IMG/VR virus record: IMGVR_UViG_3300011113_000500
Location: 4,396 to 68,395 of that record
Strand: one strand, 5' to 3'
Source of the DNA: a virus
Length of the DNA: 64,000 bases
In this document: positions 1 through 64,000 of the stretch, in pieces
Position numbering within the stretch: the first letter of the stretch is position 1
Layout of the letters: the number at the start of each line of letters is the position of its first letter
Notes under the pieces: model-generated
Database searches by the model: none
The model's input: the letters and a program-made list of their open reading frames with translations, nothing else
What the model was told of the DNA's origin: nothing
Made by a program: the position numbers and the translations under genes

Positions 1-754
1 CTCTAGTCGCGGTATACTCCGTACCAATGTTCGCTGTTGCGATAAACGTTACACCTTCGGCTACCGGAATGGTAGGAGCATTCTCATGCTCATCTAAGCG
101 TAAATATCTTTGTCCCTGATCCAAAACCGTCATTAAGATGTTCCATGCCTCAGGATGTGCTCTCGATAACTCATCTAACAAGATAACGGCATCCTTAGTT
201 TGGATCGCTTTTACAAAGACCGATTCACAAAAGGTTGTACCTGTATCTTTCTTGAAGTGGGTGTTACCAATCAAAGTACCTCTTGGATCTTGAGTGGCAC
301 CTAAGTTAAAATAAAAGTCTGGACGATCCAAAGCCTTAACTAAGGACTTAGCAGCTTGCGTCTTACCACATCCTGCAGGACCGGTCATCATAATGTTCTT
401 ACCTCTAACCGCTGACCGTACCAAGTACTTCCATTTAAGGTCAGGCATAATAATCGTCTCTGGTCTAAGCTTTACAGCTTCGTTATGAATGAAATTCAAA
501 ATTGGATCTTCCATAGGGGTCTCTACTGCTTTTGGTTGTTCAATAATACTCTTTGTATCACTTGCTTCTGTCGGGTCTACTCGTCGTGCCCTTTGGCTAT
601 CATAGTCGAAGCAAAGTACCTGTCCATTGTCATGAGCCTTCCGGGCCATAATATCTCGGATCGGTACGTTAATAACTTCATTGCTATTAACACTTCTAAA
701 GATCCACTTACCATTTTTAAGTTCTGGGCGAACATATACTACCGTCGTTTTCAT
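1..754 (-). CDS. MoxR/CbbQ-type AAA+ ATPase (runs off the window edge)
   Basis: Not in the ORF track. Hand translation from ATG at 754 gives Walker A GPAGCGKT, Walker B ILLDELSR and FIATAN. Confidence 0.85.
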   Translation of the reverse strand, partial: MKTTVVYVRPELKNGKWIFRSVNSNEVINVPIRDIMARKAHDNGQVLCFDYDSQRARRVDPTEASDTKSIIEQPKAVETPMEDPILNFIHNEAVKLRPETIIMPDLKWKYLVRSAVRGKNIMMTGPAGCGKTQAAKSLVKALDRPDFYFNLGATQDPRGTLIGNTHFKKDTGTTFCESVFVKAIQTKDAVILLDELSRAHPEAWNILMTVLDQGQRYLRLDEHENAPTIPVAEGVTFIATANIGTEYTATR

Positions 755-774
755 AGGGGTTATTATTTGGTTTT

Positions 775-835
775 ATTATTATTTCATAAAGATAAGTACA
801 CTTTCTCGTAAATCCTAAGAAAATGTTAACTTTTT
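775..835 (-). promoter_or_regulatory. Early-type promoter module
   Basis: Minus strand CTTAGGATTT...GTACTTATCTTTATG, the motif repeated upstream of many gene blocks; resembles Bacteroidota -33 TTTG / -7 TAnnTTTG. Confidence 0.6.
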
Positions 836-1684
836 TTAGAACTTCATATTATTCAAGGCTCCCAATATCTCTTTGGTGGATCCGGTTGGGGTGGTCGGGG
901 TTGGATATTTGATAGATTGGATCGACCAGCTCTTATCATATGCATATGGTCTCATTACAATCGTGATCCCATTAGCCAATGTCAAACAAATACCTCTATG
1001 GTGGCTATGGAACCTATCATAATGTCTACCGCGCCATTTACCTACATAGATAGTCTCTTCAGCTACCTTAGCGCCTGGATAGACCGCATTCCAATCTGTA
1101 TCTTTGATCATCGATGCTATAACATCTGCCTCATTCTTTGCAGATACTTTACTATCATAATGATCCTGGATCTGTTGGATTATGGTCTTGACATTTTTAT
1201 ATGCCTTGTTATCTTGTTTATACCCTAAGCCGTTGGTATACATTTTATAACCGCGGCTTCTGGATGACCATCTACTAGATACATAATGTTCTCTTACTTC
1301 AATACGCACATTAGGATCGTCATTGAATACTATATATGCACGCGTAATATCACCTTTCACTTCAGCTATCTGTACACGGTCTTCGTAGTTATCACTGTAA
1401 CTCATTGGACTGCAATCACACTCCTTAGTGTCATACTTGATAGTAAACTTTGTCGATGCCTTTTGGATCTGTTTATAATAAGCTTCTGTATGCTCAACTT
1501 GGGTCTTACCTTCATCCTGGCGACGTTGTAGATCCTTTTTAGCATTAGCAATCCTTTCATGGTTGTATTCAAACTCCTTAACGGCTTGCTCATGCTCTTT
1601 CAATTTAGCTTGCGCCGCGGCAATAATAGCCTTTTCTTTTTCAATGTCAATAACATTCATGGTAGGGGTGGTTTTTGTTTTCAT
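836..1684 (-). CDS. Hypothetical protein, N-terminal coiled coil
   Basis: 282 aa ORF directly after a promoter module. Confidence 0.7.
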   Translation of the reverse strand: MKTKTTPTMNVIDIEKEKAIIAAAQAKLKEHEQAVKEFEYNHERIANAKKDLQRRQDEGKTQVEHTEAYYKQIQKASTKFTIKYDTKECDCSPMSYSDNYEDRVQIAEVKGDITRAYIVFNDDPNVRIEVREHYVSSRWSSRSRGYKMYTNGLGYKQDNKAYKNVKTIIQQIQDHYDSKVSAKNEADVIASMIKDTDWNAVYPGAKVAEETIYVGKWRGRHYDRFHSHHRGICLTLANGITIVMRPYAYDKSWSIQSIKYPTPTTPTGSTKEILGALNNMKF

Positions 1685-1694
1685 ATCCTTTTTA

Positions 1695-1817
1695 TTAATA
1701 TTTCATAAAATTAAGTACATTTTCTCTATTAGGCAAAGCTTTTTGTAACTTTTTTTCAGAAATGTTTTAACTAGTTGATTATCAATAAGTTATAACTAGT
1801 TGATTATCAATGGATTA
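1695..1817 (-). promoter_or_regulatory. Promoter module plus 2 tandem 25-bp palindromes (1768-1817)
   Basis: TTTG-N21-TAATTTTA on the minus strand; units TAACTAGTTGATTATCAATAAGTTA and TAACTAGTTGATTATCAATGGATTA. Confidence 0.7.
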
Positions 1818-1825
1818 CAAACTCC

Positions 1826-2077
1826 CTAATTTAGTAAGGCTTTGAGGCTGGATCGGCGTTCTTCTATCATCTCATCCAATTCCTCCTTGACTATCTTAGC
1901 AATGGCCACTGAAGTCATTACCGATAATAGCTGAGTCCTTTGTGCATCCTGATCGCCGATCCCTAAGTCTACATTCTCCCGCAGGTACTGAATATCTTCT
2001 TCACATCTAGCAATGGCTTTACGCATTTCTTTGCGATGTGCTACTAACTGATCAAATTCTCTGTGTATATTTAACAT
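1826..2077 (-). CDS. Hypothetical coiled-coil protein
   Basis: 83 aa ORF on the coding strand. Confidence 0.6.
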   Translation of the reverse strand: MLNIHREFDQLVAHRKEMRKAIARCEEDIQYLRENVDLGIGDQDAQRTQLLSVMTSVAIAKIVKEELDEMIEERRSSLKALLN

Positions 2078-2764
2078 GGTTTTTTATTTTTGATTTTCAC
2101 TACAACATCTACATTTGCTTCTCCCTGAATGACCTTTCATTCGTTCTTTAGGAGTCCAAACTGCTACATATATTAGGAGTGCTATAAACAATCCATTGAG
2201 AGCGCATAATACCGCATAACCTATTGTGTCTAACATAATTTTATTCTTCTATATGATTATATACTAATTTCATTACCCAGGCATTTACAAACTCATACAT
2301 ACCGCACACGTTACGTGCTTCTTCTTCGGTTTCGTAATAAATTATACCGCCGTCTTTATCTTTCATGAATCCCATGTTTCTGAGATCGATGATAACATAA
2401 TGTCCTTCTTTCATAGTTTTAAATTTAGTAGTCAGGATAGTATTTGGATTAGTGAATACACTAAAACTATACTACCAAAAATGTAAATAATCATAGGGTC
2501 AAATGGATGACATCCTTTTTCAAGTTCTTGATGGAATTTTTTAATCATACATCTAAATCAATTACTTTACCTACTTGTTTAGTCCAAAAACTAGCAGTTG
2601 GAATAACAATAATTACCATTGCTAATAACCAACCCCATATTTGCCATCCTAATTCTGTATCACTTTCATTAGTGATAACACCCCACATTCCGATTGCTCC
2701 AATCAATGTTACTATGATTGTATTGATAATAATTTTAAAAAACTCTTTCATATCCTTTTTTACT

Positions 2765-3442
2765 TTAAAATGTTTCGTTATAGTATTGTTCTGCATCCTT
2801 GAATGTAACTTGGCTCGTGATATTTCTATTGTCAAGTATACTATTTATAACCTCCTCCTTGTGCATTGCTTTGGCTTGTTGAATTATTGTGCTTAATTCT
2901 CTGCCACTATATAGTTGTTTCTCTAACCACTCTATACTACTTTGTTTCTTACCTTCCGTACGATCCGTAATACTATAACCAGCACTATCAAACTCTGGAC
3001 CGTTATCTTTCCATGGATCATTCTCCGTTGGAATACCTTCTGGCCATGATTGTGGATCCATATCAGCATAACGGGCGGCCTCATCTGGATCAGAAATGTA
3101 ACCTAACAAGTAATTCAATCGATCCTCATATTCTGAATCGTTATCTATATTAGCCAAATAATGATATACGTCTAATTGAGCTAAAAGTGCATCTTCATAT
3201 GTAAATGCGCCAATATGCCATTCAAATTCCATATCTGGATATTGTGAAGGTATTAAAGCTTCCTTCCAATCATAGATTGAAAATACAACACCTTTACTTT
3301 CTAAATGCCAATCAGCATTTGATTTATCACCGAACTGATACTGTGGTGCACCAAAGGCTTTTATTAGATTGTTGTAAGTAGTTTTAACTACATGACCATG
3401 GTAGCTTGTACCACTCAGCGACTTGTTTGTTTTTACTATCAT
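2765..3442 (-). CDS. Hypothetical protein; C-terminus is a copy of the small-gene module at 4547-4795
   Basis: Ends KKQSSIEWLE...QAKAMHKEEV...AEQYYNETF, shared with ORF 4547-4795. Confidence 0.7.
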   Translation of the reverse strand: MIVKTNKSLSGTSYHGHVVKTTYNNLIKAFGAPQYQFGDKSNADWHLESKGVVFSIYDWKEALIPSQYPDMEFEWHIGAFTYEDALLAQLDVYHYLANIDNDSEYEDRLNYLLGYISDPDEAARYADMDPQSWPEGIPTENDPWKDNGPEFDSAGYSITDRTEGKKQSSIEWLEKQLYSGRELSTIIQQAKAMHKEEVINSILDNRNITSQVTFKDAEQYYNETF

Positions 3443-3453
3443 AGGGGTTATTT

Positions 3454-3612
3454 TTAATTAGATCATAAAATTAAGTACAATATTTCAGAAAACCTAAGGA
3501 AAAGTAAGAAAAGTTGTAACACATTGATTCTCAACAGGTTATAAGTTATTGAATATCAACTAGTTATAACTCATTGTAAATCAATGTGTTAGGTACTTTA
3601 TAAGAGAACGTT
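3454..3612 (-). repeat. Dispersed ~160-bp promoter/palindrome module (3 units, 3517-3591)
   Basis: Near-identical to 7292-7442 (shares agtacaatatttcagaaaacctaaggaaaagtaagaaaagttgtaac and gttaggtactttataagagaacgt). Confidence 0.8.
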
Positions 3613-3671
3613 TAACGAACTCGCCATGCTTATTGGGGTCTTAACCAACCCGAGCCGTATTATACGGATAT

Positions 3672-4157
3672 TCAAAGGCTATATGTGTCTATCTTATAGT
3701 TTAAGAATAACCTTAATGGTTGCCCTTTATCGTCGTGTAGCTTGCTGTTCCATAACGATCCTGGCTGCACTACGTAGTGACATTCTATTGTCTCTACCGC
3801 ATTATTCCCGTTAGTCAGATATTGTAATGCCTGATAGGTGAATGTTACTACATTCTTTGTTACCTCATTCCGTACATATATCATTCTATCTAATCTATGA
3901 TCCACTTCCTGCTCAAAGTCTCGGAAGCTTCCAAATGGATTGTTTGGGATGTACATCGGTAAATCATCTATGAGTGTTAATTGATTCGTCGCCTCATCAT
4001 ACTCAAAGTCTTCTATGTCTAGCATGCGTACAGCACGAGGGGACTTTCGTTTAGTGGTACCAGGATAATACCTTGGATCTTGAGTGCCCCAGTAGTCGTC
4101 GACGGCATTTAATATCTCTCCCATAACAAAGTCTTCATAATCATTTACTGGTTCCAT
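3672..4157 (-). CDS. Hypothetical protein
   Basis: 161 aa ORF. Confidence 0.6.
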   Translation of the reverse strand: MEPVNDYEDFVMGEILNAVDDYWGTQDPRYYPGTTKRKSPRAVRMLDIEDFEYDEATNQLTLIDDLPMYIPNNPFGSFRDFEQEVDHRLDRMIYVRNEVTKNVVTFTYQALQYLTNGNNAVETIECHYVVQPGSLWNSKLHDDKGQPLRLFLNYKIDTYSL

Positions 4158-4159
4158 AC

Positions 4160-4339
4160 TTAGTGTATTATATTATTAATAGTATCTGGTCTCCACTCTA
4201 TTGTAGTTGAGTCCTCTTTCTGTGTTACTATGATTGGTACTTGTTCTCCATACTGATCCGTCCAATATAGATCTTGGGATCTTTCGAGTGAACATCCCGT
4301 TAAGAGTGATGCAATTGCTATTGTGATATACTTACTCAT
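4160..4339 (-). CDS. Small putative lipoprotein (59 aa)
   Basis: Hand translation MSKYITIAIASLLTGC..., with a lipobox LTGC. Confidence 0.55.
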   Translation of the reverse strand: MSKYITIAIASLLTGCSLERSQDLYWTDQYGEQVPIIVTQKEDSTTIEWRPDTINNIIH

Positions 4340-4341
4340 TA

Positions 4342-4575
4342 TTAGCCTGCTGATTGATATTGGTTACCCTTTTGTTCTATAGCATCTAATACCCTAAACA
4401 ATGGAACTAGTATTGTTCCGTTAGTGTATACTTCTTTGCTGTCTTTGAAGCTGTAGTCCATGATAAAGTCTATGATCTTAAGCTGTTCCTCATCGGTGAT
4501 GTATTGCAGTCTGCTCTTTATGGATAAGTCTTCTTTGATCTCTTGTTTACTCGTCTCCACCTCCAAATGTTTCAT
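4342..4575 (-). CDS. Hypothetical protein
   Basis: 77 aa ORF in the small-gene array. Confidence 0.55.
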   Translation of the reverse strand: MKHLEVETSKQEIKEDLSIKSRLQYITDEEQLKIIDFIMDYSFKDSKEVYTNGTILVPLFRVLDAIEQKGNQYQSAG

Positions 4576-4795
4576 TGTAGTATTGTTCTGCTGTTATATC
4601 ATTACCATAACCCCAATTTGTTTGACCATTAAATCTGCCTTTTTGATAAGCATCTTTAACCTCCTCCTTATGCATTTGCTTGGCTTGTTCATAAACACTT
4701 TTAAAATTTTTAGTCATTTCAGATGCTTCAGCAACATAAAAAATATCTTTTATTTGCTCTTCCAACCATTCAATACTACTTTGTTTCTTTTTCAT
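4547..4795 (-). CDS. Small phage protein (SSIEWL...AEQYYNETF family)
   Basis: Paralogous to the C-terminus of 2765-3442. Confidence 0.7.
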   Translation of the reverse strand: MKKKQSSIEWLEEQIKDIFYVAEASEMTKNFKSVYEQAKQMHKEEVKDAYQKGRFNGQTNWGYGNDITAEQYYNETFGGGDE

Positions 4796-4800
4796 AATTT

Positions 4801-5067
4801 TTAGTTTTTAGAGTTTTTCCATTTAGGCATTTCATACCAAACTTGTTCTGTTATAGGTGATTCAACGTCATCTATGTAAATTTTTACTTTACCTAAGTAT
4901 TTAGGACTATCTATATGACTAACAACATCTACACACTGCTTGGCTTTATCAAGTGGATTAATAGCGCCACCATATAAATTCCCGTAGCTGTCTTTGAAAA
5001 CGCTCATATACATAGGCTCAACCTTAACTTGCTTACCAAATAATAACCTCTTTAAAAAATCTTTCAT
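4801..5067 (-). CDS. Hypothetical protein (probable start MKDFLKR at 5067)
   Basis: ATG follows the conserved AAACTAAAAATT junction. Confidence 0.6.
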   Translation of the reverse strand: MKDFLKRLLFGKQVKVEPMYMSVFKDSYGNLYGGAINPLDKAKQCVDVVSHIDSPKYLGKVKIYIDDVESPITEQVWYEMPKWKNSKN

Positions 5068-5072
5068 AATTT

Positions 5073-5309
5073 TTAGTTTGTAATTGATTCTATTTCTTGT
5101 TTTACTTCTATCCAATAAGAGTAGTAATTAATTTTATCCAAATCAAAATCTAAATGCTGTCCGTGAGTCATACGTAATTTATAAATCTCATCAACTGCAA
5201 TCAATGCGCATTGTTTTGCTTTATGAGTATTTATAGAACACCCCTCATAATCCAATACATTCATTCTAAACGTATCTACTAACTCCTTTGCTTTTTCTTT
5301 TGGTGTCAT
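5073..5309 (-). CDS. Small phage protein (MTPKEKAKEL...AKQCALIAVDEI type)
   Basis: 78 aa ORF in the array. Confidence 0.65.
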   Translation of the reverse strand: MTPKEKAKELVDTFRMNVLDYEGCSINTHKAKQCALIAVDEIYKLRMTHGQHLDFDLDKINYYSYWIEVKQEIESITN

Positions 5310-5314
5310 AATTT

Positions 5315-5572
5315 TTAGTTTTTAGTTATATCAATCCATTTCCATCCTAAACACACCTTCATCATTGTACGATGAAACCAGTTAGGTTTTTTCTCAAACG
5401 CAACACAGAATCCTGCAGCACCTCCTAAACAATAATAACCCACATATTTAGGAGATGGTTTAAATACAAATGATGCATTGTTTTGAACTACCCCATCAGC
5501 ATATTCACTAACTTGTTGTTTGATATGTTCTGGTGTTTCGTTCATTAGACGTTCTACTGTTTTAGTTTTCAT
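5315..5572 (-). CDS. Hypothetical protein
   Basis: 85 aa ORF in the array. Confidence 0.6.
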   Translation of the reverse strand: MKTKTVERLMNETPEHIKQQVSEYADGVVQNNASFVFKPSPKYVGYYCLGGAAGFCVAFEKKPNWFHRTMMKVCLGWKWIDITKN

Positions 5573-5577
5573 AATTT

Positions 5578-5820
5578 TTAGTTTCCAATTTTAGTTACTA
5601 TTGTAAATTCAATAGTGCTGTCATTATTATTTTCATTTTTAAATTGTACCTGTCCACCACTAGGCTCAATATCTGATACTAATGTTTCAAATGGTAGTTG
5701 GGTGTCTAATTCGTTTTGTAGGATTTTTTTAAATTCACTTGTGAATTCAAAGATGTTCTTTTCTATAGTATTCTCAATTATTTCTTTAATTAGAGTACCT
5801 CTGTTACTTTTATTTTTCAT
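5578..5820 (-). CDS. Hypothetical protein
   Basis: 80 aa ORF in the array. Confidence 0.55.
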   Translation of the reverse strand: MKNKSNRGTLIKEIIENTIEKNIFEFTSEFKKILQNELDTQLPFETLVSDIEPSGGQVQFKNENNNDSTIEFTIVTKIGN

Positions 5821-5826
5821 AATTAT

Positions 5827-5994
5827 TTAGTTTTCATCTTCTAAATTTATATTTGTTAATTCAATTAATGCTTCTTTTCGTCGCATCTTCTCTAATATCT
5901 CTAATCCATGTCTAGATACTATAAAGTGAGCATCGTTCATAAAGATGCTATTCCATACTATTTTTAATGCAAATGCGTTCCAAAATACCTTCAT
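5827..5994 (-). CDS. Hypothetical protein (55 aa)
   Basis: Hand translation MKVFWNAF...LEDEN*, ending in the array junction. Confidence 0.45.
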   Translation of the reverse strand: MKVFWNAFALKIVWNSIFMNDAHFIVSRHGLEILEKMRRKEALIELTNINLEDEN

Positions 5995-6115
5995 GATTTT
6001 ATATCCTCCACTGATAATTTTATTTTACCATCAGCTATATAGTTTATGATACGGCCTGCTTCTTTCATGTTTTTACATCCAGATAAATCTACCTTTATCA
6101 ATCTTCGTTTCTTTT

Positions 6116-6418
6116 TCATATTTCTTTTTCGTATTTAGTATGTGGATAAAAATCTACACAATAAACCTTTACCTGCTCAAGCTCTAACCCACCGTTGAAA
6201 TCATCTACTTCATAGACATGATGTCCTTCAAGTTCATCTGGGTATTTGCTATCAAATGGCACCCATTCAATATACTTAGCCTTATTGTCTGTTCCTATTC
6301 CATAGTATTCATCTATACCTGCTTTAAGATCCTCTTCTGTATGAGCAGTTGCTATTGGCTTTCCCCATTGAGTTAATGCTACGTATGTAACTTTAATATA
6401 TGTTCTTGTTTGTGTCAT
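6116..6418 (-). CDS. Hypothetical protein
   Basis: 100 aa ORF. Confidence 0.6.
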   Translation of the reverse strand: MTQTRTYIKVTYVALTQWGKPIATAHTEEDLKAGIDEYYGIGTDNKAKYIEWVPFDSKYPDELEGHHVYEVDDFNGGLELEQVKVYCVDFYPHTKYEKEI

Positions 6419-6422
6419 AATT

Positions 6423-6632
6423 TTATATATTTAAAAATTCTATAGGTGTCCAGTAATAATATGCGTTACAAAGTATATCTTCACCTTTTTTAACTTTATA
6501 AAGTATCTCAGCTGTTTCTAACCATCGTGTTTCACCATCAATAGTCATTGGCCACCATAAGAATTTTGTTTTAGTTCTTTTAATGTCATCCCAATAAGCA
6601 TGCATTAGCTCTTTTTCTTTTGTAAATCTCAT
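6423..6632 (-). CDS. Hypothetical protein
   Basis: 69 aa ORF with ATGA-type overlap to the upstream gene. Confidence 0.6.
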   Translation of the reverse strand: MRFTKEKELMHAYWDDIKRTKTKFLWWPMTIDGETRWLETAEILYKVKKGEDILCNAYYYWTPIEFLNI

Positions 6633-7288
6633 ATCAATCTTTTTTCGTGATGATCCTTCGGTAATGATAGTTTAGCAATTGGTTGCTTGTCCATTATCCT
6701 TAATATATTATCTAAATCGATAGGTTCCAAATTATTTCCATCCACACCGACATCCATTGCTTTACCATCAGCCACCCTAAGGTGATTAGGTAAATGTACA
6801 TGTCCGTGCAAGTGAATGACACCACCGTTCATATTGATCCAACTAGCAATTGGATAATGCATACAAACAAAAGTATATCGATCCATGGCATCCTTTTTAG
6901 TAACACCGGGACGTTTAACTTCCAAATACAAATACTCTTGTACTGAGCTAAACAAGCTTTGCACATTGTCTTTGTTTCGTTCGATATGATGATCATGATT
7001 ACCAAGTACCAAATGCACATTCTGGCATATGATCCTATCACGAAATTGTTTGATACTTTCAAACCCACCGAATGACCAATCACCTAAGTGGATCAAGATA
7101 TCATCCTGATGTACGTGTTTGTTAATATTAGATACTAACTCTTCGTTCATCTTCTCCAATGAACTAAAATCACGCGTCACCGAATCGGCATCTGTCCATC
7201 GTGTAGTTGATCGGCATATGTTGGCATGGTTGTAGTGTGTATCACTCGTAAACCATAGCCTTTGACCTTTCTTTAATTCAATCTTCAT
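6629..7288 (-). CDS. Calcineurin-like metallophosphoesterase
   Basis: Motifs SDTH, HLGD, LGNHD, HGHVH. Confidence 0.9.
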   Translation of the reverse strand: MKIELKKGQRLWFTSDTHYNHANICRSTTRWTDADSVTRDFSSLEKMNEELVSNINKHVHQDDILIHLGDWSFGGFESIKQFRDRIICQNVHLVLGNHDHHIERNKDNVQSLFSSVQEYLYLEVKRPGVTKKDAMDRYTFVCMHYPIASWINMNGGVIHLHGHVHLPNHLRVADGKAMDVGVDGNNLEPIDLDNILRIMDKQPIAKLSLPKDHHEKRLI

Positions 7289-7291
7289 ATC

Positions 7292-7442
7292 TTTTAATTA
7301 GATCCTAAAGATAAGTACAATATTTCAGAAAACCTAAGGAAAAGTAAGAAAAGTTGTAACTCATTGATAATGAACTAGTTACAAATCAATTGATTATAAG
7401 TCGTTGATTATCAATGAGTTAGGTACTTTATAAGAGAACGTA
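7292..7442 (-). repeat. Dispersed promoter/palindrome module (units 7357-7381 and 7397-7421, plus one truncated unit)
   Basis: Near-identical to 3454-3612. Confidence 0.8.
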
Positions 7443-7513
7443 TATTGAACTTATAGCCCGTACGGGTATTTTGGATCATATCGTTTATGATCTTGTTCAG
7501 GCCGTTCTATATC

Positions 7514-8671
7514 TTAATGAGAATCGCCTACATCGTGTTTCTCTCCGTAGATGAGATAGTCTGGATTGATCACTTTGGCAACCTTGTTTCGTTCACCCGA
7601 TGTATGTTTGATTACAATACCTTCATGTGGTACTTTGGTACCTTCAATAAAGTTGTTGAATGTGAATTGATCTTGAATTTCTTGAGACCAAAGCCCAACA
7701 TATAATATTGGTACATGAGGCAAATCAACACCACCAATAAAATCATAAGACTTACCAATCATTGTAAGATGAGTTGCTTCACCAGCAAAATACCTACCAT
7801 CCCACATAACATCGAACCCAGCAAACTCTAACTCCTTCAATCCATAGTCATAGTTCTTTTGAATACCAGGACCATATATCTCACCATAAACTACTACTCC
7901 ACTTCCAACTTCAGCTGGTGTGTGGTTCTTAACAAATGCCCATAACTTGTTTTTGATATCATACTTATCAGCAATTGTTCTCCATACGTCTGTGTCATAG
8001 AAACCTTGAGTATCAGATCCTTTCTCTACGTTATGTGAACCATAAACATATTCATATTCAATCCATTCATCAGCCAAACGTAAGAATTTTTTACACTTAT
8101 CCCAAAATGATAATTTACGTTTCTTAACAATACCATAACGAGCATTTGTACCATGAATCTTACGAGTGATTTGAACATAATCATCTTCACTGAACATTCC
8201 GGTTACATTCTTAATGTTAGGGAACTTATAGTATACCGTGAAGTTAGGATTCTGGTGATACTTGATCTTACGTCCTGATGCTAATTGGACTTGTACTGCT
8301 GGTGGTTCGTATTTAAAGATGCTCATGGCTTCCATCATATCTCTACCCTCAAAGTACTCATTACGAGTACCTTTGTATGGTACGTGCGATAGAGGAATGA
8401 TTAAGCATTCAGAATATACTCCTCTCAATTTAACAGTACGAACACGACCACCTTTACGTAAGTAGTTGGTTACATTCATTGCGTCTGAAAGTTCTTGAGG
8501 TATGACTGCATCTGTTGTTGCTACAACCACTAAGTCATCTACCTTGTACTCTCCTTTCTTGGTGATAGCTTGCCATCCACCTGCTAAGGCTACTTCAATA
8601 TTATCTGCACCTGGAATTGGTATAAGTTCACCAATACGTGCTACATAGCATACACTATTTTGATTTTCCAT
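7514..8671 (-). CDS. RNA ligase, Rnl2/DRB0094 type, with N-terminal OB-like domain
   Basis: IPGADNIE, motif I RKIHGTN, GEIYGPGIQKN, EGIVIK, KVINPDY. Confidence 0.9.
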   Translation of the reverse strand: MENQNSVCYVARIGELIPIPGADNIEVALAGGWQAITKKGEYKVDDLVVVATTDAVIPQELSDAMNVTNYLRKGGRVRTVKLRGVYSECLIIPLSHVPYKGTRNEYFEGRDMMEAMSIFKYEPPAVQVQLASGRKIKYHQNPNFTVYYKFPNIKNVTGMFSEDDYVQITRKIHGTNARYGIVKKRKLSFWDKCKKFLRLADEWIEYEYVYGSHNVEKGSDTQGFYDTDVWRTIADKYDIKNKLWAFVKNHTPAEVGSGVVVYGEIYGPGIQKNYDYGLKELEFAGFDVMWDGRYFAGEATHLTMIGKSYDFIGGVDLPHVPILYVGLWSQEIQDQFTFNNFIEGTKVPHEGIVIKHTSGERNKVAKVINPDYLIYGEKHDVGDSH

Positions 8672-8672
8672 A

Positions 8673-9056
8673 TTATAACTTTATTTCAAAACGTTTTCTC
8701 ATTTGTTCTATCTTATCATCTGGGCATCCGTGGATGTTTTTACTATCATGTCTATTCTCTACTATAAGGCAAGATGTTTGATACCCATACTTCTCAGCCA
8801 ATTCAAAATAAGCATCCATTTCCCATTCTTGGGTAAATGTATTTGAAACTACAATCATACCTAACCCATCTTCCATGGAGTGTTCAACACGTAGTTTGCA
8901 CCAATTATGTGCTTGATTAAGCTTCGAAGCATCAAACTTATATTCGCCGTCTTGCATAAAATATTGATCCGCTTCAAACATATAACAGCCTAATGACTTA
9001 GCTAGTGTTGATTTGCCCGATCCAGGCAATCCTCTTAATAATATTAACTGCTTCAT
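8673..9056 (-). CDS. P-loop polynucleotide-kinase-like protein (AAA_33)
   Basis: LRGLPGSGKST, EADQYF, VVSNTF; adjacent to the RNA ligase. Confidence 0.8.
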   Translation of the reverse strand: MKQLILLRGLPGSGKSTLAKSLGCYMFEADQYFMQDGEYKFDASKLNQAHNWCKLRVEHSMEDGLGMIVVSNTFTQEWEMDAYFELAEKYGYQTSCLIVENRHDSKNIHGCPDDKIEQMRKRFEIKL

Positions 9057-9421
9057 AACCAACCTTCTTGTTTTAACTCTTTCAAAAATGCTTTGAACTC
9101 GGCTTCACCTTGCAAGCATACCGATTCTTTCAAATGCTCCATTGACTCAGGATCGTTTATTAACACTCCTCTGAACCAAGCATTGTTATCCCAAAAATCT
9201 TCCTTCCAAGGTCTTTCTCGTTTGTCTGTGAACTCGATGTCAATATCCTCAAAGTAAGTACCTGGCGCATCCGGTCTCTCCAATCTGATTGCTTCGAAGC
9301 AATACTTGTCGCTTTCAATACTTCTTGATTCAGAACGCATGATGTTAATCTCCACTTCTGGTGATTGTTCTTCTTGTTCGCGAACATACCATACTCCATT
9401 TACTTGTATTCTGTCTTCCAT
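9053..9421 (-). CDS. Hypothetical protein
   Basis: 122 aa ORF, translationally coupled. Confidence 0.65.
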   Translation of the reverse strand: MEDRIQVNGVWYVREQEEQSPEVEINIMRSESRSIESDKYCFEAIRLERPDAPGTYFEDIDIEFTDKRERPWKEDFWDNNAWFRGVLINDPESMEHLKESVCLQGEAEFKAFLKELKQEGWL

Positions 9422-9423
9422 AA

Positions 9424-10011
9424 TTAAGGTATAAATAATATTGTTGGGTTGTCTTTATGTATTTCTATATCTGGGTACTTAGTTTTAAACGTCTCTGTAT
9501 CAAACGGCTCTGTAATCAAATGGCATCCGTTTCTAGTTTCAATGACAGCCAAACATTTTGATTGACCGAATGGTTTACATTCATAATCAATAGTAGCTAG
9601 CATTAACGGATCCGGAAAGCTCGTACCGTCACAATCTAATATCCATGTCTTAGTCTCTCTCGGTTCACCATTGTTACGGCCGATGGTAGTTTCTAAACTA
9701 GATTTGATTCCTTCATATTGACTATTTGCAATCAACTCGGCATTATGCCGTAAGCATTCAAAACTAATTGTACTCCACTTCCTTCGGTTCAAATGAATAT
9801 AGGCTCTGGCATTGAATGCCTCACACATTTGAATTATCTCCTTTTCATTCTTATCAAACTTTTCTAAGCTTGAAATCATATAGGAACGAATAACTCTATT
9901 GCTAGATCCTAATTCAGGATGTTCCTTTTTGCGTTGAATGATCTGAATGAAGTAAAAGTAATCTTCTTCAAACTTCAACATCTTTCTTATTTGATCGAAA
10001 TTATATACCAT
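9424..10011 (-). CDS. Putative AEP/PrimPol-superfamily protein
   Basis: hhhDxD (WILDCD) and TxxGxH (ETRNGCHL) resemble AEP motifs I and II. Confidence 0.45.
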   Translation of the reverse strand: MVYNFDQIRKMLKFEEDYFYFIQIIQRKKEHPELGSSNRVIRSYMISSLEKFDKNEKEIIQMCEAFNARAYIHLNRRKWSTISFECLRHNAELIANSQYEGIKSSLETTIGRNNGEPRETKTWILDCDGTSFPDPLMLATIDYECKPFGQSKCLAVIETRNGCHLITEPFDTETFKTKYPDIEIHKDNPTILFIP

Positions 10012-10252
10012 TGGTCAATGCTTTAACTAGTCCATTATCAGTTCTATTATATTCTGAGTAGTCAACGTATCCTAACTCAACTAACTTTGCTCTATAACAA
10101 TCCAACTCTTCGTCTGTCATGATCGCAAATAGTTTAAAGATACGTGCTTCAGCATCTGATGCTAACTCTGCATTCTCATCATACTTCTCCGTAGTTGATT
10201 GCTCATAGCAATGAATGCATTCTTTAACTTTATCTGTGTAATGTTCGCTCAT
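10001..10252 (-). CDS. Hypothetical protein
   Basis: 83 aa ORF. Confidence 0.55.
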   Translation of the reverse strand: MSEHYTDKVKECIHCYEQSTTEKYDENAELASDAEARIFKLFAIMTDEELDCYRAKLVELGYVDYSEYNRTDNGLVKALTNGI

Positions 10253-10470
10253 ATACCTTGCTCCATTTTAAGTTGTTGTTCGTGATGTTCAACCTCGCTA
10301 TAAACCGCTAAGTTGAGATAGGTATTATTCCAGGCTTGATGGAATAGGTATTCAGAAGCCCATTCAGGCTCAAGCGTACGAAGAATTCCTGCTTCATAAT
10401 CTGAGATCTTTACTTTAAGCTTAAGATCTGCTATTAACTTGTCTAATAATTGTTCTACTGTGTATGTCAT
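10249..10470 (-). CDS. Hypothetical protein
   Basis: 73 aa ORF preceded by AATAACCCCT. Confidence 0.6.
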   Translation of the reverse strand: MTYTVEQLLDKLIADLKLKVKISDYEAGILRTLEPEWASEYLFHQAWNNTYLNLAVYSEVEHHEQQLKMEQGI

Positions 10471-10482
10471 AGGGGTTATTTA

Positions 10483-10836
10483 TTACTTTTTAAATCCAAC
10501 AAATTTAACATCAAGGTCTTTAACATATCCGCCGTCAACCAATTCAGGCCAACAAAATTCATTCAGCCAATGGTTTGGTACCATTTCCAATTCTTTACAA
10601 GCATCATCATAAATGCCTTGTATATCGTAACCATATCCGTGGCCGTAAGCACAAACTGCTCTTGCAATGGCTCGTACATCTTCATCATCACATTCTTCAT
10701 ATGCATTGTTTAGAGCCGCGCGGATCGCTTGCTTCATGTTGGCCGAAACTTTATCGTTATGGTCATACATTTCTGAACTCCATGGTCTGGTAATCTCGAT
10801 ACCATACTCCATACCTAACACTTTTGTTTTACTCAT
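10483..10836 (-). CDS. Hypothetical protein
   Basis: 117 aa ORF preceded by AATAACCCCT. Confidence 0.65.
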   Translation of the reverse strand: MSKTKVLGMEYGIEITRPWSSEMYDHNDKVSANMKQAIRAALNNAYEECDDEDVRAIARAVCAYGHGYGYDIQGIYDDACKELEMVPNHWLNEFCWPELVDGGYVKDLDVKFVGFKK

Positions 10837-10849
10837 AGGGGTTATTTAT

Positions 10850-11026
10850 TTACGAATTAATATAATTTTCACATGCTTGGTGTGTACCAATAAACTTACT
10901 CTTACCGTTGACATCCACCACCTCATAGGCCATTGCTGTTGCTGGGCAATATGCACCATAACTATTCTCTGGGTAGTCACCCATTGTCTTACCGGTATAA
11001 TTAATTCTGAATCTTGGTTGATACAT
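10850..11026 (-). CDS. Hypothetical protein (58 aa)
   Basis: Hand translation MYQPRFRINY...YINS*, first ORF after a promoter module. Confidence 0.5.
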   Translation of the reverse strand: MYQPRFRINYTGKTMGDYPENSYGAYCPATAMAYEVVDVNGKSKFIGTHQACENYINS

Positions 11027-11035
11027 ATATCCTTC

Positions 11036-11186
11036 TTATTAATATTTCATAAAATTAAGGACATTATTTCAGAAAACCTAAGGAAAAGTTAACAAAGTTA
11101 CAGGAAAGTTGTAAGTAATTGATTATCAATGAGTTATAAGTCATTGATTATCAAGTGGTTATAAGTAATTGATTATTAAGTGGTTA
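11036..11186 (-). promoter_or_regulatory. Promoter module plus 3 tandem 25-bp palindromes (11112-11186)
   Basis: Three abutting units, e.g. TAAGTAATTGATTATCAATGAGTTA. Confidence 0.75.
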
Positions 11187-11217
11187 GATGATCCGTGTCT
11201 ATTGGGCTTGAGAATAC

Positions 11218-11895
11218 CTAATCTTGTACTTGTTTTTCTAACAAATTCTTATTCTTCCATATCTTTTTATCATACAACCGTAACTCTTTTTCAAACTCTT
11301 TAAACTGAATACCTTTGAAGTAATCTATTGTGGGATAGTACATTTGATTATATTTTACCTGCAGTTGTTTCAGTTCTTCATATTCCTTCTTAGTCATTTT
11401 TACTAATTGAATGATATCTCCACGATCAATACTAAACATGTTATAGTCATCTAAATTAATAAAATATACATAGTTATACGGCGGGATCGTATATAATAGA
11501 CTAGGTCCAGCTGCCATTTCACGTATTGTAAGATTCAGTTCATCTGCCCATTTATATGTAGTATCGGCTACATACTGAATACTATCCACTTTTAGACTTA
11601 ACCGTGTAACTAGTTTTGATAAACTATCAACCTTCTGTGTATTTGAAACTTCAACGAATACTACCTTCTGTTCATACTTTGTGATAGTATCTGTCTGCAT
11701 TTTGATAATCGATTGCATATCACGAAACTTTTTATTAATAGCGTTAGCCTGTTCAATGGTCATAACAACTACTGGCGTTCTACCATCATCATCTACTGTT
11801 TCGTAAGGATATTTACTCTTGGTCGGTTGGGACTTCAAGGTTCCAATTGGACCTAGGGCGAGCAGGAGCAGGAGTAGGGATAGGAGTGTTTTCAT
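11218..11895 (-). CDS. Secreted/periplasmic coiled-coil protein of the lysis cassette
   Basis: N-terminal signal peptide; overlaps the upstream gene by 83 nt. Confidence 0.6.
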   Translation of the reverse strand: MKTLLSLLLLLLALGPIGTLKSQPTKSKYPYETVDDDGRTPVVVMTIEQANAINKKFRDMQSIIKMQTDTITKYEQKVVFVEVSNTQKVDSLSKLVTRLSLKVDSIQYVADTTYKWADELNLTIREMAAGPSLLYTIPPYNYVYFINLDDYNMFSIDRGDIIQLVKMTKKEYEELKQLQVKYNQMYYPTIDYFKGIQFKEFEKELRLYDKKIWKNKNLLEKQVQD

Positions 11896-12115
11896 AAGCT
11901 TGTACTTGTTCAGTTAAAGTTGTAACCTGCTCTGTTAACTGTTGATTTTCAGTAGCAAGTTTTTTATTCTCATCTGTTAAGGTCTTGTTCTCTTCTGTTA
12001 ATGTAACATTTTCTTCTACAACCGTAACATGGCCATCACCGGCCAAAAACACATTAGCTATAACTAAGCCTATAACTGCTAACAAAACTCCGTATAAAAC
12101 TAATTTCTTTTTCAC
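11813..12115 (-). CDS. Putative i-spanin-like protein
   Basis: N-terminal TM helix, heptad repeats (LTEENKTLTDENKKLATEN), Pro-rich tail; downstream of lysozyme and holins. Confidence 0.5.
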   Translation of the reverse strand: MKKKLVLYGVLLAVIGLVIANVFLAGDGHVTVVEENVTLTEENKTLTDENKKLATENQQLTEQVTTLTEQVQAYENTPIPTPAPARPRSNWNLEVPTDQE

Positions 12116-12393
12116 TTTTTAGATTTACTTAATAAGATTATTTCTCTCAAGTCCTTAAGTGCCTGCGTATTATTATCTAACGCACCTTGGATCTTACCAG
12201 TATCTGTTTTAATATAATCGTTAAGTTCTTTTTGTAGATCTTCTACTTTTTTCTTTAACGAATCTTCAGATGCCAATTGACGTTTTAACATATACCATAG
12301 GACAGCTCCTAATCCAAGTACAATGACACCTAATGCACCGTACTGGGTTAGTACTTCAAATGGACCAAATGATTGTGCTTGTAGTAGGATCAT
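12112..12393 (-). CDS. Putative holin-like membrane protein
   Basis: Single TM QYGALGVIVLGLGAVLWY then coiled coil; next to the endolysin. Confidence 0.55.
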   Translation of the reverse strand: MILLQAQSFGPFEVLTQYGALGVIVLGLGAVLWYMLKRQLASEDSLKKKVEDLQKELNDYIKTDTGKIQGALDNNTQALKDLREIILLSKSKK

Positions 12394-12581
12394 TTTCTAT
12401 CTCTTAACTCTTTTTCTAGTTCATCTATTTTAGCTTGTAGTCTATCCTTCTCAGCCATGTTACGTTTAAACATGTACCATCCTACAGCTCCTAATGCCAA
12501 CACTACTAAGCCTAATGCTCCATAGTCTATTAATTTTTCGAAAACACCAAATTCAGGTGCTTGTAAAAAGATTTGTTTCAT
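12390..12581 (-). CDS. Putative holin-like membrane protein, paralog of 12112-12393
   Basis: DYGALGLVVLALGAVGWYMFKR. Confidence 0.55.
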   Translation of the reverse strand: MKQIFLQAPEFGVFEKLIDYGALGLVVLALGAVGWYMFKRNMAEKDRLQAKIDELEKELRDRK

Positions 12582-12592
12582 AAGGGATCACT

Positions 12593-13054
12593 TTATTTTG
12601 AAAAATATAAATCGGCTTCAGCCGTTCTTCTAGTTACTAATCCTTTCAATACCTTTCCGCCGGCCTTCGTCCATTTCATAAACTCGTCTCTAATAGACGG
12701 GTCTGTAGGATTAGCATTTACTTTTTTTAGTAAGGTACTGTTCTTAAGATTTGCAGGACCTAAGTTATAACAAAACGATACTAAAGCATCGAATTGAAAT
12801 TGGTTGATATCATCACGGCAATATGAATCTACATACTTAGCAAACTTATGTAGTTCATGTTTTAATAATTCTATACCACGTTCTTCCGTGATTGCAGGAT
12901 CATTCATAGATACTTTAGTACCGTTTTCATAGAATGTGTTACCATATCCTATGGTAGGAATACCTGCAGGACATTTATACGGTTTGGATGACCAGCCTTC
13001 GAACTTCTTAACTAAGTTAATACAGTTACTGGATGCGTTAGTGATTTTTTCCAT
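12593..13054 (-). CDS. Endolysin, GH24 lysozyme
   Basis: FEG...YKCPAGIPTIGYG, QFDALVSFCYNLG, GLVTRRTAEADLY. Confidence 0.95.
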   Translation of the reverse strand: MEKITNASSNCINLVKKFEGWSSKPYKCPAGIPTIGYGNTFYENGTKVSMNDPAITEERGIELLKHELHKFAKYVDSYCRDDINQFQFDALVSFCYNLGPANLKNSTLLKKVNANPTDPSIRDEFMKWTKAGGKVLKGLVTRRTAEADLYFSK

Positions 13055-13081
13055 AATATTCTCTCCAGTAATAAATATACT

Positions 13082-13816
13082 TTACTGCTCGATTTTTCCT
13101 ATTCTAAACTTTCCATTTTCATGAATTAAGTACTGCCCCTCATCTAAAGCATCGATAAAGAAATACCTACCACCTGTAGCCTTACCCGTATCGATCCTCT
13201 TTACTTGAGTATGACCTACAATCTGTATATAATCTTTTTTCAAGAATGTTTTCTTGTTACCGGACATCAATGACATCGGGCGGATCCAGATAGGTGTTTG
13301 TGTTTTTGAATCACCATATGGATTGAATCCACAAAACATAAACTGAAGTGGCTTGTATTTCCAGATATCATTTACATAGTCAGCAATACTTCCTGATTCG
13401 TACTTTTCTTGTTCTACCAACCAGTTATGACCTATACCTGCATGGGAACATAAAATGTTATCAAACTGATAGCACATTTGTAAGTGATCCTTGTTCTCTT
13501 CTAACAATTGTCTAATAACAGGAGCTGCACCGTGTTGGTAACCTGAGTATGTTTCACCAAAAGGGAAATAATGGTAATCGTGGTTACCAATCAACATGAT
13601 AACCTGAGTCTTTCGTTGAGTATCTAATCCTTCATCTGTAAAAGCAGTTTCTTTGTATTCAATGATCTCTTTGAAATTGTATTGCTGTTCCGCACTACCG
13701 ATATTAAAGCTATCAAAGTAATCGCCTATAAAGATAACACGATCCGCATTTTCTCTTGCTACGATATCCTTCCATATGGATCGGCCGTGAATATCTCCGA
13801 TGAATATTGTTTTCAT
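13082..13816 (-). CDS. Metallophosphoesterase
   Basis: GDIHG, GDYFD, GNHD, SHAG, VGHT. Confidence 0.9.
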   Translation of the reverse strand: MKTIFIGDIHGRSIWKDIVARENADRVIFIGDYFDSFNIGSAEQQYNFKEIIEYKETAFTDEGLDTQRKTQVIMLIGNHDYHYFPFGETYSGYQHGAAPVIRQLLEENKDHLQMCYQFDNILCSHAGIGHNWLVEQEKYESGSIADYVNDIWKYKPLQFMFCGFNPYGDSKTQTPIWIRPMSLMSGNKKTFLKKDYIQIVGHTQVKRIDTGKATGGRYFFIDALDEGQYLIHENGKFRIGKIEQ

Positions 13817-13820
13817 ATTA

Positions 13821-14093
13821 TTAGTCTATTGTTCGTATATATTGATAACTATCAAAGTAAAAACTATAACCAGCATTCTTAAGTTCTTTTGATATGCGAT
13901 AAGCAATGTGACCACGTGGCTCCGTATCAGTAACCTCGCTATGCTTAGCTTCTATCTTAGCCACTCCTTCTTTTAACATCACTGCCATTTCATCCGCAGT
14001 GTACCTACGCTTAGAATGAATCTTCTTGGTTAGTTTTTCTACTAGTGATTGGCAAGCCTTGTCGCCTTTCTTGGTAAACATTTCAAATTCCAT
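13821..14093 (-). CDS. Hypothetical protein
   Basis: 90 aa ORF. Confidence 0.6.
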   Translation of the reverse strand: MEFEMFTKKGDKACQSLVEKLTKKIHSKRRYTADEMAVMLKEGVAKIEAKHSEVTDTEPRGHIAYRISKELKNAGYSFYFDSYQYIRTID

Positions 14094-14106
14094 AACTTTG
14101 GTTTTT

Positions 14107-14361
14107 TTATTTATACTTGTTGTAAATTGATTCTATTGTCTTTAAGTCCTCGTCGCTCATTGCATAGAACTTCTTGCCAAGAACTATACATCGATCCATG
14201 TGCTCATTTTCTAACATGCTACCTATCATGTTACCTTCTGGTAAAAGTACATAACCGTCTTTAACAAGCAAGTCGATCAATTCTTCGCGCTCACCTCTAC
14301 CGCAATTGTCAAGAAATTCTTCTGGATCGATGTCCATACTGTCTATATAAAATACTGGCAT
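14107..14361 (-). CDS. Hypothetical protein
   Basis: 84 aa ORF. Confidence 0.6.
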   Translation of the reverse strand: MPVFYIDSMDIDPEEFLDNCGRGEREELIDLLVKDGYVLLPEGNMIGSMLENEHMDRCIVLGKKFYAMSDEDLKTIESIYNKYK

Positions 14362-14362
14362 A

Positions 14363-14719
14363 CTATTTTAGGATTTTGTGAATTTGAATGTTAACTCTGC
14401 GTTTAAAGCATTTCCATGTTTTGCTAAAAGACTGATCCGCTTCTCCGTTATGAAATAGATACTCTTTGCACTTATTCAATCTTAACGTAATACCATGACG
14501 ATATTCTTTAGTCAATTCAAAGAATGTATTCTTATGAAGCATGTGATCATTGATCCAAACGCCTCCTGGTATTTTACCATTACATCCTTGCCATGTAACC
14601 AAACGCGTACGGCTTTCATTGAAAATGTCAAATAGGAAGATGTCAATGGTGTGATCATCTAAATTAGGCTGAAACCATAGCTCATGGGTGCCTTGCTCAA
14701 TGGATAATTTTTGTATCAT
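14363..14719 (-). CDS. Hypothetical protein
   Basis: 118 aa ORF after a promoter module. Confidence 0.6.
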   Translation of the reverse strand: MIQKLSIEQGTHELWFQPNLDDHTIDIFLFDIFNESRTRLVTWQGCNGKIPGGVWINDHMLHKNTFFELTKEYRHGITLRLNKCKEYLFHNGEADQSFSKTWKCFKRRVNIQIHKILK

Positions 14720-14722
14720 ATC

Positions 14723-14873
14723 TTTTAATTAGATCATAAAGATAAGTACAATATTTCAGATAGACAAGAAAAAAGTAAGAAAAGTTTCAGAAAAGTTGTA
14801 TCTTATTGATAATGAACTAGTTATAATCAATTGATTATCAATGAGTTATAAGTCATTGAAAATCAACAAGTTA
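14723..14873 (-). promoter_or_regulatory. Promoter module plus 3 tandem 25-bp palindromes (14799-14873)
   Basis: ttttaattagatcataaagataagtacaatatttcag, near-identical to 3454 and 7292. Confidence 0.75.
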
Positions 14874-14895
14874 AATGGCTTATGTTTAAAGGGCT

Positions 14896-15372
14896 CTAGT
14901 TGCACCCTTTTTTCACCTTCTTTTCTAAAGCATCTAAAGCATTGTATGTAGATTCACGGCCCGGATCTGGAAGTACTTCCATATACATCATTACCAATCC
15001 ACTATCATTTGTATCATAGTATTCTGTTTGCAATGTACGTGGAGCAAATCCTTTTTTAAGATCGGTTATCATTTGCAATATCTCTTGCTCGCGTTGTGCC
15101 AATGAATTGGTACATTCTTGTTGATTGAATACAATCTTCTTATTTAAGTCTACAATACGATCGCCTTGGTCTATTAATGCATGATGTAAAGAATCTATTT
15201 CAGCTCGTTGTTCTTTTATCTGTACTTGCAACTCTTTATTGTCAGGAGCAAATCCTTTAACTATCGAAGGACCTAATGAAATCACTGTAATTGTTATTAA
15301 CAGTAATACTAACGCTATTATACGTTGCTTTCTAGAAAACTTGTTTAATATGTTAGGAACGTCTAATGACAT
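14896..15372 (-). CDS. Membrane-anchored coiled-coil protein
   Basis: TM segment IIALVLLLITITVISLG followed by coiled coil. Confidence 0.6.
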   Translation of the reverse strand: MSLDVPNILNKFSRKQRIIALVLLLITITVISLGPSIVKGFAPDNKELQVQIKEQRAEIDSLHHALIDQGDRIVDLNKKIVFNQQECTNSLAQREQEILQMITDLKKGFAPRTLQTEYYDTNDSGLVMMYMEVLPDPGRESTYNALDALEKKVKKGCN

Positions 15373-15656
15373 TAGTTATTCTCTGGATTATGATCTATTG
15401 GATATTCTTCTTGTCCAATCACATCATCTTCAAAGTTTGGTTCCAATGTATTAGGATCAACTTGTTCTTCGAAAGGAATATCACGTACAGGTAATGTAGG
15501 ATCGCCATAACATCCACCGCCGGTATTATCATCCGCCGGGCAACATTTTTCTGTATTGTTTGGATCTAAACAACTAGGACATGTACAATTGTTATGTTTG
15601 CACGCTGTTAACGATAATACTACAAACAAAGTTCCTAAAGTAAGCATTTTTCTCAT
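15372..15656 (-). CDS. Cys-rich putative lipoprotein
   Basis: Lipobox LTAC, then CTCPSC...CC...C and an acidic tail. Confidence 0.6.
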   Translation of the reverse strand: MRKMLTLGTLFVVLSLTACKHNNCTCPSCLDPNNTEKCCPADDNTGGGCYGDPTLPVRDIPFEEQVDPNTLEPNFEDDVIGQEEYPIDHNPENN

Positions 15657-15904
15657 CGTTGGCTCCTTTTCTTAAGCATTTCTATTTTATGTTTCAATTC
15701 TTCGTCGTCATAAAGACCTTCGGCTTCATCTTCACGTGCAGCCTTTAATCTAAATCTTAATCGATCGAAATCTGATTCGTTCTTCTTTTTTTTTATTACG
15801 ATCTGTTCAACTGGTTCACGTGGATCGATCCTATCTAACAATAGTCCCCAGCGTTTCATTACGCGCTTGCGCAATGCCAACCATATTTTTTTTAATCGTA
15901 TCAC
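15653..15904 (-). CDS. Hypothetical basic protein
   Basis: 83 aa ORF. Confidence 0.5.
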   Translation of the reverse strand: MIRLKKIWLALRKRVMKRWGLLLDRIDPREPVEQIVIKKKKNESDFDRLRFRLKAAREDEAEGLYDDEELKHKIEMLKKRSQR

Positions 15905-15935
15905 TATCAGATTCGTTCATACAATAATAAATATA

Positions 15936-16412
15936 CTAATTATTGGACTTTACCGTACATTCTTCTTCTGGAGTATATACTCCTATCTTCTCGTTATGTA
16001 GCAAGCCTTTACCATATTTGGTAAGACGTTCCTGATAACGTTGTTTAACGTAGTCATTGATTGGTATTGCATTACCTTCTTCATCTATTCTAACAAATTT
16101 AATCTTGGTCTGTGTTACTATAGTTTGTGTACCTGTATAAACATTATGCTTACGTACTTCTATATAAAGTGTCAAAGATGTCTTTCCAAACTCTTCAACC
16201 TTACCGTACAACTTAAGGATCGATCCTACCTTTACTGGTTGTTTGAAAAGTAATTCATCGATCTTTAAAGTAACTATCTTAGGCGTATCACAAATTTGTG
16301 CAGCGTAGCTTGCCGCGGCATCATCTATCAATGATAATAGTACACCGCCAAACATGTTGTCATGTACTCCTATATCCGACTTCTTACAAATATATGTTGT
16401 TATTAATTCCAT
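15936..16412 (-). CDS. Acyl-CoA thioesterase (HotDog fold, YciA-like)
   Basis: HDNMFGGVLLSLIDDAA, LFKQPVKVG, FVRIDEEG. Confidence 0.85.
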   Translation of the reverse strand: MELITTYICKKSDIGVHDNMFGGVLLSLIDDAAASYAAQICDTPKIVTLKIDELLFKQPVKVGSILKLYGKVEEFGKTSLTLYIEVRKHNVYTGTQTIVTQTKIKFVRIDEEGNAIPINDYVKQRYQERLTKYGKGLLHNEKIGVYTPEEECTVKSNN

Positions 16413-16544
16413 ACTAATTACTGTTTACTACTGCTAACAGAATTAGTGACAGTGATAATATCAATACTATGATTGACATGAGCATGTCTTTGTAACTCTG
16501 TTTCATTGTTTTGAAAAATGTTTTTATAAGCTATATAACGATCG

Positions 16545-16838
16545 TCACTTCTCATGATATTCTTTATTAGCTCTAGCTTTGAGATCCTCTAGGAACTCAT
16601 CACGTTGTCCAATTAGATACTTCTCACGTTCAACTAATCGCGCTCGTTCTTCGTCGGTTAGTTTTAGTACTAACTCTTCTTTTTCTTGTATCATTTGTCT
16701 ATACTCATCCATTTGTTTATTGAATAGAGTATTTTGATAATACATTATTCCAACTAAAATAATGATCGTAAATGACTGTTCTTTAAGTTTACTTAAGAAC
16801 GTGTCTCCATAACTACTTACTTTAGTTTCGTTTTCCAT
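16545..16838 (-). CDS. Single-TM coiled-coil protein
   Basis: Probable start MENETK just after ATATTTAT. Confidence 0.55.
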   Translation of the reverse strand: MENETKVSSYGDTFLSKLKEQSFTIIILVGIMYYQNTLFNKQMDEYRQMIQEKEELVLKLTDEERARLVEREKYLIGQRDEFLEDLKARANKEYHEK

Positions 16839-16975
16839 ACTAATAAATATCAATTACTCATCAAATAAATCTTCTCCCTTATAATCAGGATGATTTTTTT
16901 GCATGTAATCAATTCCTCGAACCATTGCAATAGCTATTATAGTTGCTAATACAAATGAAATAATTGCTGATACTA

Positions 16976-17203
16976 TCATAAAAATAATTTTTTAAAGATT
17001 TCCCACTTTGATCGAAACTCTATTCGCTCAAACTTATTGTCTGAGTTTACAATCCAAGCGAACATACCACTGCTCCAACGCTTATAAGTACAACGTCTGC
17101 ATACCAGGTTCTTACCTTGATGCTCCGGACGTTGATAAGGTCTAGGGTTCTTGGTGAACATGAACAATGGATATGTTCGCTTACAATCAAAGCATTGCTT
17201 CAT
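16976..17203 (-). CDS. Zn-finger protein
   Basis: CxxC...CxxC. Confidence 0.6.
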   Translation of the reverse strand: MKQCFDCKRTYPLFMFTKNPRPYQRPEHQGKNLVCRRCTYKRWSSGMFAWIVNSDNKFERIEFRSKWEIFKKLFL

Positions 17204-17205
17204 AC

Positions 17206-17802
17206 TTACTTGATTATTTTCGTTGTATAAAACATTCCATTATCATCTACTAATGTAATAACATATGTACCAGCTGGAAGTATATCAGAGTTCATCTTAA
17301 TCGTAGTGCTAAAGTAATTATTCTCATACACACAAGATCCATCAACTGCATACATTCTTATCATACCCGAATTGGACGGTGTATTGATATTGAATATACC
17401 GTTAACTGGATTAGGCCATGTCTTAATATTATTAGTTAACTCTTCAGTTACTGAATCAACCCACGGCACTTGTATAGTGTAGGTAGCCACTTGCTGTCCT
17501 GCTCCTAAGTATAATACTGTATCTATACATTGTTCTACCATGCATGGAGCGTCTGAAATAACACATATGTTAAGTGATAGACTATCGATCCCAGGTAGTA
17601 TTCCTATATAATAGTTTCCAGCTGGCTGCTGATTGAACATTATAGATCCTTGGATACCGCCTCCGTAATAATATCCTACTACAGAATATGGACAAGGGCT
17701 GGCATTATCAATGTAAAGATTAAAGGAAGTGAATACCTGTGACGAAGCATTCAATCCGATGAATGCAAAAAGAGTTAAGAAAAGTAATTTGATCTGTTTC
17801 AT
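17206..17802 (-). CDS. Secreted protein with type IX secretion system type-A C-terminal sorting domain
   Basis: Signal peptide, and C-terminus IKTWPNPVNGIFNI...MYAVDG...LPAGTYVITL...TTKIIK. Confidence 0.85.
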   Translation of the reverse strand: MKQIKLLFLTLFAFIGLNASSQVFTSFNLYIDNASPCPYSVVGYYYGGGIQGSIMFNQQPAGNYYIGILPGIDSLSLNICVISDAPCMVEQCIDTVLYLGAGQQVATYTIQVPWVDSVTEELTNNIKTWPNPVNGIFNINTPSNSGMIRMYAVDGSCVYENNYFSTTIKMNSDILPAGTYVITLVDDNGMFYTTKIIK

Positions 17803-17820
17803 ATTGTTTATTTTTAGTTA

Positions 17821-18060
17821 TTATTCTATTGTTAGATTATCTTCTAGAAGCATCTCTCGGATAACATCTCTCAGCCTATAGCATACATCCATCTCTTCTT
17901 CAGTCGCTTCACCGTTACCTTGTAATGCAGCTCCATGTTTATGTACACTTCGAAGCTTTTGATCTAGTTCCCAAATGAGTTGTTTATACTTATGTCCGTC
18001 CATTGCTACACGAGCATCGTTTATCTCATCTTCTCCGAATTCAATTATTATTTTTGCCAT
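17821..18060 (-). CDS. Hypothetical protein
   Basis: 79 aa ORF. Confidence 0.6.
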   Translation of the reverse strand: MAKIIIEFGEDEINDARVAMDGHKYKQLIWELDQKLRSVHKHGAALQGNGEATEEEMDVCYRLRDVIREMLLEDNLTIE

Positions 18061-18455
18061 TAGTTTAAAGGTATTAAGTTATAAATCCAAGCGTAATCAT
18101 TATACTCGACAGCTAAAAAGTCTTCACCTGCTTCATTTTCTATTAAATAAAGTCTACAACGTTGTCCTGCCAGGTCATAGGCATACCAATACACTGCCGA
18201 TCCTTTTACTTCAACATCTTCAGATTCTGAATAGATTGTATAATGTTGCTTCACTGGAGAATTGATAGATATTTCTGTCGATTCGATTGTGATTAGTATT
18301 GATTCAATTTCCTTTGATCCGGTCCACTCAAAATCTTCCGTACGGGTGTTTTTAACTCCCATATTTAACGTAGTTGCTCTGGCATATACAGCATCTTGTG
18401 CATATCCAATCACTAAAAATAGTGATAATAAAAGTGTTGTAATTATTCTTTTCAT
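18060..18455 (-). CDS. Putative secreted protein
   Basis: Signal peptide ending GYA|Q, the typical Bacteroidota N-terminal Gln. Confidence 0.65.
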   Translation of the reverse strand: MKRIITTLLLSLFLVIGYAQDAVYARATTLNMGVKNTRTEDFEWTGSKEIESILITIESTEISINSPVKQHYTIYSESEDVEVKGSAVYWYAYDLAGQRCRLYLIENEAGEDFLAVEYNDYAWIYNLIPLN

Positions 18456-18468
18456 TTGTTTTATTTAT

Positions 18469-19020
18469 TTAGTCCCACCAACCTCTAATACCTGATCCGT
18501 CAAATTGATCCAGGAACTCGGACTTCTTACTGAACTTGCTATAGTCTTGTCCTTTGATTAGATGAATAAGCTCTTCCCAGCCTTTCGTTTGTATCTCACG
18601 AGCTCTCTTTAGGATCACATCATTATGTTTATCTTCTTCATCTGTCGTACTGGGTATCATAAGATACAACTCAGGATTGTCTTCTGTTTGCTGGAATGTA
18701 AAGTCTCTGTAAATGAACTCCATGCCTAACTCCTTCTCCGCTTCTTCGATAAAGGTTTCGTTATTAAACATATCAAGCAAATATACTAATCGTTTCATGG
18801 CTTCTACTTTCTTTTCTTTAGATATCCATTCTTCGATACCTCGTTCTTCTACATTAGTATGTATGTCTTTTATAGCAGCAGACATAAAATCAAACACTCC
18901 GTGATGTCCACTATACCAACGATAGCTCCATAAGGCTTTACGGAATATCCAAAGTGATCTGAAAAAACTAGGAATATCATATCTTAACACTTCCCAGTAA
19001 CGTTGTAACCTGTATCTCAT
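18469..19020 (-). CDS. Hypothetical protein
   Basis: 183 aa ORF ending GWWD. Confidence 0.7.
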   Translation of the reverse strand: MRYRLQRYWEVLRYDIPSFFRSLWIFRKALWSYRWYSGHHGVFDFMSAAIKDIHTNVEERGIEEWISKEKKVEAMKRLVYLLDMFNNETFIEEAEKELGMEFIYRDFTFQQTEDNPELYLMIPSTTDEEDKHNDVILKRAREIQTKGWEELIHLIKGQDYSKFSKKSEFLDQFDGSGIRGWWD

Positions 19021-19205
19021 CTACGTTTCTTTTTAGGTGAACACTTATGTTGCAATTGATTATAGTTATGTTTATTAACGCGTTGCGTTGACTTATGCAT
19101 TTGATTGCCAGTCTTGCGATGCTTGTTATAATTATAACCATGTTGTTGTGATGCACATGATACCAATATCACAGATGCAATCAAGAAGTAAATTAATTTT
19201 TTCAT
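19017..19205 (-). CDS. Small basic putative lipoprotein
   Basis: Lipobox LVSC. Confidence 0.55.
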   Translation of the reverse strand: MKKLIYFLIASVILVSCASQQHGYNYNKHRKTGNQMHKSTQRVNKHNYNQLQHKCSPKKKRR

Positions 19206-19496
19206 TCTTCGTTGTACTTATATTTTTCGCGTTTATATTGTTTACCGCTAGGTTTAGCTTTTTGAATCATCTTTCTACGTATGATTTGAGCTACATGCCT
19301 CGGACGTAATCCGTTGATTAATTGTTCGTCATCTGTTTTCATAGTCATCTCGGTTTACTATTAAATAATGTCCGCGATAATAACCACACACTTCTCTGAG
19401 ATACGTACGTTCCGTACGCCATTGAGACCAATCGAAATCAACTTCGTGCCATGTATCATCATTCGGAAATCTAACTCTTGCTTTCATCATTTATAA

Positions 19497-20012
19497 TTAT
19501 CCTTTTTCTACCCAACGGCATTCGTAATTAGGAAGTACTGCCTTCTTTGCATATGTGTCAATGCAAGGTTTACCGGTATGGTATTTTCCTGCTGCCTTCT
19601 TCCAACATTTAGTCTTTTTATAATTTTCAGACATTATCTTCATGGAAATGTATACATTCAATTCTATACTATCACGCAATGCTTGCTTTGTTACTTTGAA
19701 CCCAGCATAATGCGATGCATATTGTGGCATAATCTGCATAGGACCTACAGCACCGCATCGTGAAGTCTTTCTATGATCGTACAAGCTATCACTAGGCCCT
19801 CGATATGTTGTTTCTAAATAGGCAATATTGAAGGCAACATGTAATGGTATATCAAAGGAATCCGCATATAACACTATGGCATTATACATTCTCTCTGCAT
19901 TGGTTAATGGTGCCGGTTGAATTGGTTCTGGCTCTTCATTATACTTACCAAACATTACTAATGATACCGAAATTAGCAGGCATACTGCTATAAAGTACAT
20001 AACTTTTTTCAT
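19497..20012 (-). CDS. Membrane-anchored lytic transglycosylase (SLT-like)
   Basis: Catalytic ET (AYLETT), GAVGPMQIMP, KYHTG; N-terminal TM. Confidence 0.8.
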   Translation of the reverse strand: MKKVMYFIAVCLLISVSLVMFGKYNEEPEPIQPAPLTNAERMYNAIVLYADSFDIPLHVAFNIAYLETTYRGPSDSLYDHRKTSRCGAVGPMQIMPQYASHYAGFKVTKQALRDSIELNVYISMKIMSENYKKTKCWKKAAGKYHTGKPCIDTYAKKAVLPNYECRWVEKG

Positions 20013-20024
20013 AAGCTTTAATTA

Positions 20025-20109
20025 TAATTTTCATAAAGATAAGTACATTTTTTCAAAAATCCTAAGGAAATGTTAAAAAAGTTGTAAGTCATTGAAAATC
20101 AATGGATTA
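20025..20109 (-). promoter_or_regulatory. Promoter module plus one 25-bp palindrome (20085-20109)
   Basis: CTTAGGATTTTTGAAAAAATGTACTTATCTTTATG on the minus strand. Confidence 0.7.
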
Positions 20110-20113
20110 ACGT

Positions 20114-20139
20114 AAAAAAGGGGCTTTGACACCCCTTTT
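20114..20139 (-). terminator. Rho-independent terminator closing the tRNA/ncRNA transcript
   Basis: Minus strand AAAAGGGG-TGTCAAAG-CCCCTTTTTT. Confidence 0.75.
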
Positions 20140-20164
20140 CTCTGTAGACGTTCCATGTTTAATG

Positions 20165-20548
20165 TTATCCGTTAATTAGTTCTTTCTTTAATTTCTTATC
20201 TGAAAAATAAGTATCGATCAGTTTGTCAACACGCTTATCCGTGTATGACGTGCTTTGTGTAACTGCATCTGTGATTTGTCCGTTTATCTTTAAATCCATC
20301 TCACGCTGCAAATCAGTTACATGTCCATAAGCATGACGCTCCATGTTATCCATTCTACGATCTAAGTCTTCACGAAAACGATGAATACTGTCCCACGTGT
20401 TACGATCCGATGAGTGTATCATCTCTTCTTGCTGTTTAACTGCTCTTAACAATTTGCTAATCTTAACTACACCCCAAACGATTGTTGCTATTGCTATAGC
20501 TCCAACTATCGAGAGCATACCTAAAACAAAATACATTGTTGTTTCCAT
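20165..20548 (-). CDS. Single-TM coiled-coil protein at the end of the tRNA operon
   Basis: 127 aa ORF with hydrophobic N-terminus. Confidence 0.65.
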   Translation of the reverse strand: METTMYFVLGMLSIVGAIAIATIVWGVVKISKLLRAVKQQEEMIHSSDRNTWDSIHRFREDLDRRMDNMERHAYGHVTDLQREMDLKINGQITDAVTQSTSYTDKRVDKLIDTYFSDKKLKKELING

Positions 20549-20587
20549 AATTTATCTCCTTTTATATTTCAAAGAACGTCTACATTG

Positions 20588-20661
20588 TGCGCCCTCCTGG
20601 GATCGAACCAGGCACCTACTGATTATGAGTCAGTTGCTCTAACCGAATGAGCTAAGGGCGC
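20588..20661 (-). tRNA. tRNA with CAT anticodon, probably Ile2 (lysidine type)
   Basis: GCGCCCT/AGGGCGC acceptor; ACTGA-CTCATAA-TCAGT anticodon arm; GGTTCGATCCC T arm; no encoded CCA. Confidence 0.9.
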
Positions 20662-20772
20662 TTGCAGCGTAGTGGGGCTGCAGACCCCTGAGGCTACTAC
20701 GCATTTTATCCTCTTTAGCAAAAGCCATACTCTGGGACGCTGTTCTTATGGGTAGCGTAGCATGTACTTTAG

Positions 20773-20877
20773 TAGTCAGGACAGGATTCGAACCTGTATG
20801 ATGGGTTTTTCGAGAACTTCGTTGTACTTCCTATCCACATCTACTCGATATAGCGTCTACCATTCCGCCACCTGACT
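20773..20877 (-). ncRNA. tRNA-like element 1 (no canonical anticodon loop)
   Basis: AGTCAGG/CCTGACT acceptor, GCGGAATGGTAGACGC D arm, ACAGGTTCGAATCCTGT T arm; TCGAG/CTCGA stem closes a ~29-nt loop. Confidence 0.7.
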
Positions 20878-20933
20878 GTATGTGGGCTACCCTCCTTTCG
20901 TCGCAACCGCCCACCCGTTGTGATTTCAGATTG

Positions 20934-21008
20934 TAGTCAGGACAGGATTCGAACCTATGCTTTCTCATACTATATGAGCGGGCCATTACCAAATTTCGCC
21001 ACCTGACT
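20934..21008 (-). ncRNA. tRNA-like element 2 (aberrant anticodon arm CTCATA-TAG-TATGAG)
   Basis: Same acceptor and near-identical T arm as element 1, with an unrelated middle. Confidence 0.65.
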
Positions 21009-21093
21009 ATTTTGAGGATGAGAAGTCCTCTGTGTTGTGTCATAACTGGATGACCTACCAACTAATTCCTTTCTCAAGGGAACAACACATATG

Positions 21094-21165
21094 TAGTCGG
21101 TAGGGGATTCGAACCCCTATGACAAGAATGAAAATCTTGTATCCTAACCCTTAGATGAACCGACC
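21094..21165 (-). tRNA. tRNA-Glu (TTC)
   Basis: GGTCGGT/ACCGACT acceptor; CAAGA-TTTTCAT-TCTTG; AGGGGTTCGAATCCCCT. Confidence 0.9.
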
Positions 21166-21396
21166 AAGATTAGTATTTACTTTTTTCTTGCCAGCCTTCT
21201 TAACAGCTTTCTGTTTAACTGGTTTAGGTTTCTTTTCTTTCTTAAGTTTTCGATTAGTCATGGATTCTAATACTCCTGGAGCGTATTCAATCTCTGTCTT
21301 GATCGGGCCGTTCTTAAATTTATTAAGATCATAGTACCATATACTAGTGCTAAATTCAGACGTATATGTACGTGTAAACTTTGTTTTGCCTTCCAT
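21151..21396 (-). CDS. Small Lys-rich protein
   Basis: 81 aa ORF; its last codons overlap the 5' end of tRNA-Glu. Confidence 0.55.
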   Translation of the reverse strand: MEGKTKFTRTYTSEFSTSIWYYDLNKFKNGPIKTEIEYAPGVLESMTNRKLKKEKKPKPVKQKAVKKAGKKKVNTNLGRFI

Positions 21397-21409
21397 AACT
21401 CAAAATTAG

Positions 21410-21482
21410 TAGCGGGGGATGGATTCGAACCACCGGCCTTTAGGTTATGAGCCTAACGAGCTACCAACTGCTCTACCCCACA
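21410..21482 (-). tRNA. tRNA-Met (CAT), initiator-like
   Basis: TGTGGGGTAGAGCAGTTGGTAGCTCG TTAGG-CTCATAA-CCTAA ... GGTTCGAATCC; unpaired 1:72. Confidence 0.85.
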
Positions 21483-21491
21483 ATATAAAAA

Positions 21492-22388
21492 TGCCTGAGA
21501 CTACAGCATATGTACTAGGTCTTTTGTCGGATTATGTATTCCCTTCTTGTCCACCAACTTTTGATTGGTATCCTAGCAATGCCGGTTATTTAAGTGAACC
21601 ACTCTTTGAGCTACATGTTTTGGACTACTCTCGTCGTACTCTATCTGTTCAACCCTGCCGAGCTGATTCATCCTTGCGGGACTACAAACTTTTCAAACGA
21701 ATCACCTTAGGCTTGCGACCTTCGATGGCAATGAACAACTCATTACTAGGTAGGCATCTTTCGTCCGTAGCTGGTAAGCACTTATGCTTTGTTAATTATT
21801 AGTTTTGCTGATAATAGTGCAAAGTGTATTAGTTGCAGATTCGGAAAGTAGTGGCTTACCATTAAGCTAACCCATCTTTTGAACGAGTCAATACTCAACT
21901 ACTCTCTGAAGTGTCCCCACTTCCATACTTCAAGAATTCTACGTAAATAAACTTTGGTAAGTCTATCTCCGGTGCAGTAACAGCACCACCTGTACACTGA
22001 CATTGCCTTTCGGCTTTAAGATCCCTCTTGTATTGGAACTCGCAATGATATACTCGGATAAGCATACTTCTTGCAGAATATTCGTTCCTATAGGTTATTC
22101 TTATTGCTCTTCCGAACTCAACCAAATGACCTGCATCACCTGGTCATCAATTCACTTCCCTTACAGTGTCACCCTCAGGTACAAAGAATTGATGATATCC
22201 TACTTGCCTACTCAAGCTCGCAACAACCGAAGCTATTACAAACCGCAAACCACATTAACTAAGGTGATTCACTTTATCCTGGTTTCCCAGTTTATTTAAC
22301 GACCATAGGCGGCCGATTATCATTTATCAGATTAAATGTCTCATAATCAACCCGAAGGTCTCATAATCAACTACTGAATGGATAATAA
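21492..22388 (-). ncRNA. Large structured ncRNA, GOLLD-like (~900 nt; ends approximate)
   Basis: No credible ORF; many UUCG/GNRA hairpins on the minus strand (GACC-TTCG-GGTT, CTGG-GAAA-CCAG, GCC-GAAA-GGC, GGTC-GCAA-GCC); own promoter; lies among phage tRNAs. Confidence 0.65.
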
Positions 22389-22390
22389 TA

Positions 22391-22403
22391 TTTTCAAAGA
22401 ACT
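22391..22403 (-). promoter_or_regulatory. boxA-like antitermination element
   Basis: AGTTCTTTGAAAA between promoter and ncRNA; a second copy GTTCTTTGAAA at 20567-20577. Confidence 0.55.
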
Positions 22404-22417
22404 TTCTATCTTCTAAC

Positions 22418-22480
22418 TTATACCTAAATATAAGTACGATATTTCAATTTTCCTAATCTTTTTGAAACTTTTTTTCAAAA
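22418..22480 (-). promoter_or_regulatory. Promoter for the ncRNA/tRNA operon
   Basis: ATTAGGAAAATTGAAATATCGTACTTATATTTAG, same family as the other modules. Confidence 0.65.
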
Positions 22481-22491
22481 ATGTTTTTTCG

Positions 22492-22577
22492 TACCCGGAG
22501 TGGGACTTGAACCCACACGAGCATTACTGCTCATCAGATTTTAAGTCTGACATGACTACCAATTCCATCACCCGGCC
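22492..22577 (-). tRNA. tRNA-Leu (TAA), 5' end supplied by the HNH insertion
   Basis: TCAGA-CTTAAAA-TCTGA; long variable arm GAGCAGTAATGCTC; GTGGGTTCAAGTCCCAC; acceptor has a G2:G71 mismatch. Confidence 0.85.
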
Positions 22578-23002
22578 ATTCTTTTTGCTTTTAAGGCATG
22601 TGATATCTTTTTTTTATGTTCGTCACTTTTAAATTTACCTTTATTACCTCTCCCGCCAGCGGACTTATCACCGCTACCATTACGGCGACATGCTTCTGCA
22701 TAGCCATATTTTTCAATCGAACGTTCCCATACACTTTTCCATGTACCATTCTCTTTCGAATCATTTACATTCTCTTTAGGAGTACCAAAATATAAATGTT
22801 TTGGATTCGAACATTTCGCATTATTACATTTATGACATAGTAAAATTTTATGTCCAGATGGTATTGTTGTTTTTAAAAACTCTGCTAATAATCCTTTGAA
22901 GTTAGTAGAGTTACCTCCTCGTTCAATACACGCATCAGACATATCTAAATGAAGCTGTCTGTCAGATACCGGCAATTCAATGTAAAGTTTAATATCGATC
23001 AT
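22568..23002 (-). CDS. HNH homing endonuclease
   Basis: LLCHKCNNAKCSNPKHLYFGTPKENVND; C-terminal NUMOD3-like KSDEHKKKISHALK; probable ATG at 23002. Confidence 0.85.
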   Translation of the reverse strand: MIDIKLYIELPVSDRQLHLDMSDACIERGGNSTNFKGLLAEFLKTTIPSGHKILLCHKCNNAKCSNPKHLYFGTPKENVNDSKENGTWKSVWERSIEKYGYAEACRRNGSGDKSAGGRGNKGKFKSDEHKKKISHALKAKRMAG

Positions 23003-23044
23003 ATATTCCTTTAAAATAAATATACACATTGAGCCGATTCTATA

Positions 23045-23073
23045 TGCGTGTCTACCGATTCCACCATCCGGGC
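23045..23073 (-). pseudogene. Orphaned original 5' fragment of tRNA-Leu
   Basis: GCCCGGATGGTGGAATCGGTAGACACG; GCCCGGA pairs fully with TCCGGGT at 22493-22499. Confidence 0.75.
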
Positions 23074-23204
23074 ATTGTTAACTAAATAACCAAGCCACAA
23101 ACCTAAACACACTGGCAACTGCCCATAAAGCAATAACACTTATTGCAAATACTGCAGCCACTGTCGTAAATACATCTACCGGATCTTTTTTCATATATTT
23201 CTTA

Positions 23205-23301
23205 TTAACAATCATAAAGATAAGTACATTTTTTCAAATAGGCAAAGCTTTTTGTAACTTTTTTTCAAAAAAGTTGTAACTCATTGATTATCAAAAGTTT
23301 A
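23205..23301 (-). promoter_or_regulatory. Promoter module plus one 25-bp palindrome (23277-23301)
   Basis: taggcaaagctttttgtaactttttttca shared with 1730-1758. Confidence 0.7.
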
Positions 23302-23818
23302 TATGATGACGCCCTTTAGCACCAAATGGATTACCTACCTGTAGATAATAACAATTGAAGCAAAGCATACGTAAATTCTCCCGTACATGATCATTACGAT
23401 CGCCGTTTAAATGATCCAATAGCAATGGAACGGTATAATCGGTTATTCGTCTTTCTTCAAAACCACAGCAATCACACTTTTCTTCAAACTCGCCAGACCT
23501 TAACAAGCGTTCTTTAAGTTTGTATCGATTGTATCCATAATGTTTACCTTCCAGAATAGCTTTGATACTATACGGTCCAGTCAATTTAACTGGCATTGGT
23601 TTTGGAATACCTTTACCAAACGGATTCTTATGTAGGTCAAACAATGTTTTGCCTGTAGCCGGATCGATATACATTTTAGCATACTTCTTGTATACATCAT
23701 ATGATACCTTAAGGAATCTCGCAGCTCCTTTACATGACTTAGAGTTTTCCATTGCATAACGGATCTCTGTCTCTGTTAAGTTGTAAGGTTGTCTTCCTTG
23801 TCCTTTCGCGAATGGCAT
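23291..23818 (-). CDS. HNH endonuclease-domain protein with N-terminal HTH-like region
   Basis: CDCCG...LLDHLNGDRNDHVRENLRMLCFNC. Confidence 0.8.
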   Translation of the reverse strand: MPFAKGQGRQPYNLTETEIRYAMENSKSCKGAARFLKVSYDVYKKYAKMYIDPATGKTLFDLHKNPFGKGIPKPMPVKLTGPYSIKAILEGKHYGYNRYKLKERLLRSGEFEEKCDCCGFEERRITDYTVPLLLDHLNGDRNDHVRENLRMLCFNCYYLQVGNPFGAKGRHHINF

Positions 23819-23826
23819 AGTCTATG

Positions 23827-24183
23827 TTATAAATGTTCTACTTCAACTTCCGCGCCGTTTTCATTGTCTTCAAACACCGATACATATGTACATTCAAAAT
23901 GTTCTAACAATTCACGCGCAATCATTTCACAACTCATTGCTCCGAATACATGGCTACGATCTGATATACTATAATACTTATCGTGCAGATATTCTATTAC
24001 ATCACGTTTAAACATAATGAATTCAATATCACGGTCATCGTGGTATACTGCTTTCTTAAGTGTTATATGGAACATGTGCCTATGTAAATCTGATAGGAAT
24101 GCTACTTCTGGAAAAATATCTTTTGCAGCAGGCCAACAATGTAACCCATCTACTTGTAGTTTAACTATAACATTTGTTTTCAT
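23827..24183 (-). CDS. dpdL: QueD-like T-fold protein, probable DpdL-type CDG decarboxylase
   Basis: GLHCW, LSDLHRHMF (LxxxHRHxF), HDDRDIEF, SCEMIA, VFEDNENGA. Confidence 0.65.
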   Translation of the reverse strand: MKTNVIVKLQVDGLHCWPAAKDIFPEVAFLSDLHRHMFHITLKKAVYHDDRDIEFIMFKRDVIEYLHDKYYSISDRSHVFGAMSCEMIARELLEHFECTYVSVFEDNENGAEVEVEHL

Positions 24184-24307
24184 TAGAATAAATCATTTAA
24201 GTGTTCTGGACATTCATCTATAATATAATTCTTTATAAACATTGTCCATTTAGTTCGTAACCAATTAATCATGATTAAATATAATTACTAATTCTCAGAA
24301 ATCCAAA

Positions 24308-24598
24308 TTATTTTTTAACTTCTAACGTAACCGTTAGTCCTGCTTTTGATAACATAGAGTAGATCATGAACGATTCATTTTGGCCTCCATGGTATACAGA
24401 TGCCGACCCATTCTCATGTACTAGATTAGCCAATTGTACTGCACGTAACGTATTACACATAGGTAATGATGTTGTAAATGTTTTAATCACATGATCAAAC
24501 GAATTCACACTATCATTATGTACTATCAATACACAATGCCTACGTTTCTTACGTCCTTTACTTTTCGAAGTGCTCAACTTTAACGACCTTGTCACCAT
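24308..24598 (-). CDS. clpS: ClpS-like protease adaptor
   Basis: LIVHNDSVNSFDHVI...AVQLANLVHENGSASV...GLTV. Confidence 0.75.
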   Translation of the reverse strand: MVTRSLKLSTSKSKGRKKRRHCVLIVHNDSVNSFDHVIKTFTTSLPMCNTLRAVQLANLVHENGSASVYHGGQNESFMIYSMLSKAGLTVTLEVKK

Positions 24599-24770
24599 AC
24601 TTTGCTATTAAATATCTTGTTGCCTTTGTCCTATCCTCATTACCGTACGCTGTTATAGCTTCTACTACACTCCTATAATCGTCGATTATATACACTTCAT
24701 ATACATTCTGCGTATCAGTTAGGGTTATTTCGCATTGATCTACGACCTGGCTTAGTATTTTCCAATTCAT
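24558..24770 (-). CDS. Hypothetical protein
   Basis: 70 aa ORF. Confidence 0.55.
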   Translation of the reverse strand: MNWKILSQVVDQCEITLTDTQNVYEVYIIDDYRSVVEAITAYGNEDRTKATRYLIAKYGDKVVKVEHFEK

Positions 24771-24948
24771 CTATTGCCTTTTGTATTAACGTACACTTTT
24801 CAAATTCATCTCGTCCTGCGTAATAATCTAACAATTTTGATAGCAAAAACTTTTTCTTTTCTTTATCAAAATACTCTGGCCAGACACCTGCACCAATTAT
24901 TATACTATATACTTCTTCGACGGTTAGTTCTAAATAATTATCACTCAT
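24715..24948 (-). CDS. UVR-like coiled-coil motif protein
   Basis: RDEFEKCTLIQKAIDEL resembles the UvrB/C motif EdFEkAa.lrd.i. Confidence 0.5.
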   Translation of the reverse strand: MSDNYLELTVEEVYSIIIGAGVWPEYFDKEKKKFLLSKLLDYYAGRDEFEKCTLIQKAIDELENTKPGRRSMRNNPN

Positions 24949-24984
24949 ACCGTTAATATAATAACATTATTTCAAAGAAACAAA

Positions 24985-25656
24985 TCAATAAGATACAGTA
25001 CCAACTGCTTTTTGTAAACGTGTTTGTGCAGATTCAAAACAAACTATTTTAAAGAAATCGTTAACATACTTTGCACGATCGTTTTTATACTTCAAGTAAT
25101 AAGAATGTTCCCATAGATCCAATCCGATAAGTATATCACCTGGAATGTTTACTATGTTCATATATGGGTTGTCTTGATTGGGAGTAGTTGCAAAATATAA
25201 TTGTCCATTATGATGCATTAACCAACACCAGCCAGATCCAAAATGCTTTGATGCAGCTTCAATAAAGGCTTCTTTGAATTTATCAAACGATCCAAACTGC
25301 TTATTGATCATTGTCAATAGAAGACCATCTTCGATCTTACCCTTACGTTCTGGGTTAAGACCGTTAAAATATATTGTATGGTTGAAATACCCACCCATAT
25401 TGTTTCGGAATGTATCACTATATGATCCTACTTTAGATAATAAAACACGTTCAACGTCGTCACCATAGGTTACTGGAATAGCTTCTTTCTTTATAGCTTC
25501 GTTAGCCTTTTCTATGTATCCCATATAATGTTTAGTGTAATGGGTCTTCATAGTTTCTTCATCGAATGGAGAATACTCACTGTACTTGAATGCTAACTTT
25601 ACCGGAGTTAGTTCAAATTGTTCTGCTTCACGTAATAATGATTTTAATGATATCAT
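24985..25656 (-). CDS. sodA: Fe/Mn superoxide dismutase with extra N-terminal leader
   Basis: HYTKH, GGYFNH, FGSGWCWL, NQDNP, DLWEHSYY. Confidence 0.92.
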   Translation of the reverse strand: MISLKSLLREAEQFELTPVKLAFKYSEYSPFDEETMKTHYTKHYMGYIEKANEAIKKEAIPVTYGDDVERVLLSKVGSYSDTFRNNMGGYFNHTIYFNGLNPERKGKIEDGLLLTMINKQFGSFDKFKEAFIEAASKHFGSGWCWLMHHNGQLYFATTPNQDNPYMNIVNIPGDILIGLDLWEHSYYLKYKNDRAKYVNDFFKIVCFESAQTRLQKAVGTVSY

Positions 25657-25659
25657 GAC

Positions 25660-26223
25660 TTATTTTTTAAAGGCGTCTGGTTTTAATGTAGTTTCTATAT
25701 CCGGAAATGCTTGTTTCAATGCATCTGCATACTCTGAACGTGTTAGTAAGTATTTAATAAATTTATCAACAGCTTCATCTGTTAGGTATCCGGGAACTTC
25801 ATCAGAAGACCCACTGAAACCACGAACTTTGCCAAGTGTAAATTTACCATCTTTATAATCTACTCCCATACTAGCCACCCCTTCGAAACGCGGCGCTGTG
25901 AATTCAAAGTCTATGCCTGGTTTATTTGCTCCGCTAATAGCTTTCAAAAAAGATTTACCTAGTTTTTTAAAAAATCCACTATCTTCCTTATCCTGAACAT
26001 CGTCTTTTGGTAAATACGTCCGTACGTTAGTTAACTTGGCATTAAATTTAGCAGCTTTGTTAAGCAAAGGATAATAGTTTATCCAAATTAAAAATTCGTC
26101 TGGAGCTGATGACGCTTTTTCATCTTCCGCTTCCGTACTATTTTTATAAACAATATCCGATTTTTCTAAAAGATGTTGTTTTTTAACAACATGTTCTGGT
26201 ATTAAAGTTTTTAATTTTATCAT
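25660..26223 (-). CDS. Hypothetical protein, possible internal head protein
   Basis: N-terminal MIKLKTLIPE leader. Confidence 0.6.
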   Translation of the reverse strand: MIKLKTLIPEHVVKKQHLLEKSDIVYKNSTEAEDEKASSAPDEFLIWINYYPLLNKAAKFNAKLTNVRTYLPKDDVQDKEDSGFFKKLGKSFLKAISGANKPGIDFEFTAPRFEGVASMGVDYKDGKFTLGKVRGFSGSSDEVPGYLTDEAVDKFIKYLLTRSEYADALKQAFPDIETTLKPDAFKK

Positions 26224-26247
26224 AAAATTTCCATTTTACTTATTTAT

Positions 26248-27291
26248 TTATCCTTCTATTTTCATGTCCTTAGCATCTTTCATATCGTCCTTCGCCGAAT
26301 CGATCATAGCTTTACCTTGTTCTATTTTAGCCTTTGCAGCATCTATTGCAGCATCTTGTTCTTCTTTAGAAGCTTCTTCTAGTTCGTCTTCATCATCATC
26401 CCAATCTTCATCATTCCAATTTGGATCGGTTTTACCAAGATAAAAATCGTCTTCATCATCCATATCAACTACATCAAAGTCATCCATATCATCAGTATAT
26501 TCTTCATCATCTATCGGAGCTAATTGATCTATAGTTTTTATTAAAGAATCTCCAGGCGAATATGTATCGCCGTTGTTAGTAACCGAATACTTAACAACCT
26601 TACCAATTTCTCCAGGTAAATCCATTATCTTTTGCACAATACCCATTGAGCCGTAATGCATACATCCCGGATTGATGTTTTGGATCATATCACCTACTTG
26701 GATTGTATATGGTTCAGATACATCAGAAACATTCAAATCTTCTTCAACTTTTTTAGGAAGACCTTTATGTTTAGTACCCGCAAATTTTTCTAGGTCTTTT
26801 TCTGACATAGCATCAGCCACTTTAACAATAGCTTTGTTAACATCGTCTTTTGCAGTATCACCACGCTTTACACTTAAAGCAGTTCCAAAGAACTTTTGTT
26901 GTTGTTGTGATAGTGCCTTTTCTACCAATGATTTAAGTTTCATATTTTGTTTTCCTTCGAATGGATTTTTTTTACCCTCACCTTCCTTCTCTTCTTTATC
27001 TTTCTTTTCTTCTGGTTCTTTTTTTGCGCCAGGCACTTCATCTTCTGAAGCTTTTTTGAATGTCTCTAAATCAACATGTTGATTGCCAACTAATAAATGG
27101 TCTATTAGTTTATAGTCAAATGATTCCATTTCACCGTCGGTATTCATACCAAATCCAACGTCATTATCTTCTACATCATCCGTATCGGTGATAGTCAAAT
27201 ATCCGCCATCGACATATACCTTTACAGGCATACCTGTCATAACGAATTGACTTATAGTAATGTTATCAAAATATTCTGGTGTTTCTGCCAT
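26248..27291 (-). CDS. Acidic multidomain protein with DUF3008-like segment
   Basis: SQQQQKFFGTALSVKRG...LEKFAGTKHKGLPKKV; internal MKLKSLVE. Confidence 0.65.
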   Translation of the reverse strand: MAETPEYFDNITISQFVMTGMPVKVYVDGGYLTITDTDDVEDNDVGFGMNTDGEMESFDYKLIDHLLVGNQHVDLETFKKASEDEVPGAKKEPEEKKDKEEKEGEGKKNPFEGKQNMKLKSLVEKALSQQQQKFFGTALSVKRGDTAKDDVNKAIVKVADAMSEKDLEKFAGTKHKGLPKKVEEDLNVSDVSEPYTIQVGDMIQNINPGCMHYGSMGIVQKIMDLPGEIGKVVKYSVTNNGDTYSPGDSLIKTIDQLAPIDDEEYTDDMDDFDVVDMDDEDDFYLGKTDPNWNDEDWDDDEDELEEASKEEQDAAIDAAKAKIEQGKAMIDSAKDDMKDAKDMKIEG

Positions 27292-27322
27292 ATGTTATCC
27301 AATTTAATATAAATATCTATGA

Positions 27323-27658
27323 TTACATAAAGACTTGTATACAAACAATAACTACCGCTAATAATAAACATATGAAAGTTTTCATCGTTAACGGCTCATT
27401 AAACAAGGCCATTGACATTGTAGTAAACACAATTATTCCAATTGCAAATCCTATCAGTCGACTCGGCCATAATTCTCCAGCGCTAGCTAATACTAGATAC
27501 TTTGTAGATTGCATGTACAACCAAGCTAATGGCACTCCCATTAGTATTACGAGCCAAGTGTGATCCTTGAAGGTTTGATATTTAACATATCCTTGTATTT
27601 GAATAAAGGTTAGTATTTGGGCTACTAAGCCATATATAAACCCAATAATATAGTTCAT
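27323..27658 (-). CDS. Small 4-TM membrane protein (DMT/SMR-like)
   Basis: Four hydrophobic segments, FNEPLT motif. Confidence 0.6.
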   Translation of the reverse strand: MNYIIGFIYGLVAQILTFIQIQGYVKYQTFKDHTWLVILMGVPLAWLYMQSTKYLVLASAGELWPSRLIGFAIGIIVFTTMSMALFNEPLTMKTFICLLLAVVIVCIQVFM

Positions 27659-27912
27659 GATTTAATGATTAAAAGCTTTAAGTCTCCCGTGCCTTTTATA
27701 ACACGGTGTATACGCTCTTTTTGAATGAAAATAGGTTTATCAAAACCAATTGGTAGTTCATTGTCAAATTGAAATTGCCAATCCGTTGTATGTAGTGCTT
27801 CAATTGTACGATCCTCAGCATCCCGATGCCATATAAGATCCATTTCATCTATACTTGATTCGAACAAACGATAAGATAAATTTGCTAGTGTAACTTCTTT
27901 ATAAGGTTTCAT
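27655..27912 (-). CDS. Cupin-like small protein
   Basis: WHRDAEDR...WQFQFDNELP...IHRVIKG. Confidence 0.55.
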   Translation of the reverse strand: MKPYKEVTLANLSYRLFESSIDEMDLIWHRDAEDRTIEALHTTDWQFQFDNELPIGFDKPIFIQKERIHRVIKGTGDLKLLIIKS

Positions 27913-27927
27913 TGTAATTTTCTACTA

Positions 27928-28680
27928 TTAACGATATGTTATTGTCGATGGCCCTAAAGCACATGAAAGTGCAACTGAACATGAAACTTGGAATATCATA
28001 TAAGGATATTGTATTACTGGCGCTGATACTCCGTAATACCCGATTTGTGATTCGCCTGTATAACTTGATATTAATCTATCGGAGTTAGCATTTGTATTTC
28101 CAGCCAATCCTCTTATATAATAAGTTGTTGTTCCAGTTTCAGTGTCATTGAAATTAGATGTAAAGAATGTTCTTTCTATATGATACTTGGTATTGGCAGA
28201 GCTAGTAAAATTATATGTAGCTAATAAAGTATCAAGGGTTGTTCCATTGGAAGAGGCATATAACGCAGATGCAATAATAGCTCCAGGCGCATATCCAGAT
28301 GTTATTATTGATAAATCTAACCAATAGTTTCTATCTACATTGATGATATTATGACTGAAGAGTGTTGTTCTCCCAGCACCGACCCAGCCATCTTCACCGA
28401 CTGTCTGTGATAACACCCCTCCGAATGTTAAAATAGATGGAATATACAGTCCAGGTGTGACATATGATGCTGTCGCAGCAGTACCTTGTAATGAGCCTGT
28501 TATTCCGCCAGTAACAGTTAGAGATCCGGTAATGGCTTGGGAACCAGTATTAAAGACTAAGCTATCGGTTATGTTAATGAGATTGTTTCTCACAATAGCT
28601 GCTGTAATAGCGCCGGTTGTGTTATCTGCTATTTGCGTATTAATGGCAGATTGTAATGTACTTTTGTTTTGTTGTGACAT
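27928..28680 (-). CDS. Probable virion structural/fibre protein
   Basis: Thr/Ser/Gly-rich; ITGSLTVTGGITGSLQGTA. Confidence 0.6.
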   Translation of the reverse strand: MSQQNKSTLQSAINTQIADNTTGAITAAIVRNNLINITDSLVFNTGSQAITGSLTVTGGITGSLQGTAATASYVTPGLYIPSILTFGGVLSQTVGEDGWVGAGRTTLFSHNIINVDRNYWLDLSIITSGYAPGAIIASALYASSNGTTLDTLLATYNFTSSANTKYHIERTFFTSNFNDTETGTTTYYIRGLAGNTNANSDRLISSYTGESQIGYYGVSAPVIQYPYMIFQVSCSVALSCALGPSTITYR

Positions 28681-28692
28681 GGTTTAATTTTA

Positions 28693-28914
28693 TTAGTTAA
28701 AGGCGTTTGAGAATGCACTAGAAAAAGCTCTAACAGAAGGAGTTGAAGCTCCACTACTGCCAGCCGCTAATTGCTGTAATTGATAATCGCGTAATAAATA
28801 TTCCTGAAGTAACTGCTGTTGATAATGATCATAAGCACGTTTTTGCTCCAGTAACGGTAAATTTCTAATATGATTTAGTCTAACAAATTCAGACCATAAC
28901 ATTGACGGATACAT
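28693..28914 (-). CDS. Hypothetical protein
   Basis: 73 aa ORF ending AFSSAFSNAFN. Confidence 0.55.
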   Translation of the reverse strand: MYPSMLWSEFVRLNHIRNLPLLEQKRAYDHYQQQLLQEYLLRDYQLQQLAAGSSGASTPSVRAFSSAFSNAFN

Positions 28915-28938
28915 ATGTATATATTTTTATTTATTTTA

Positions 28939-29505
28939 TTACCAGTAAGTGCTCATGTTAGACCCCATACCTAAGCCTTTTGCATATCTAGGTAAATTGC
29001 ATGCCCAGTAGCCTGCCTTAGTACGATCTTTCTTTTTATCACATTGATGACGTGCAGCAAAAGCTTTTCTTGCTTCTGGATTACGTATTTTAGCGCTCAA
29101 TCCGGTAGTATCTCCAAACGATATCTTTTTAACGTTGCCTGTCTTAGGATTCTTCACATAAACGTAATACTTACGACTACCACCACGTTTAGGTTTATTA
29201 AGATCAACGTCTTTACCTTGATATTCAGCTTCATTCATGTTTTCAATCATAGGTAAATCTAAAGGAACCATTACTCCTTCGTATAGAGCAAATTCTCCTA
29301 TATCGGTGCCTAGTACTTCCTGATCATATACATCGGCTTCTAGTTTACCTTCACGTAATAATCGTTTAGCTTCTAACATTAACATGCAGTATGCAGAAGA
29401 TCCGTATCGGAATACATTGTCATGTATTGATATCTTGTTATTGATATGATATCTTAAATTTTCTGATATCACTATCTCATTGAGTATGTTGCCTAATTTT
29501 ACCAT
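28939..29505 (-). CDS. Phage protein with acidic N-half and basic C-half
   Basis: EAEYQGKDVDLNKPKRGG...FAARHQC...AGYWAC. Confidence 0.7.
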   Translation of the reverse strand: MVKLGNILNEIVISENLRYHINNKISIHDNVFRYGSSAYCMLMLEAKRLLREGKLEADVYDQEVLGTDIGEFALYEGVMVPLDLPMIENMNEAEYQGKDVDLNKPKRGGSRKYYVYVKNPKTGNVKKISFGDTTGLSAKIRNPEARKAFAARHQCDKKKDRTKAGYWACNLPRYAKGLGMGSNMSTYW

Positions 29506-29657
29506 CGAATATAAATATTACTTATGTTTATTACTACGAGGCTTTTGTTTAGGTAGTTCATCGTGTTCCGTACGTATACGTTTTTTCATCTTTTGCTTTT
29601 TGATAGGTTCATCATCTTCGTAACTATCAATCTGATTAGGATGGATCTTTGCCATGA

Positions 29658-29906
29658 TTAATTTGGAATTCTGACTTTAAGTTTTGAAATTGCATCTAAA
29701 AACTCTTCTGCGGTTAGATGCTTACCGCGATCCGTAACAATATCGATATGATTAATAATATCATGTTCAGTGTCTATAATTTTTTTAAGTACTTTAAAAC
29801 CGCTAGCGGCCCAAAAGACTCCAAATCCATTATCTTCGCCTAATTGCCTATCATCTTTAATAACATCGTTCATTGTATCATCTGGAAATAGAATAAAATA
29901 TCTCAT
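29658..29906 (-). CDS. Hypothetical protein
   Basis: 82 aa ORF. Confidence 0.6.
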   Translation of the reverse strand: MRYFILFPDDTMNDVIKDDRQLGEDNGFGVFWAASGFKVLKKIIDTEHDIINHIDIVTDRGKHLTAEEFLDAISKLKVRIPN

Positions 29907-30757
29907 TTATTATAAATATTTAATGATTTTATATAATCCTCTACATTTTCTGTCGGATGCCATCCTAGAATATCGTTAGCCGTTGTATCTGTACATAACG
30001 TTTCTTGAGCCTCGCCGGGTTTATCTTCCATATATTCTATATTTGTTACTCCGTACATATTAGCAATATCACGTACTGAATAATTCTTACCACGGCCTAA
30101 TTCAAATTCATATCCCCAAGCATCTCGTTCATATACTTTAATTAATGCATCTACAATATCATGTACATGTGTAAAGTCTCTACGTTTAGAGCCGTCGCCG
30201 TATATTATTAACGACTTTCCTTCCTCTATTCGTTTCTCCCATGCGCCTAATAAAGTACAGTACCCACCTTCCTTTAAATGATATGGGCCATAAACATTAT
30301 AAAATCTAGCTATACTAGCTTTTAAATTATAATGTATTTGAAATAGTTTGATAATTTCTTCACCTACATCTTTGCTAAAAGTATATGGATTTTTAAATTT
30401 ACCTGAATGGTGTGAACTGCTACCGGCATACACTAATGGTATTTCATTTTCCGCACACCATTTTGCTAACTTCATTGTAGCGTTTGCATTTGTGGTAAAA
30501 TATAGTTCCGGATCTGAGAATGATGGCTGTATCCTTGCGGTTGCCGCTAAATGATATACTACATCGAATCTTCCGTATCCGGAATAGTTACTTACATTAC
30601 GTATATCAAACTCAATATACTGACACCCTTTTTGATGATTTGATTTAAGTCCAGTATGATAATTATCAAAAGACACTACCGTATGCCCTTCAGACAATAA
30701 TCTTTTAATTAGATTCGTACCTACAAATCCAGCTCCGCCTGTTACTAGTATGTTCAT
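29903..30757 (-). CDS. NAD-dependent sugar epimerase/dehydratase
   Basis: TGGAGFVG, YxxxK (YTFSK), RFYNVYGP. Confidence 0.92.
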   Translation of the reverse strand: MNILVTGGAGFVGTNLIKRLLSEGHTVVSFDNYHTGLKSNHQKGCQYIEFDIRNVSNYSGYGRFDVVYHLAATARIQPSFSDPELYFTTNANATMKLAKWCAENEIPLVYAGSSSHHSGKFKNPYTFSKDVGEEIIKLFQIHYNLKASIARFYNVYGPYHLKEGGYCTLLGAWEKRIEEGKSLIIYGDGSKRRDFTHVHDIVDALIKVYERDAWGYEFELGRGKNYSVRDIANMYGVTNIEYMEDKPGEAQETLCTDTTANDILGWHPTENVEDYIKSLNIYNK

Positions 30758-31974
30758 AACTTAATTAATTCATGTTCATATGTTTTTACATGTAAAATAG
30801 TAATTTTAAAACAATCGATATGATACTCTCCACATACTTCGTCTATATCTACATCTTTAATTGTTTGTGCTATTACATGCGATAAATTTTGTATGATATC
30901 GAAAGATCCTTGAGTAAATTTGTTAGCATCAAACTCAACTATTATATCATTTTCCGCATATGGATCGTTTTCTTTTTTGATAAGTACGCGAGTACGTAGA
31001 TCAAACTTAGTATTACTCTGCTCCATTTCAATATAGTCTTGTAGTCTACCTATACTGAATACTTCTTCTGTATATATTCTATCACACCATGGTTCTAGGG
31101 CCTGTAACAGACTAAGGTTGCCGTTATTCATTACAAATGCTACATTATATTTAGGCGGTATTATAGGTTTCATTAAAGCGTCATGTTGTACAAAATGTCC
31201 CCATTTACGAATAAAGTTTCGACTACTACGTACATTTTGAGCTTCCCATTCTGTACTATTTTTACCTGGTGTAGTTAACGTAGGATTAAATCTACTTCCG
31301 CGGCATGTCATATGATATACACATCCTTTCCATGTTTGGATGAACTTAACTCCATTTAATTGAAATCTATTAAAGATATCACTATCTTCTTTACTCTGCG
31401 GTGCATATAACGGATCATGTCCGCCTATTTCTTGGAAGTCAGCTTTCATAAATGCCCATGGAGCAAATATGCCTTCTGTTATAGTATTTCCTTTGAAACT
31501 ATCAACCGACGAGAACCATTCCAAAAATTCTCCTTCATTAAAATCTTCAGGCTCAACTCCCCAATCTGCTAATACTTTCTCAGGCCCGTCTGGATGTAAT
31601 GGCGGCTCGATTCTTGTTAATGATACAATTTTTTTAGAACCTATATGTTTTTCAATCTCATCTATTGCGCCCGGGCATAGATACATATCTGCATGATATA
31701 TCATACATACGTCATAACTAGCCACTTCATTGACCAATCTATCATATAAAATAGTATGCCCCAAACGTTCCGGGCCTTCGTTGCGAATACATTTAAAGTT
31801 AGTATCACCGCCTTCTAAAACTTGTTGACACCATTCCCATGTGCCGTCAGTACTAGCATCATCGGCTACGCATATCTCTACGATATGTTCGCCTTGATTG
31901 TCTCTAATTGCTTGATATGCCCATTTAAGGTATTTCAAGTTATTTCTTGTTGGTTGTATTATTGATATGTTCAT
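30754..31974 (-). CDS. Glycosyltransferase family 2
   Basis: VADDASTDGT, HADM, IGGHD, EDSD. Confidence 0.85.
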   Translation of the reverse strand: MNISIIQPTRNNLKYLKWAYQAIRDNQGEHIVEICVADDASTDGTWEWCQQVLEGGDTNFKCIRNEGPERLGHTILYDRLVNEVASYDVCMIYHADMYLCPGAIDEIEKHIGSKKIVSLTRIEPPLHPDGPEKVLADWGVEPEDFNEGEFLEWFSSVDSFKGNTITEGIFAPWAFMKADFQEIGGHDPLYAPQSKEDSDIFNRFQLNGVKFIQTWKGCVYHMTCRGSRFNPTLTTPGKNSTEWEAQNVRSSRNFIRKWGHFVQHDALMKPIIPPKYNVAFVMNNGNLSLLQALEPWCDRIYTEEVFSIGRLQDYIEMEQSNTKFDLRTRVLIKKENDPYAENDIIVEFDANKFTQGSFDIIQNLSHVIAQTIKDVDIDEVCGEYHIDCFKITILHVKTYEHELIKL

Positions 31975-31980
31975 ATTTTT

Positions 31981-32916
31981 TTATTTAAATACATTATGTA
32001 TTGTTTCATATAATTTACTATAATCACGATATCCACGTGCCAGTATGTCATCTTTTTTATCGATTATCGGATATATTGGAGCATTTGATAGTTTCTTGAA
32101 ATATGAATCTCCTTCGAAGTATCCAGGACGTATATCACCTGATGTATTAACATAGATTACAACCGGCATACCGAAGTAACTACATAAAATACTAGAACCT
32201 CCTCCCATTGATATGAATCCGGATGCTCTAGAATATATCTTTAATTGAGACTCATTATATGTACCTGGTATACTTGTTACAATATCATCAAATAGATATG
32301 CATTGTCTAACATTTCAATCAATTGATAATCCGTAATGATACCTACACCCTCAACATTTGCTGATATGTTCGGATTAACTAACTCATTCGGGTCAGTAGC
32401 AAACTCAGTATTTTTAGGTCGTTTATATATAACAGAATAACCCTTTTCGGTTAAGTATGTAATGATATTATATAAGGATTCTATATCAAAATATCCTACC
32501 GGTGATACCCCATGTTCTAGATTATAACGATTTGATATCACAATAAAATTATCTGGTAATTCTAACGATGCATCAAAATACTTAGTTTTATAATCCGGAG
32601 CTATCCATTTTGAATAATCTAAACATCCATTCATTTCATATTGTTCAGCTTCAGTTAGTTCCGAATAATCTTTACCTGTCAATGCTATAGCATTATGATG
32701 TATCCATGTATTCGGCAAATTCTGCACTCCATTAGTTCTGTTATCTACACTACGTTTAGAATATCGCTCTTCAACATCATCTGTAAAGAAATAAAAAGGC
32801 TTCATATCTGTACATGTGATCACTTTTTCTAACATGCCATGTTGTTTCAGCCAATTAGCATATGGAATTGAACAAACTAATTCATATCCAAATTCTGGGT
32901 ACACATCAATTGTCAT
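31981..32916 (-). CDS. Glycan-modifying protein, GT-B-like
   Basis: EFGYEL...FISMGGG; lies within the glycan island. Confidence 0.45.
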   Translation of the reverse strand: MTIDVYPEFGYELVCSIPYANWLKQHGMLEKVITCTDMKPFYFFTDDVEERYSKRSVDNRTNGVQNLPNTWIHHNAIALTGKDYSELTEAEQYEMNGCLDYSKWIAPDYKTKYFDASLELPDNFIVISNRYNLEHGVSPVGYFDIESLYNIITYLTEKGYSVIYKRPKNTEFATDPNELVNPNISANVEGVGIITDYQLIEMLDNAYLFDDIVTSIPGTYNESQLKIYSRASGFISMGGGSSILCSYFGMPVVIYVNTSGDIRPGYFEGDSYFKKLSNAPIYPIIDKKDDILARGYRDYSKLYETIHNVFK

Positions 32917-33625
32917 AGTAATATTCCTTTAACTGTTTTAACTGTTCATCTATATCAATTGTTTTGATATGCGGTATTAAACATTTATCAATACCTTTAT
33001 CAACTGGTATAATATCGATACGTTTATTAAATATTTGCGATATGAATTGTAACAATGAATGTTTAGATATGCAGTTTCCAGATACTATCGTCTCTACATT
33101 ATATCTATCCCAATCTGACATCAAACATTCACATTGTTTAGCCCATTCATATGTAGTAATACCATTCCACATAGCTTGTGTATATCCATTACACGAATCA
33201 TCGTTAGTATTTAAAAACCATTCGAGTAAACTTTTCTTATCACGCAGCTCCGGTCCGATTATCGAACTTTTTATAATCTTCGTACGTTTACCATGTAATA
33301 CAATATAATCGCGAGATACTTTTTTAGACAATCCATAATCATCGTTATCCATTTCACAGTCAGTACCAGGATGTATAATTCTAGCATTTGAATTCATATC
33401 TAGCCAAGTCGGTAACATCGAGTTAACATTAAAGTCAGATGTTTTTTGCGGTATTGCGCCTATAGCATTAATAATAAAATCTCCAGAAAAATTTTCTACG
33501 GCTGACATAAATTCCTTTGAAGGGAATCTACTATCTATTGTAGATATATCATGGCCTTTATCTTTAAAATACTTTACAAGCATATGGCCTAACATGCCAT
33601 TATGACCTAGGATTAAAATATTCAT
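32906..33625 (-). CDS. NDP-4-keto sugar reductase (RmlD-like SDR)
   Basis: GHNGMLG, TDC, YGLSK, SIIGPEL, WNGIT. Confidence 0.8.
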   Translation of the reverse strand: MNILILGHNGMLGHMLVKYFKDKGHDISTIDSRFPSKEFMSAVENFSGDFIINAIGAIPQKTSDFNVNSMLPTWLDMNSNARIIHPGTDCEMDNDDYGLSKKVSRDYIVLHGKRTKIIKSSIIGPELRDKKSLLEWFLNTNDDSCNGYTQAMWNGITTYEWAKQCECLMSDWDRYNVETIVSGNCISKHSLLQFISQIFNKRIDIIPVDKGIDKCLIPHIKTIDIDEQLKQLKEYYYDN

Positions 33626-34532
33626 AACTACTTAAAATATTATTTAATTCATTCTTTTCAACAACTACTTTATCACTAGAAAAATCTGTGAATGGTAAAC
33701 TTTCGTTATATACATCTTTATAGTGCATGATATAATATCCGTTATTTGTTTTTACCCTAGGAGCCTCTTCTATAGAAAACATTGATTCATGAATTTTTTC
33801 TGAAATACGTGGCACTCCTATTTCGTATTCTAGTCCGAATAATTCACGATAGATTTCAAACAAATCTATGATTCTAAATGCTTTTACATCTGGTATTACG
33901 TTATATCCTGTCAATGTCAATGCATGTTCTATCAAATCAACAGCCTGTTCCGCAGTTATCATAAATCTAGTCATTTCGGTTGAATATACTTTCAATTTAT
34001 ACTTTTTACGTATAGCATCCCATATTAATGGAATCACACTTCCGGTAGAATTCAATACATTACCATATATCGCTGAAGATAATAGTACATTTGATTTCTC
34101 TGCATTTACAATAAAAGATTCGCCGGCTACAAATTTCATTGCACCGTACAATGTAGTAGCGGCTCTAGATTTATCCGTTGATACAAAGCATGCGGCTGAA
34201 AAATCATTTTCTTCTGCGACACGTCTCGAATTAACAGCTCCATTAATAATAGTTTGTACGCCTTCTTCTATGTTCTGATCGACTGCCTCGATCTGTTTTA
34301 ATGACGCAGCAAAAATACCAATGTCATGCCCTTTCGATGCTCGCTTCATTAAATCAAAATTACGCACATCTCCTATCACACAATTGATATTAGGAAATTC
34401 TTTTTTAAGATAATAATGTTTAGCTTCGTCACGACTATAAATAGTAATTTCATTATCGTTATAGTAACGATCTATCAAACTACGTCCAAGGAATCCAGCT
34501 CCTCCAGTAATAAAAATTTTCTGATTTTTCAT
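33600..34532 (-). CDS. UDP-GlcNAc 4,6-dehydratase-like (PseB/FnlA/CapD family)
   Basis: SRDEAK, GDVRN, STDKS, YGAMK, YGNVLNSTGSVIP, MTRF, EKIHE. Confidence 0.85.
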   Translation of the reverse strand: MKNQKIFITGGAGFLGRSLIDRYYNDNEITIYSRDEAKHYYLKKEFPNINCVIGDVRNFDLMKRASKGHDIGIFAASLKQIEAVDQNIEEGVQTIINGAVNSRRVAEENDFSAACFVSTDKSRAATTLYGAMKFVAGESFIVNAEKSNVLLSSAIYGNVLNSTGSVIPLIWDAIRKKYKLKVYSTEMTRFMITAEQAVDLIEHALTLTGYNVIPDVKAFRIIDLFEIYRELFGLEYEIGVPRISEKIHESMFSIEEAPRVKTNNGYYIMHYKDVYNESLPFTDFSSDKVVVEKNELNNILSSYEYFNPRS

Positions 34533-34544
34533 ATGATGAATATA

Positions 34545-35438
34545 TTAAAGATTATTCGTAAAATCTAATTTTGTGATCACTTTGTTATTATAAATTGGTT
34601 TAACAAATGTCTCAGAATCATGATCTGGCAATCGACCCCATTTATTAATAAACTTCTGCATATTATTTTGTTCTGATACTTGTTGTCGACTCGACTTCGA
34701 AGTTAGTTTATCTTTCGCCTCATCACGAAAATGACTGCCGCGCGCACTGAAATGATATACTACTGACTTGCTAGTCATTTGAAATTGATAGCCTTCTAAT
34801 TGCATACGTATGAATAAATCCATATCCTCCCAACTAGCAGGAGCAAATAATGGATCATTGCCGCCGATGTACACATAGTCATCTTTACGACAAAAGAATC
34901 CTGCACCTCCGCCTTTACGAACAGATATATCATTAGTATTAGAAAATTCTAACGCCCATTGATCAAAATATTTGCTATCAAAATCATTATGATATGCTCC
35001 GAATTCTTCTTTGGGCACAAATATCGTACCGGGACGATATTCTGGATCGTTAGGAAATATCTTTGGTTGTATTCTAAAGGATGATGCTATAAGTCTAGTG
35101 TTAGGATCTAGTCCTTCGTATAACTTAAGTAATTCTAAATCTTGATTAGGTGCAATCCACATATCAGAATGAATAATATTGACAAATTTTGTTTGTGCCA
35201 TATCTACGCATATATTCATTCCACCGCCGATTCCCTTTTCATATTCATTTGATTCGATTCGATACGTTAACTTTAGCTTATCCGCATTCTGCTCTAACCA
35301 TTCATTAGTTCCGTCCGTACAATTTTCTGCGTAAACAACAATAGGTTGTTCTTTATAAAATGCATTCTGCCGTACAGATTGAATCGCTAACTTAAGATAT
35401 TCTAAATTATTATTTGTAGATATGCAAGTAGTAATCAT
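34545..35438 (-). CDS. Glycosyltransferase family 2
   Basis: ENCTDGT, HSDM, IGGND, WEDMD. Confidence 0.85.
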   Translation of the reverse strand: MITTCISTNNNLEYLKLAIQSVRQNAFYKEQPIVVYAENCTDGTNEWLEQNADKLKLTYRIESNEYEKGIGGGMNICVDMAQTKFVNIIHSDMWIAPNQDLELLKLYEGLDPNTRLIASSFRIQPKIFPNDPEYRPGTIFVPKEEFGAYHNDFDSKYFDQWALEFSNTNDISVRKGGGAGFFCRKDDYVYIGGNDPLFAPASWEDMDLFIRMQLEGYQFQMTSKSVVYHFSARGSHFRDEAKDKLTSKSSRQQVSEQNNMQKFINKWGRLPDHDSETFVKPIYNNKVITKLDFTNNL

Positions 35439-36154
35439 ATTTCTTTTTCCCAATCAATTAATTTAGTAAGCCAATATGATTCCCCATGTGTTGAATATCC
35501 CGGTAGAGGACTTATCAAACGTCTGCCTTTAGCTCCTAATTCTAAAAACATAGAGAAATCATATGGATGTCCTTGCTTTTGTCCGGTTTCTGGGTGATAA
35601 CCGTTTGTAAATTTACGTATGATATCTTCATCATCTTTCAGTGTACCTGCCAATGCCGCAAAGGTCATTGTAGTTGAATTTGTGATTTTCCAATGACATG
35701 AGTTTGTAAGAAACACACGCGTCTCTTCACTATTATCCTTACATAACTTATTACCTCCTAGATTTCTTGGCATATACTTATCTGGATGATCATATAAGGT
35801 AACATAATCTACATTTAACATAAAAGCTTCTTTTAATGCCTTATCTGCTCCAGTACGATGTATATAATCATTTTCTACAAAGTATACCAACGTATCATCT
35901 GATAATTTTAAAGCTTCTTCAAACGCTAACGTAAACGTACCGGCGCCGTTGCCTATTTTACATTGAATGATATTTTCATTTGCTATATATGTACGAATCA
36001 TATTAAGCGTAGCATCGCTGACATTATCAGCTATAATTGTTATATCATTACTACCGAAATGCTTAGTAAAGTTACGTAAACAATTTTCGTTATTAATATA
36101 CGATGGCTTTACTTTATTGTAACCGCCATCAGATATTCTATAATAAACTTTCAT
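35435..36154 (-). CDS. GT-A fold glycosyltransferase-like protein
   Basis: IIADN, YFVENDYIH, LYDHPDKY. Confidence 0.65.
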   Translation of the reverse strand: MKVYYRISDGGYNKVKPSYINNENCLRNFTKHFGSNDITIIADNVSDATLNMIRTYIANENIIQCKIGNGAGTFTLAFEEALKLSDDTLVYFVENDYIHRTGADKALKEAFMLNVDYVTLYDHPDKYMPRNLGGNKLCKDNSEETRVFLTNSCHWKITNSTTMTFAALAGTLKDDEDIIRKFTNGYHPETGQKQGHPYDFSMFLELGAKGRRLISPLPGYSTHGESYWLTKLIDWEKEI

Positions 36155-36156
36155 TT

Positions 36157-37122
36157 TTATTTCCAAACATCTTGCCAGGTATATGACTTATATCCTGGAT
36201 TAAATAAATTATAACAATTCTCTGAACACATTTTATTAGCCTTTGAATACCAATCATGCGATTTGCGTTTAGCATCTATATCAGAATTTAAGTACGACTG
36301 TTCACCTTGCACATACATACGTTTTTTAGGATGCTTACGATTATGAACTAGCAATATATTCTTAAAGTGATATTGAGGTATATTACCTAATATTTTATTA
36401 GTCATTAACATAAATGAAGAATCTTCATGAATAAAGAATACTGAATTAGGTATGTTAACGCCTGCCCGTATAACTTCTGCGGATATTACTAATCCACATC
36501 CGTTAAATTTATGAGGTGATATAATACGCACGTCTAAATCACTAATCGAATCATTAAACGAGTTCATCTCATCTTTAGTCATAGTATATGGTATACTCCA
36601 CCAGTGTTCAGAATCTCCTTCGATAAAAGGTTTATCCGTAAATTCTGTATGTTCTAATGGAGTCCATGTACTGTCCCACATTTTACAAATTCCGAATGTA
36701 GCTAAATACTTGGGAGTTTGATTATTTACCTGTTGATGTAATGAATCTAGAATGACAAATGCTTGTTTAGGTACAAGCATATCAGACTCGCCCCATATTA
36801 AAACATCTGACGTATTACAGTATACTTGATTAAATTTTCTACGATAATCAGCAATTGTATGAATATCCCCGACACTACGTATTTGATAGTTGTTTATTCC
36901 TAAATACTCTTTAAATATAGAATATATACGTTCTTCCAAAGACCAAAATTCTTGATCCTGTAAACTAGTTTTTTCAAGATCTTGATTCATTACAACTGTA
37001 CAATCAACAATGATTTCTCCATCATATTGTTTAATAGCATCTGCTAATGACTCGACATAATCTTTAATCAGATCGACCTCATACCATTGTACGAGGCATC
37101 CTATTGCAAATTTAGTTTTCAT
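36157..37122 (-). CDS. GT-A fold glycosyltransferase-like protein
   Basis: WGESDML, HEDS; island context. Confidence 0.55.
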   Translation of the reverse strand: MKTKFAIGCLVQWYEVDLIKDYVESLADAIKQYDGEIIVDCTVVMNQDLEKTSLQDQEFWSLEERIYSIFKEYLGINNYQIRSVGDIHTIADYRRKFNQVYCNTSDVLIWGESDMLVPKQAFVILDSLHQQVNNQTPKYLATFGICKMWDSTWTPLEHTEFTDKPFIEGDSEHWWSIPYTMTKDEMNSFNDSISDLDVRIISPHKFNGCGLVISAEVIRAGVNIPNSVFFIHEDSSFMLMTNKILGNIPQYHFKNILLVHNRKHPKKRMYVQGEQSYLNSDIDAKRKSHDWYSKANKMCSENCYNLFNPGYKSYTWQDVWK

Positions 37123-37849
37123 AATTATGTTTAATATTTTCCCACGTAACTTGCATTATTTCATTCCTAAGATTCTTTTCAAATCCATTAAAATGCCATA
37201 CATATCCGTTATTAATAAACTTTAAATCATTTATTAATTCTTTTCTATTTAAATGAGTTAAGTTCCATTTTTTATTTAGAAAAATTATATCCGTATCACG
37301 TTTAGCAATAAAATTAACAGGTGTCTGGTCAGTACCTTTACGTAACGTAGTCTGCATATGTATTAATGTATCACTATTTTCAGACCAAAACTTTGTTATA
37401 GTATCACATAACGACTTATGTGTCTTATTCAACACAATAAATCCGCAGTTGAAATATTCAGTCCAATCTAACGATACATCTGTAAATAATTTTTGATATC
37501 CGTTAATACTATCAACAACCCAGCCTATATTATCATTATCACTACAAGCTGCAAATTTATTTTCCGTGAGATCAAAGAAATTTGGTGCATCCCATTTAAT
37601 CATAGTATCTACATCTACTAAAGCAACTTGATCATACTCAATTTCGTTTTGATCTAGTATATCTAACACATGCCATCGTTGCCATGTAGCTTTCATATAA
37701 CTAGGATCAGTAATAGGAGTATCTAATACTATTAATTGTACATCATGTTTTTCGCACCAATACTTCCATGTATTTAAACAATATGTTGCATAATTAATAG
37801 TATCGTAGTTTGTTTCTAAATTTGTAATAAAAACTATGTTATTTGGCAT
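37112..37849 (-). CDS. Glycosyltransferase (GT8/GT34-like)
   Basis: LVDVDT, YFNCGF, DQTPVN, WHFNG; probable start MPNN at 37849. Confidence 0.8.
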   Translation of the reverse strand: MPNNIVFITNLETNYDTINYATYCLNTWKYWCEKHDVQLIVLDTPITDPSYMKATWQRWHVLDILDQNEIEYDQVALVDVDTMIKWDAPNFFDLTENKFAACSDNDNIGWVVDSINGYQKLFTDVSLDWTEYFNCGFIVLNKTHKSLCDTITKFWSENSDTLIHMQTTLRKGTDQTPVNFIAKRDTDIIFLNKKWNLTHLNRKELINDLKFINNGYVWHFNGFEKNLRNEIMQVTWENIKHNYEN

Positions 37850-38576
37850 ATGAATATTCCGCAGATAATGTTCTATATTCGTTGAATATATGTAATAAAT
37901 TTTGTTTTTCAAAATAACTGAACATATTTGTTTCGGCATTTCGACAATATGTAGTTAGGTCGATGTCACTAGCACCTGACTTATATGTTTGTGCAGAATG
38001 ATGAATTAATGGGCATTTATCAACAACCCCTACTTTCCAACCTTGTTGTTCGCAAACAATACCTGATAAAACATCTTGTCCCCAACCGTATATTAATTCA
38101 TTTGGAAATTGTTCAATATGTTCTATAAAGTCTTTATGTAGTAACGGAGCTTGAAAATCTACCCATTTAACATCACGAACCCCGTCAGTATTCCAACAAT
38201 GCATATATTTCCATTTACATTGATTATTTACTTGTAAAACGCAAGGCGATACAATCTTATAATCGTTAGTAAACATTTCATGGCGTAATGTTTTTATAAA
38301 ATTAGGACCTTGTAAAATTAAATCATTGTTAAGTGATAATAAACTATCATAATTTCCAGACTCTATAAAAAACTGTAATGCAATATTTAAAGCTCCGCCG
38401 AAATATGTATTTTGTCCAGTTTCGTGTGTAGTATATTTACTTTTACGATCATCACGCGATCCGTTATCAATTAAAATTAAATCATAATCATCGTTTTCGT
38501 ATGGCTTTAAACTTTCCCAGAGCGAATCAGTAATCTCTGGCATGTTATGATTATAAATCACTGCTAATGTTTTCAT
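37839..38576 (-). CDS. Glycosyltransferase family 2
   Basis: LIDNGS, LNNDL, YGWGQD. Confidence 0.85.
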   Translation of the reverse strand: MKTLAVIYNHNMPEITDSLWESLKPYENDDYDLILIDNGSRDDRKSKYTTHETGQNTYFGGALNIALQFFIESGNYDSLLSLNNDLILQGPNFIKTLRHEMFTNDYKIVSPCVLQVNNQCKWKYMHCWNTDGVRDVKWVDFQAPLLHKDFIEHIEQFPNELIYGWGQDVLSGIVCEQQGWKVGVVDKCPLIHHSAQTYKSGASDIDLTTYCRNAETNMFSYFEKQNLLHIFNEYRTLSAEYSYAK

Positions 38577-39215
38577 TTATTCCTTTATTATATAACAACC
38601 GCATGGCATACTTTGAAGATCAAATTGAATAATTTCATCTGACTCTGGATGCCTTAGTTTAATTTCAATTTCACGTGCAGTAAAAAAGTCATGTATTGCA
38701 TGCCGCGTTTCTACTAAACATGTATCGTCAAAAATAATATAACCGCCAGTAACAACTTTGTCATATAAATGATCTAATACTTCTTTAGTAGCTGAATATG
38801 CATCTACATCAATACGTAACAAACTTAATGACTGAATATCTGCATTTGATAAAGTATCATCTACATATCCAACTAGAAAATTGATATCATTTATATCGAC
38901 GCCGTTAGTTTCAAACGTTTGTATAACATCGGCATATGGAACAGTCATACCGCCTAATTTATGAGTTTCTTTAGAAAAACTATATTTAGCTTTAGTCGGA
39001 TCTTGAAATCCTGAAAAACTATCTGCTAACCATAATTTCTTATTAGGAAAAATTTTTCGTAAAAATATTCCCATTCCCCCTTTCCAAACGCCACATTCGA
39101 TAATATCACCGTCTATTGCTTGAATATACTCCGTATGTCGTATTATAGTTTTAAATCGTTCCAATGTAACTTTAGTAAGTCTATCATCGATTATTTGTTG
39201 TGCTAATTCAATCAT
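38577..39215 (-). CDS. TylF/MycF-family sugar O-methyltransferase
   Basis: GDIIECGVWKGG, ADSFSG, LRIDVDAY, GGYIIFDD. Confidence 0.9.
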   Translation of the reverse strand: MIELAQQIIDDRLTKVTLERFKTIIRHTEYIQAIDGDIIECGVWKGGMGIFLRKIFPNKKLWLADSFSGFQDPTKAKYSFSKETHKLGGMTVPYADVIQTFETNGVDINDINFLVGYVDDTLSNADIQSLSLLRIDVDAYSATKEVLDHLYDKVVTGGYIIFDDTCLVETRHAIHDFFTAREIEIKLRHPESDEIIQFDLQSMPCGCYIIKE

Positions 39216-39744
39216 TTCGTTGTAAAATACTTAAGCCGTTGTTATTTGTATATCTTTCTTTTAATTGCCATTCTGGATGCTCAGATAAAAATGTTTCAAC
39301 AGCCGGCCAAAGTCCGCCTTCTTTACCTGTTACTTCATCTGTATATGCAAATTTAGATGTATCGTGTAAAATAATATACTTACGTACTTTATCTGCATGC
39401 AATTTCAATTCTTGAGTTAGTTGATCATGTTGATGTAAAGTGTCGATAAATAATAGATCTGTTTCTTCTATTTCAACTGAAAGTACATCTTTTTGATGGA
39501 ATTGTAATTGTATTCCGACTTCATTAGCAGCTGCTATAGCAGTATCTATATTGTTAGATCTCATGATATCATAACAAATTAATTTATTAGGCATACTTTT
39601 TAGAAATGCCCATGTCGATACTACATTACGTACTCCCATTTCCGTTATGTGTTTACATTGCGAAGCATAATGATGTAATGTTGGCATATGTTCATTAATA
39701 TCAGATTTACGTTCACAGAACTTTGAATAGTGTTGATTTATCAT
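39208..39744 (-). CDS. Class I SAM methyltransferase (Methyltransf_24-like)
   Basis: EMGVR, LFIDTLH, ILHDT, NNNGL. Confidence 0.8.
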   Translation of the reverse strand: MINQHYSKFCERKSDINEHMPTLHHYASQCKHITEMGVRNVVSTWAFLKSMPNKLICYDIMRSNNIDTAIAAANEVGIQLQFHQKDVLSVEIEETDLLFIDTLHQHDQLTQELKLHADKVRKYIILHDTSKFAYTDEVTGKEGGLWPAVETFLSEHPEWQLKERYTNNNGLSILQRND

Positions 39745-40616
39745 ATAAAATTATTATGTTGTTTTATTTCTTTTGGATGATCTATTTCTATACGTACGAT
39801 ATACCGTAATAAATCATTTTCATGACGATCAGGGCGTATTACGATTTTATCTAAACGATTTTCTTGTGCTTGTAGCAGAGCCTGCCGTACGGCATTTGAA
39901 TAATAGTCTGGTCGTATAAGTTGTCTAAATCTTAATTCTTTATATTTGCCCGGGCGCCACCAAGCGTAATGAAATATATATCTAGGAAAAATATGTAATT
40001 GTGGATATTTTTGACTAGTAAAATTACTTACTATACTCTTGTAATATTCCCATGTACCAAACTTTATAACGATTCTACGTTTATGTATACGACTTTCATC
40101 TAAACTTTCAGCCTCAATATAATATTGATTTTCGATAAAATCTAAATACGGTGCTTGCAATCCACTATCATTTGTCAATTTGTCAATATATTGATTTAAT
40201 ACAATCATATCGTTCTTATGAAAGAAAACGTCGCCTTCTAACGGGAATATTAAATCGCCTGGTTCGATTTGTATATCAAACTCATTAAAGTTACTTACAG
40301 CATGCACGTAACACTCATTAGCATCTAGATTCGAATAGTTCATGGCATTCCATATTATTCGTTTATCCGGATACATATCTTGAGCTTGTTTAATTACATG
40401 TTGTAACTCCAATGTGTCCCATGCCAGATTAGTATCTAAATGACAGAATTCTGTACGAAACATTTCATCCACGCCTCCCTTATTTTCAGGTCCTTGCGGA
40501 AATAATCCTTCATTATATATAATGATGTCTGGATCGATAGTATCAATTAGATTATCGATTTGTAGTTTTGCAAAATGTGCTTCAGCAAAACATGGAATTA
40601 TAACTATCTTTTTCAT
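39741..40616 (-). CDS. GT-A-like glycosyltransferase
   Basis: IIPCF, LEGDVF, FHYAW. Confidence 0.55.
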   Translation of the reverse strand: MKKIVIIPCFAEAHFAKLQIDNLIDTIDPDIIIYNEGLFPQGPENKGGVDEMFRTEFCHLDTNLAWDTLELQHVIKQAQDMYPDKRIIWNAMNYSNLDANECYVHAVSNFNEFDIQIEPGDLIFPLEGDVFFHKNDMIVLNQYIDKLTNDSGLQAPYLDFIENQYYIEAESLDESRIHKRRIVIKFGTWEYYKSIVSNFTSQKYPQLHIFPRYIFHYAWWRPGKYKELRFRQLIRPDYYSNAVRQALLQAQENRLDKIVIRPDRHENDLLRYIVRIEIDHPKEIKQHNNFI

Positions 40617-41611
40617 TGTTTCCAGAATGAGTATATACCATTATCTAATTCATAATCAGACCATACAAAACGATCTCTCATAGGCTGTTCTTGTGCCCAT
40701 GACCACATCTTAGTTAATCCTTCTTTAAGGTCTGTTTTATGCTGAAATCCTAGAATGTCAATCGATTTTTGATAACTAGGTATTGCTGTATGTACTTCAT
40801 GGCGACCCTCTAAATATATTTTATTGCCACCACCGATAACTTCAATTAGTGTATCAGCTGCTTCATTTATACTATGTTCATGTATACCGCCCAAATTAAT
40901 AATTTGTTTAGAAGCTTTTGGTTCGATAGCCGCATTAAATAATGGCTCTAATGAATCATCTATATATGAAAAAGCACGTTGCTGTGTACCGTCTCCGTAT
41001 ATAGTAATATCTTGTCCATTTAAATGATAATACATCCATATACCTAATACATTACGATACTTATCCCATATGTTCTGCTTCGCTCCATATACATTATGCG
41101 GACGTATGATACAATAATCTAATCCATGCTGTTCATTAGCAATTTCAATATCACGTTCACATGCTGCCTTCGCTACGCCGTATGGATCAATCGGATCGCG
41201 TTTCATGTCTTCATGAAATATTCCGCCCTCACCAAAACCATATACTGCCATCGTAGATGTAAACACTAAACGTTTAACATTATGTCGAATACATTCATTG
41301 ACTATATTTGCTGTAGCTACTAGATTATTTTGATAGTTAAACGTACGTATAAACGGAGAGAGTCCTTCGGCTGCATATGCAGCTAAATGAAATACGTACT
41401 CTGGCTTATGTGAATTAAATATTTCTTTTAGTTCTATATTTTTAACATCTGTTTTATAAAAAATAACATTTGGATGTATATTTTCTATATACCCGCCGGA
41501 TAAATCATCTATCCCAATAATTTGATATTCTGGCTTATGTTCAATTATCCAATCTGCTAATCTACTTCCTAATAGACCAGCTACCCCCGTAATTAATATT
41601 GTTTTACTCAT
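40613..41611 (-). CDS. NAD-dependent sugar epimerase/dehydratase
   Basis: TGVAGLLG, HLAAYAAEG, YGVAK, RPHNVYG. Confidence 0.92.
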   Translation of the reverse strand: MSKTILITGVAGLLGSRLADWIIEHKPEYQIIGIDDLSGGYIENIHPNVIFYKTDVKNIELKEIFNSHKPEYVFHLAAYAAEGLSPFIRTFNYQNNLVATANIVNECIRHNVKRLVFTSTMAVYGFGEGGIFHEDMKRDPIDPYGVAKAACERDIEIANEQHGLDYCIIRPHNVYGAKQNIWDKYRNVLGIWMYYHLNGQDITIYGDGTQQRAFSYIDDSLEPLFNAAIEPKASKQIINLGGIHEHSINEAADTLIEVIGGGNKIYLEGRHEVHTAIPSYQKSIDILGFQHKTDLKEGLTKMWSWAQEQPMRDRFVWSDYELDNGIYSFWKQ

Positions 41612-42375
41612 AATACTTTCCCGTTAACATGATGTACTGATCTAGGTGCTCCTAATCTATCGTAAATATAAACACCCCATTTTTTTAACGCATCTTCGAA
41701 TGACGTTTCTTTTATCTGACGTTGATATTCGTCTTGTAATTCTCGTTCAATTGTTATATGTTCTTTTATCGACGGATCATTTAAATAAGACATCCATACA
41801 GTTTGCCAATTACTCGTACGTCCTAAATATGGATTATTCGACCAACCATTAGTACCACATAATGTAATATTAGTGTTATCAATAGCAAATGTGATTTCTT
41901 TCAATTCAGAATCACAATTAAACACAATGTTATTTCTTTTATTGAATCTAACATAGTTTATATCATTATTAGACTCCATTAGCTGAATTAATTTAGAGAA
42001 ATTTACATCGCGTTCAAAATGCCAATCATGTTCGAACCATAAAAAATAATCTGTACTTACGGAATTAATCAAATTGATTATAGATTGTCTAATACCTTTA
42101 GTAGTTATTATTAAATTAATATTTGGATAATCAACTAATAGTTTACGTAAGTTATCTAAATATATACAACTGCCTTCATCTGAAGGATCGTGATCTAAAG
42201 ATATATAATGCTGAATATCACGATGTCCTAAATATTCATATAATTTCTCAATCGTACTTTCGATTAATAACGTAGATGTAGTACTACGACTATGATCAAA
42301 TTTATAGTTTTTATCTAATCGATGCGCTGATGCCCTAAAATGTGTCGTTGTTAGTATTGTTAATTTATCTTTCAT
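41608..42375 (-). CDS. GT-A-like glycosyltransferase
   Basis: FLWFEHDW, WSNNP. Confidence 0.6.
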   Translation of the reverse strand: MKDKLTILTTTHFRASAHRLDKNYKFDHSRSTTSTLLIESTIEKLYEYLGHRDIQHYISLDHDPSDEGSCIYLDNLRKLLVDYPNINLIITTKGIRQSIINLINSVSTDYFLWFEHDWHFERDVNFSKLIQLMESNNDINYVRFNKRNNIVFNCDSELKEITFAIDNTNITLCGTNGWSNNPYLGRTSNWQTVWMSYLNDPSIKEHITIERELQDEYQRQIKETSFEDALKKWGVYIYDRLGAPRSVHHVNGKVL

Positions 42376-42965
42376 ATCTTATTCTCTTTGAAACATAGAT
42401 AACACATCACACCCTCACTATCATAAATAGTATTTGTATTGATAGACATAAAGAAATTATATCCTAAGGTACGTAATAATTCGATCCATTGTACTTTAGT
42501 TTTACAATTGCAATGTGTTGGATCGACCTTTGACACTTCTAAATGAAAATCAACTCCATTAGTACTACATGGAATACGTACTAACATCATATTACCGTTT
42601 AGTCTAGAAAACGTATCTGTAATTTCTTTATCTGTCATATGTTCTAGAACATCTAAACAACATATTAAATCGTAATCTATATTATCAATATTTTCTAACA
42701 TATCGATATTTTTCGACTTGCATTGTTGCACAGCCCAGGATGATATATCATATCCTTGTACATTACGATATCCATTTTCTAACAATCCTTCAATTAAAAA
42801 CCCTACAGCACATCCATAGTCCAAAATTTTACTATCAGCCGTTATTAGATTAAATGACTTTAATAGCATGTCTATTTCATGAGCATGCTTAACGTATTTT
42901 GGTTTTCTATTTAAATACGTAACGTAATTGACTGACTTATAATAGTCTTCGTTATAATGATTCAT
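42372..42965 (-). CDS. Class I SAM methyltransferase
   Basis: ILDYGCAVG, GYDIS, LDVLEH, DPTH. Confidence 0.88.
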   Translation of the reverse strand: MNHYNEDYYKSVNYVTYLNRKPKYVKHAHEIDMLLKSFNLITADSKILDYGCAVGFLIEGLLENGYRNVQGYDISSWAVQQCKSKNIDMLENIDNIDYDLICCLDVLEHMTDKEITDTFSRLNGNMMLVRIPCSTNGVDFHLEVSKVDPTHCNCKTKVQWIELLRTLGYNFFMSINTNTIYDSEGVMCYLCFKENKI

Positions 42966-42967
42966 AC

Positions 42968-44092
42968 TTATGCGAAATTTTTATCTGGCATTTCATTTGC
43001 AACTGTATATAAAAGTTTATTATTAAACTTATAGTAACAGAATTTACATGAACTACACCAATTCTTACCTTTGTTATTTTTTACTTCGTATGGATATCCT
43101 TTTTCTTGAAATTGTTTATTCATTTTATCCCAAGACTCTTTGATATTATCTACACTACAGATTGCCCATTCTTCATCATACACTCGTTTTTCTAAAACAT
43201 GACTTGTACATGCATATACATTATACGTACCGCCATGTGGTGCAGGAGCTACATATGGACGAATCATCCCGACATAACAACCGTCATTGTAAGGCGAATC
43301 GTCATATCCAATATCTTTAATAAAGAATTTATTCAACTCATCTACTTTATCTACAATTTCCTTCCATCGATCTTTTACGGCAGCATTATTTCCTTTAATT
43401 AAGCAATTTCCTGCTAATCGTACAAATTTAATTTCTGGATGTAAATTTACTAATTTAGCAATGTTTTCTATAGTCTGTACAGATGTGCCTTGATAAACAC
43501 GATTAGTTCTAGACAACTCATCGGCTACGTAGTTACCCGTATCATCAGTCTGTCCGTCATATATGATGTAACTAAATGCTAATTTTTCATATGGATATCC
43601 ATTAAAATCATAATCTTCAGGTCGTTTACCTTCATCCAATTGGATTAGACTAATACGTATCCAATCGATCATATCATATACAGACGGATCTAACCATTTC
43701 TTAAATGAATGACTATTAGTTATAATTCCAATATCATATCCTAACGAATCTGCATATCTAATAACATCATTAATATTTTGTTTAGTTTCTCTATCACGAT
43801 ATAATAACGGATTACCACCGCCAGTCAATTCTACACTTTTAGCTCCTAAGTCTCTAAAATCTTTTAATATTTGTTGAATTTTTGCAAACGGTAAATATGT
43901 TTTTATAGGTCGTGCAGCGACTGAACAAAAAGGACAATCAGAATCACATGCTTCTATCGGAGCTAATTGTACTGTAATAGGTTTGATAACGCGTTCATGC
44001 TGCATGGCATGTAATACATCTGTATGTTGTAAAAGTTTATCACCCCACGTACTATACTGTTGAGTTAGTAACTCATGTTTATTTTCTTCCAT
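42968..44092 (-). CDS. Radical SAM enzyme with C-terminal SPASM/twitch-like cysteines
   Basis: CDSDCPFC, TGGGNP, IITN, C-terminal CSSCKFC. Confidence 0.88.
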   Translation of the reverse strand: MEENKHELLTQQYSTWGDKLLQHTDVLHAMQHERVIKPITVQLAPIEACDSDCPFCSVAARPIKTYLPFAKIQQILKDFRDLGAKSVELTGGGNPLLYRDRETKQNINDVIRYADSLGYDIGIITNSHSFKKWLDPSVYDMIDWIRISLIQLDEGKRPEDYDFNGYPYEKLAFSYIIYDGQTDDTGNYVADELSRTNRVYQGTSVQTIENIAKLVNLHPEIKFVRLAGNCLIKGNNAAVKDRWKEIVDKVDELNKFFIKDIGYDDSPYNDGCYVGMIRPYVAPAPHGGTYNVYACTSHVLEKRVYDEEWAICSVDNIKESWDKMNKQFQEKGYPYEVKNNKGKNWCSSCKFCYYKFNNKLLYTVANEMPDKNFA

Positions 44093-44513
44093 TTACTATA
44101 TCCTTAAATTGTTTATCAATAGTATTTTTATTTCTAGCTCTTCCTTCGTTAGCTTTACGTAATCTTTTTTCATTAACTATCATACGTTCTAGACTCGGAT
44201 GTTCTTTTTTTGTTTCTTCTAAACGAGCTCGATCTGCTTCTCCAATGTTAATATCGTTTTGAATCAAATCTTCAAGCTCTTCTAATATAGAAGATTCATT
44301 AAATGTTCTATATTCTTCTACATAATTATATGAATTTTCTTTCAAAGATTCAAATATTAGTTCAGATATTTTTTTCTTTATTTCATCAATAACAATTGTT
44401 TGATGATTCATTTTATCAACTAATCCATCTTTACGAAAGAAGTATAACTTGATATTCTCCGTAATTAATCTATCTAAATACGCACTTAATGTATCAATGT
44501 TAGTTATTCTCAT
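44079..44513 (-). CDS. Helical protein (DUF4254-like)
   Basis: DTLSAYLDRLITENIK...NEGRARNKNTID. Confidence 0.5.
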   Translation of the reverse strand: MRITNIDTLSAYLDRLITENIKLYFFRKDGLVDKMNHQTIVIDEIKKKISELIFESLKENSYNYVEEYRTFNESSILEELEDLIQNDINIGEADRARLEETKKEHPSLERMIVNEKRLRKANEGRARNKNTIDKQFKDIVNGRK

Positions 44514-45526
44514 GTTCCGATGCCTTTAATTGTTAGTAATTGATTATAAAAATATTCAACTAAACTTTCCTGCGCGTATTGTTTAGAATATTCCCTACGC
44601 ATGTTTTCAGTTAGATGCGGTTGTAGCTGTTTATAATTAGATAATACGTAATCAATTTTTTCTTCTACATCTGACCAATCATATTTACATGCAATATATG
44701 TTTCGTTATCCTTGTATATGTATGGATATGATTGTATATGTGACATATCGGGCTTAATTAATACACTGCCAAAACTAGCAGCTTCTATATCACGTACAGC
44801 CATTTCGCCGTAGCCAATTGGAGCCATTACTATTTTAGAATTGTACATGTTTTCGTAAAATTGTGATTGTGGTATACGAATACCTTTTTCTCGTTTAACT
44901 ACATTGTACGTTGTATTTGATAGTTTATTTAAAAGATTACGACGATGATCATCATAGTATGCCGATGTTAATTTTTCATATTCATAGTTATCTACATCGC
45001 CCCAGCTAAACATACAGGATATATCATATTTTTTATCCGATGAATATTGATACCATGTAGGCTGAATTGTTGATAACCAATTAGTCCCACTTAATTTGAT
45101 TCTATCAATAATATCATCAATATACGGTACAGAATAATCTCCCTCGCCCCAATACATGCGTCCATTAATCCAACCACGCTTATACAACGAAATATCATTT
45201 AGTAATGTATTCTTAAACATGACTAATACATCTGTATCATGTAATACTTCAGCAGTACCTATTAATGAATGAGAATCTTGTCCGTCGAGTAAAAATACAT
45301 CCTTACCGAATTGACTGACAAACTTAATACCGTCATCAATTGATTGCTGTAAACTAACTTGTTTATTAATAAAACTAGCTTGTGCTATAAATGCATAATC
45401 ATATGAATCGTCGTTAACTACAAATCTAACTCCTACATCTTCGAACAATGATTGTGCAAATACATATGGCCGAAATGCTATTTCATTACGATGTTTATCA
45501 TGTTCGATAAGTTTTATTTTAATCAT
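44510..45526 (-). CDS. GT-B glycosyltransferase-like protein
   Basis: SKIVMAPIGYGEMAVRDIEAASFGSVLIKP. Confidence 0.7.
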   Translation of the reverse strand: MIKIKLIEHDKHRNEIAFRPYVFAQSLFEDVGVRFVVNDDSYDYAFIAQASFINKQVSLQQSIDDGIKFVSQFGKDVFLLDGQDSHSLIGTAEVLHDTDVLVMFKNTLLNDISLYKRGWINGRMYWGEGDYSVPYIDDIIDRIKLSGTNWLSTIQPTWYQYSSDKKYDISCMFSWGDVDNYEYEKLTSAYYDDHRRNLLNKLSNTTYNVVKREKGIRIPQSQFYENMYNSKIVMAPIGYGEMAVRDIEAASFGSVLIKPDMSHIQSYPYIYKDNETYIACKYDWSDVEEKIDYVLSNYKQLQPHLTENMRREYSKQYAQESLVEYFYNQLLTIKGIGT

Positions 45527-46152
45527 AATGTATCGTAATAGTTATTTTGACGTTCTTGTCTATCAATTGATTTAGGATGAAACAATGCATATTCTTCTGT
45601 CATCGGAATATATGTGAATTGTTTATGATTGACAAGTACTTCATGAACTTTATTTTGCCACTGAATCTTACCATCGTTTTTGTAAATTCTGTGTTGCCAA
45701 TCTGGCCAGTTCACCCATCCGTTACTATCAACTCTCCACCCCCATTTTTGTATATGTTCTTGCGTCAGACCTTCAACAGTATTCACACGCGGTACTAAGT
45801 ATACATCGACATCTGGATTACTTTCTAGTATTGCGGGCAAGTCTTGCATGATGTGCAGGTGCGGATATTCATCAGCATCTATTTGAAAGATATAATCGCC
45901 TGTACAATATGATGTTAGTTTATTTTTCCATTCAGCAAAATGTCCTTCAAAATTTGCTGCCCATACTGTCAGATGATCCATGTTATGCATTTCGTAATGC
46001 CGTAATGTCGAAACTAATTCATCATTGGCTTTTGTAGCATCCATTAATACTACAATTTCATCTATAGGACGTTTAGAAGAAAGAAGGAGATCAAGCAAAC
46101 GCTTAATCTCCTCTAATTCATTACAAACTGTTATTGCGTAGCTTATCGTCAT
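45523..46152 (-). CDS. Glycosyltransferase family 2
   Basis: ISYAITVCNE, FQIDADE, VHE. Confidence 0.88.
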   Translation of the reverse strand: MTISYAITVCNELEEIKRLLDLLLSSKRPIDEIVVLMDATKANDELVSTLRHYEMHNMDHLTVWAANFEGHFAEWKNKLTSYCTGDYIFQIDADEYPHLHIMQDLPAILESNPDVDVYLVPRVNTVEGLTQEHIQKWGWRVDSNGWVNWPDWQHRIYKNDGKIQWQNKVHEVLVNHKQFTYIPMTEEYALFHPKSIDRQERQNNYYDTL

Positions 46153-46633
46153 ACAATGCATTTGTTAAATCAAATAATTTACCCATAGCTAATTCAAAAT
46201 CTTGACTATCAAACTTATCAGCTAATTCTGTTGCTGCGCGCGACTGATAGAAACGTCCTTCCTTGCCTGGTACTGGATATTTTTCACGATCTTCATCTGA
46301 AATTGGTATTACAGGCGCCACTTCCCAATGAGCGTCTGTTAATGTATCGCCTGCTACATAAAGCATTCCTGCAGGAGTTTGCATGAAAGCTGGATACCAT
46401 ACTAGGTTACGTTCTTCATCCACTTTAGATAGGTCACGCATTAGTTGTGATACTGTATCATGATACTGCAATTGTGCCGGAGATTCAAATTCAAACATTG
46501 AATTGGATACATATCCCGATTCCATACATACATAACTTATTGTTTTTGATGATTCATCTACTTCGATAATAACACATTTATTGCCGGTGATAGGAGAAAT
46601 TTCATCATAATCCGCTTTTAATTCTGTTGTCAT
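46121..46633 (-). CDS. Hypothetical protein
   Basis: 170 aa ORF. Confidence 0.65.
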   Translation of the reverse strand: MTTELKADYDEISPITGNKCVIIEVDESSKTISYVCMESGYVSNSMFEFESPAQLQYHDTVSQLMRDLSKVDEERNLVWYPAFMQTPAGMLYVAGDTLTDAHWEVAPVIPISDEDREKYPVPGKEGRFYQSRAATELADKFDSQDFELAMGKLFDLTNALYDDKLRNNSL

Positions 46634-47961
46634 ACTGTAACTTTATTTAATTTTGGTAATGTTATTTTCGGAACTTCTGTATTTGTTGTTCCTACTTTAT
46701 TTAATTTTGGTAAATTCAATTGTACTTGTTTTGGTACTGAATTTAACGCATTGTCGATGATACCTACAAATTCATCAGCCATCATATCTAAATTGAATAC
46801 TTCACGTGATAAATATGCTTGCTTTCTAGACTTTTCTAAATATGGCTTATAATCATTTACACAATCACGTAACACGCTAGCAGCATATCCGTAGTCTACA
46901 GTAAACCATTGCGAATCTTTTAGTAAGAATTGATCTGCTGCAGAAGGATGTATTGTAGTTAATTGTCCAGGTAACAATGTTGAATGCTTTAAAAAGTCTA
47001 TATGTCCAGACCAGTTAGATGCTATCACAGGCTTACCTGTTACTGAAAACTCAAGTAGTGGTCGTCCAAAGCCTTCACCATGCGTAAATGATATCATAGC
47101 TTTTACTTTAGGATGATTATAAAGACTATTCATTTCTTCATCTGTTAAATCGCCATGTACAATATAAATGTTAGGAGCATTTTTTCCATATGGAGCTACA
47201 ATGGCTTGAATTTTTTTCATTAACTCTTCACGATCTATTATACTAAAAGTGGCATGGCTTGTTTTAAGTATTAGACCTGGACGATTGTGCGCTGACTTGT
47301 TTTTAAATGCTTCACAAACTGTTTTGATCATCATAGCTACATCTTTACGATCGGCTCCAAAATCTCCTCTTAGCCAATGCCCGACAAACAAATAACAAAA
47401 CGAATCTGTTATATTTGATAATTCATTTGTAATAGAATCATGAATTTTATCTGTCTTTTTATAAATGTTTGTATCAATTCCCTCGAACAATACTTTAATA
47501 GGCTTATTTAATTTAAGCGTACCAGTCTGTTGATTTGTATTTTTATCAACCATTTGATACGTAGATTCTATAAAACTCTTTTTAGAATGTTCTGAAGTAG
47601 TAATTACCATGTCCATTCTGTTACATCCTTCGAGCCATTCCGGAGAAACCATATTAGTTTCAATACCTGCAGTGATACCGATATTATATTTACCTGGAGC
47701 CTGAAACTCATTCGGCACTGATATTTGAATAAAAACATCTGGCTGACGATTGATAGGCTGTCTAGCTATAACATTTGATATTGCTACATGATCCGGATTA
47801 TCTGCTTTAAGTGCATCCATAGGAGTGTTACCCCATGGGAGTGATATAATTTGAATGTCATACTTATTGGCTTTGATTAAGCTAAGTACTAAATCTCTGG
47901 TATGATTCCCGTATCCAGAACGGGTAGCCACAGGGCCTTGTATAACTATAAATGGCTTCAT
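46630..47961 (-). CDS. Glycosyltransferase family 4 (GT-B)
   Basis: SGYG, GEGFGRPLLE, SNWSGHIDF. Confidence 0.88.
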   Translation of the reverse strand: MKPFIVIQGPVATRSGYGNHTRDLVLSLIKANKYDIQIISLPWGNTPMDALKADNPDHVAISNVIARQPINRQPDVFIQISVPNEFQAPGKYNIGITAGIETNMVSPEWLEGCNRMDMVITTSEHSKKSFIESTYQMVDKNTNQQTGTLKLNKPIKVLFEGIDTNIYKKTDKIHDSITNELSNITDSFCYLFVGHWLRGDFGADRKDVAMMIKTVCEAFKNKSAHNRPGLILKTSHATFSIIDREELMKKIQAIVAPYGKNAPNIYIVHGDLTDEEMNSLYNHPKVKAMISFTHGEGFGRPLLEFSVTGKPVIASNWSGHIDFLKHSTLLPGQLTTIHPSAADQFLLKDSQWFTVDYGYAASVLRDCVNDYKPYLEKSRKQAYLSREVFNLDMMADEFVGIIDNALNSVPKQVQLNLPKLNKVGTTNTEVPKITLPKLNKVTV

Positions 47962-49409
47962 AATACTCCTACATTTTCTAATTTATTAACTGGCTCGACT
48001 TTGAATACAGTGAACCTTTTTCTAGGCGTCCACTTTTCCAAGCATGTAGTAATGCATTCAATAAATCTATCTCCCATTCTTCGTGCTGACATATTAGATT
48101 CATTACCACATACCCACTCATGCCCCTTCATACCGTACTGCACACGGGTCTCTTCTGGCATTTCGTACCAATATGTTATTGCATTTGCGACATCTTTGAA
48201 ATCAACGCGATCGTCAAAGATATATGGTGTTTGAGGTGAACCTTGTAATGAACGGTTAGTTGGGAACACAGGTTTAGACCAAACACCATGCTTCTTGTAA
48301 CGGCCGGTATGATTGGTCGGAAACTCTGTAGTGAATTCTATCCACTCGCCATTTTCATCTTCAAATCGGCAATGATCTTGCAATCCGCCAGTTACATTAT
48401 TAATGATAGGAGTACCTGCCATTAATGATTCTGCACCTGATAATCCAAATCCTTCATTTGAAGCTATATTAACAGTTACATCTGCTAGATTATAAAAGAA
48501 GTTCATCATTTTATTATCTACCGGGCGATCGCTAAAAATAATTTTATAATCTGGACATATCGCATTTTTAACTGCTATTAGATCAGTTCCATTATCATCA
48601 ATCGGTTGCGTATGCATTAATAACACACAACGGTCTGCTTTTTCTTTAGGTAAAGATTTACAAAACTCATTATACGCTAAAATAAGATCGCCGGGTTGTT
48701 TACGACGTATGTTTCTGTTATTCCAGAATATTACAAAATCAACATTGTTAGTTGTTTTGAAATTAGATTTGAATTCGTTAAATTCGTTGTACAACGGATG
48801 TGTATCTGTAATAGGCTGAATATGTTTTTCGTTAATACCATGCGGTACCCATTGTACAGCCCAATCTTCTTTTGGATATTTCTTTAAGACATTTAAAACA
48901 ATGTTCTGTGTTTGTTTAGAAATATTCATTAATAAATCACATGATTCGTAGAATGGTTCATTCCAATGTGGATACGGCAAATCGTCCCAAATATTATAAT
49001 ACATAATCGGAATACGTTGACGTACTGTATGTTCCATTTGGTATAGCCATCCCCAGAATCTAGGATCCGTAAAATGCAGAATCGCATCTGGTTTTTCTAT
49101 TTCCATTAACTGCATTAAGATGTTAGGATCTCCATATCCGCTATATGGATATAACTTAACATATGCATCTTCGACTCCAGTTTCTTTTTTAGATTCTTCA
49201 CTTAGGTCAAAAATCTTTCCTTGGTCTGGATGTTTGATCGCTGCTCCTAACTGTACCCAATCAAATTCTTTTACCGTGTTCAATACAATTTCGCGTGACA
49301 TAGTAGCAATACCACTATGCATGCGCATGTCATCGGACAATAATAAAATTTTCTTTTTCTTAGGCTTGTTAGGATCTACTTTTCGTAACTTAGGTAAATT
49401 CAAATTCAT
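47958..49409 (-). CDS. Glycosyltransferase family 4 (GT-B)
   Basis: VPHGI, NRNIRRK, NEGFGLSGAESLMAGTPII. Confidence 0.88.
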   Translation of the reverse strand: MNLNLPKLRKVDPNKPKKKKILLLSDDMRMHSGIATMSREIVLNTVKEFDWVQLGAAIKHPDQGKIFDLSEESKKETGVEDAYVKLYPYSGYGDPNILMQLMEIEKPDAILHFTDPRFWGWLYQMEHTVRQRIPIMYYNIWDDLPYPHWNEPFYESCDLLMNISKQTQNIVLNVLKKYPKEDWAVQWVPHGINEKHIQPITDTHPLYNEFNEFKSNFKTTNNVDFVIFWNNRNIRRKQPGDLILAYNEFCKSLPKEKADRCVLLMHTQPIDDNGTDLIAVKNAICPDYKIIFSDRPVDNKMMNFFYNLADVTVNIASNEGFGLSGAESLMAGTPIINNVTGGLQDHCRFEDENGEWIEFTTEFPTNHTGRYKKHGVWSKPVFPTNRSLQGSPQTPYIFDDRVDFKDVANAITYWYEMPEETRVQYGMKGHEWVCGNESNMSARRMGDRFIECITTCLEKWTPRKRFTVFKVEPVNKLENVGVL

Positions 49410-49457
49410 TACTTTTTTCCTTATGTAACCGTTCTTTTTGTTTATTATAAATATGCT

Positions 49458-49859
49458 TTACGATAATATAACAACCTTTTTGTTAAATCGTTTTGCTGAA
49501 TTTATTGCACTTTTTGTACCATCTGCCTTTGACCCTTCCGGTATCAAAGCTACCATCACATCACATGTTTTTGCAATTAACATGTTCCTATGATGAAATT
49601 GGCTCACATGATATTGTTTGTTATAATAATCATCTGACATAGCACTGTATAAGTTTCTAGGTGTATGTGCCGGATTAAATTCTTTGTAATCGATTCCAAA
49701 TTCTAATGCATACTTTTTAGCATACTTATCAGCGCCTTCTTTAGCCCCTCCAGATATTATTATTAATTCATCGCCAAATTTTCGTTTTAGATCAAATAAT
49801 AAGTCTTTGATCTTACGAACATTTTCATATTCTCGACTTCCGACTATTGCTACTTTCAT
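49458..49859 (-). CDS. SLOG-family (YspA/DUF2493-like) protein
   Basis: VAIVGSR, ISGGAKEGAD, RNMLI, GT. Confidence 0.8.
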   Translation of the reverse strand: MKVAIVGSREYENVRKIKDLLFDLKRKFGDELIIISGGAKEGADKYAKKYALEFGIDYKEFNPAHTPRNLYSAMSDDYYNKQYHVSQFHHRNMLIAKTCDVMVALIPEGSKADGTKSAINSAKRFNKKVVILS

Positions 49860-50791
49860 CCTTTTACTCGCTTTGCCTTTGGACATAAATTTTCATTATT
49901 CGCAAAATCACAATATTTGCAATTTTTATTATTCTTACCTGCTATAGCTATATATTCACGTGCAGTATTATAACTGCCATCTTCATTAAAACATTGTCTA
50001 ATCCAATCTTCAATTTCACGTTTTACTTTGTTACGAGTAGGTTTACCGCTTGCAGGAACGAATGATTGTATTCTTTTTTGAGGGAACATTGCATCTTCTA
50101 CTAACTTACGTTTAAGTATAATGTATTCTACTTTAATCTTTTCAACATCATGACCGTACTGCTGAGAGTAATAATCTTTATAAATTACTAACTGCGCTGT
50201 CTTAGTCTTATCAGCCTTTTGATATTTGTTCCATCCAGATGTACTAGTCTTAAAGTCTAAAATAATAATTTCATCTGTACGTTTATCTCTTAATACAACG
50301 TCTAAATATGATATCATTAAAATATTATCGCGGCCATCTAATACTGGATGACATATAGGCACTTCAATTCCTACTAACTCTTGATTCTTGTTAGAGAAAT
50401 ATACTGACCTATTACGTTTCATGTAATTGATAATTGCAATACCATCACGGAAAAACTCTGCCATTTCTTCTTTGTTAGAAAAATGCTCTTCGGTTTGGGC
50501 CACGGCTTCTTTATATAAAGTAGACATTCTTTCACGTAACATACTTTCTAAATCCATTTCATCGGCAGCTTTTGCTGACTTAGTGAATATAGTTGTTACA
50601 TAGTTTTGTAATGTCTCGTGCATAGCCGTACCAAACAACGTATGAATACTTTGCGAAAAGGTACGTAAATTTTGTATATATGCTAACTCCCATTGTTTAG
50701 GACAATTAGAATACATAGTAAATTGTGAATATGATACTTTACGATCACCTTCCTTAGGCTCTCGCTTACTAAACTCTATAAATTTTTGCAT
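49856..50791 (-). CDS. PD-(D/E)XK RecB/Cas4-like exonuclease
   Basis: SYSQ...CP, FGTAMHE, YLD...ILDFKT, QLVIY, CKYC...C. Confidence 0.85.
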   Translation of the reverse strand: MQKFIEFSKREPKEGDRKVSYSQFTMYSNCPKQWELAYIQNLRTFSQSIHTLFGTAMHETLQNYVTTIFTKSAKAADEMDLESMLRERMSTLYKEAVAQTEEHFSNKEEMAEFFRDGIAIINYMKRNRSVYFSNKNQELVGIEVPICHPVLDGRDNILMISYLDVVLRDKRTDEIIILDFKTSTSGWNKYQKADKTKTAQLVIYKDYYSQQYGHDVEKIKVEYIILKRKLVEDAMFPQKRIQSFVPASGKPTRNKVKREIEDWIRQCFNEDGSYNTAREYIAIAGKNNKNCKYCDFANNENLCPKAKRVKG

Positions 50792-50828
50792 AATCTAAAT
50801 ATAATAACATTTATGCAATTAGACAAAT

Positions 50829-51044
50829 TTATTTTGATATTTGTTCAATTCGTCTGTTTAGATACCATAATGCTTTGTTAAGATCTTCAAGTTCTTTTGT
50901 AGAATCTTTCTTACCTGCCCGTGATATATACTTAATAACGTTGCCTAAGCAAAAATCTAATTCCCAGGCTTCGATAACTTTGATAGCCTCATATACGTTG
51001 CCTTTGCCACCATAATGGGTAGGATGATTCACTGCTTCTTTCAT
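50829..51044 (-). CDS. DUF3310 family protein
   Basis: VNHPTHY...EAI...FCLGNVIKYISRAGKK...EDLNKALWYL. Confidence 0.88.
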   Translation of the reverse strand: MKEAVNHPTHYGGKGNVYEAIKVIEAWELDFCLGNVIKYISRAGKKDSTKELEDLNKALWYLNRRIEQISK

Positions 51045-51487
51045 TTCATTAATTTTTTTATTTCAGAATCTGTCTTACCGTATAATTTTAATACAGATTC
51101 TAATTCTTTACCATTATCTAATTCAAACCAGATATTGATATACTCTTCAGCATCACGTTCTGATACTTGAAAATGTTCTGCAACAAACGTTACTAATTCA
51201 TTTTCATACTTATCAGATTTTTTACCTTTAATGTATTTAGCAAATACTTTTCTTTTAGGTAAGATGTCTAAGTATAATTGATAAACATGTTTACGATCTA
51301 ACGGTCCGATTGTATACTGTTGAAACATATCAACGAACTCTATTAGATCATAACTCATGCTCAACCATCGATTGATAATATAAGGAGAAAAAGACTTCTG
51401 ATCTGCTTCTGAAAGCTTTTCCCAGGGAGTCTTCTTCTCCGTTATGTTTGATAAATGGTCAAATATTGTTGCTACTTTAGTACTCAT
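51041..51487 (-). CDS. Clamp loader small subunit (gp62-like)
   Basis: FSPYIINRWLS...LPKRKVFAKYIK; near the RFC gene. Confidence 0.7.
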   Translation of the reverse strand: MSTKVATIFDHLSNITEKKTPWEKLSEADQKSFSPYIINRWLSMSYDLIEFVDMFQQYTIGPLDRKHVYQLYLDILPKRKVFAKYIKGKKSDKYENELVTFVAEHFQVSERDAEEYINIWFELDNGKELESVLKLYGKTDSEIKKLMK

Positions 51488-51711
51488 TTAGGCATAAATT
51501 CTTCGTTAATATGACCGCAGTCATCACAACGAAATGTTGGTACAGGTATAATTTGTTCTTTACCGCTAGGTGAAATTAAAGCCGGAACACGTTTAAATGC
51601 ATTTACTTCTTTAAAAAATCTACCGCCGCAGTTCTCACATACAATATCCGTAAGATCTTCTACTCTAAGTCTCGGACCTTCTGTAGATTGCATATTTTCT
51701 TTCTTTGCCAT
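51484..51711 (-). CDS. Zn-ribbon protein
   Basis: CENCG...CDDCGH. Confidence 0.7.
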   Translation of the reverse strand: MAKKENMQSTEGPRLRVEDLTDIVCENCGGRFFKEVNAFKRVPALISPSGKEQIIPVPTFRCDDCGHINEEFMPK

Positions 51712-51730
51712 ATTATCCTTAATATATAGA

Positions 51731-53344
51731 TTATAAGTCGTAATTAATATTTTTATCTGACTTTTGTTCTGGAATTTCAATTAATGCACATTCCGTCATT
51801 AATATCATTGATGCAACTGATGCCGCATTCTGTAATGCAACACGTTCAACTTTCTTTGGATCGATAATACCAGACTCGTATAAGTCTTCGTATTGTTCTG
51901 TATGAGCATTATATCCATACGCAATGTTTTCATTTTGTTTGATATCTCTAATCACAACCGATCCATCGGCTCCTGCATTTGCACATATCTGACGAAGTGG
52001 CTCTTCAATAGCACGCAATACAATATTAATACCAATCGTCTCATCTTCATTCTTACCTATGAATGCGGAACGTTCTGCCGCTCTAATCAAAGCAATTCCG
52101 CCGCCAGGTACTATACCTTCTGCAATTGCTGCTCTAGTAGCACTTAATGCATCATCAACACGATCCTTCTTCTCTTTCATTTCAATCTCAGATGCAGCTC
52201 CGATAGATAAAATTGCAACACCTCCTGCTAATTTTGCCAAACGTTCTTGTAACTTTTCACGTTCATAGTCGGAAGTTGAAGATTCAATTTGTACTTTAAT
52301 ACTTTCTATACGGTTGTTAATATCTTCTGTAGCCCCTGCACCGTTAACAAAAGTAGTATCATCTTTAGTAACAACTACTTTAGAAGCAATGCCTAGATCA
52401 TCTAAACTCACACTTTCTAATTTATGACCTAACTCTTCTGATACAAGCGTACCTCCTGTTAGTATTGCAATATCTTCTAACATTGCTTTTCTTTTATCTC
52501 CAAACCCTGGAGCTTTGACTGCTACTACTTTCAATCCACCACGTACTCTATTCATTACCAATGTACTTAATACTTCGCCTTCAACATCTTCAGCTATAAT
52601 AATCAAAGGCTGACCTGTCTGTACTACCTTTTCTAGAATAGGCAAGAATGACTTCATGTTTGAAATCTTTTTATCATAGATTAAGATATAAGGCTTTTCA
52701 TAAACCGTTTCCATTTTAGTCGTATCTGTTACAAAGTATGGAGATATGTAACCACGATCGATTTGCATACCTTCTACTGTAGTCAATTCCGTTTGCATAC
52801 CTTTTGCTTCTTCAACAGTAATAACTCCTTCCGTACCTACCGCCGCCATTGCTTCTGCAATTAACGATCCAATAGCCTCATCATTGTTTGCTGATATAGT
52901 TGCAATTTGTTTAATCTGATCAGAGTCGCCTTCGATCTTAACTGCGATATCATCTAACGAATCTACAATTGTAGCTACTGCAGTATCAATACCACGTTTC
53001 AAATCAATTGGATTAGCACCAGCCGTAACATTTTTTAGTCCTGCAGTTACAATAGCCTGTGCTAATACTGTCGCTGTCGTAGTTCCGTCACCTGCTAAAT
53101 TAGCAGTTTTGCTAGCAACTTCCTTTAACATTTGTGCTCCTGCATTTGCAATAGGATCTTCCAATACAATTTCCTTTGCTACAGATACACCATCTTTTGT
53201 GATTACTGGACTTAGTCCTGGTTTCTCAATCACAACATTACGACCTTTCGGACCTAATGTAACTTTTACTGCATTCGCTAATGTATCAATTCCAATCTTT
53301 AATCCATTGCGACTATCAGCATTCATAAACACTTTCTTTGCCAT
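51731..53344 (-). CDS. groL: Chaperonin GroEL
   Basis: [31 protein letters not shown]; lacks the GGM tail. Confidence 0.97.
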
Positions 53345-53354
53345 AACTTGTTCC

Positions 53355-54284
53355 TTATTTTAATTCGTTAAGTAATTTTACAATTGTCGACATCATATGT
53401 AATTCTTTATCAACTACAAATGAATCTTGATATTGAGATTCTGCCAATATTAAGATTGCAGCAGCGATATGCCCTTTAGCATATTCATCGATTTCATCAA
53501 ACAAAAACTTATGTAGATTAGTAAAGTCCTTAACCTTACTATCCGCAATAAGTTGTCTAATTTCTTTGAAAGCATCTTTCTTGTTAAGATCACTTCGAAG
53601 AATATCTAACAACTTAGTCATGTAATTTGCTTGAATGATACTATCATTATCTACACGCAGTTCTCCGTTAATGACTTGTCTTTGACATGCATTTAACACA
53701 CGACGTATATCTGGATATCCAGCATTGATAATTGTAACTAAATCTTTCTTATCGTATTTTATACTCTGTTCATCTAATATACCTACAACCCGTTTTGCTA
53801 CATCGCCTTTACTTGGAGGTATAATTGCAAATGCCTGACATCTACTTTGAATAGGATCTATGATCTTTTCAACGTAGTTACATGTAAGAATGAATCGGGT
53901 TGTATTGGAAAATGTTTCCATTAGATTACGTAATGCGGCTTGACCGTTAGCAGTCATATAATCAGCCTCATCTAATATTACAATCTTCCATTTACGGAAT
54001 CCAATTGTACTTGCAAAGTTTTTAATCTTTGTTCTAACCGTTTCGACATTGTTTTCGTCTGATGCATTAATATACATTACATCTGCATCTACATTATTAG
54101 CAATGATCTTTGCCAATGTTGTTTTACCAGTACCTGCTTGTCCATAAAATAACAAATGCGGTACATCACCACTTTCTAAATACAACTTAACTTTATCAAT
54201 GATATGTTCATTGCCTACATACCCATCTAATGTACCTGGCCTGAACTTTTCAACCCATAAACTATTTTCTTGATTTCCGAACAT
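53355..54284 (-). CDS. Clamp loader ATPase subunit (RFC/gp44-like)
   Basis: [27 protein letters not shown]. Confidence 0.95.
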
Positions 54285-54302
54285 AACTCTTTGTTATAAA
54301 TA

Positions 54303-54740
54303 TTAATTACCAGTTGAACCATAGCCACCATCTCCACGCTCTGTCTCTGAAAGTTCATTTACCTCTTCCATTTCAATTGTCGGATATGGCATTACAACTA
54401 ACTGACCGATACGATCTCCTTCTTGGAATCTTTTTAATCCGGCAAAGTAAGCTTTAGGTGGCATCTTATATCTAAATTTAATTTCACCTCGATATCCAGA
54501 ATCAACTACCCCAACACAATTTGCTAAGATTAAATCTGTTTTTGATACAGACGATCTTGGAAATAACAATCCAACATATCCTTCTGGTATCTCAACGGCT
54601 ATACCAGTATTATATTCAATGAACCCGTAGTTATTGTCAATAGTAGATGCTATCGCAGTCATATCAAGGCCAGCATCTCCCGGCTGAGCATAGCTAGGAG
54701 TTACTGCCTTAGGTGTTAATTTCTTAAATCTTACTTTCAT
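54303..54740 (-). CDS. dut: dUTPase (trimeric)
   Basis: DAGLD, PRSS, GVVDSGYRGEI, RGDGGYGSTG. Confidence 0.96.
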   Translation of the reverse strand: MKVRFKKLTPKAVTPSYAQPGDAGLDMTAIASTIDNNYGFIEYNTGIAVEIPEGYVGLLFPRSSVSKTDLILANCVGVVDSGYRGEIKFRYKMPPKAYFAGLKRFQEGDRIGQLVVMPYPTIEMEEVNELSETERGDGGYGSTGN

Positions 54741-54741
54741 A

Positions 54742-55461
54742 TTACGTTGTTTGTAACTGTACTAGATAATAAGTTGATGTATATGTCTTACCAGTAAAGA
54801 TTGCACGAGCCAACCCCGCGGCTGATACTTCCAATACTGCAGTCTCTGCATCTTTATTTGCTTGAAGTACTTCTTTAAACAAATTACTTGAGAAACATAC
54901 TACTGACATGTCCTGGCAAGTTTCATTTTTACAATCAACTTCAAACTTAATACGATTAGTATTGATAGATGAATAATTCATAATGAATTCTACTTTACCA
55001 TTCTTACATGCGATACCAAAGTTTTCTGACTCAGGTAATGCATTTTTTGCTTTGATAAATCGATTAACATAGTCTTTATCCATTGTCACCTTCACACTCC
55101 AATCTGGTAATTGCTTTAGTTCTGGTACTTGACGAATAACTGATAGATCTGCTAACATAAATGTCATATTAACATCCTTATCTGATACTGCCAGGCTTAC
55201 TGACTTTTCAGCAATCTTGTTAACCGATACATCTAAGTCTTCATTAACTGCTGAAAGCATTTTTACTAATTGCGGAGTTGCATAAACACCTAACTCATTA
55301 GTACCTAAATCTAAATTAGCAGTTACAGATCCAATAACATTCTGGTCATCTGTAATAAATGATGTTTGGATTGCTCCATTATCTGCAACCCATTTAACTG
55401 ATGTAGTTGCTCCGGCCAAATGATAACGACCGATAAAATTTAAAAGTTCTGTCTTTTTCAT
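54742..55461 (-). CDS. DNA sliding clamp (gp45/PCNA-like)
   Basis: 239 aa beta-rich protein in the replisome cluster; FSSNLFKEVL...LEVSAAGL...STYYLV. Confidence 0.7.
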   Translation of the reverse strand: MKKTELLNFIGRYHLAGATTSVKWVADNGAIQTSFITDDQNVIGSVTANLDLGTNELGVYATPQLVKMLSAVNEDLDVSVNKIAEKSVSLAVSDKDVNMTFMLADLSVIRQVPELKQLPDWSVKVTMDKDYVNRFIKAKNALPESENFGIACKNGKVEFIMNYSSINTNRIKFEVDCKNETCQDMSVVCFSSNLFKEVLQANKDAETAVLEVSAAGLARAIFTGKTYTSTYYLVQLQTT

Positions 55462-55466
55462 ATTAT

Positions 55467-56651
55467 TTATTTTGTTTCGAAGAATTGATTAAAAGTGTTT
55501 TCATTAGTTGATATGATATGCGATCCACCAAATTGCATATAGTGATGACGATACTTCTCATAGATATGAATTGCATTATCTGGATCTTCAAACATCTCAT
55601 TCATACTTTTAAGAATTTGATAAAGGTCGCCAGGTACAATTGTTTCTAACAATTCCATATGAGCATCACATAACTCATTTACCATATCAATAGTCTTGTT
55701 AAATGCAAATACATTATTCAAAACCATTTTCAAAGTACAATCGCCGTCATATTTAGCTACATCGCCAAATGTCATTACAATAGGATGACCAAACGGATTA
55801 GGAACTTTATCTTCTGGATTATATGGAAGGTTATCTCCTTTAGGGAAATACAAATGACTAAACGTCATCTTACTCAATTGAGGTGAATGCAAATACGTTC
55901 CGTATACTGGATACTGTCCTGGTGATGAACTATCTGTCGATACTTGTATTCTGCCATCAAAGTGCTTATTGAAATTCTTTTGAAGAATACTTAGCAAATA
56001 GAAATCACTAATTTTAGAAATACCTAACAAGTGAATGTAACCATTACGTTTTTTTTCAAACTCTCTATTCTGTAATAGAACTGCCAATGCATAAAAGAAA
56101 TCAACTAACTTCTGCGGACCACCGACACACCATCCACCAAAGTCAAAATCTTTAACTTGATCATACCAATGAGAATATTGATGTGTATTCGATCCTTGCA
56201 ATACATTTAAGAATGTACATTTACCAGACTGATTGTTTTCAAACCATTTAAAGTTTTCTAAACTAATTGCCAATGAATCTTCAAATCGATTAGCATATGT
56301 AGTTCTCGGTGGAATATCTAAGTTCGCAGCAATATCAGCATTATTTTCTAACCAATGGAAGATAGTTTCACGCAACTCCGTAGACCATTTCAGAGCACCA
56401 CGAGCCAATTGGTAACCACCCGAGTCGCCAAATACAAATGCTTTTTCTAAACCAAAATCCTTACGAGTTTCTGGCTTCTTGTAATAGTGTCCTGCAGTTA
56501 CCAAGAAGTATGGATGTCTCCATTCTTCCGGAAATTCTTCTGCATAGAATCTACTAGTTAATCCTGGCATCACATCTTTATTCTTTTTAAATGCATCTGC
56601 TGTACCGCCGGCTGATAGGCTCGGAAAGTAAATAAACTTTTTCTTATCCAT
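55467..56651 (-). CDS. dpdA: TGT-fold guanine transglycosylase (DpdA-like)
   Basis: FGDSGGYQ, LDIPP, LNVLQG, GWCVGG, IHLLG, STDSSS; near folE/queD/queE. Confidence 0.78.
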   Translation of the reverse strand: MDKKKFIYFPSLSAGGTADAFKKNKDVMPGLTSRFYAEEFPEEWRHPYFLVTAGHYYKKPETRKDFGLEKAFVFGDSGGYQLARGALKWSTELRETIFHWLENNADIAANLDIPPRTTYANRFEDSLAISLENFKWFENNQSGKCTFLNVLQGSNTHQYSHWYDQVKDFDFGGWCVGGPQKLVDFFYALAVLLQNREFEKKRNGYIHLLGISKISDFYLLSILQKNFNKHFDGRIQVSTDSSSPGQYPVYGTYLHSPQLSKMTFSHLYFPKGDNLPYNPEDKVPNPFGHPIVMTFGDVAKYDGDCTLKMVLNNVFAFNKTIDMVNELCDAHMELLETIVPGDLYQILKSMNEMFEDPDNAIHIYEKYRHHYMQFGGSHIISTNENTFNQFFETK

Positions 56652-57699
56652 TGAATAACACCTTTAATAATGATGAGCTCGAAAAGAACTCTGTATGTAA
56701 TTTATTTGTTAATTTATGTAAATCTTTTGCGCGCTCGTCATATGTTGATATCCAGTTACGGATCAATTTAACTAAATCAGTTTTGTATACTAAGAAGTTT
56801 TCATACGACTCTGTCCATTCACTAGGATATTTAAACTGAGATGTATACATTTCTGAATAACTTAAACGATCCGGTACCATTGGCAATGCACCTGCTATTG
56901 CTCCTTCATAACATGATATACCTAACGTTTCTTGCAAATTTGCCGAGAAAACAATTTTTGCCTTCCCCAATAATTGGTGATACTCTGCCTTAGTCAATTT
57001 TTCTTCTTGACATACTACAAAATCAAATTCAGGCAACTCTTCTGCCAAATCTCTAAAAATCTGTACTTGTTTCTCTGGAGCAATTCTATGAGGGAATACT
57101 ATAATATTTTCTTTCTGACTAACGTTTAATGTATCTTTAAGATATTCCATTGGCCATCCAGTACGGAAACAATATACATTTTCATATCCGTAACGAGCTC
57201 TAAATATTTGAATATGATAATCAGATGCGAACCAATTGTAATCAATAGCGTGAGCTAATGAAGATTCAAAGTCTCGAACCCAACGGTCTTTGATTAAACG
57301 GCCTAAAAAATCATTTTCATCATAATTACCTGCATGCCATAGAGCATGTATCTTAATTGGAATCTCTAACAACTGACTCATATACTTAAGTTGAATAATA
57401 GTTGGATTCCAAGCATCTGTATACAAAAAGATATCGCCTGGCTTAATATCGCCTTTACAAAACATGTTAGCGATCTTCATCATTTGAGAACTTTTATACA
57501 CGTTAGTACCACCGAAGTTTAAGAATGCGCCTGGCGTAGTTGCAGCTGGGATATTATCCGAGCCTTCAATTGATTCGACTACATATGGCAATCCATTATC
57601 ATTGGCATATTCTCTAATTAACTTAGGTATCCATGTCTTCCATTGACCAGTATATCTAGTATCAACAGCTTCTAAATCTACAATCCAAATCTTATTCAT
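56644..57699 (-). CDS. GT-B glycosyltransferase coupled to the dpdA-like gene
   Basis: FPHRIAPEKQ, QETLGISCYEG, PDRLSYSEM; probable start MNKIW at 57699. Confidence 0.8.
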   Translation of the reverse strand: MNKIWIVDLEAVDTRYTGQWKTWIPKLIREYANDNGLPYVVESIEGSDNIPAATTPGAFLNFGGTNVYKSSQMMKIANMFCKGDIKPGDIFLYTDAWNPTIIQLKYMSQLLEIPIKIHALWHAGNYDENDFLGRLIKDRWVRDFESSLAHAIDYNWFASDYHIQIFRARYGYENVYCFRTGWPMEYLKDTLNVSQKENIIVFPHRIAPEKQVQIFRDLAEELPEFDFVVCQEEKLTKAEYHQLLGKAKIVFSANLQETLGISCYEGAIAGALPMVPDRLSYSEMYTSQFKYPSEWTESYENFLVYKTDLVKLIRNWISTYDERAKDLHKLTNKLHTEFFSSSSLLKVLFNG

Positions 57700-58141
57700 A
57701 AGTATCGAATTTATAATCATCAGGAGTTACACGTTGCATATTATGCACGGTCGTACATAGCAAAGAATAGTCGCCATAAACAACTTTGATAGTATCTGTC
57801 TCTTTAAGTAAAGATGCTGACGGTTCTGATAACATCAATAGTATATGGCAATGAATTCTAATCATTGGCGGTATTTGAGATAACATACTAGGTGTTACTT
57901 CTAAAGAAATAAATGTAGTATTATCTTTTAAACCAAAGACCGTTTCCCAATCAAAACCTTTTATACCATAGACTAATTGCTGAACTGCAGTTGAACAAAA
58001 ATAGATATGCGCAGGAATATTATCAATACATGTAATACCTCGATCTGCTATCTCTGTTAAGTCTGAAATAAATAATGTATCAATATCAGTAAATCGTCCT
58101 TCAACTTCTTTACCGTACCAATAACCTTTGTAACCTATCAT
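57692..58141 (-). CDS. Hypothetical protein in the DNA-modification operon
   Basis: 149 aa ORF overlapping the GT start. Confidence 0.65.
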   Translation of the reverse strand: MIGYKGYWYGKEVEGRFTDIDTLFISDLTEIADRGITCIDNIPAHIYFCSTAVQQLVYGIKGFDWETVFGLKDNTTFISLEVTPSMLSQIPPMIRIHCHILLMLSEPSASLLKETDTIKVVYGDYSLLCTTVHNMQRVTPDDYKFDTYE

Positions 58142-58194
58142 ATAACTTTTTATTTTTTATTGAATCTAAATATAATAACATTCTTCTATAAATC

Positions 58195-60666
58195 CTAAGA
58201 AAAACTGAAGAATTTTCCAACATTGTTATTTTCTGGAATCTTACCCCAAGCCATGGCATTGTAAAAATCTGACAATTTATTATATAATGACGATGTAAAG
58301 ACTTTATCATAATCAACATATGTAGTAACTATATCTACAATCTGTTCTGGGTCGTCATATCCTTTCATGGCAATCTGTTCCAAGTTTAAAGGGTTCTGTT
58401 TAAGATAAGTCCATTTAATCTTTTCACCGTCAATAATTTCACGTACTGACTTGATATCGTAGTACTTTAAAAGGTCGTTATAGTTTAATGCAGCTTTGAC
58501 ATGCACAGGAGTCCCTTTAGGTCTTTGTGCAAACGGAGGAGTTCTTTTAGTTGTATACTTACTTAGTTCTTTAACTCCGGTAGGTGCCATAATATCTAAT
58601 ACCGGTACGGTTTTCATATGATCCTTGAACTTAAGTATTTTATCATCTAATGTAACCTTATCAATATCATTTAAGATATCCTTAAGTACTTCTGCCATAA
58701 ACTTACGAAATGCCGGAGGAAAACTAGATCTAACAACATCTAATCCTTTAACATCTAATCGAGATATTGTATGACCTTCTTGATTGATCAACCACTGGGC
58801 ATATCGTTTCTTTGCAATCCAAATACCTGCCTTGGCTACAAATTCTTGTTTAATGTCAAATCTATGAGATGATACGTTATGAAACTTATCAGCATAAACA
58901 TTATACGACCTATTGATAAATGATTGTACTTCACTAGCAATTTCAATAGTTTTTTCTGCCATCCATTTTTCATCTGTAGCATCAAATTCTGGATATCGTT
59001 TTTCTATAATCGGCAATGACGAAAAGAATGTCGAATCTGTATCAGTATAAATACAATAATCTTTTTCTACACCTAATTCTTTAGTATAATACTTATTACC
59101 AATATCAGCCGTAAACTTAATTAACTGCTGACCAGTACTTGTAATGGCTACTGCATTATCCGGATCGAAGAATCTAAAACCGGCATTACCTAACACTCCG
59201 TAGAACGAATTCAACAAGATCTTTGTAACTAATTGTAATCGGTCATAGTATTCTGCTTTATCAGCATCACCCTCTTTTTCAAACTTCTTTTTAAGATTTT
59301 TATAATCAACACGTTCTTGAAACCACTTATCAAGAATTGTAGGAATAAATCCTTTAGAAGTCATATCATATACAACACCATTTGCTGCAATCGACATATT
59401 ATTATCTTGCAGATACTTACGTAGTTCTTCACTTGTAGACCAGCCATTGTTACCCATACTATAATGCATACCAGTATTTCTAACATAAGCATGTCCGTCA
59501 AATTTATCTAACTTACCTACTTTTGTTTCCGGAGATACATTAAGTGTCATAATGATACTAGGATATAGAGAAGTTAAGTCAAGGTCATATATCCATTTAT
59601 AACGACCCGGATTAGGGTCTTTTACAAAGGCTCCTAACAATTCTAAAGGCTCATCTGATTCACGACGCTTTTTACTCGGAGCAACTAGATTTAATCGTTT
59701 TAAGAATGTCAATGATGCGCCGTCTAAGTATCGAGTTGAGAAATAAACATCTTCATATGGTACATGCCCTTTATGACAAATACCTCGAGCTAAATCTATC
59801 AATTTCATCTTTTGATCCAATTCAACTACAAGATGAACGTCATTTAAGTTATACTCAACGTACTTATTGATATCTGATCGCATCAAGTCATCTAAGTTAC
59901 CGTCATACTTAATCTTACCCTTACCTAATTCTTTCTGAGAGATAGCTTCTAATGAATAACTAGACTCTTCAGAATATGTAAAGTTTTTATACAGACCCAT
60001 ATAATCTAAACATGATACGCCTGCAATCTTATATCGATCTCTATGTTTCAACCATATTACATCGCTGATAGGTGATAATGTCTTTGCCTTCCTTTCACCG
60101 ACAACCTTTACCATACGATTGTATAAGTACGGAATATCAAAGAAATCAATGTTCCATCCAGTTATAATAGTAGGAGCAATTTCTTGATACTTAGTTAAAA
60201 ACTTATTTAACAATTCATACTCATCACTGCATGAATAAACATCTTTGCTAGTTTTAACAATACCAGTAGGATCTAAAATCCATACATGATTTTGATCGCC
60301 GGCTTGATCATAAATTGCAATAGATGTAATTGGATTCTCTGCAGTTTCTGCAGTAGGAAATCCTGTTGATATATCAACCTCGATATCTAAAAATATAGTT
60401 CTATGTCCTACAGAAGAATCATCTGAATCTGAATACATATCAATTAATGTACGAACTTCTGGATTAACATCGGCTTCGTATAAAGACGAATCTCCAAATT
60501 CAAAGTCATATACTTTAGTTAACTTAGTACCATCCAATGCTACATGGTCGCCATAATCTGACTTAGCATAAGCATATGGCTTATACTTAAGCTTAATATG
60601 ACCCTTTTTATCATCCCATATATGTACAGTATTATCTGTACGTCTAAACGCAACTGCTTGATACAT
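58195..60666 (-). CDS. Family B DNA polymerase (gp43-like)
   Basis: Exo FLDIE and GWNIDFFD; Pol DLTSLYPS, KILLNSFYG, YTDTDS, KKRY. Confidence 0.97.
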   Translation of the reverse strand: MYQAVAFRRTDNTVHIWDDKKGHIKLKYKPYAYAKSDYGDHVALDGTKLTKVYDFEFGDSSLYEADVNPEVRTLIDMYSDSDDSSVGHRTIFLDIEVDISTGFPTAETAENPITSIAIYDQAGDQNHVWILDPTGIVKTSKDVYSCSDEYELLNKFLTKYQEIAPTIITGWNIDFFDIPYLYNRMVKVVGERKAKTLSPISDVIWLKHRDRYKIAGVSCLDYMGLYKNFTYSEESSYSLEAISQKELGKGKIKYDGNLDDLMRSDINKYVEYNLNDVHLVVELDQKMKLIDLARGICHKGHVPYEDVYFSTRYLDGASLTFLKRLNLVAPSKKRRESDEPLELLGAFVKDPNPGRYKWIYDLDLTSLYPSIIMTLNVSPETKVGKLDKFDGHAYVRNTGMHYSMGNNGWSTSEELRKYLQDNNMSIAANGVVYDMTSKGFIPTILDKWFQERVDYKNLKKKFEKEGDADKAEYYDRLQLVTKILLNSFYGVLGNAGFRFFDPDNAVAITSTGQQLIKFTADIGNKYYTKELGVEKDYCIYTDTDSTFFSSLPIIEKRYPEFDATDEKWMAEKTIEIASEVQSFINRSYNVYADKFHNVSSHRFDIKQEFVAKAGIWIAKKRYAQWLINQEGHTISRLDVKGLDVVRSSFPPAFRKFMAEVLKDILNDIDKVTLDDKILKFKDHMKTVPVLDIMAPTGVKELSKYTTKRTPPFAQRPKGTPVHVKAALNYNDLLKYYDIKSVREIIDGEKIKWTYLKQNPLNLEQIAMKGYDDPEQIVDIVTTYVDYDKVFTSSLYNKLSDFYNAMAWGKIPENNNVGKFFSFS

Positions 60667-61181
60667 TATTTAACCTTTGGTATACTGTAAATATTTCTAT
60701 AATTTCTTTTTAATCCGTTATCGTCGAATCCATATCCAACTACCCATTCATCGCCAATTTCAAAACAGAAATGGTCTACGTCGAATGGATTACCTTTTCT
60801 ATGAACCAATGTAACTATTTTAACATCTACTGGAACTCGACTGTATACTCGTTGTAGTATTTCAATCATAGTAGCTCCAGTATCAACGATATCTTCGATA
60901 ATATAAACCCTTTTTCCTTTGAGATCAACCTCTATATCTTTAGTAAAGGTAACGCCTCCGGAATTGTCTTGACCATGATATGACTTAGGTCTAATAAAAT
61001 CTACTTCACATTCTGTACCCATATCTTTTACTAAATCAGAAAAGAATAGAAACGATCCGTTAAGTACACAGATTAGCACAGGCGGTAAAGAATTACCGCT
61101 ATTTTTATGTTCTTCAGATATTTTATGCGCCATTGCTCTGACACGGCGCTCTATTTTATACTCAGGAATTAATATTTCCAT
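60666..61181 (-). CDS. hpt: Purine phosphoribosyltransferase (HPRT-like)
   Basis: VLNGSFLFFSDL, IIEDIVDTGAT, WVVGYGFD. Confidence 0.9.
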   Translation of the reverse strand: MEILIPEYKIERRVRAMAHKISEEHKNSGNSLPPVLICVLNGSFLFFSDLVKDMGTECEVDFIRPKSYHGQDNSGGVTFTKDIEVDLKGKRVYIIEDIVDTGATMIEILQRVYSRVPVDVKIVTLVHRKGNPFDVDHFCFEIGDEWVVGYGFDDNGLKRNYRNIYSIPKVK

Positions 61182-61881
61182 AACCTCTTATAAATTCGTA
61201 AAACTCATTTCTTGTAGCCGGATCATCTTTAAATGCTCCGGTTAATTTACTTGTCTTCATACTTGCACCGCCATGTTTAACTCCACGGCATTGTACACAG
61301 TTATGAGTGGCTTCTACCATTACAGCAACGCCTTTATTATCATTGATAATAGTATCAACTGCATTATGTATTGCAACAGTTAACTGTTCTTGAATTGCGC
61401 CTCGTCTACCAAAATGCTCTACAATACGATTCAATTTACTTAATCCAACTACTTTACTATCTGCGCCTGGAATATATGCGACATGTACTCGACCCATAAT
61501 GGTTTGATGATGATGGCTACACATTGATGTTAATGGAATACCACCTTCAAACACCATACCATCATACCCGTCGCTCGGAAATGCTGTAATCTCTGGGGCT
61601 GGATTGAATCGGCCTGCCCATAAATCATTTACATATGCTTTAGCAACTCGTCTAGGAGTATCATTTGAATTAGGATCGTTTTCCCAATCCACTCCTAAAG
61701 CTGTTAAGAATTCTCCAAAAGCCTTTGCAGCTTTTTCAATAATACCTTGTTTTTCTTCGCGCGATAGTTTAGCATCAGGTCCTTCAATCAATTGTTTATC
61801 TGCCAATTGTTTTGAAATACCGTTTGCATAACCACCATGTACCGTTTCAATAGTACCGTCAATTTTTGTTTTTTGTCCCAT
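61162..61881 (-). CDS. folE: GTP cyclohydrolase I
   Basis: TPRRVAK, SMCSHH, GLSKLNR, IQEQLT, HNCVQCRG. Confidence 0.95.
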   Translation of the reverse strand: MGQKTKIDGTIETVHGGYANGISKQLADKQLIEGPDAKLSREEKQGIIEKAAKAFGEFLTALGVDWENDPNSNDTPRRVAKAYVNDLWAGRFNPAPEITAFPSDGYDGMVFEGGIPLTSMCSHHHQTIMGRVHVAYIPGADSKVVGLSKLNRIVEHFGRRGAIQEQLTVAIHNAVDTIINDNKGVAVMVEATHNCVQCRGVKHGGASMKTSKLTGAFKDDPATRNEFYEFIRGYGNINS

Positions 61882-61882
61882 G

Positions 61883-62176
61883 TTATTTATTATTTACCAT
61901 TGCAATTTCTGATTCTCGAACTAACAAATATTCTTCATCGTTAATTTTAATACGGCTTGAAGTTTCTGTTTTATGTATCATCACTTCATCGCCTTCTTTT
62001 ACAGTCATTGGAATTGTATCACCTGTTTGGGTAAACAATCCATTACCTACAGCAACTACATCCGCATAAACATAATCGCCTTCCATATCGTTCATTAGCA
62101 TAATACCGCTAACTGACTTTTCAACTTTTTCGCGTTCCTTTAATAAAACACGATCTCCTAATGGTTTCATTTTCAT
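61883..62176 (-). CDS. groS: Co-chaperonin GroES
   Basis: KPLGDRVL, VVAVGNG, VKEGDEV, YLLVRESEI. Confidence 0.92.
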   Translation of the reverse strand: MKMKPLGDRVLLKEREKVEKSVSGIMLMNDMEGDYVYADVVAVGNGLFTQTGDTIPMTVKEGDEVMIHKTETSSRIKINDEEYLLVRESEIAMVNNK

Positions 62177-62186
62177 AACTATTCCT

Positions 62187-62963
62187 TTATACTGCTCGTT
62201 TTGTATCATATGCTATAATGTGATCTCTACCTGACATATTATATCCATGTTCTGCACACAATTCAAATACTAATGGATACATTTTAATCAATTCCTCTCT
62301 ACTATCACCTGCAGGCATAATATAAGTTTTTTCTTTTGGAATTCCTAATTCTATACGGAAATTTTCTATTTCTTCCAGGCCTTCCGAAGTACCATCCCAT
62401 ACTGGCTTGTAATGATAATCTGTATGATAATCTATCATAGCACGTATCGCTTCTTTATTAAGTCTATACTTGTTATGTTGATCTACAAACTTTTGATCCA
62501 CTGTCTTACCACCCGGAGTTTTAACGCCGATATGTGGTATACTATTAGTAAACTTTGGAGAGAGCGAAACCAACCCCAACGGATAATCTGTTTTAACATA
62601 ATGAGATCCTTCTGTTTCTATAGTAATAATTATACCACGTTCATTAGCAAAATGTGTTAATTCATTAACTAATGCCGGCTGCATTGTAGGTGAACCCCCA
62701 GTTAACATCATTTCTTTTACATGAGGGTTTTCATCATACATTTTTATGATATCATTAAAAGTAAATTTACCCTTCTCCGGGTGTATTGAACTATACCAAC
62801 TATCACACCAGCCCCCTTCACCAAACCAACATCTATGGGTACAGCCTGTAACTCGTATAGCAATTGTAGGTCTACCAAATCGACTGCCTTCTGATTGTAC
62901 ACATCGGTACAATTCATTGATAGGTAAAATCTTATTATAATCTTCTATTCTTCCTAGTTTCAT
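62187..62963 (-). CDS. queE: 7-carboxy-7-deazaguanine synthase (radical SAM)
   Basis: VQSEG, RVTGCTHRC...WCDS, LTGGSP, IETEG, LSPK. Confidence 0.9.
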   Translation of the reverse strand: MKLGRIEDYNKILPINELYRCVQSEGSRFGRPTIAIRVTGCTHRCWFGEGGWCDSWYSSIHPEKGKFTFNDIIKMYDENPHVKEMMLTGGSPTMQPALVNELTHFANERGIIITIETEGSHYVKTDYPLGLVSLSPKFTNSIPHIGVKTPGGKTVDQKFVDQHNKYRLNKEAIRAMIDYHTDYHYKPVWDGTSEGLEEIENFRIELGIPKEKTYIMPAGDSREELIKMYPLVFELCAEHGYNMSGRDHIIAYDTKRAV

Positions 62964-63442
62964 ATCTCTTCGTATATTGAACTGTTATTGTCATTTTCAA
63001 AACATTCTACTTTGATACATTTGCATCGGCCGGCATCTGTTTTAGATAGTACATCGTTAAAGTGTTCATAGACCATTCTAGCAGCACTCTCTGCTCCTAT
63101 CTTATCCATTATCACTAACTTACACAAGCCTTCCATTTGCATTGTTTGAAACAAATCTAAATACGGATCATCCTTTTCAATTAACATAGTATGATCCCAT
63201 TTATCATTCATCCAATCTTTTAAACCATTGCCTTGCGGCGGTGCTTTAAATCCACCGTAATCAACAATCCAATTCATATCATCTAACTGTTTATCGATAT
63301 CCGGTTCGACACTTGCAAACCATACTTTAAATTTTAAAGCATAGCCATGTAATAATTGACAATGCGAATGTTGTGCTTTCCATTGTCTAATTGCTACAGA
63401 ATAATTTTCAAATAATTTAGTAGATATATATCTTGTCGCCAT
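62960..63442 (-). CDS. queD: 6-carboxytetrahydropterin synthase
   Basis: HCQLLHGY, WIVDYG, WDH, GAE, FEND. Confidence 0.85.
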   Translation of the reverse strand: MATRYISTKLFENYSVAIRQWKAQHSHCQLLHGYALKFKVWFASVEPDIDKQLDDMNWIVDYGGFKAPPQGNGLKDWMNDKWDHTMLIEKDDPYLDLFQTMQMEGLCKLVIMDKIGAESAARMVYEHFNDVLSKTDAGRCKCIKVECFENDNNSSIYEEI

Positions 63443-63443
63443 A

Positions 63444-63695
63444 TTATCCTTTATTATAAAAGTCTATTACTTGCTGTTTTGATTTAACGCCTCCAAATCT
63501 ATCCAACTCAACTCCTTCTTCATTTACTAGAATTACAGTTGGAACGCTTCTAATATGAAATGAATTAGTTTCTAATGCATCGATATCGACATCATACTTA
63601 GTAACCGGCAATTCATTTGCTATTTCGTCCATTAATGGACCGAACATTTTGCATGGACCGCACCATGTTGCACTGAAATAAAGTAATGTTTTCAT
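63444..63695 (-). CDS. trxA: Thioredoxin
   Basis: WCGPCK, IRSVPT. Confidence 0.92.
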   Translation of the reverse strand: MKTLLYFSATWCGPCKMFGPLMDEIANELPVTKYDVDIDALETNSFHIRSVPTVILVNEEGVELDRFGGVKSKQQVIDFYNKG

Positions 63696-63696
63696 A

Positions 63697-63984
63697 TTAT
63701 GAATTATAAGTCCAGGCTAAATAATACTTTCTACCATGCAATAAATGTGTACCCATATAAGAATACTCGTCAGAAAATTCTGACATGTAATTTAACATAG
63801 TGTTGTAGTCATTGAATATTGTAAAGTTACTTGCACCTGGAAACAATGATTGAAATGACTTACCTGACTGCTTATATGATCGATCTGTTATTGTTTCATA
63901 TAACATAGACTTTAGATAGTCTTGATCACAAAAAGCTAGCTTTCGTAGTTCGAAAGCAAATTCTACATCTTTAAACTTTATCAT
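63697..63984 (-). CDS. Hypothetical protein
   Basis: 95 aa ORF. Confidence 0.55.
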   Translation of the reverse strand: MIKFKDVEFAFELRKLAFCDQDYLKSMLYETITDRSYKQSGKSFQSLFPGASNFTIFNDYNTMLNYMSEFSDEYSYMGTHLLHGRKYYLAWTYNS

Positions 63985-64000
63985 ATAACTTATTTTTAAT

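What the first reader, a model, noticed from the sequence alone, without database searches (positions are those of the whole stretch)
20773..21008. Two tRNA mimics with constant acceptor/T arms and unrelated anticodon domains
Seen: both read AGTCAGGTGGCG...AGGTTCGAATCCTGTCCTGACTAC. One has a 5-bp stem with a ~29-nt loop in place of the anticodon arm (105 nt). The other has CTCATA-TAG-TATGAG with no U33-type 7-nt loop (75 nt). The intact acceptor and T arms argue against random decay. A degenerate 3' remnant (tttagtagtcagga, 14 bp identical) sits 18 kb away at 2424-2437. Inference: a family of non-decoding tRNA-like RNAs, acting as decoys for tRNA-targeting defences, RNase P/Z processing signals, or a scaffold carrying variable RNA.
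Basis: partly seen in the sequence, partly recalled or inferred. Interest (0 to 1): 0.75.

Follow-up and report, generated by a model that had tools for sequence, protein, structure and literature searches.

The report
Anticodon-less leucine-tRNA-shaped phage RNA genes
Two small genes in a lake phage keep the upper half of a leucine tRNA but carry unrelated RNA where the codon-reading arm should be; they belong to a very large phage RNA family whose job is still unknown.

Summary
On the minus strand, 20773-20877 (105 nt, "A") and 20934-21008 (75 nt, "B") share an identical acceptor stem, T arm, discriminator A and following C. What lies between differs completely. They sit in a phage RNA island with four ordinary tRNAs and a GOLLD RNA.

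They are not decayed tRNAs. The exact 22-base 3' end occurs in more than 136 stretches of uncultured phage contigs, at 1-13 copies per record. It occurs in no isolate bacterial genome. Across 55 array copies the stems stay paired, with compensatory changes. The nucleotides that E. coli leucyl-tRNA synthetase needs (A73, U8, A14, A15:U48, G18G19) are kept, while the middle ranges from about 20 to 130 nt.

An orthologue of A in two other contigs has the same insert, a compensated T arm and unrelated flanks. The conserved unit is therefore exactly the predicted RNA. ARAGORN's anticodon calls are at the level seen with shuffled inserts.

My best reading is a tRNA(Leu)-derived chassis that host tRNA enzymes cut out and possibly charge, carrying swappable structured cargo. 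Function is not shown. Closest known are the stable tRNA-like RNAs of T5 (RNA1, RNA2) and T4 (rnaC). This scan has already noted the family on other DNA.

The parts
20773..20877 (-). Element A: 105-nt tRNA-like RNA gene. Acceptor 5' strand 20871-20877, Leu-type D arm 20853-20868, 55-nt insert 20798-20852, T arm 20781-20797, acceptor 3' strand 20774-20780, discriminator A 20773; C74 at 20772.
   Evidence: Sequence. Family model R1 81 bits, E 5e-16. Rfam tRNA 22.5 bits, below the cut-off of 29. No ARAGORN call. Orthologue with the same insert in L188/L194.
20798..20852 (-). Insert of A, in place of the anticodon and variable arms. Purine-rich; contains TCGAG...CTCGA.
   Evidence: It is 54 of 55 nt identical in L188/L194, although the T arm and flanks differ. 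No antisense target in the window beyond chance.
20934..21008 (-). Element B: 75-nt minimal tRNA-like RNA gene. Acceptor 21002-21008 and 20935-20941, T arm 20942-20958, discriminator A 20934; C74 at 20933.
   Evidence: Sequence. R1 53 bits, E 1e-9. Rfam tRNA 33.4 bits with the anticodon arm skipped. ARAGORN calls tRNA-Leu(tag) with A33 and U37. Relatives L165 and L160-L164.
20964..20978 (-). Hairpin CTCATA-TAG-TATGAG of B, in place of the anticodon stem-loop.
   Evidence: The same hairpin is in L165. It is replaced by CTCA-GAAA-TGAG in L160-L164.
20587..20661 (-). Context: tRNA-Met(cat), the last RNA gene of the island.
   Evidence: ARAGORN; Rfam 67.7 bits.
21093..21165 (-). Context: tRNA-Glu(ttc), upstream of B.
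21409..21482 (-). Context: tRNA-Met(cat), directly after GOLLD.
21492..21906 (-). Context: conserved 3' domain of GOLLD RNA. The 5' domain probably extends to about 22376.
   Evidence: Rfam RF02032, 263.9 bits, E 4.8e-74. A similar 5' start is seen in L165.
22491..22577 (-). Context: tRNA-Leu(taa), the first RNA gene of the island.

Best explanation
A and B are two genes of a large, phage-borne family of RNAs built on one chassis: the acceptor stem, D arm and T arm of a leucine-type tRNA.

Inferred mechanism: they are transcribed with the neighbouring tRNAs and GOLLD as part of one minus-strand RNA island. Because the acceptor/T-arm helix and the D/T-loop elbow are intact, the host's tRNA enzymes cut them out (RNase P at the 5' end, 3' trimming, completion of CCA after the encoded C74). 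They then fold into a stable L-shape.

The anticodon and variable arms are replaced by a cargo domain that differs from gene to gene: a 55-nt domain in A and a short capped hairpin in B. The cargo is the variable working part. The constant ends also serve, at the DNA level, as homology for swapping cargos between arrays.

The chassis keeps the full set of nucleotides that E. coli LeuRS needs, so the RNAs may also be leucylated. They do not decode.

Shown: family, fold conservation, non-decoding build, module boundaries. Inferred: processing, stability, cargo function, charging.
For: There are 5-13 copies, all on one strand, in five array records, and 1-8 in 14 of 14 near-complete genomes of 65-289 kb.

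Phage-only: 20 stretches in 185,579 species genomes, all on MAG contigs and none in an isolate genome. No cultured phage record covers more than 24% of A.

Fold under selection: in 55 array copies scoring 40 bits or more, each acceptor and T-stem pair is paired in 53-55 of 55. Compensatory types occur (D stem CG 41 / TA 8; T stem AT 45 / GC 4; acceptor 1-72 GC, 6-67 TA, 7-66 AT once each).

Leucine core kept: U8 53, A14 49, A15 50, G18 50, G19 47, U48 48 and A73 48 of 55. The review PMC9976931 (passages read) states that E. coli LeuRS needs A73, A14, A15-U48, G18G19 and the D/T-loop contacts, and still charges tRNA-Leu lacking the anticodon and variable arms.

Same 3' signature as the real tRNAs of the island: discriminator A, then C, then no CA. 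C74 is present in 183 of 187 family copies and CCA is encoded in 6 of 187.

The unit of conservation is the RNA: A's orthologue in L188/L194 is identical through the 5' part and the insert except 1 nt. Its T stem is changed on both sides (A-U to C-G). Both flanks are unrelated. B's relative L165 is 94% identical over 82 nt (flanks read).

Cargo can be structured and selected: in a six-member insert subfamily three helices covary.

Not decoders: without the intron option ARAGORN of 163 real elements and 21 of 163 with shuffled inserts. With introns allowed it.
Against: No expression, RNA ends, CCA or charging were shown for this phage.

A's insert has no thermodynamic signal (z -0.49). Its only homologues are near-identical, so it has no covariation of its own.

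At least one apparent 54-nt member (L048) has almost no cargo, so the chassis alone may be the working part.

B-type copies have C, not U, at position 48 and an altered D arm, which weakens the case for leucylation of B.

The acceptor sequence is far more constant than the fold requires. A pure scaffold role does not explain this.

The family samples were drawn with the exact 22-mer, so constancy of the 3' half is partly built in.

No partner protein recurs beside the genes.
Confidence: 0.55

Rival explanations
1. Leucine-accepting decoy or donor. The working part is the chassis itself. The RNAs are charged by host LeuRS, cannot decode, and act through the charged end: soaking up LeuRS or EF-Tu, feeding a tRNA-dependent transferase, or distracting enzymes that attack the acceptor end. 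Inserts only tune or diversify them.
For: The conserved positions match the stated E. coli LeuRS set, including the A15:U48 pair that the review lists among the essential elements (PMC9976931 passages). The acceptor sequence is nearly invariant beyond what the fold needs. At least one apparent member has almost no insert. The phage carries a ClpS-like adaptor and an RNA ligase, kinase and phosphoesterase trio. That link is context only.
Against: It does not explain why inserts are long, diverse, conserved within subfamilies and covarying, nor why one genome needs up to 13 kinds. B-type copies lack U48. The LeuRS rules come from E. coli, not from Bacteroidota. No charging data exist.
Confidence: 0.15
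2. Punctuation and recombination linkers only. The tRNA-like ends exist to make host RNase P and 3' nucleases cut the long island transcript, releasing GOLLD, the spacer RNAs and small mRNAs. They also give repeated homology for shuffling modules. The middles are tolerated passengers.
For: RNase P and tRNA 3' enzymes need only the acceptor/T-arm helix and the elbow (established knowledge). A and B are flanked by spacers of 84, 55 and 111 nt. Two of these spacers recur in other phages next to different tRNA(-like) genes. Matches to other contigs start or stop inside the constant ends. HNH endonuclease genes lie just upstream, as in the T5 and T4 tRNA regions.
Against: A's insert is better conserved than its T arm (54 of 55 against 13 of 17 positions). 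Three helices of another insert type covary. Real tRNAs in the same arrays could already serve as cut sites.
Confidence: 0.2
3. Working decoders of unusual build. B would be a tRNA-Leu(UAG), and A a tRNA-Ile(GAU) with a 22-nt intron.
For: ARAGORN calls B as tRNA-Leu(tag). With introns allowed it calls A as tRNA-Ile(gat) with a 22-nt intron. Rfam tRNA scores B at 33.4 bits, above the cut-off of 29.
Against: Both proposed loops have A at position 33, and B has U at 37. B's loop can close to a 6-bp stem with a 3-nt loop and is a GAAA tetraloop in L160-L164. The Rfam alignment skips B's anticodon arm. The same calls arise with shuffled inserts: 21 of 163 without introns, and 87 of 163 with introns allowed, 73 of them calls with an intron. 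Bacteria are not known to splice 22-nt tRNA introns (established knowledge).
Confidence: 0.03
4. Decaying tRNA pseudogenes.
For: A is not called by ARAGORN and is below the Rfam cut-off.
Against: Three arms are intact and compensated across 55 copies. The family is very large. A's orthologue is conserved exactly from +1 to position 72, with unrelated flanks.
Confidence: 0.02

Closest known systems
Phage T5 RNA1, RNA2 and RNA3 (NC_005859 misc_RNA 30501-30644, 32959-33083, 33877-33949; annotated as tRNA-like (RNA3: putative), RNA1 and RNA2 as stable RNAs of unknown function)
   Same: They lie inside the phage tRNA cluster among small ORFs and HNH endonuclease genes. RNA1 has a Leu-type D arm (GCCGGAATTGGTAGACGG), a T arm and roughly 80 nt instead of an anticodon arm. 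It scores 24 bits on Rfam tRNA, close to A's 22.5. RNA2 carries the very T arm of this family, CAGGTTCGAATCCTG.
   Different: The acceptor sequences differ, and the family model gives RNA1 only 21.6 bits, no more than ordinary tRNAs get. There is no multi-copy invariant chassis and no swappable inserts. That these T5 RNAs accumulate as stable RNAs rests on the record's annotation. I saw no paper on them.
Phage T4 rnaC (species 1 stable RNA; NC_000866 70908-71046)
   Same: It sits at the end of the tRNA cluster, next to a homing endonuclease gene. Its 3' 92 nt have a 7-bp acceptor-like helix and the T arm CCGGGTTCGAATCCCGG, with no anticodon arm. R1 scores it at 22 bits.
   Different: It has an extra 5' domain, a single copy, a different sequence and no Leu-type D arm. 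Its function is equally unknown.
Engineered tRNA scaffold for recombinant RNA expression (Ponchon and Dardel; recalled, not read here)
   Same: The design is the same: the anticodon stem-loop is replaced by an RNA of interest, so that the cell processes and stabilises it like a tRNA.
   Different: It is man-made. Whether the phage RNAs are used this way is inferred.
tmRNA
   Same: The two ends form the tRNA upper half, there is no anticodon, it is processed by RNase P and it is charged (abstracts listed).
   Different: tmRNA is alanine-specific through G3:U70, has a tag reading frame and pseudoknots, and needs SmpB. ARAGORN's tmRNA search finds none here, and pair 3-70 here is U-A.
Bacterial and phage Y RNA (YrlA, RF02553)
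   Same: It is a tRNA-like D/T-arm module in a non-coding RNA, also phage-borne (PMC4201824, abstract seen).
   Different: In YrlA the RNA ends lie in the Ro60-binding stem, not in an acceptor stem. There is no Rfam hit in this region at E up to 10, and no Ro60-type (TROVE) domain among the 69 larger ORFs scanned against Pfam.

Membership tests
Canonical tRNA (Rfam RF00005) | 7-bp acceptor stem, D arm, and T arm with a TTCGAAT-type loop | tested here: met
   Searches show all three arms in A and B.
Canonical tRNA (Rfam RF00005) | Anticodon arm: 5-bp stem and 7-nt loop with U33 and a purine at 37 | tested here: not met
   A has no such arm. B's proposed loop has A33 and U37 and can close to a 3-nt loop. 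The Rfam alignment skips this arm in B.
Canonical tRNA (Rfam RF00005) | Score at or above the Rfam gathering cut-off (29 bits) and a tRNA-finder call that exceeds chance | tested here: inconclusive
   B scores 33.4 bits and A 22.5. ARAGORN calls B only. Calls arise in 21 of 163 shuffled-insert controls against 28 of 163 real elements.
   Both elements have them. B has AUAGG in the T stem, giving one G-U pair. R1 scores 81 and 53 bits. A and B are themselves among the 57 sequences R1 was built from, so their scores lean high.
   A has all of them. B has U8, A14, A15 and GG but C48 and a remodelled D stem, as do its relatives. So the feature is met for A and only partly for B.
T5 RNA1/RNA2-type stable tRNA-like RNAs | tRNA-like ends with a non-anticodon middle, inside a phage tRNA cluster | tested here: met
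T5 RNA1/RNA2-type stable tRNA-like RNAs | Accumulates as a discrete stable RNA in infected cells | not testable with these tools
   Only contigs of public RNA libraries were available. They cannot show RNA ends or levels.
T5 RNA1/RNA2-type stable tRNA-like RNAs | Sequence homology to the T5 RNAs | tested here: not met
   R1 gives T5 RNA1 21.6 bits, no more than ordinary tRNAs get, and RNA2 is not found. Only the 15-nt T arm of RNA2 is identical.
tmRNA | Tag reading frame, pseudoknots and the G3:U70 alanine mark | tested here: not met
   ARAGORN -m finds 0 genes. Pair 3-70 is U-A.
Intron-containing tRNA | A canonical anticodon arm is restored after removing one insert at a known splice position | tested here: not met
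   ARAGORN -i proposes tRNA-Ile(gat) with a 22-nt intron for A, but with A33, a 13-nt unpaired variable region and a poor D stem. Intron calls arise in 73 of 163 shuffled controls.

The most novel reading that the evidence does not exclude
Phages run a natural 'RNA display' system. One invariant leucine-tRNA upper half serves as a universal chassis that the host cuts out, CCA-tails and perhaps leucylates. Into it, phages plug a library of aptamer-like cargo domains that act on host or defence factors. The invariant ends double as recombination arms, possibly helped by the neighbouring homing endonucleases, so cargos are traded between unrelated phages like cassettes.
Probability: 0.3. Interest if true: 0.85.

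Novelty: new variant of a known kind. Interest (0 to 1): 0.7.

Why it matters
If the reading is right, phages invented the "tRNA scaffold" trick that laboratories use to express foreign RNAs. They apply it at scale, with up to 13 different cargos per genome in more than a hundred uncultured phages. None of the cargos has a known target.

It would give a function-finding handle on the long-unexplained stable RNAs of T4 and T5.

It matters for annotation. ARAGORN and Rfam label many of these genes as tRNAs with meaningless anticodons, which distorts counts of phage tRNAs and suppressors.

A non-decoding RNA that keeps a full LeuRS recognition set also raises a testable question: do phages make charged tRNA look-alikes for use outside translation?

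Tried and rejected
- **Public runs.** Only Logan contigs were available. Contigs of three RNA libraries (X15, X16, X19) match GOLLD (21492-22400). In X15 and X19 they also match the constant part of A (bin 20764-20854, depth 52.7 and 166). They come from relatives, and the protein-coding flanks are uncovered in all the runs. This therefore shows neither transcription of this phage nor RNA ends.
- **Rfam at E up to 10 on the island and E up to 0.5 on 20 array loci.** No known family lies in the inserts.
- **GOLLD link.** GOLLD is present in only 6 of 49 family-bearing records (2 of 14 near-complete; one locus was not held). It is not an obligate partner.
- **Neighbouring proteins.** ORFs of 147 loci were clustered. 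No family recurs in more than 10 loci, and the largest clusters look like frame translations of the RNA genes themselves, judged by eye.
- **Antisense targets of A's insert in the window.** The longest match is 10 nt, while shuffles typically give 10-12.
- **Promoter and terminator scan.** Nothing above shuffles. The scan does not cover Bacteroidota promoters.
- **Folding of the three spacers.** z-scores were -0.18 to -1.59, which is not decisive.
- **Close homologues of A's insert among the first 163 elements.** None were found. A motif scan then found L188 and L194.
- **Integration-site reading.** Rejected, because there are many same-strand copies in T4-like lytic-type genomes.
- **Literature.** I found no description of this family. 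Fremin et al. 2023 (PMC10690425; passages read) report unnamed tRNA-like candidates from IMG/VR. The motif was absent from the 6 supplement files that could be searched, and 3 files could not be searched, so prior listing there cannot be excluded.

Full report
**What is there**

The window is part of a 68,395-base IMG/VR virus record estimated 39% complete. All genes are on the minus strand and G+C is about 34%.

Pfam and PHROGs show T4-like replication genes: family B polymerase, clamp loader and GroEL. There are also 7-deazaguanine pathway genes, a large glycan cluster and a protein with a type IX secretion sorting domain. The last points to a Bacteroidota host.

Between 20587 and 22577 the minus strand carries an RNA island, in this order:
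- tRNA-Leu(taa)
- GOLLD RNA (Rfam RF02032, 263.9 bits)
- tRNA-Met
- an 81-codon ORF
- tRNA-Glu
- element B
- element A
- tRNA-Met

They share the acceptor stem AGTCAGG/CCTGACT, the T loop and 3' strand, discriminator A and a following C. The D region is of leucine-tRNA type; GCGGAATGGTAGACGC in A. The first 25 bases of A match annotated tRNA-Leu genes of three cultured phages at 96-100%.

**They are not decoders**

ARAGORN does not call A. It calls B as tRNA-Leu(tag), but with A at position 33 and U at 37, and the loop can close into a 6-bp stem with a 3-nt loop. Rfam's tRNA model gives A 22.5 bits, below the cut-off of 29. It gives B 33.4 bits only by skipping the anticodon arm.

With introns allowed, ARAGORN proposes A as tRNA-Ile(gat) with a 22-nt intron. 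That model again has A33, a 13-nt unpaired variable region and a poor D stem.

I ran a control on 163 family elements. Without introns ARAGORN makes a call in 28 real elements and in 21 with shuffled inserts. With introns it makes 116 against 87. Given three intact arms, such calls are therefore what random middles produce.

In B's relatives L160-L164, the loop TAG with its two closing pairs is replaced by a GAAA tetraloop on the same CTCA/TGAG stem. ARAGORN's tmRNA search finds nothing.

**They are members of a very large phage family**

- The copies share the 5' half as well. Their middles differ in sequence, and element lengths run from 54 to 182 nt.
- Five array records hold 5, 5, 8, 11 and 13 copies at up to 3 mismatches, always on one strand.
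- All 14 near-complete genomes examined (65-289 kb) hold 1-8 copies.
- In one genome per 185,579 prokaryote species the 22-mer occurs in only 20 stretches. All are on MAG contigs, and 11 of the 20 are binned to Bacteroidota lineages. None is in an isolate.
- No cultured phage record covers more than 24% of A.
- In the window itself, a covariance model built from 57 members finds only A (81 bits) and B (53 bits). Real tRNAs score 31 or less, and the 14-mer at 2424-2437 is not hit.

This scan's earlier notes show that other sessions met the same family on other genomes and also found it undescribed. My results were obtained independently, except for the T5/T4 lead, which I then checked myself.

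**The fold is under selection and the core is leucine-type**

I fetched 11 array stretches and searched them with the model. I kept the 55 hits of 40 bits or more and dropped 17 lower rows (ordinary tRNAs and T5).

| Feature | Result in the 55 copies |
|---|---|
| Acceptor pairs | paired in 54-55 of 55 |
| T-stem pairs | paired in 53-54 of 55 |
| D-stem pairs | paired in 48-51 of 55 |
| Compensatory types, D stem | CG 41 / TA 8 / AT 1 |
| Compensatory types, T stem | AT 45 / GC 4 |
| Compensatory types, acceptor | single GC, CG, TA and AT replacements |
| U8 | 53 |
| A14 | 49 |
| A15 | 50 |
| G18 | 50 |
| G19 | 47 |
| U48 | 48 |
| A73 | 48 |

The review by Giegé and Eriani (PMC9976931; passages read) states that E. 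coli LeuRS depends on A73, A14, the A15-U48 pair, G18G19 and the D/T-loop contacts. [quoted passage not shown]

The family has therefore kept what LeuRS, RNase P and the CCA enzyme need and has let go of what the ribosome needs. Two caveats apply. The sample was drawn with the exact 3' 22-mer, so constancy of that half is partly built in. B-type copies have C48 and a remodelled D arm.

C follows the discriminator in 183 of 187 copies, and CCA is encoded in only 6. The four real tRNAs of this island end the same way. This fits shared 3' maturation.

**The conserved unit is the RNA, and the parts are modular**

A motif scan found an orthologue of A in two other contigs, L188 and L194. Compared with A:
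- From +1 through the insert it is identical except for one base.
- Its T stem differs on both sides of one pair (A-U to C-G).
- The T loop has A for G.
- The discriminator is U.
- Both flanks are unrelated.

Conservation thus begins and ends at the predicted RNA ends. The insert (54 of 55) is better kept than the T arm (13 of 17).

B has a 94%-identical relative (82 nt) in L165, placed directly before a GOLLD-like 5' domain.

The spacer upstream of B recurs in G012, and the spacer downstream of A recurs in G052. Those matches run into the constant ends but not into the inserts. No contig shares the whole island.

In a six-member insert subfamily found by a second motif scan, three helices covary. 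One helix shows six different stem versions, a second shows four, and a third shows AGUG/CACU, GCUG/CAGC and GGUG/CACC. At least some cargos are therefore selected, structured RNAs. A's own insert could not be tested this way, and it has no thermodynamic signal.

**What it most likely does**

*Shown:* a widespread, phage-only gene family; a conserved tRNA-like upper half; no anticodon function; module boundaries at the RNA ends; exchange of parts between phages.

*Inferred from established properties of RNase P, tRNA 3' processing and LeuRS:* the RNAs are cut out of the island transcript like tRNAs, gain CCA, are stable, and may be leucylated.

I take the cargo to be the variable working part and the chassis to be the handle (confidence 0.55). 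Two rivals remain live:
- The chassis itself is the effector, as a charged or uncharged LeuRS, EF-Tu or nuclease decoy (0.15).
- The elements are only cut sites and recombination linkers (0.2).

The near-invariant acceptor sequence is not explained by fold alone. Recombination between copies, perhaps promoted by the two HNH endonuclease genes just upstream, or a sequence-reading partner, could explain it. Neither was tested.

A decoy for anticodon nucleases is unlikely, because there is no conserved anticodon-type loop.

**Comparison with what is known**

The closest precedents are annotated but unexplained.

| RNA | Features |
|---|---|
| T5 RNA1 | In the tRNA cluster; Leu-type D arm; roughly 80-nt middle; Rfam tRNA 24 bits |
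| T5 RNA2 | Carries the identical T arm |
| T4 rnaC | Ends in an acceptor-like helix and a T arm, without an anticodon arm |

The family model scores these no higher than ordinary tRNAs (21.6 and 22 bits). They work alike but are not sequence members.

GOLLD is known to lie near phage tRNA islands (Kretsch et al. preprint, passages read). It accompanies this family in only 6 of 49 records.

The three bacterial tRNA-mimic families of a 2026 preprint (abstract and outline read) are Rfam motifs that do not match here.

What is new relative to T4 and T5 is the single invariant chassis, the many copies per genome, the swappable cargos and the retained leucine identity set. I therefore class it as a new variant of a known kind. 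My eight literature searches found no description. Some supplements of Fremin et al. 2023 could not be searched.

Noticed in passing
window 21492-22376 (minus strand): GOLLD RNA. The Rfam 3' domain is 21492-21906 at 263.9 bits. A likely 5' domain runs to about 22376, and its start resembles the sequence after the B-type element in L165. tRNA-Leu lies about 115 nt upstream and tRNA-Met 10 nt downstream. Contigs of three RNA-library studies match 21492-22400 from relatives.
   Followed up: partly
window 21009-21092 and 20662-20772 (minus strand): The spacers before B and after A recur in other phage contigs: about 80% identity in G012 and 82% in G052. There they sit next to different tRNA(-like) genes. 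Contigs of one RNA library match 21026-21089 with 0-3 differences. These may be small RNAs released between tRNA-type cut sites. Folding z-scores were weak.
   Followed up: partly
window 22568-23029 and 23291-23818 (minus strand): Two HNH endonuclease genes lie directly upstream of the RNA island. T5 has heg genes and T4 has segB in the same position relative to their tRNA clusters.
   Followed up: partly
window 6629-9062 (minus strand): Phosphoesterase, RNA ligase (PHROG 968, E 5e-62) and a polynucleotide-kinase-like ATPase lie in a row. This looks like an RNA healing-and-sealing set of the kind T4 uses against tRNA cleavage.
   Followed up: no
window 21151-21396 (minus strand): An 81-codon ORF with a lysine-rich tail lies between tRNA-Met and tRNA-Glu. 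Its last 15 bases overlap the start of tRNA-Glu. It has no Pfam or PHROG match.
   Followed up: no
window 24308-24598, 24985-25656, 17206-17802 (minus strand): A ClpS-like adaptor, an Fe/Mn superoxide dismutase, and a protein with a type IX secretion sorting domain. The last is a host clue for Bacteroidota.
   Followed up: no
L186 656-727 (Enterococcus phage EFDG1): An ordinary tRNA-Gln(TTG) of a cultured Enterococcus phage shares 24 of 25 bases with the family's T arm and 3' acceptor strand. The chassis thus looks like a Gln-type lower half joined to a Leu-type D arm.
   Followed up: partly
L022 2593-2655 and L023 131-193: A freshwater-1 RNA (RF02979) scores 70.1 bits, just under its cut-off of 72, inside a tRNA array that also holds family members.
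   Followed up: no
L031, L075, L117, L180 183-304, L175 1816-1957: Some family members carry a second large insertion inside the D loop, between GGAAT and GGTAGACGC, besides the one replacing the anticodon arm. Several inserts also contain an internal T-arm-like hairpin (NNNGTTCGANTCNNN), as T5 RNA2 does.
   Followed up: no
window 2424-2437: A 14-base identity with the 3' end and trailer of element A overlaps the stop codon of a small ORF. No T arm lies upstream and the family model gives no hit. It is either chance or a recombination scar.
   Followed up: yes

Follow-up and report, generated by a model that had tools for sequence, protein, structure and literature searches.

A GOLLD-family giant RNA gene preceded by a conserved boxA-like leader motif in a viral tRNA cluster

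What is encoded by a stretch of about 900 nucleotides that lies amid the tRNA genes of a virus, and how is it transcribed? These questions are raised by the minus strand of the window, that is, the whole 64,000-nt stretch of viral DNA analyzed here, in which a preliminary description had proposed a GOLLD-like giant noncoding RNA transcribed in the manner of an rRNA operon. GOLLD RNAs are among the largest and most elaborate RNAs of bacteria and phages; their three-dimensional structure is known, and their transcription and processing are not addressed in the GOLLD literature covered here. The family itself is already known, and what is added here is a conserved boxA-like leader motif, which, being common to phage tRNA arrays and tmRNAs, offers a concrete and testable handle on GOLLD biogenesis. 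The RNA comprises two domains:

21907..22390, minus strand: GOLLD 5' domain, with the P1 helix and its variable UUCG-capped extension followed by conserved helices
21492..21906, minus strand: GOLLD 3' domain together with the variable linker, the portion covered by the Rfam model

When compared with the Rfam GOLLD model (RF02032), positions 21492-21906 of the minus strand matched it from end to end (1-416 of 416) with 263.9 bits (E 4.8e-74), compared to a gathering score of 150 bits, and both strands of the GOLLD pseudoknot were aligned by cmscan (CAGCUACGGAC as the 5' strand and GUCC...GUAGCU as the 3' strand). The ~490 nt located 5' of this match constitute a covarying GOLLD 5' domain, which two huge phages and more than 100 contigs of uncultured phages also possess: the consensus fold of 45 of its sequences (mutual identity below 85%) contains 93 base pairs, compensatory changes occurring at 76 of these, and the domain further harbors a 31-nt anchor motif (22300-22270). 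A pattern scan for the 3' domain yielded 11 loci, all 11 of which were GOLLD and resided within tRNA arrays, two of them with a tmRNA. Based on the RF02032 score, the covarying 5' domain and the scan loci in tRNA arrays, the ~900-nt RNA is with near certainty a true member of the GOLLD family. The family call of the preliminary description was thereby borne out: covarying homologs were found, and of the two Rfam models it had named GOLLD matched, while ROOL gave no match in the window at its gathering score or at an E of 1 or better (19500-24000). According to PMC12286853 and PMC5737381, ROOL is likewise a large phage RNA found near tRNA islands, and it forms cages.

The proposed size of ~900 nt held as well, the distance from the leader motif to the GOLLD 3' end being 911 nt (22402-21492, minus strand, with both ends as read from the sequence), of which the gene itself would span 22390-21492, about 900 nt. 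The abundance of hairpins with UUCG and GNRA loops that had been remarked upon exceeds chance, as 8 such hairpins, each closed by 3 or more pairs, were counted in 22402-21492, compared to a mean of 2.5 (sd 1.6) in 500 first-order Markov simulations, only one of which reached 8.

As described in PMC12286853, the GOLLD RNA env-38 forms a D7 14-mer nanocage, solved by cryo-EM; for a 3' domain, a decamer was reported. The RNA studied here resembles GOLLD, as represented by RF02032 and env-38, in its full 3'-domain match, its large covarying 5' domain and its interdomain linker, and also in its phage origin, its tRNA cluster and its adjacent Met-tRNA. Moreover, a gene for an HNH endonuclease adjoins the cluster, a neighborhood that has been reported for GOLLD clusters of mycobacteria as well. 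It differs in its linker, which is short and carries no embedded tRNA, and in its 5' domain, whose class it shares with two huge phages and with uncultured phages of freshwater and aquatic origin. Extrapolating the oligomer from env-38 to this 5'-domain class, we predict that this GOLLD is likely to assemble into a cage too.

Upstream of the 5' domain lie the following elements:

22458..22478, minus strand: AT-only palindromic motif TTGAAAAAAAGTTTCAAAAAG, 5' of the promoter-like box
22425..22456, minus strand: promoter-like element, consisting of a TTAG(G) "-33-like" box, a 20-nt spacer and a TATATTTA "-7" box (22432-22425)
22391..22402, minus strand: boxA-like leader motif GTTCTTTGAAAA, exact site

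The palindromic motif TTGAAAAAAAGTTTCAAAAAG is part of a 61-nt repeat (D4) with another copy at 23215-23275, and with up to 3 mismatches it has 4 matches in the window compared to 0.05 expected; it is probably a promoter-associated or regulator site. The promoter-like motif constitutes a repeat family of its own (D1), with 5 copies located 5' of genes. In related GOLLD loci, TAnnTTT[AG] was found 5-50 nt 5' of the leader motif in 64 of 97 cases, compared to 123 of 1716 control windows, and 56 of those 64 loci have a TTG 17-23 nt further 5'. The resulting consensus, TTG-N21-TAnnTTTG, resembles what we take to be the Bacteroidota promoter type, although the "-33" box in the window reads TTAG rather than TTG. 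The promoter that the preliminary description had placed here stands as a conserved promoter-like motif with its TATATTTA box; the generic sigma-70 scan remained at chance level (11 found, 13.6 expected). From the TATATTTA box to the leader motif there are 22 nt here and 9-37 nt across the 64 related loci, a spread showing that the leader motif is no constant part of the promoter.

The promoter consensus, together with a neighboring gene whose product carries the T9SS sorting domain Por_Secre_tail (E 6.2e-9), points to a Bacteroidota host, and with phage genes present in the window (Pfam, PHROGs) we consider it to be probably part of a large uncultured phage of such a host. A scan of genome contigs returned one 744-nt MAG contig, and so no host was found by this route. 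Among 50,697 GenBank phage records searched with the GOLLD stretch by blastn, only LR745206.1 and LR756502.1 were matched, their 5' domains being ~70% identical over roughly 340 nt and their GOLLD scores reaching 287 and 275 bits, respectively. The former carries AGTTCTTTGAAAT in its leader and differs from our locus in having a tRNA directly 5' of the leader, with no promoter box seen, whereas the latter is without the leader motif.

The leader motif GTTCTTTGAAAA, which extends to AGTTCTTTGAAAA at 22403-22391 (minus strand), is the boxA-like site that had been noted 5' of the giant RNA, and it turned out to be a conserved trait. Counted with at most one mismatch and 20-150 nt 5' of the 5'-domain anchor, it is kept in 97 of 105 unique related GOLLD loci and missing from the other 8. 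In 64 of the 97 it is exact, and the variants include GTTCTTTAAA (14 loci), GTTCTTTGAC (5), GATCTTTGAA (3) and GCTCTTTGAA (1), such that the core TCTTT is invariant and positions 2, 8 and 10 vary. The motif is retained even where it lies 35-41 nt from the anchor, which leaves no space for P1 and its hairpin. Within the 64 kb of the window, GTTCTTTGAAA occurs exactly at two minus-strand sites, 22402-22392 and 20577-20567, and with up to one mismatch at 8 sites, compared to 2.1 expected (none of 100 shuffles reached 8).

Some of the one-mismatch sites fall within coding sequence. Several one-mismatch sites located ~490 nt 5' of tRNAs were considered as possible leaders of a hidden RNA, a candidate that was rejected, as 3 of the 5 examined lie inside conserved coding sequence and Rfam shows no additional RNA family there.

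In PMC5725501, the gamma-proteobacterial boxA consensus is given as GYTCTTTAANA, from which GTTCTTTGAAA departs at position 8 only. PMC13753749 gives AUGAUCUUUGAAA as the consensus of the B. subtilis rrn boxA, with NusB binding shown by NMR, and UGCUCUUUAACA as its E. coli counterpart; it also states that boxA precedes CRISPR operons and that the Nus interfaces are conserved in Bacteroidota. GTTCTTTGAAA and the B. subtilis consensus have UCUUUGAAA in common, and the leader variants GATCTTTGAA, GCTCTTTGAA and GTTCTTTAAA correspond to known rRNA boxA variants. The motif resembles the rrn boxA of E. coli and B. subtilis in being an 11-12 nt element with a TCTTT core that deviates from the published consensus sequences at one or two positions at most and is located in the presumed leader of a probable stable-RNA operon, long and untranslated. 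It differs in that the operon is a phage's and its main product a giant non-ribosomal RNA, and in that boxB and boxC were not recognized. The boxA elements of CRISPR arrays and suhB (PMC13753749 and PMC5725501) likewise act on untranslated or leader RNA outside the rRNA operons, though these are cellular loci of Gammaproteobacteria, whereas ours belongs to a phage, probably of Bacteroidota.

Its conservation, its place before tRNAs and tmRNAs and its variants within the published boxA range make Nus-factor antitermination plausible, and we lean toward a putative role of the leader motif as a boxA acting through Nus factors. That the RNA is a GOLLD while its leader motif is something other than a Nus-factor boxA, be it a processing signal, a site at which a regulator made by the phage binds DNA or RNA, or an unpaired segment of the folded, mature GOLLD, seems less likely to us, yet has several observations in its favor. 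The TTC...GAA arms of the motif form a partial palindrome that could be read by a dimeric DNA-binding protein, and the boxA literature covered, including PMC5725501 and PMC13753749, does not state a Bacteroidota boxA. Genome-wide enrichment is absent in three large GOLLD phages, in which the 10-mer is near background (7-8 sites, compared to 1-7 for a control pattern), and in five other large phages the motif was not found near the tRNA-like clusters. RNAalifold, moreover, pairs CUUU of the motif with a distant AGAG over 4 bp; this pairing exhibits no compensatory change and meets a U-U mismatch at one position in 9 of 45 sequences, and with no such change for or against it the motif may have a role inside the fold.

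Against these alternatives stands the strong strand bias of the motif outside the leaders, where its density is 0.28 per kb on the same strand of the loci and 0.05 on the opposite strand (7.1 in the leader itself), as well as the parallel between its invariant TCTTT with variable positions 2, 8 and 10 and the published boxA consensus sequences cited above. Furthermore, it recurs directly 5' of phage tRNA arrays and tmRNAs that have nothing in common with the GOLLD fold: among 65 additional sites on the same strand, 23 are located no more than 40 nt 5' of a tRNA or tmRNA start, compared to 62 of 2160 random positions. The boxA reading would also predict that Bacteroidota rRNA leaders and spacers carry GTTCTTTGAA(A) or the variants of the GOLLD leaders. 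If it is true, then GOLLD, phage tRNA arrays and phage tmRNAs would make up a previously unrecognized class of Nus-dependent phage operons, and we tentatively predict that phages of this group borrow, via boxA, the machinery with which the host transcribes its rRNA in order to produce stable RNAs of their own. We did not find the leader motif described in the GOLLD literature covered; the original GOLLD, mycobacterial GOLLD and boxA-evolution accounts might mention it. The letters GTTCTTTGAAAA also appear in the Mycoplasma and phytoplasma literature, presumably as rRNA-spacer primers.

The remaining elements of the locus are located on both sides of the RNA:

22491..22577, minus strand: tRNA-Leu(taa), 5' of the GOLLD promoter (ARAGORN; Rfam tRNA 43.8 bits)
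21409..21482, minus strand: tRNA-Met(cat), 9 nt downstream of the 3' end of GOLLD (ARAGORN, Rfam)
21151..21396, minus strand: orf81, a small lysine-rich ORF (81 aa) between tRNA-Met and tRNA-Glu
21093..21165, minus strand: tRNA-Glu(ttc) (ARAGORN, Rfam)
20933..21008, minus strand: tRNA-shaped element A, 76 nt, called tRNA-Leu(tag) by ARAGORN (Rfam tRNA 33.4 bits)
20773..20877, minus strand: tRNA-shaped element B, 105 nt (Rfam tRNA 22.5 bits; repeats D2, D19)
20587..20661, minus strand: tRNA-Met(cat), final tRNA in the cluster (ARAGORN, Rfam)
20567..20577, minus strand: second boxA-like motif, GTTCTTTGAAA, 9 nt 3' of tRNA-Met and 18 nt 5' of the orf127 ATG
20165..20548, minus strand: orf127, with an N-terminal membrane helix (read from the translation) followed by a coiled-coil-like region
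20114..20137, minus strand: terminator-like hairpin AAGGGG-TGTCAAAG-CCCCTT with a T run on its 3' side, found by eye
19497-20012: SLT lytic transglycosylase, the next gene 3' of orf127 (SLT domain E 9.6e-9)

The tRNAs and tRNA mimics that had been noted 3' of the giant RNA are all present on its strand, in the order Met, Glu, two tRNA-shaped elements and Met, and five tRNAs were counted within 2 kb of GOLLD. In related loci, 206 of 207 tRNA or tmRNA genes lie on the GOLLD strand; of 52 evaluable loci, 10 have the next tRNA no more than 15 nt past the GOLLD 3' end and 11 have it at 16-50 nt, which makes only 21 with a tRNA within 50 nt. In the closest relative (locus L009), orf81 is 85% identical over 81 aa (tblastn) and orf127 73% identical over 124 aa; orf81 has no Pfam or PHROG family, and matches to the N-terminal part of orf127 were also found 3' of GOLLD in another 6 loci. 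The second boxA-like site had been reported correctly, and its arrangement is identical in L009, with motifs 5-10 nt 3' of a tRNA found also in L024, L072, L069, L083 and L038; as a second copy after internal tRNAs, it recalls the boxA of the 16S-23S spacer. As for the reported terminator, a hairpin with a T run is indeed seen by eye at 20137-20114, but the automatic terminator scan, which was at chance level, reported nothing for the minus strand.

Taken as a whole, it is quite likely that this arrangement constitutes a single operon of roughly 2.3 kb with its own promoter and GOLLD as its first gene. Its order would be the TATATTTA promoter, GTTCTTTGAAAA, GOLLD, tRNA-Met, orf81, tRNA-Glu, the two tRNA-shaped elements, tRNA-Met, the second boxA-like site, orf127 and the terminator-like hairpin. 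The claim that it is transcribed like an rRNA operon is supported by comparison: the conservation of the leader motif, the Bacteroidota-type promoter, the tRNA and tmRNA sites and the variants within the boxA range all suggest it.

We propose that the boxA-like motif, once transcribed, would recruit the host's NusB-S10 along with the remaining Nus factors, the way rRNA operons do, and that the Nus complex would shield the long untranslated transcript from Rho. The complex may also assist the co-transcriptional folding of GOLLD, such that the same chaperone-like assembly that folds rRNA would fold the 900-nt chain before the cage is built. RNase P, cutting at the abutting tRNA-Met, would generate the GOLLD 3' end, a step that the distance to this tRNA makes reasonably probable, and the mature RNA would then form a homo-oligomeric cage like the one whose structure was determined for a different GOLLD. 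To this overall explanation, a GOLLD-led stable-RNA operon with a boxA-like leader, an RNase P-made 3' end and cage assembly, we assign a probability of roughly 60%. Co-transcription in an antiterminated stable-RNA operon could explain why GOLLD is located among tRNAs, and the boxA-like leader points to the way in which an untranslated RNA of such length may escape Rho and acquire its ends. No NusB, NusG or Rho-like domain was found by Pfam among the 59 window ORFs of at least 81 aa.

The two tRNA-shaped elements share common ends, AGTCAGG...CCTGACTA. In element A, the called "anticodon" is preceded by A and followed by T, and the fold z-score is -1.65; element B has the acceptor and T arm of A and a normal D arm, with a 54-nt middle replacing the anticodon and variable arms, and it was not called by ARAGORN, its 22.5 bits being below the Rfam tRNA cut-off of 29. 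Judged by at least 29 bits, U33 and a purine at position 37, neither element is a canonical tRNA. An analysis of 131 elements revealed that they belong to a separate and widespread family with constant tRNA-Leu-like ends and hypervariable middles, which look like tRNA-Leu-derived scaffolds that are apparently undescribed.

The preliminary description had further suggested that the giant RNA and these mimics act together, and had proposed their co-occurrence as a check. They do cluster on the same strand of the window, about 500 nt apart, and two other GOLLD loci (L005 and L055) have such elements; nevertheless, mimics were found in only 3 of 70 GOLLD loci with 1.5 kb of flanks, GOLLD was found in none of 5 large mimic-bearing phage records, three of which are 99-100% complete, the mimic 3' end occurs in one of 3 large GOLLD records, and L009 reads Met-Glu-Met with no mimics in between, making it very unlikely that the two form one functional unit.

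That the region codes for protein, or is left over from a group I or group II intron, has a negligible probability, for although "ORF-free" does not hold literally, with four mechanical ORFs of 63-127 aa overlapping the GOLLD region, these have no match in Pfam or PHROGs, no Rfam intron family was found at an E of 1 or better in 19500-24000, conservation tracks base pairs rather than codons, and the RF02032 match together with the covariation of the 5' domain rules such an identity out.

In three runs labeled as metatranscriptomes, from two studies, contigs at least 90% alike to the locus span 21463-22368, with strand and ends that are not readable and with DNA carry-over being possible. Their coverage drops near 22370 and none extends over the flanking protein genes (22671-24000 and 19500-20250), an observation that we do not count as evidence. 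A single contig, whose end we do not take to be that of the RNA, stops at 22374 and continues in adapter letters.

The preliminary description had assigned the giant RNA to the GOLLD family on size, context and resemblance, and this call passed a formal covariance-model test: the Rfam GOLLD model RF02032, which covers the conserved 3' domain only, aligned in full (416 of 416 positions) to 21492-21906 of the minus strand, scoring 263.9 bits where the gathering score is 150 (E 4.8e-74), and the Rfam alignment placed the two strands of the long-range pseudoknot. In 19500-24000, Rfam returned neither ROOL nor any group I or group II intron family at E ≤1, and none of the four mechanical ORFs overlapping the GOLLD region had a Pfam or PHROG family. 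The region was likewise hairpin-rich, as described, with eight UUCG/GNRA hairpins versus 2.5 expected. The RNA adds one more member to an established family, of which others had earlier collected 806 non-redundant examples (PMC12286853). It lies within the following array, in minus-strand order:

22577-22491, minus strand: tRNA-Leu(taa), first in the array
22478-22458, minus strand: AT-only palindrome (21-mer), TTGAAAAAAAGTTWCAAAAAG
22432-22425, minus strand: promoter-like TATATTTA box
22402-22391, minus strand: boxA-like leader motif, GTTCTTTGAAAA
3' end at 21492, minus strand: GOLLD RNA
21482-21409, minus strand: tRNA-Met, starting 9 nt past GOLLD
between tRNA-Met and tRNA-Glu, minus strand: 81-aa ORF, 85% identical in L009, the closest related locus
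after the 81-aa ORF, minus strand: tRNA-Glu
21008-20933 and 20877-20773, minus strand: tRNA-shaped elements A and B
20661-20587, minus strand: second tRNA-Met
20577-20567, minus strand: second boxA-like site, GTTCTTTGAAA
20165-20548, minus strand: 127-aa ORF with an N-terminal membrane helix, 73% identical in L009
20137-20114, minus strand: GC hairpin and T run

The stretch upstream of the Rfam-modelled domain (22390-21907) was ~70% identical to the huge-phage genomes LR745206.1 and LR756502.1, which also score as GOLLD (287 and 275 bits, respectively). A 3'-domain pattern retrieved 11 IMG/VR loci, all of them GOLLD by Rfam (one truncated at a contig end), and a 31-position 5'-domain motif (22300-22270 of the window, hereafter the anchor) retrieved at least 121 further stretches. 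Ten of the latter were checked in Rfam: eight scored 266-328 bits, one that is cut off scored 139 bits, and the tenth, whose locus stops 70 nt past the motif, had no match; loci outside these ten were assigned to GOLLD from the 5'-domain motif and alignment. From the 68 loci with enough sequence we chose 45 sequences of <85% mutual identity, and their consensus 5'-domain fold comprised 93 pairs, with compensatory changes in 76. Helix P1 (ATTATC 22386-22381 with GATAAT 22321-22316) was not drawn by RNAalifold in this 45-sequence alignment; by eye it covaries there, for example as ATATC/GATAT in L004 and GTTAT/ATAAC in L005. One related locus, L015, is a 744-nt contig from a Methylocystis MAG bin; it carries both the 5'-domain motif and the leader motif, and is most likely a mis-binned phage fragment.

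The boxA-like leader, the part of the preliminary description that was expected to fail, held. After identical copies were collapsed, 108 unique loci remained, 105 of them with at least 150 nt upstream, and GTTCTTTGAA with at most one mismatch stood 20-150 nt ahead of the anchor in 97 of these 105 (among the loci listed); it was absent from that interval, at the same threshold, in L003, L013, L028, L030, L059, L062, L095 and L103. Motif density was 7.1/kb in the leader window, versus 0.28/kb on the rest of the same strand and 0.05/kb on the opposite strand. The forms selected by our script, whose frequencies are inflated by choosing sites with at most one mismatch, were GTTCTTTGAA (n=64), GTTCTTTAAA (n=14), GTTCTTTGAC (n=5), GTTCTTAGAA (n=4), GATCTTTGAA (n=3), GTTGTTTGAA and GTTCTTTGAT (n=2 each), with GTTCTTTGTA, GTTCTTTGAG and GCTCTTTGAA seen once each. 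The distance from the motif to the -7 box ranged from 9 to 37 nt (mode 26-28), a variability more in keeping with a transcribed element than with a part of the promoter. The motif was retained at 35-41 nt before the anchor, where P1 and its hairpin cannot fit. RNAalifold paired the motif's CUUU with a distant AGAG, one position being U-U in 9 of the 45 sequences, and no compensatory change was found in these pairs.

Related loci held 65 further same-strand motif sites, of which 23 had a tRNA or tmRNA starting within the next 40 nt (versus 62 of 2160 random positions) and several sat 5-10 nt past a tRNA, like the second site of the window; some one-mismatch sites were plain coding sequence. Genome-wide, the 10-mer stayed close to background in three large phages that carry GOLLD; in five further large phages, which lack GOLLD, it was at background and away from their tRNA-like clusters. 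Phage tmRNA genes occur in the GOLLD-strand clusters of L012, L010, L028, L035, L038, L059, L062, L072, L073 and L081, several of them with a boxA-like motif directly ahead.

A Nus-type boxA is a candidate reading of the leader motif, tempered by the genome-wide counts, the coding-sequence sites and the CUUU-AGAG pairing. The Gammaproteobacteria boxA consensus is GYTCTTTAANA (PMC5725501), and the B. subtilis rrn leader carries AUGAUCUUUGAAA, with NusB binding seen by NMR, its E. coli counterpart being UGCUCUUUAACA (PMC13753749). The GOLLD-leader variants keep the TCTTT core and differ at positions 2, 8 and 10, exactly where these published consensus sequences differ. The latter source also reports Nus interfaces conserved in Bacteroidota and boxA ahead of CRISPR operons (PMC13753749). 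A full-text literature search for GOLLD and boxA returned no paper on bacterial RNA, judging by title and abstract. The words 'upstream', 'terminat' and 'RNase P' are absent from the GOLLD cryo-EM paper, a 2026 review lacks 'promoter' and has antitermination in a reference title only, and a 2017 motif paper lacks 'boxA' and merely suggests co-transcription with tRNAs. The leader motif is thus not mentioned in the literature examined.

A generic sigma-70 scan of the window stayed at chance level. The TATATTTA box is one of five copies of a motif repeated before genes at 19-26 kb, and among the loci listed TAnnTTT[AG] occurred 5-50 nt before the leader motif in 64 of 97, versus 123 of 1716 control windows, with TTG 17-23 nt further upstream in 56 of the 64. 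The resulting consensus, TTG-N21-TAnnTTTG, corresponds to the housekeeping promoters of Bacteroidota; the upstream box of the window itself is TTAG, an imperfect fit to TTG. In the 33 loci that lack the box, a tRNA often lies immediately upstream, a pattern consistent with transcription continuing out of a tRNA array. The AT-only palindrome TTGAAAAAAAGTTWCAAAAAG recurs on the minus strand at 22458-22478, 23248-23268 and 1739-1759, ~25 nt upstream of TAnnTTTA boxes (4 matches in the window versus 0.05 expected), and may serve a class of phage promoters as an operator or an UP-like element.

Nearly all tRNA and tmRNA genes of the related loci (206/207) lie on the GOLLD strand. Across 52 evaluable loci, the next tRNA began ≤15 nt past the GOLLD 3' end in 10 (tRNA-Met in five), 16-50 nt past it in 11 and further away in nine, with none in the available flank of 22; from these distances, RNase P cleavage at tRNA-Met likely makes the GOLLD 3' end, though not universally. 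According to structural papers, GOLLD env-38 is a D7 14-mer cage with separate 5' and 3' domains and a disordered linker directed inward (PMC12286853), a 3' domain by itself forms mainly decamers (PMC12990946), and both papers state the function as unknown. As to expression, 20 public runs shared words with the stretch (15 recorded as RNA), and four were compared: contigs ≥90% alike from three metatranscriptome-labelled runs (two studies) covered 21463-22368, and a fourth run, probably DNA, covered 28 of 30 bins. Because the contigs lack strand and end information and the runs were chosen for containing the GOLLD stretch, they give only a weak hint of expression.

Elements A (33.4 bits as a tRNA; without U33 and purine 37) and B (105 nt, 22.5 bits) are identical at their 3' ends and nearly so at their 5' ends. 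Their common 22-nt 3' end occurred in more than 136 IMG/VR stretches, at ≤4 copies per kb, and AGTCAGG lay within 200 nt upstream of 133 of the 156 copies listed, 129 of these elements being unique. This family (loci L137-L272), which is widespread among phages, combines constant tRNA-Leu-like acceptor, D and T arms (AGTCAGG...CCTGACTA) with a hypervariable middle, spans 54-182 nt and has one to five clustered copies per phage record. The D-arm start TGGCGGAAT was 78-95% conserved, though unconstrained by the search pattern, and matches tRNA-Leu genes of cultured phages. The 131 middles fell into 115 sequence clusters, 104 of them singletons, and folded slightly better than shuffles (mean z-score -0.66). 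ARAGORN called a tRNA in 26 of 129 elements, with scattered anticodons, Rfam gave weak tRNA matches alone, and both ends together were found in no GenBank phage record searched. The elements may serve as naturally occurring tRNA scaffolds or as decoys; the proposed joint action with GOLLD was not supported by a co-occurrence check, in which they were not tied to it.

The 64,000-nt window comes from a record of 68,395 nt with a CheckV completeness of 39%, which puts the full phage genome at roughly 175 kb, and all ORFs ≥150 aa in the window lie on the minus strand. Nearby genes encode two HNH endonucleases, an SLT transglycosylase, ClpS and an Fe/Mn superoxide dismutase; more distant ones encode a family-B DNA polymerase, a clamp-loader-like ATPase, a chaperonin, an RNA ligase and radical-SAM enzymes. 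The ORF at 17206-17802 (minus strand) carries Por_Secre_tail (E 6.2e-9), a C-terminal sorting domain for type IX secretion; this domain is typical of Bacteroidota and suggests a host in that phylum.

Immediately ahead of the tRNA-GOLLD cluster are the two HNH homing-endonuclease genes (22568-23029 and 23291-23818, minus strand), the first of which ends within tRNA-Leu; a GOLLD-tRNA-HNH association like that of the window is also found in mycobacterial tRNA clusters (PMC6582537). Directly downstream, the 127-aa membrane/coiled-coil protein (20165-20548) and the SLT lytic transglycosylase (19497-20012), both on the minus strand, form a possible lysis pair, and N-terminal relatives of the former follow GOLLD and tRNA-Met in six other loci. 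On the minus strand, 6629-8671 and 13082-13816 together encode an RNA ligase (PF09414 with an OB fold) plus two calcineurin-like phosphoesterases, a set that may serve RNA or tRNA repair in this tRNA- and mimic-bearing phage. The ~20 kb run at 29903-49409 (minus strand), with sugar epimerases/dehydratases, glycosyltransferases, methyltransferases and a radical-SAM enzyme, is a polysaccharide/glycan modification cluster, unusually long for a phage. Finally, 60666-63442 (minus strand) encodes GTP cyclohydrolase I, a presumably QueD-like PTPS-family enzyme and a radical-SAM enzyme, with a phosphoribosyltransferase adjoining, a set that we take to be consistent with a 7-deazaguanine (preQ0-type) pathway.
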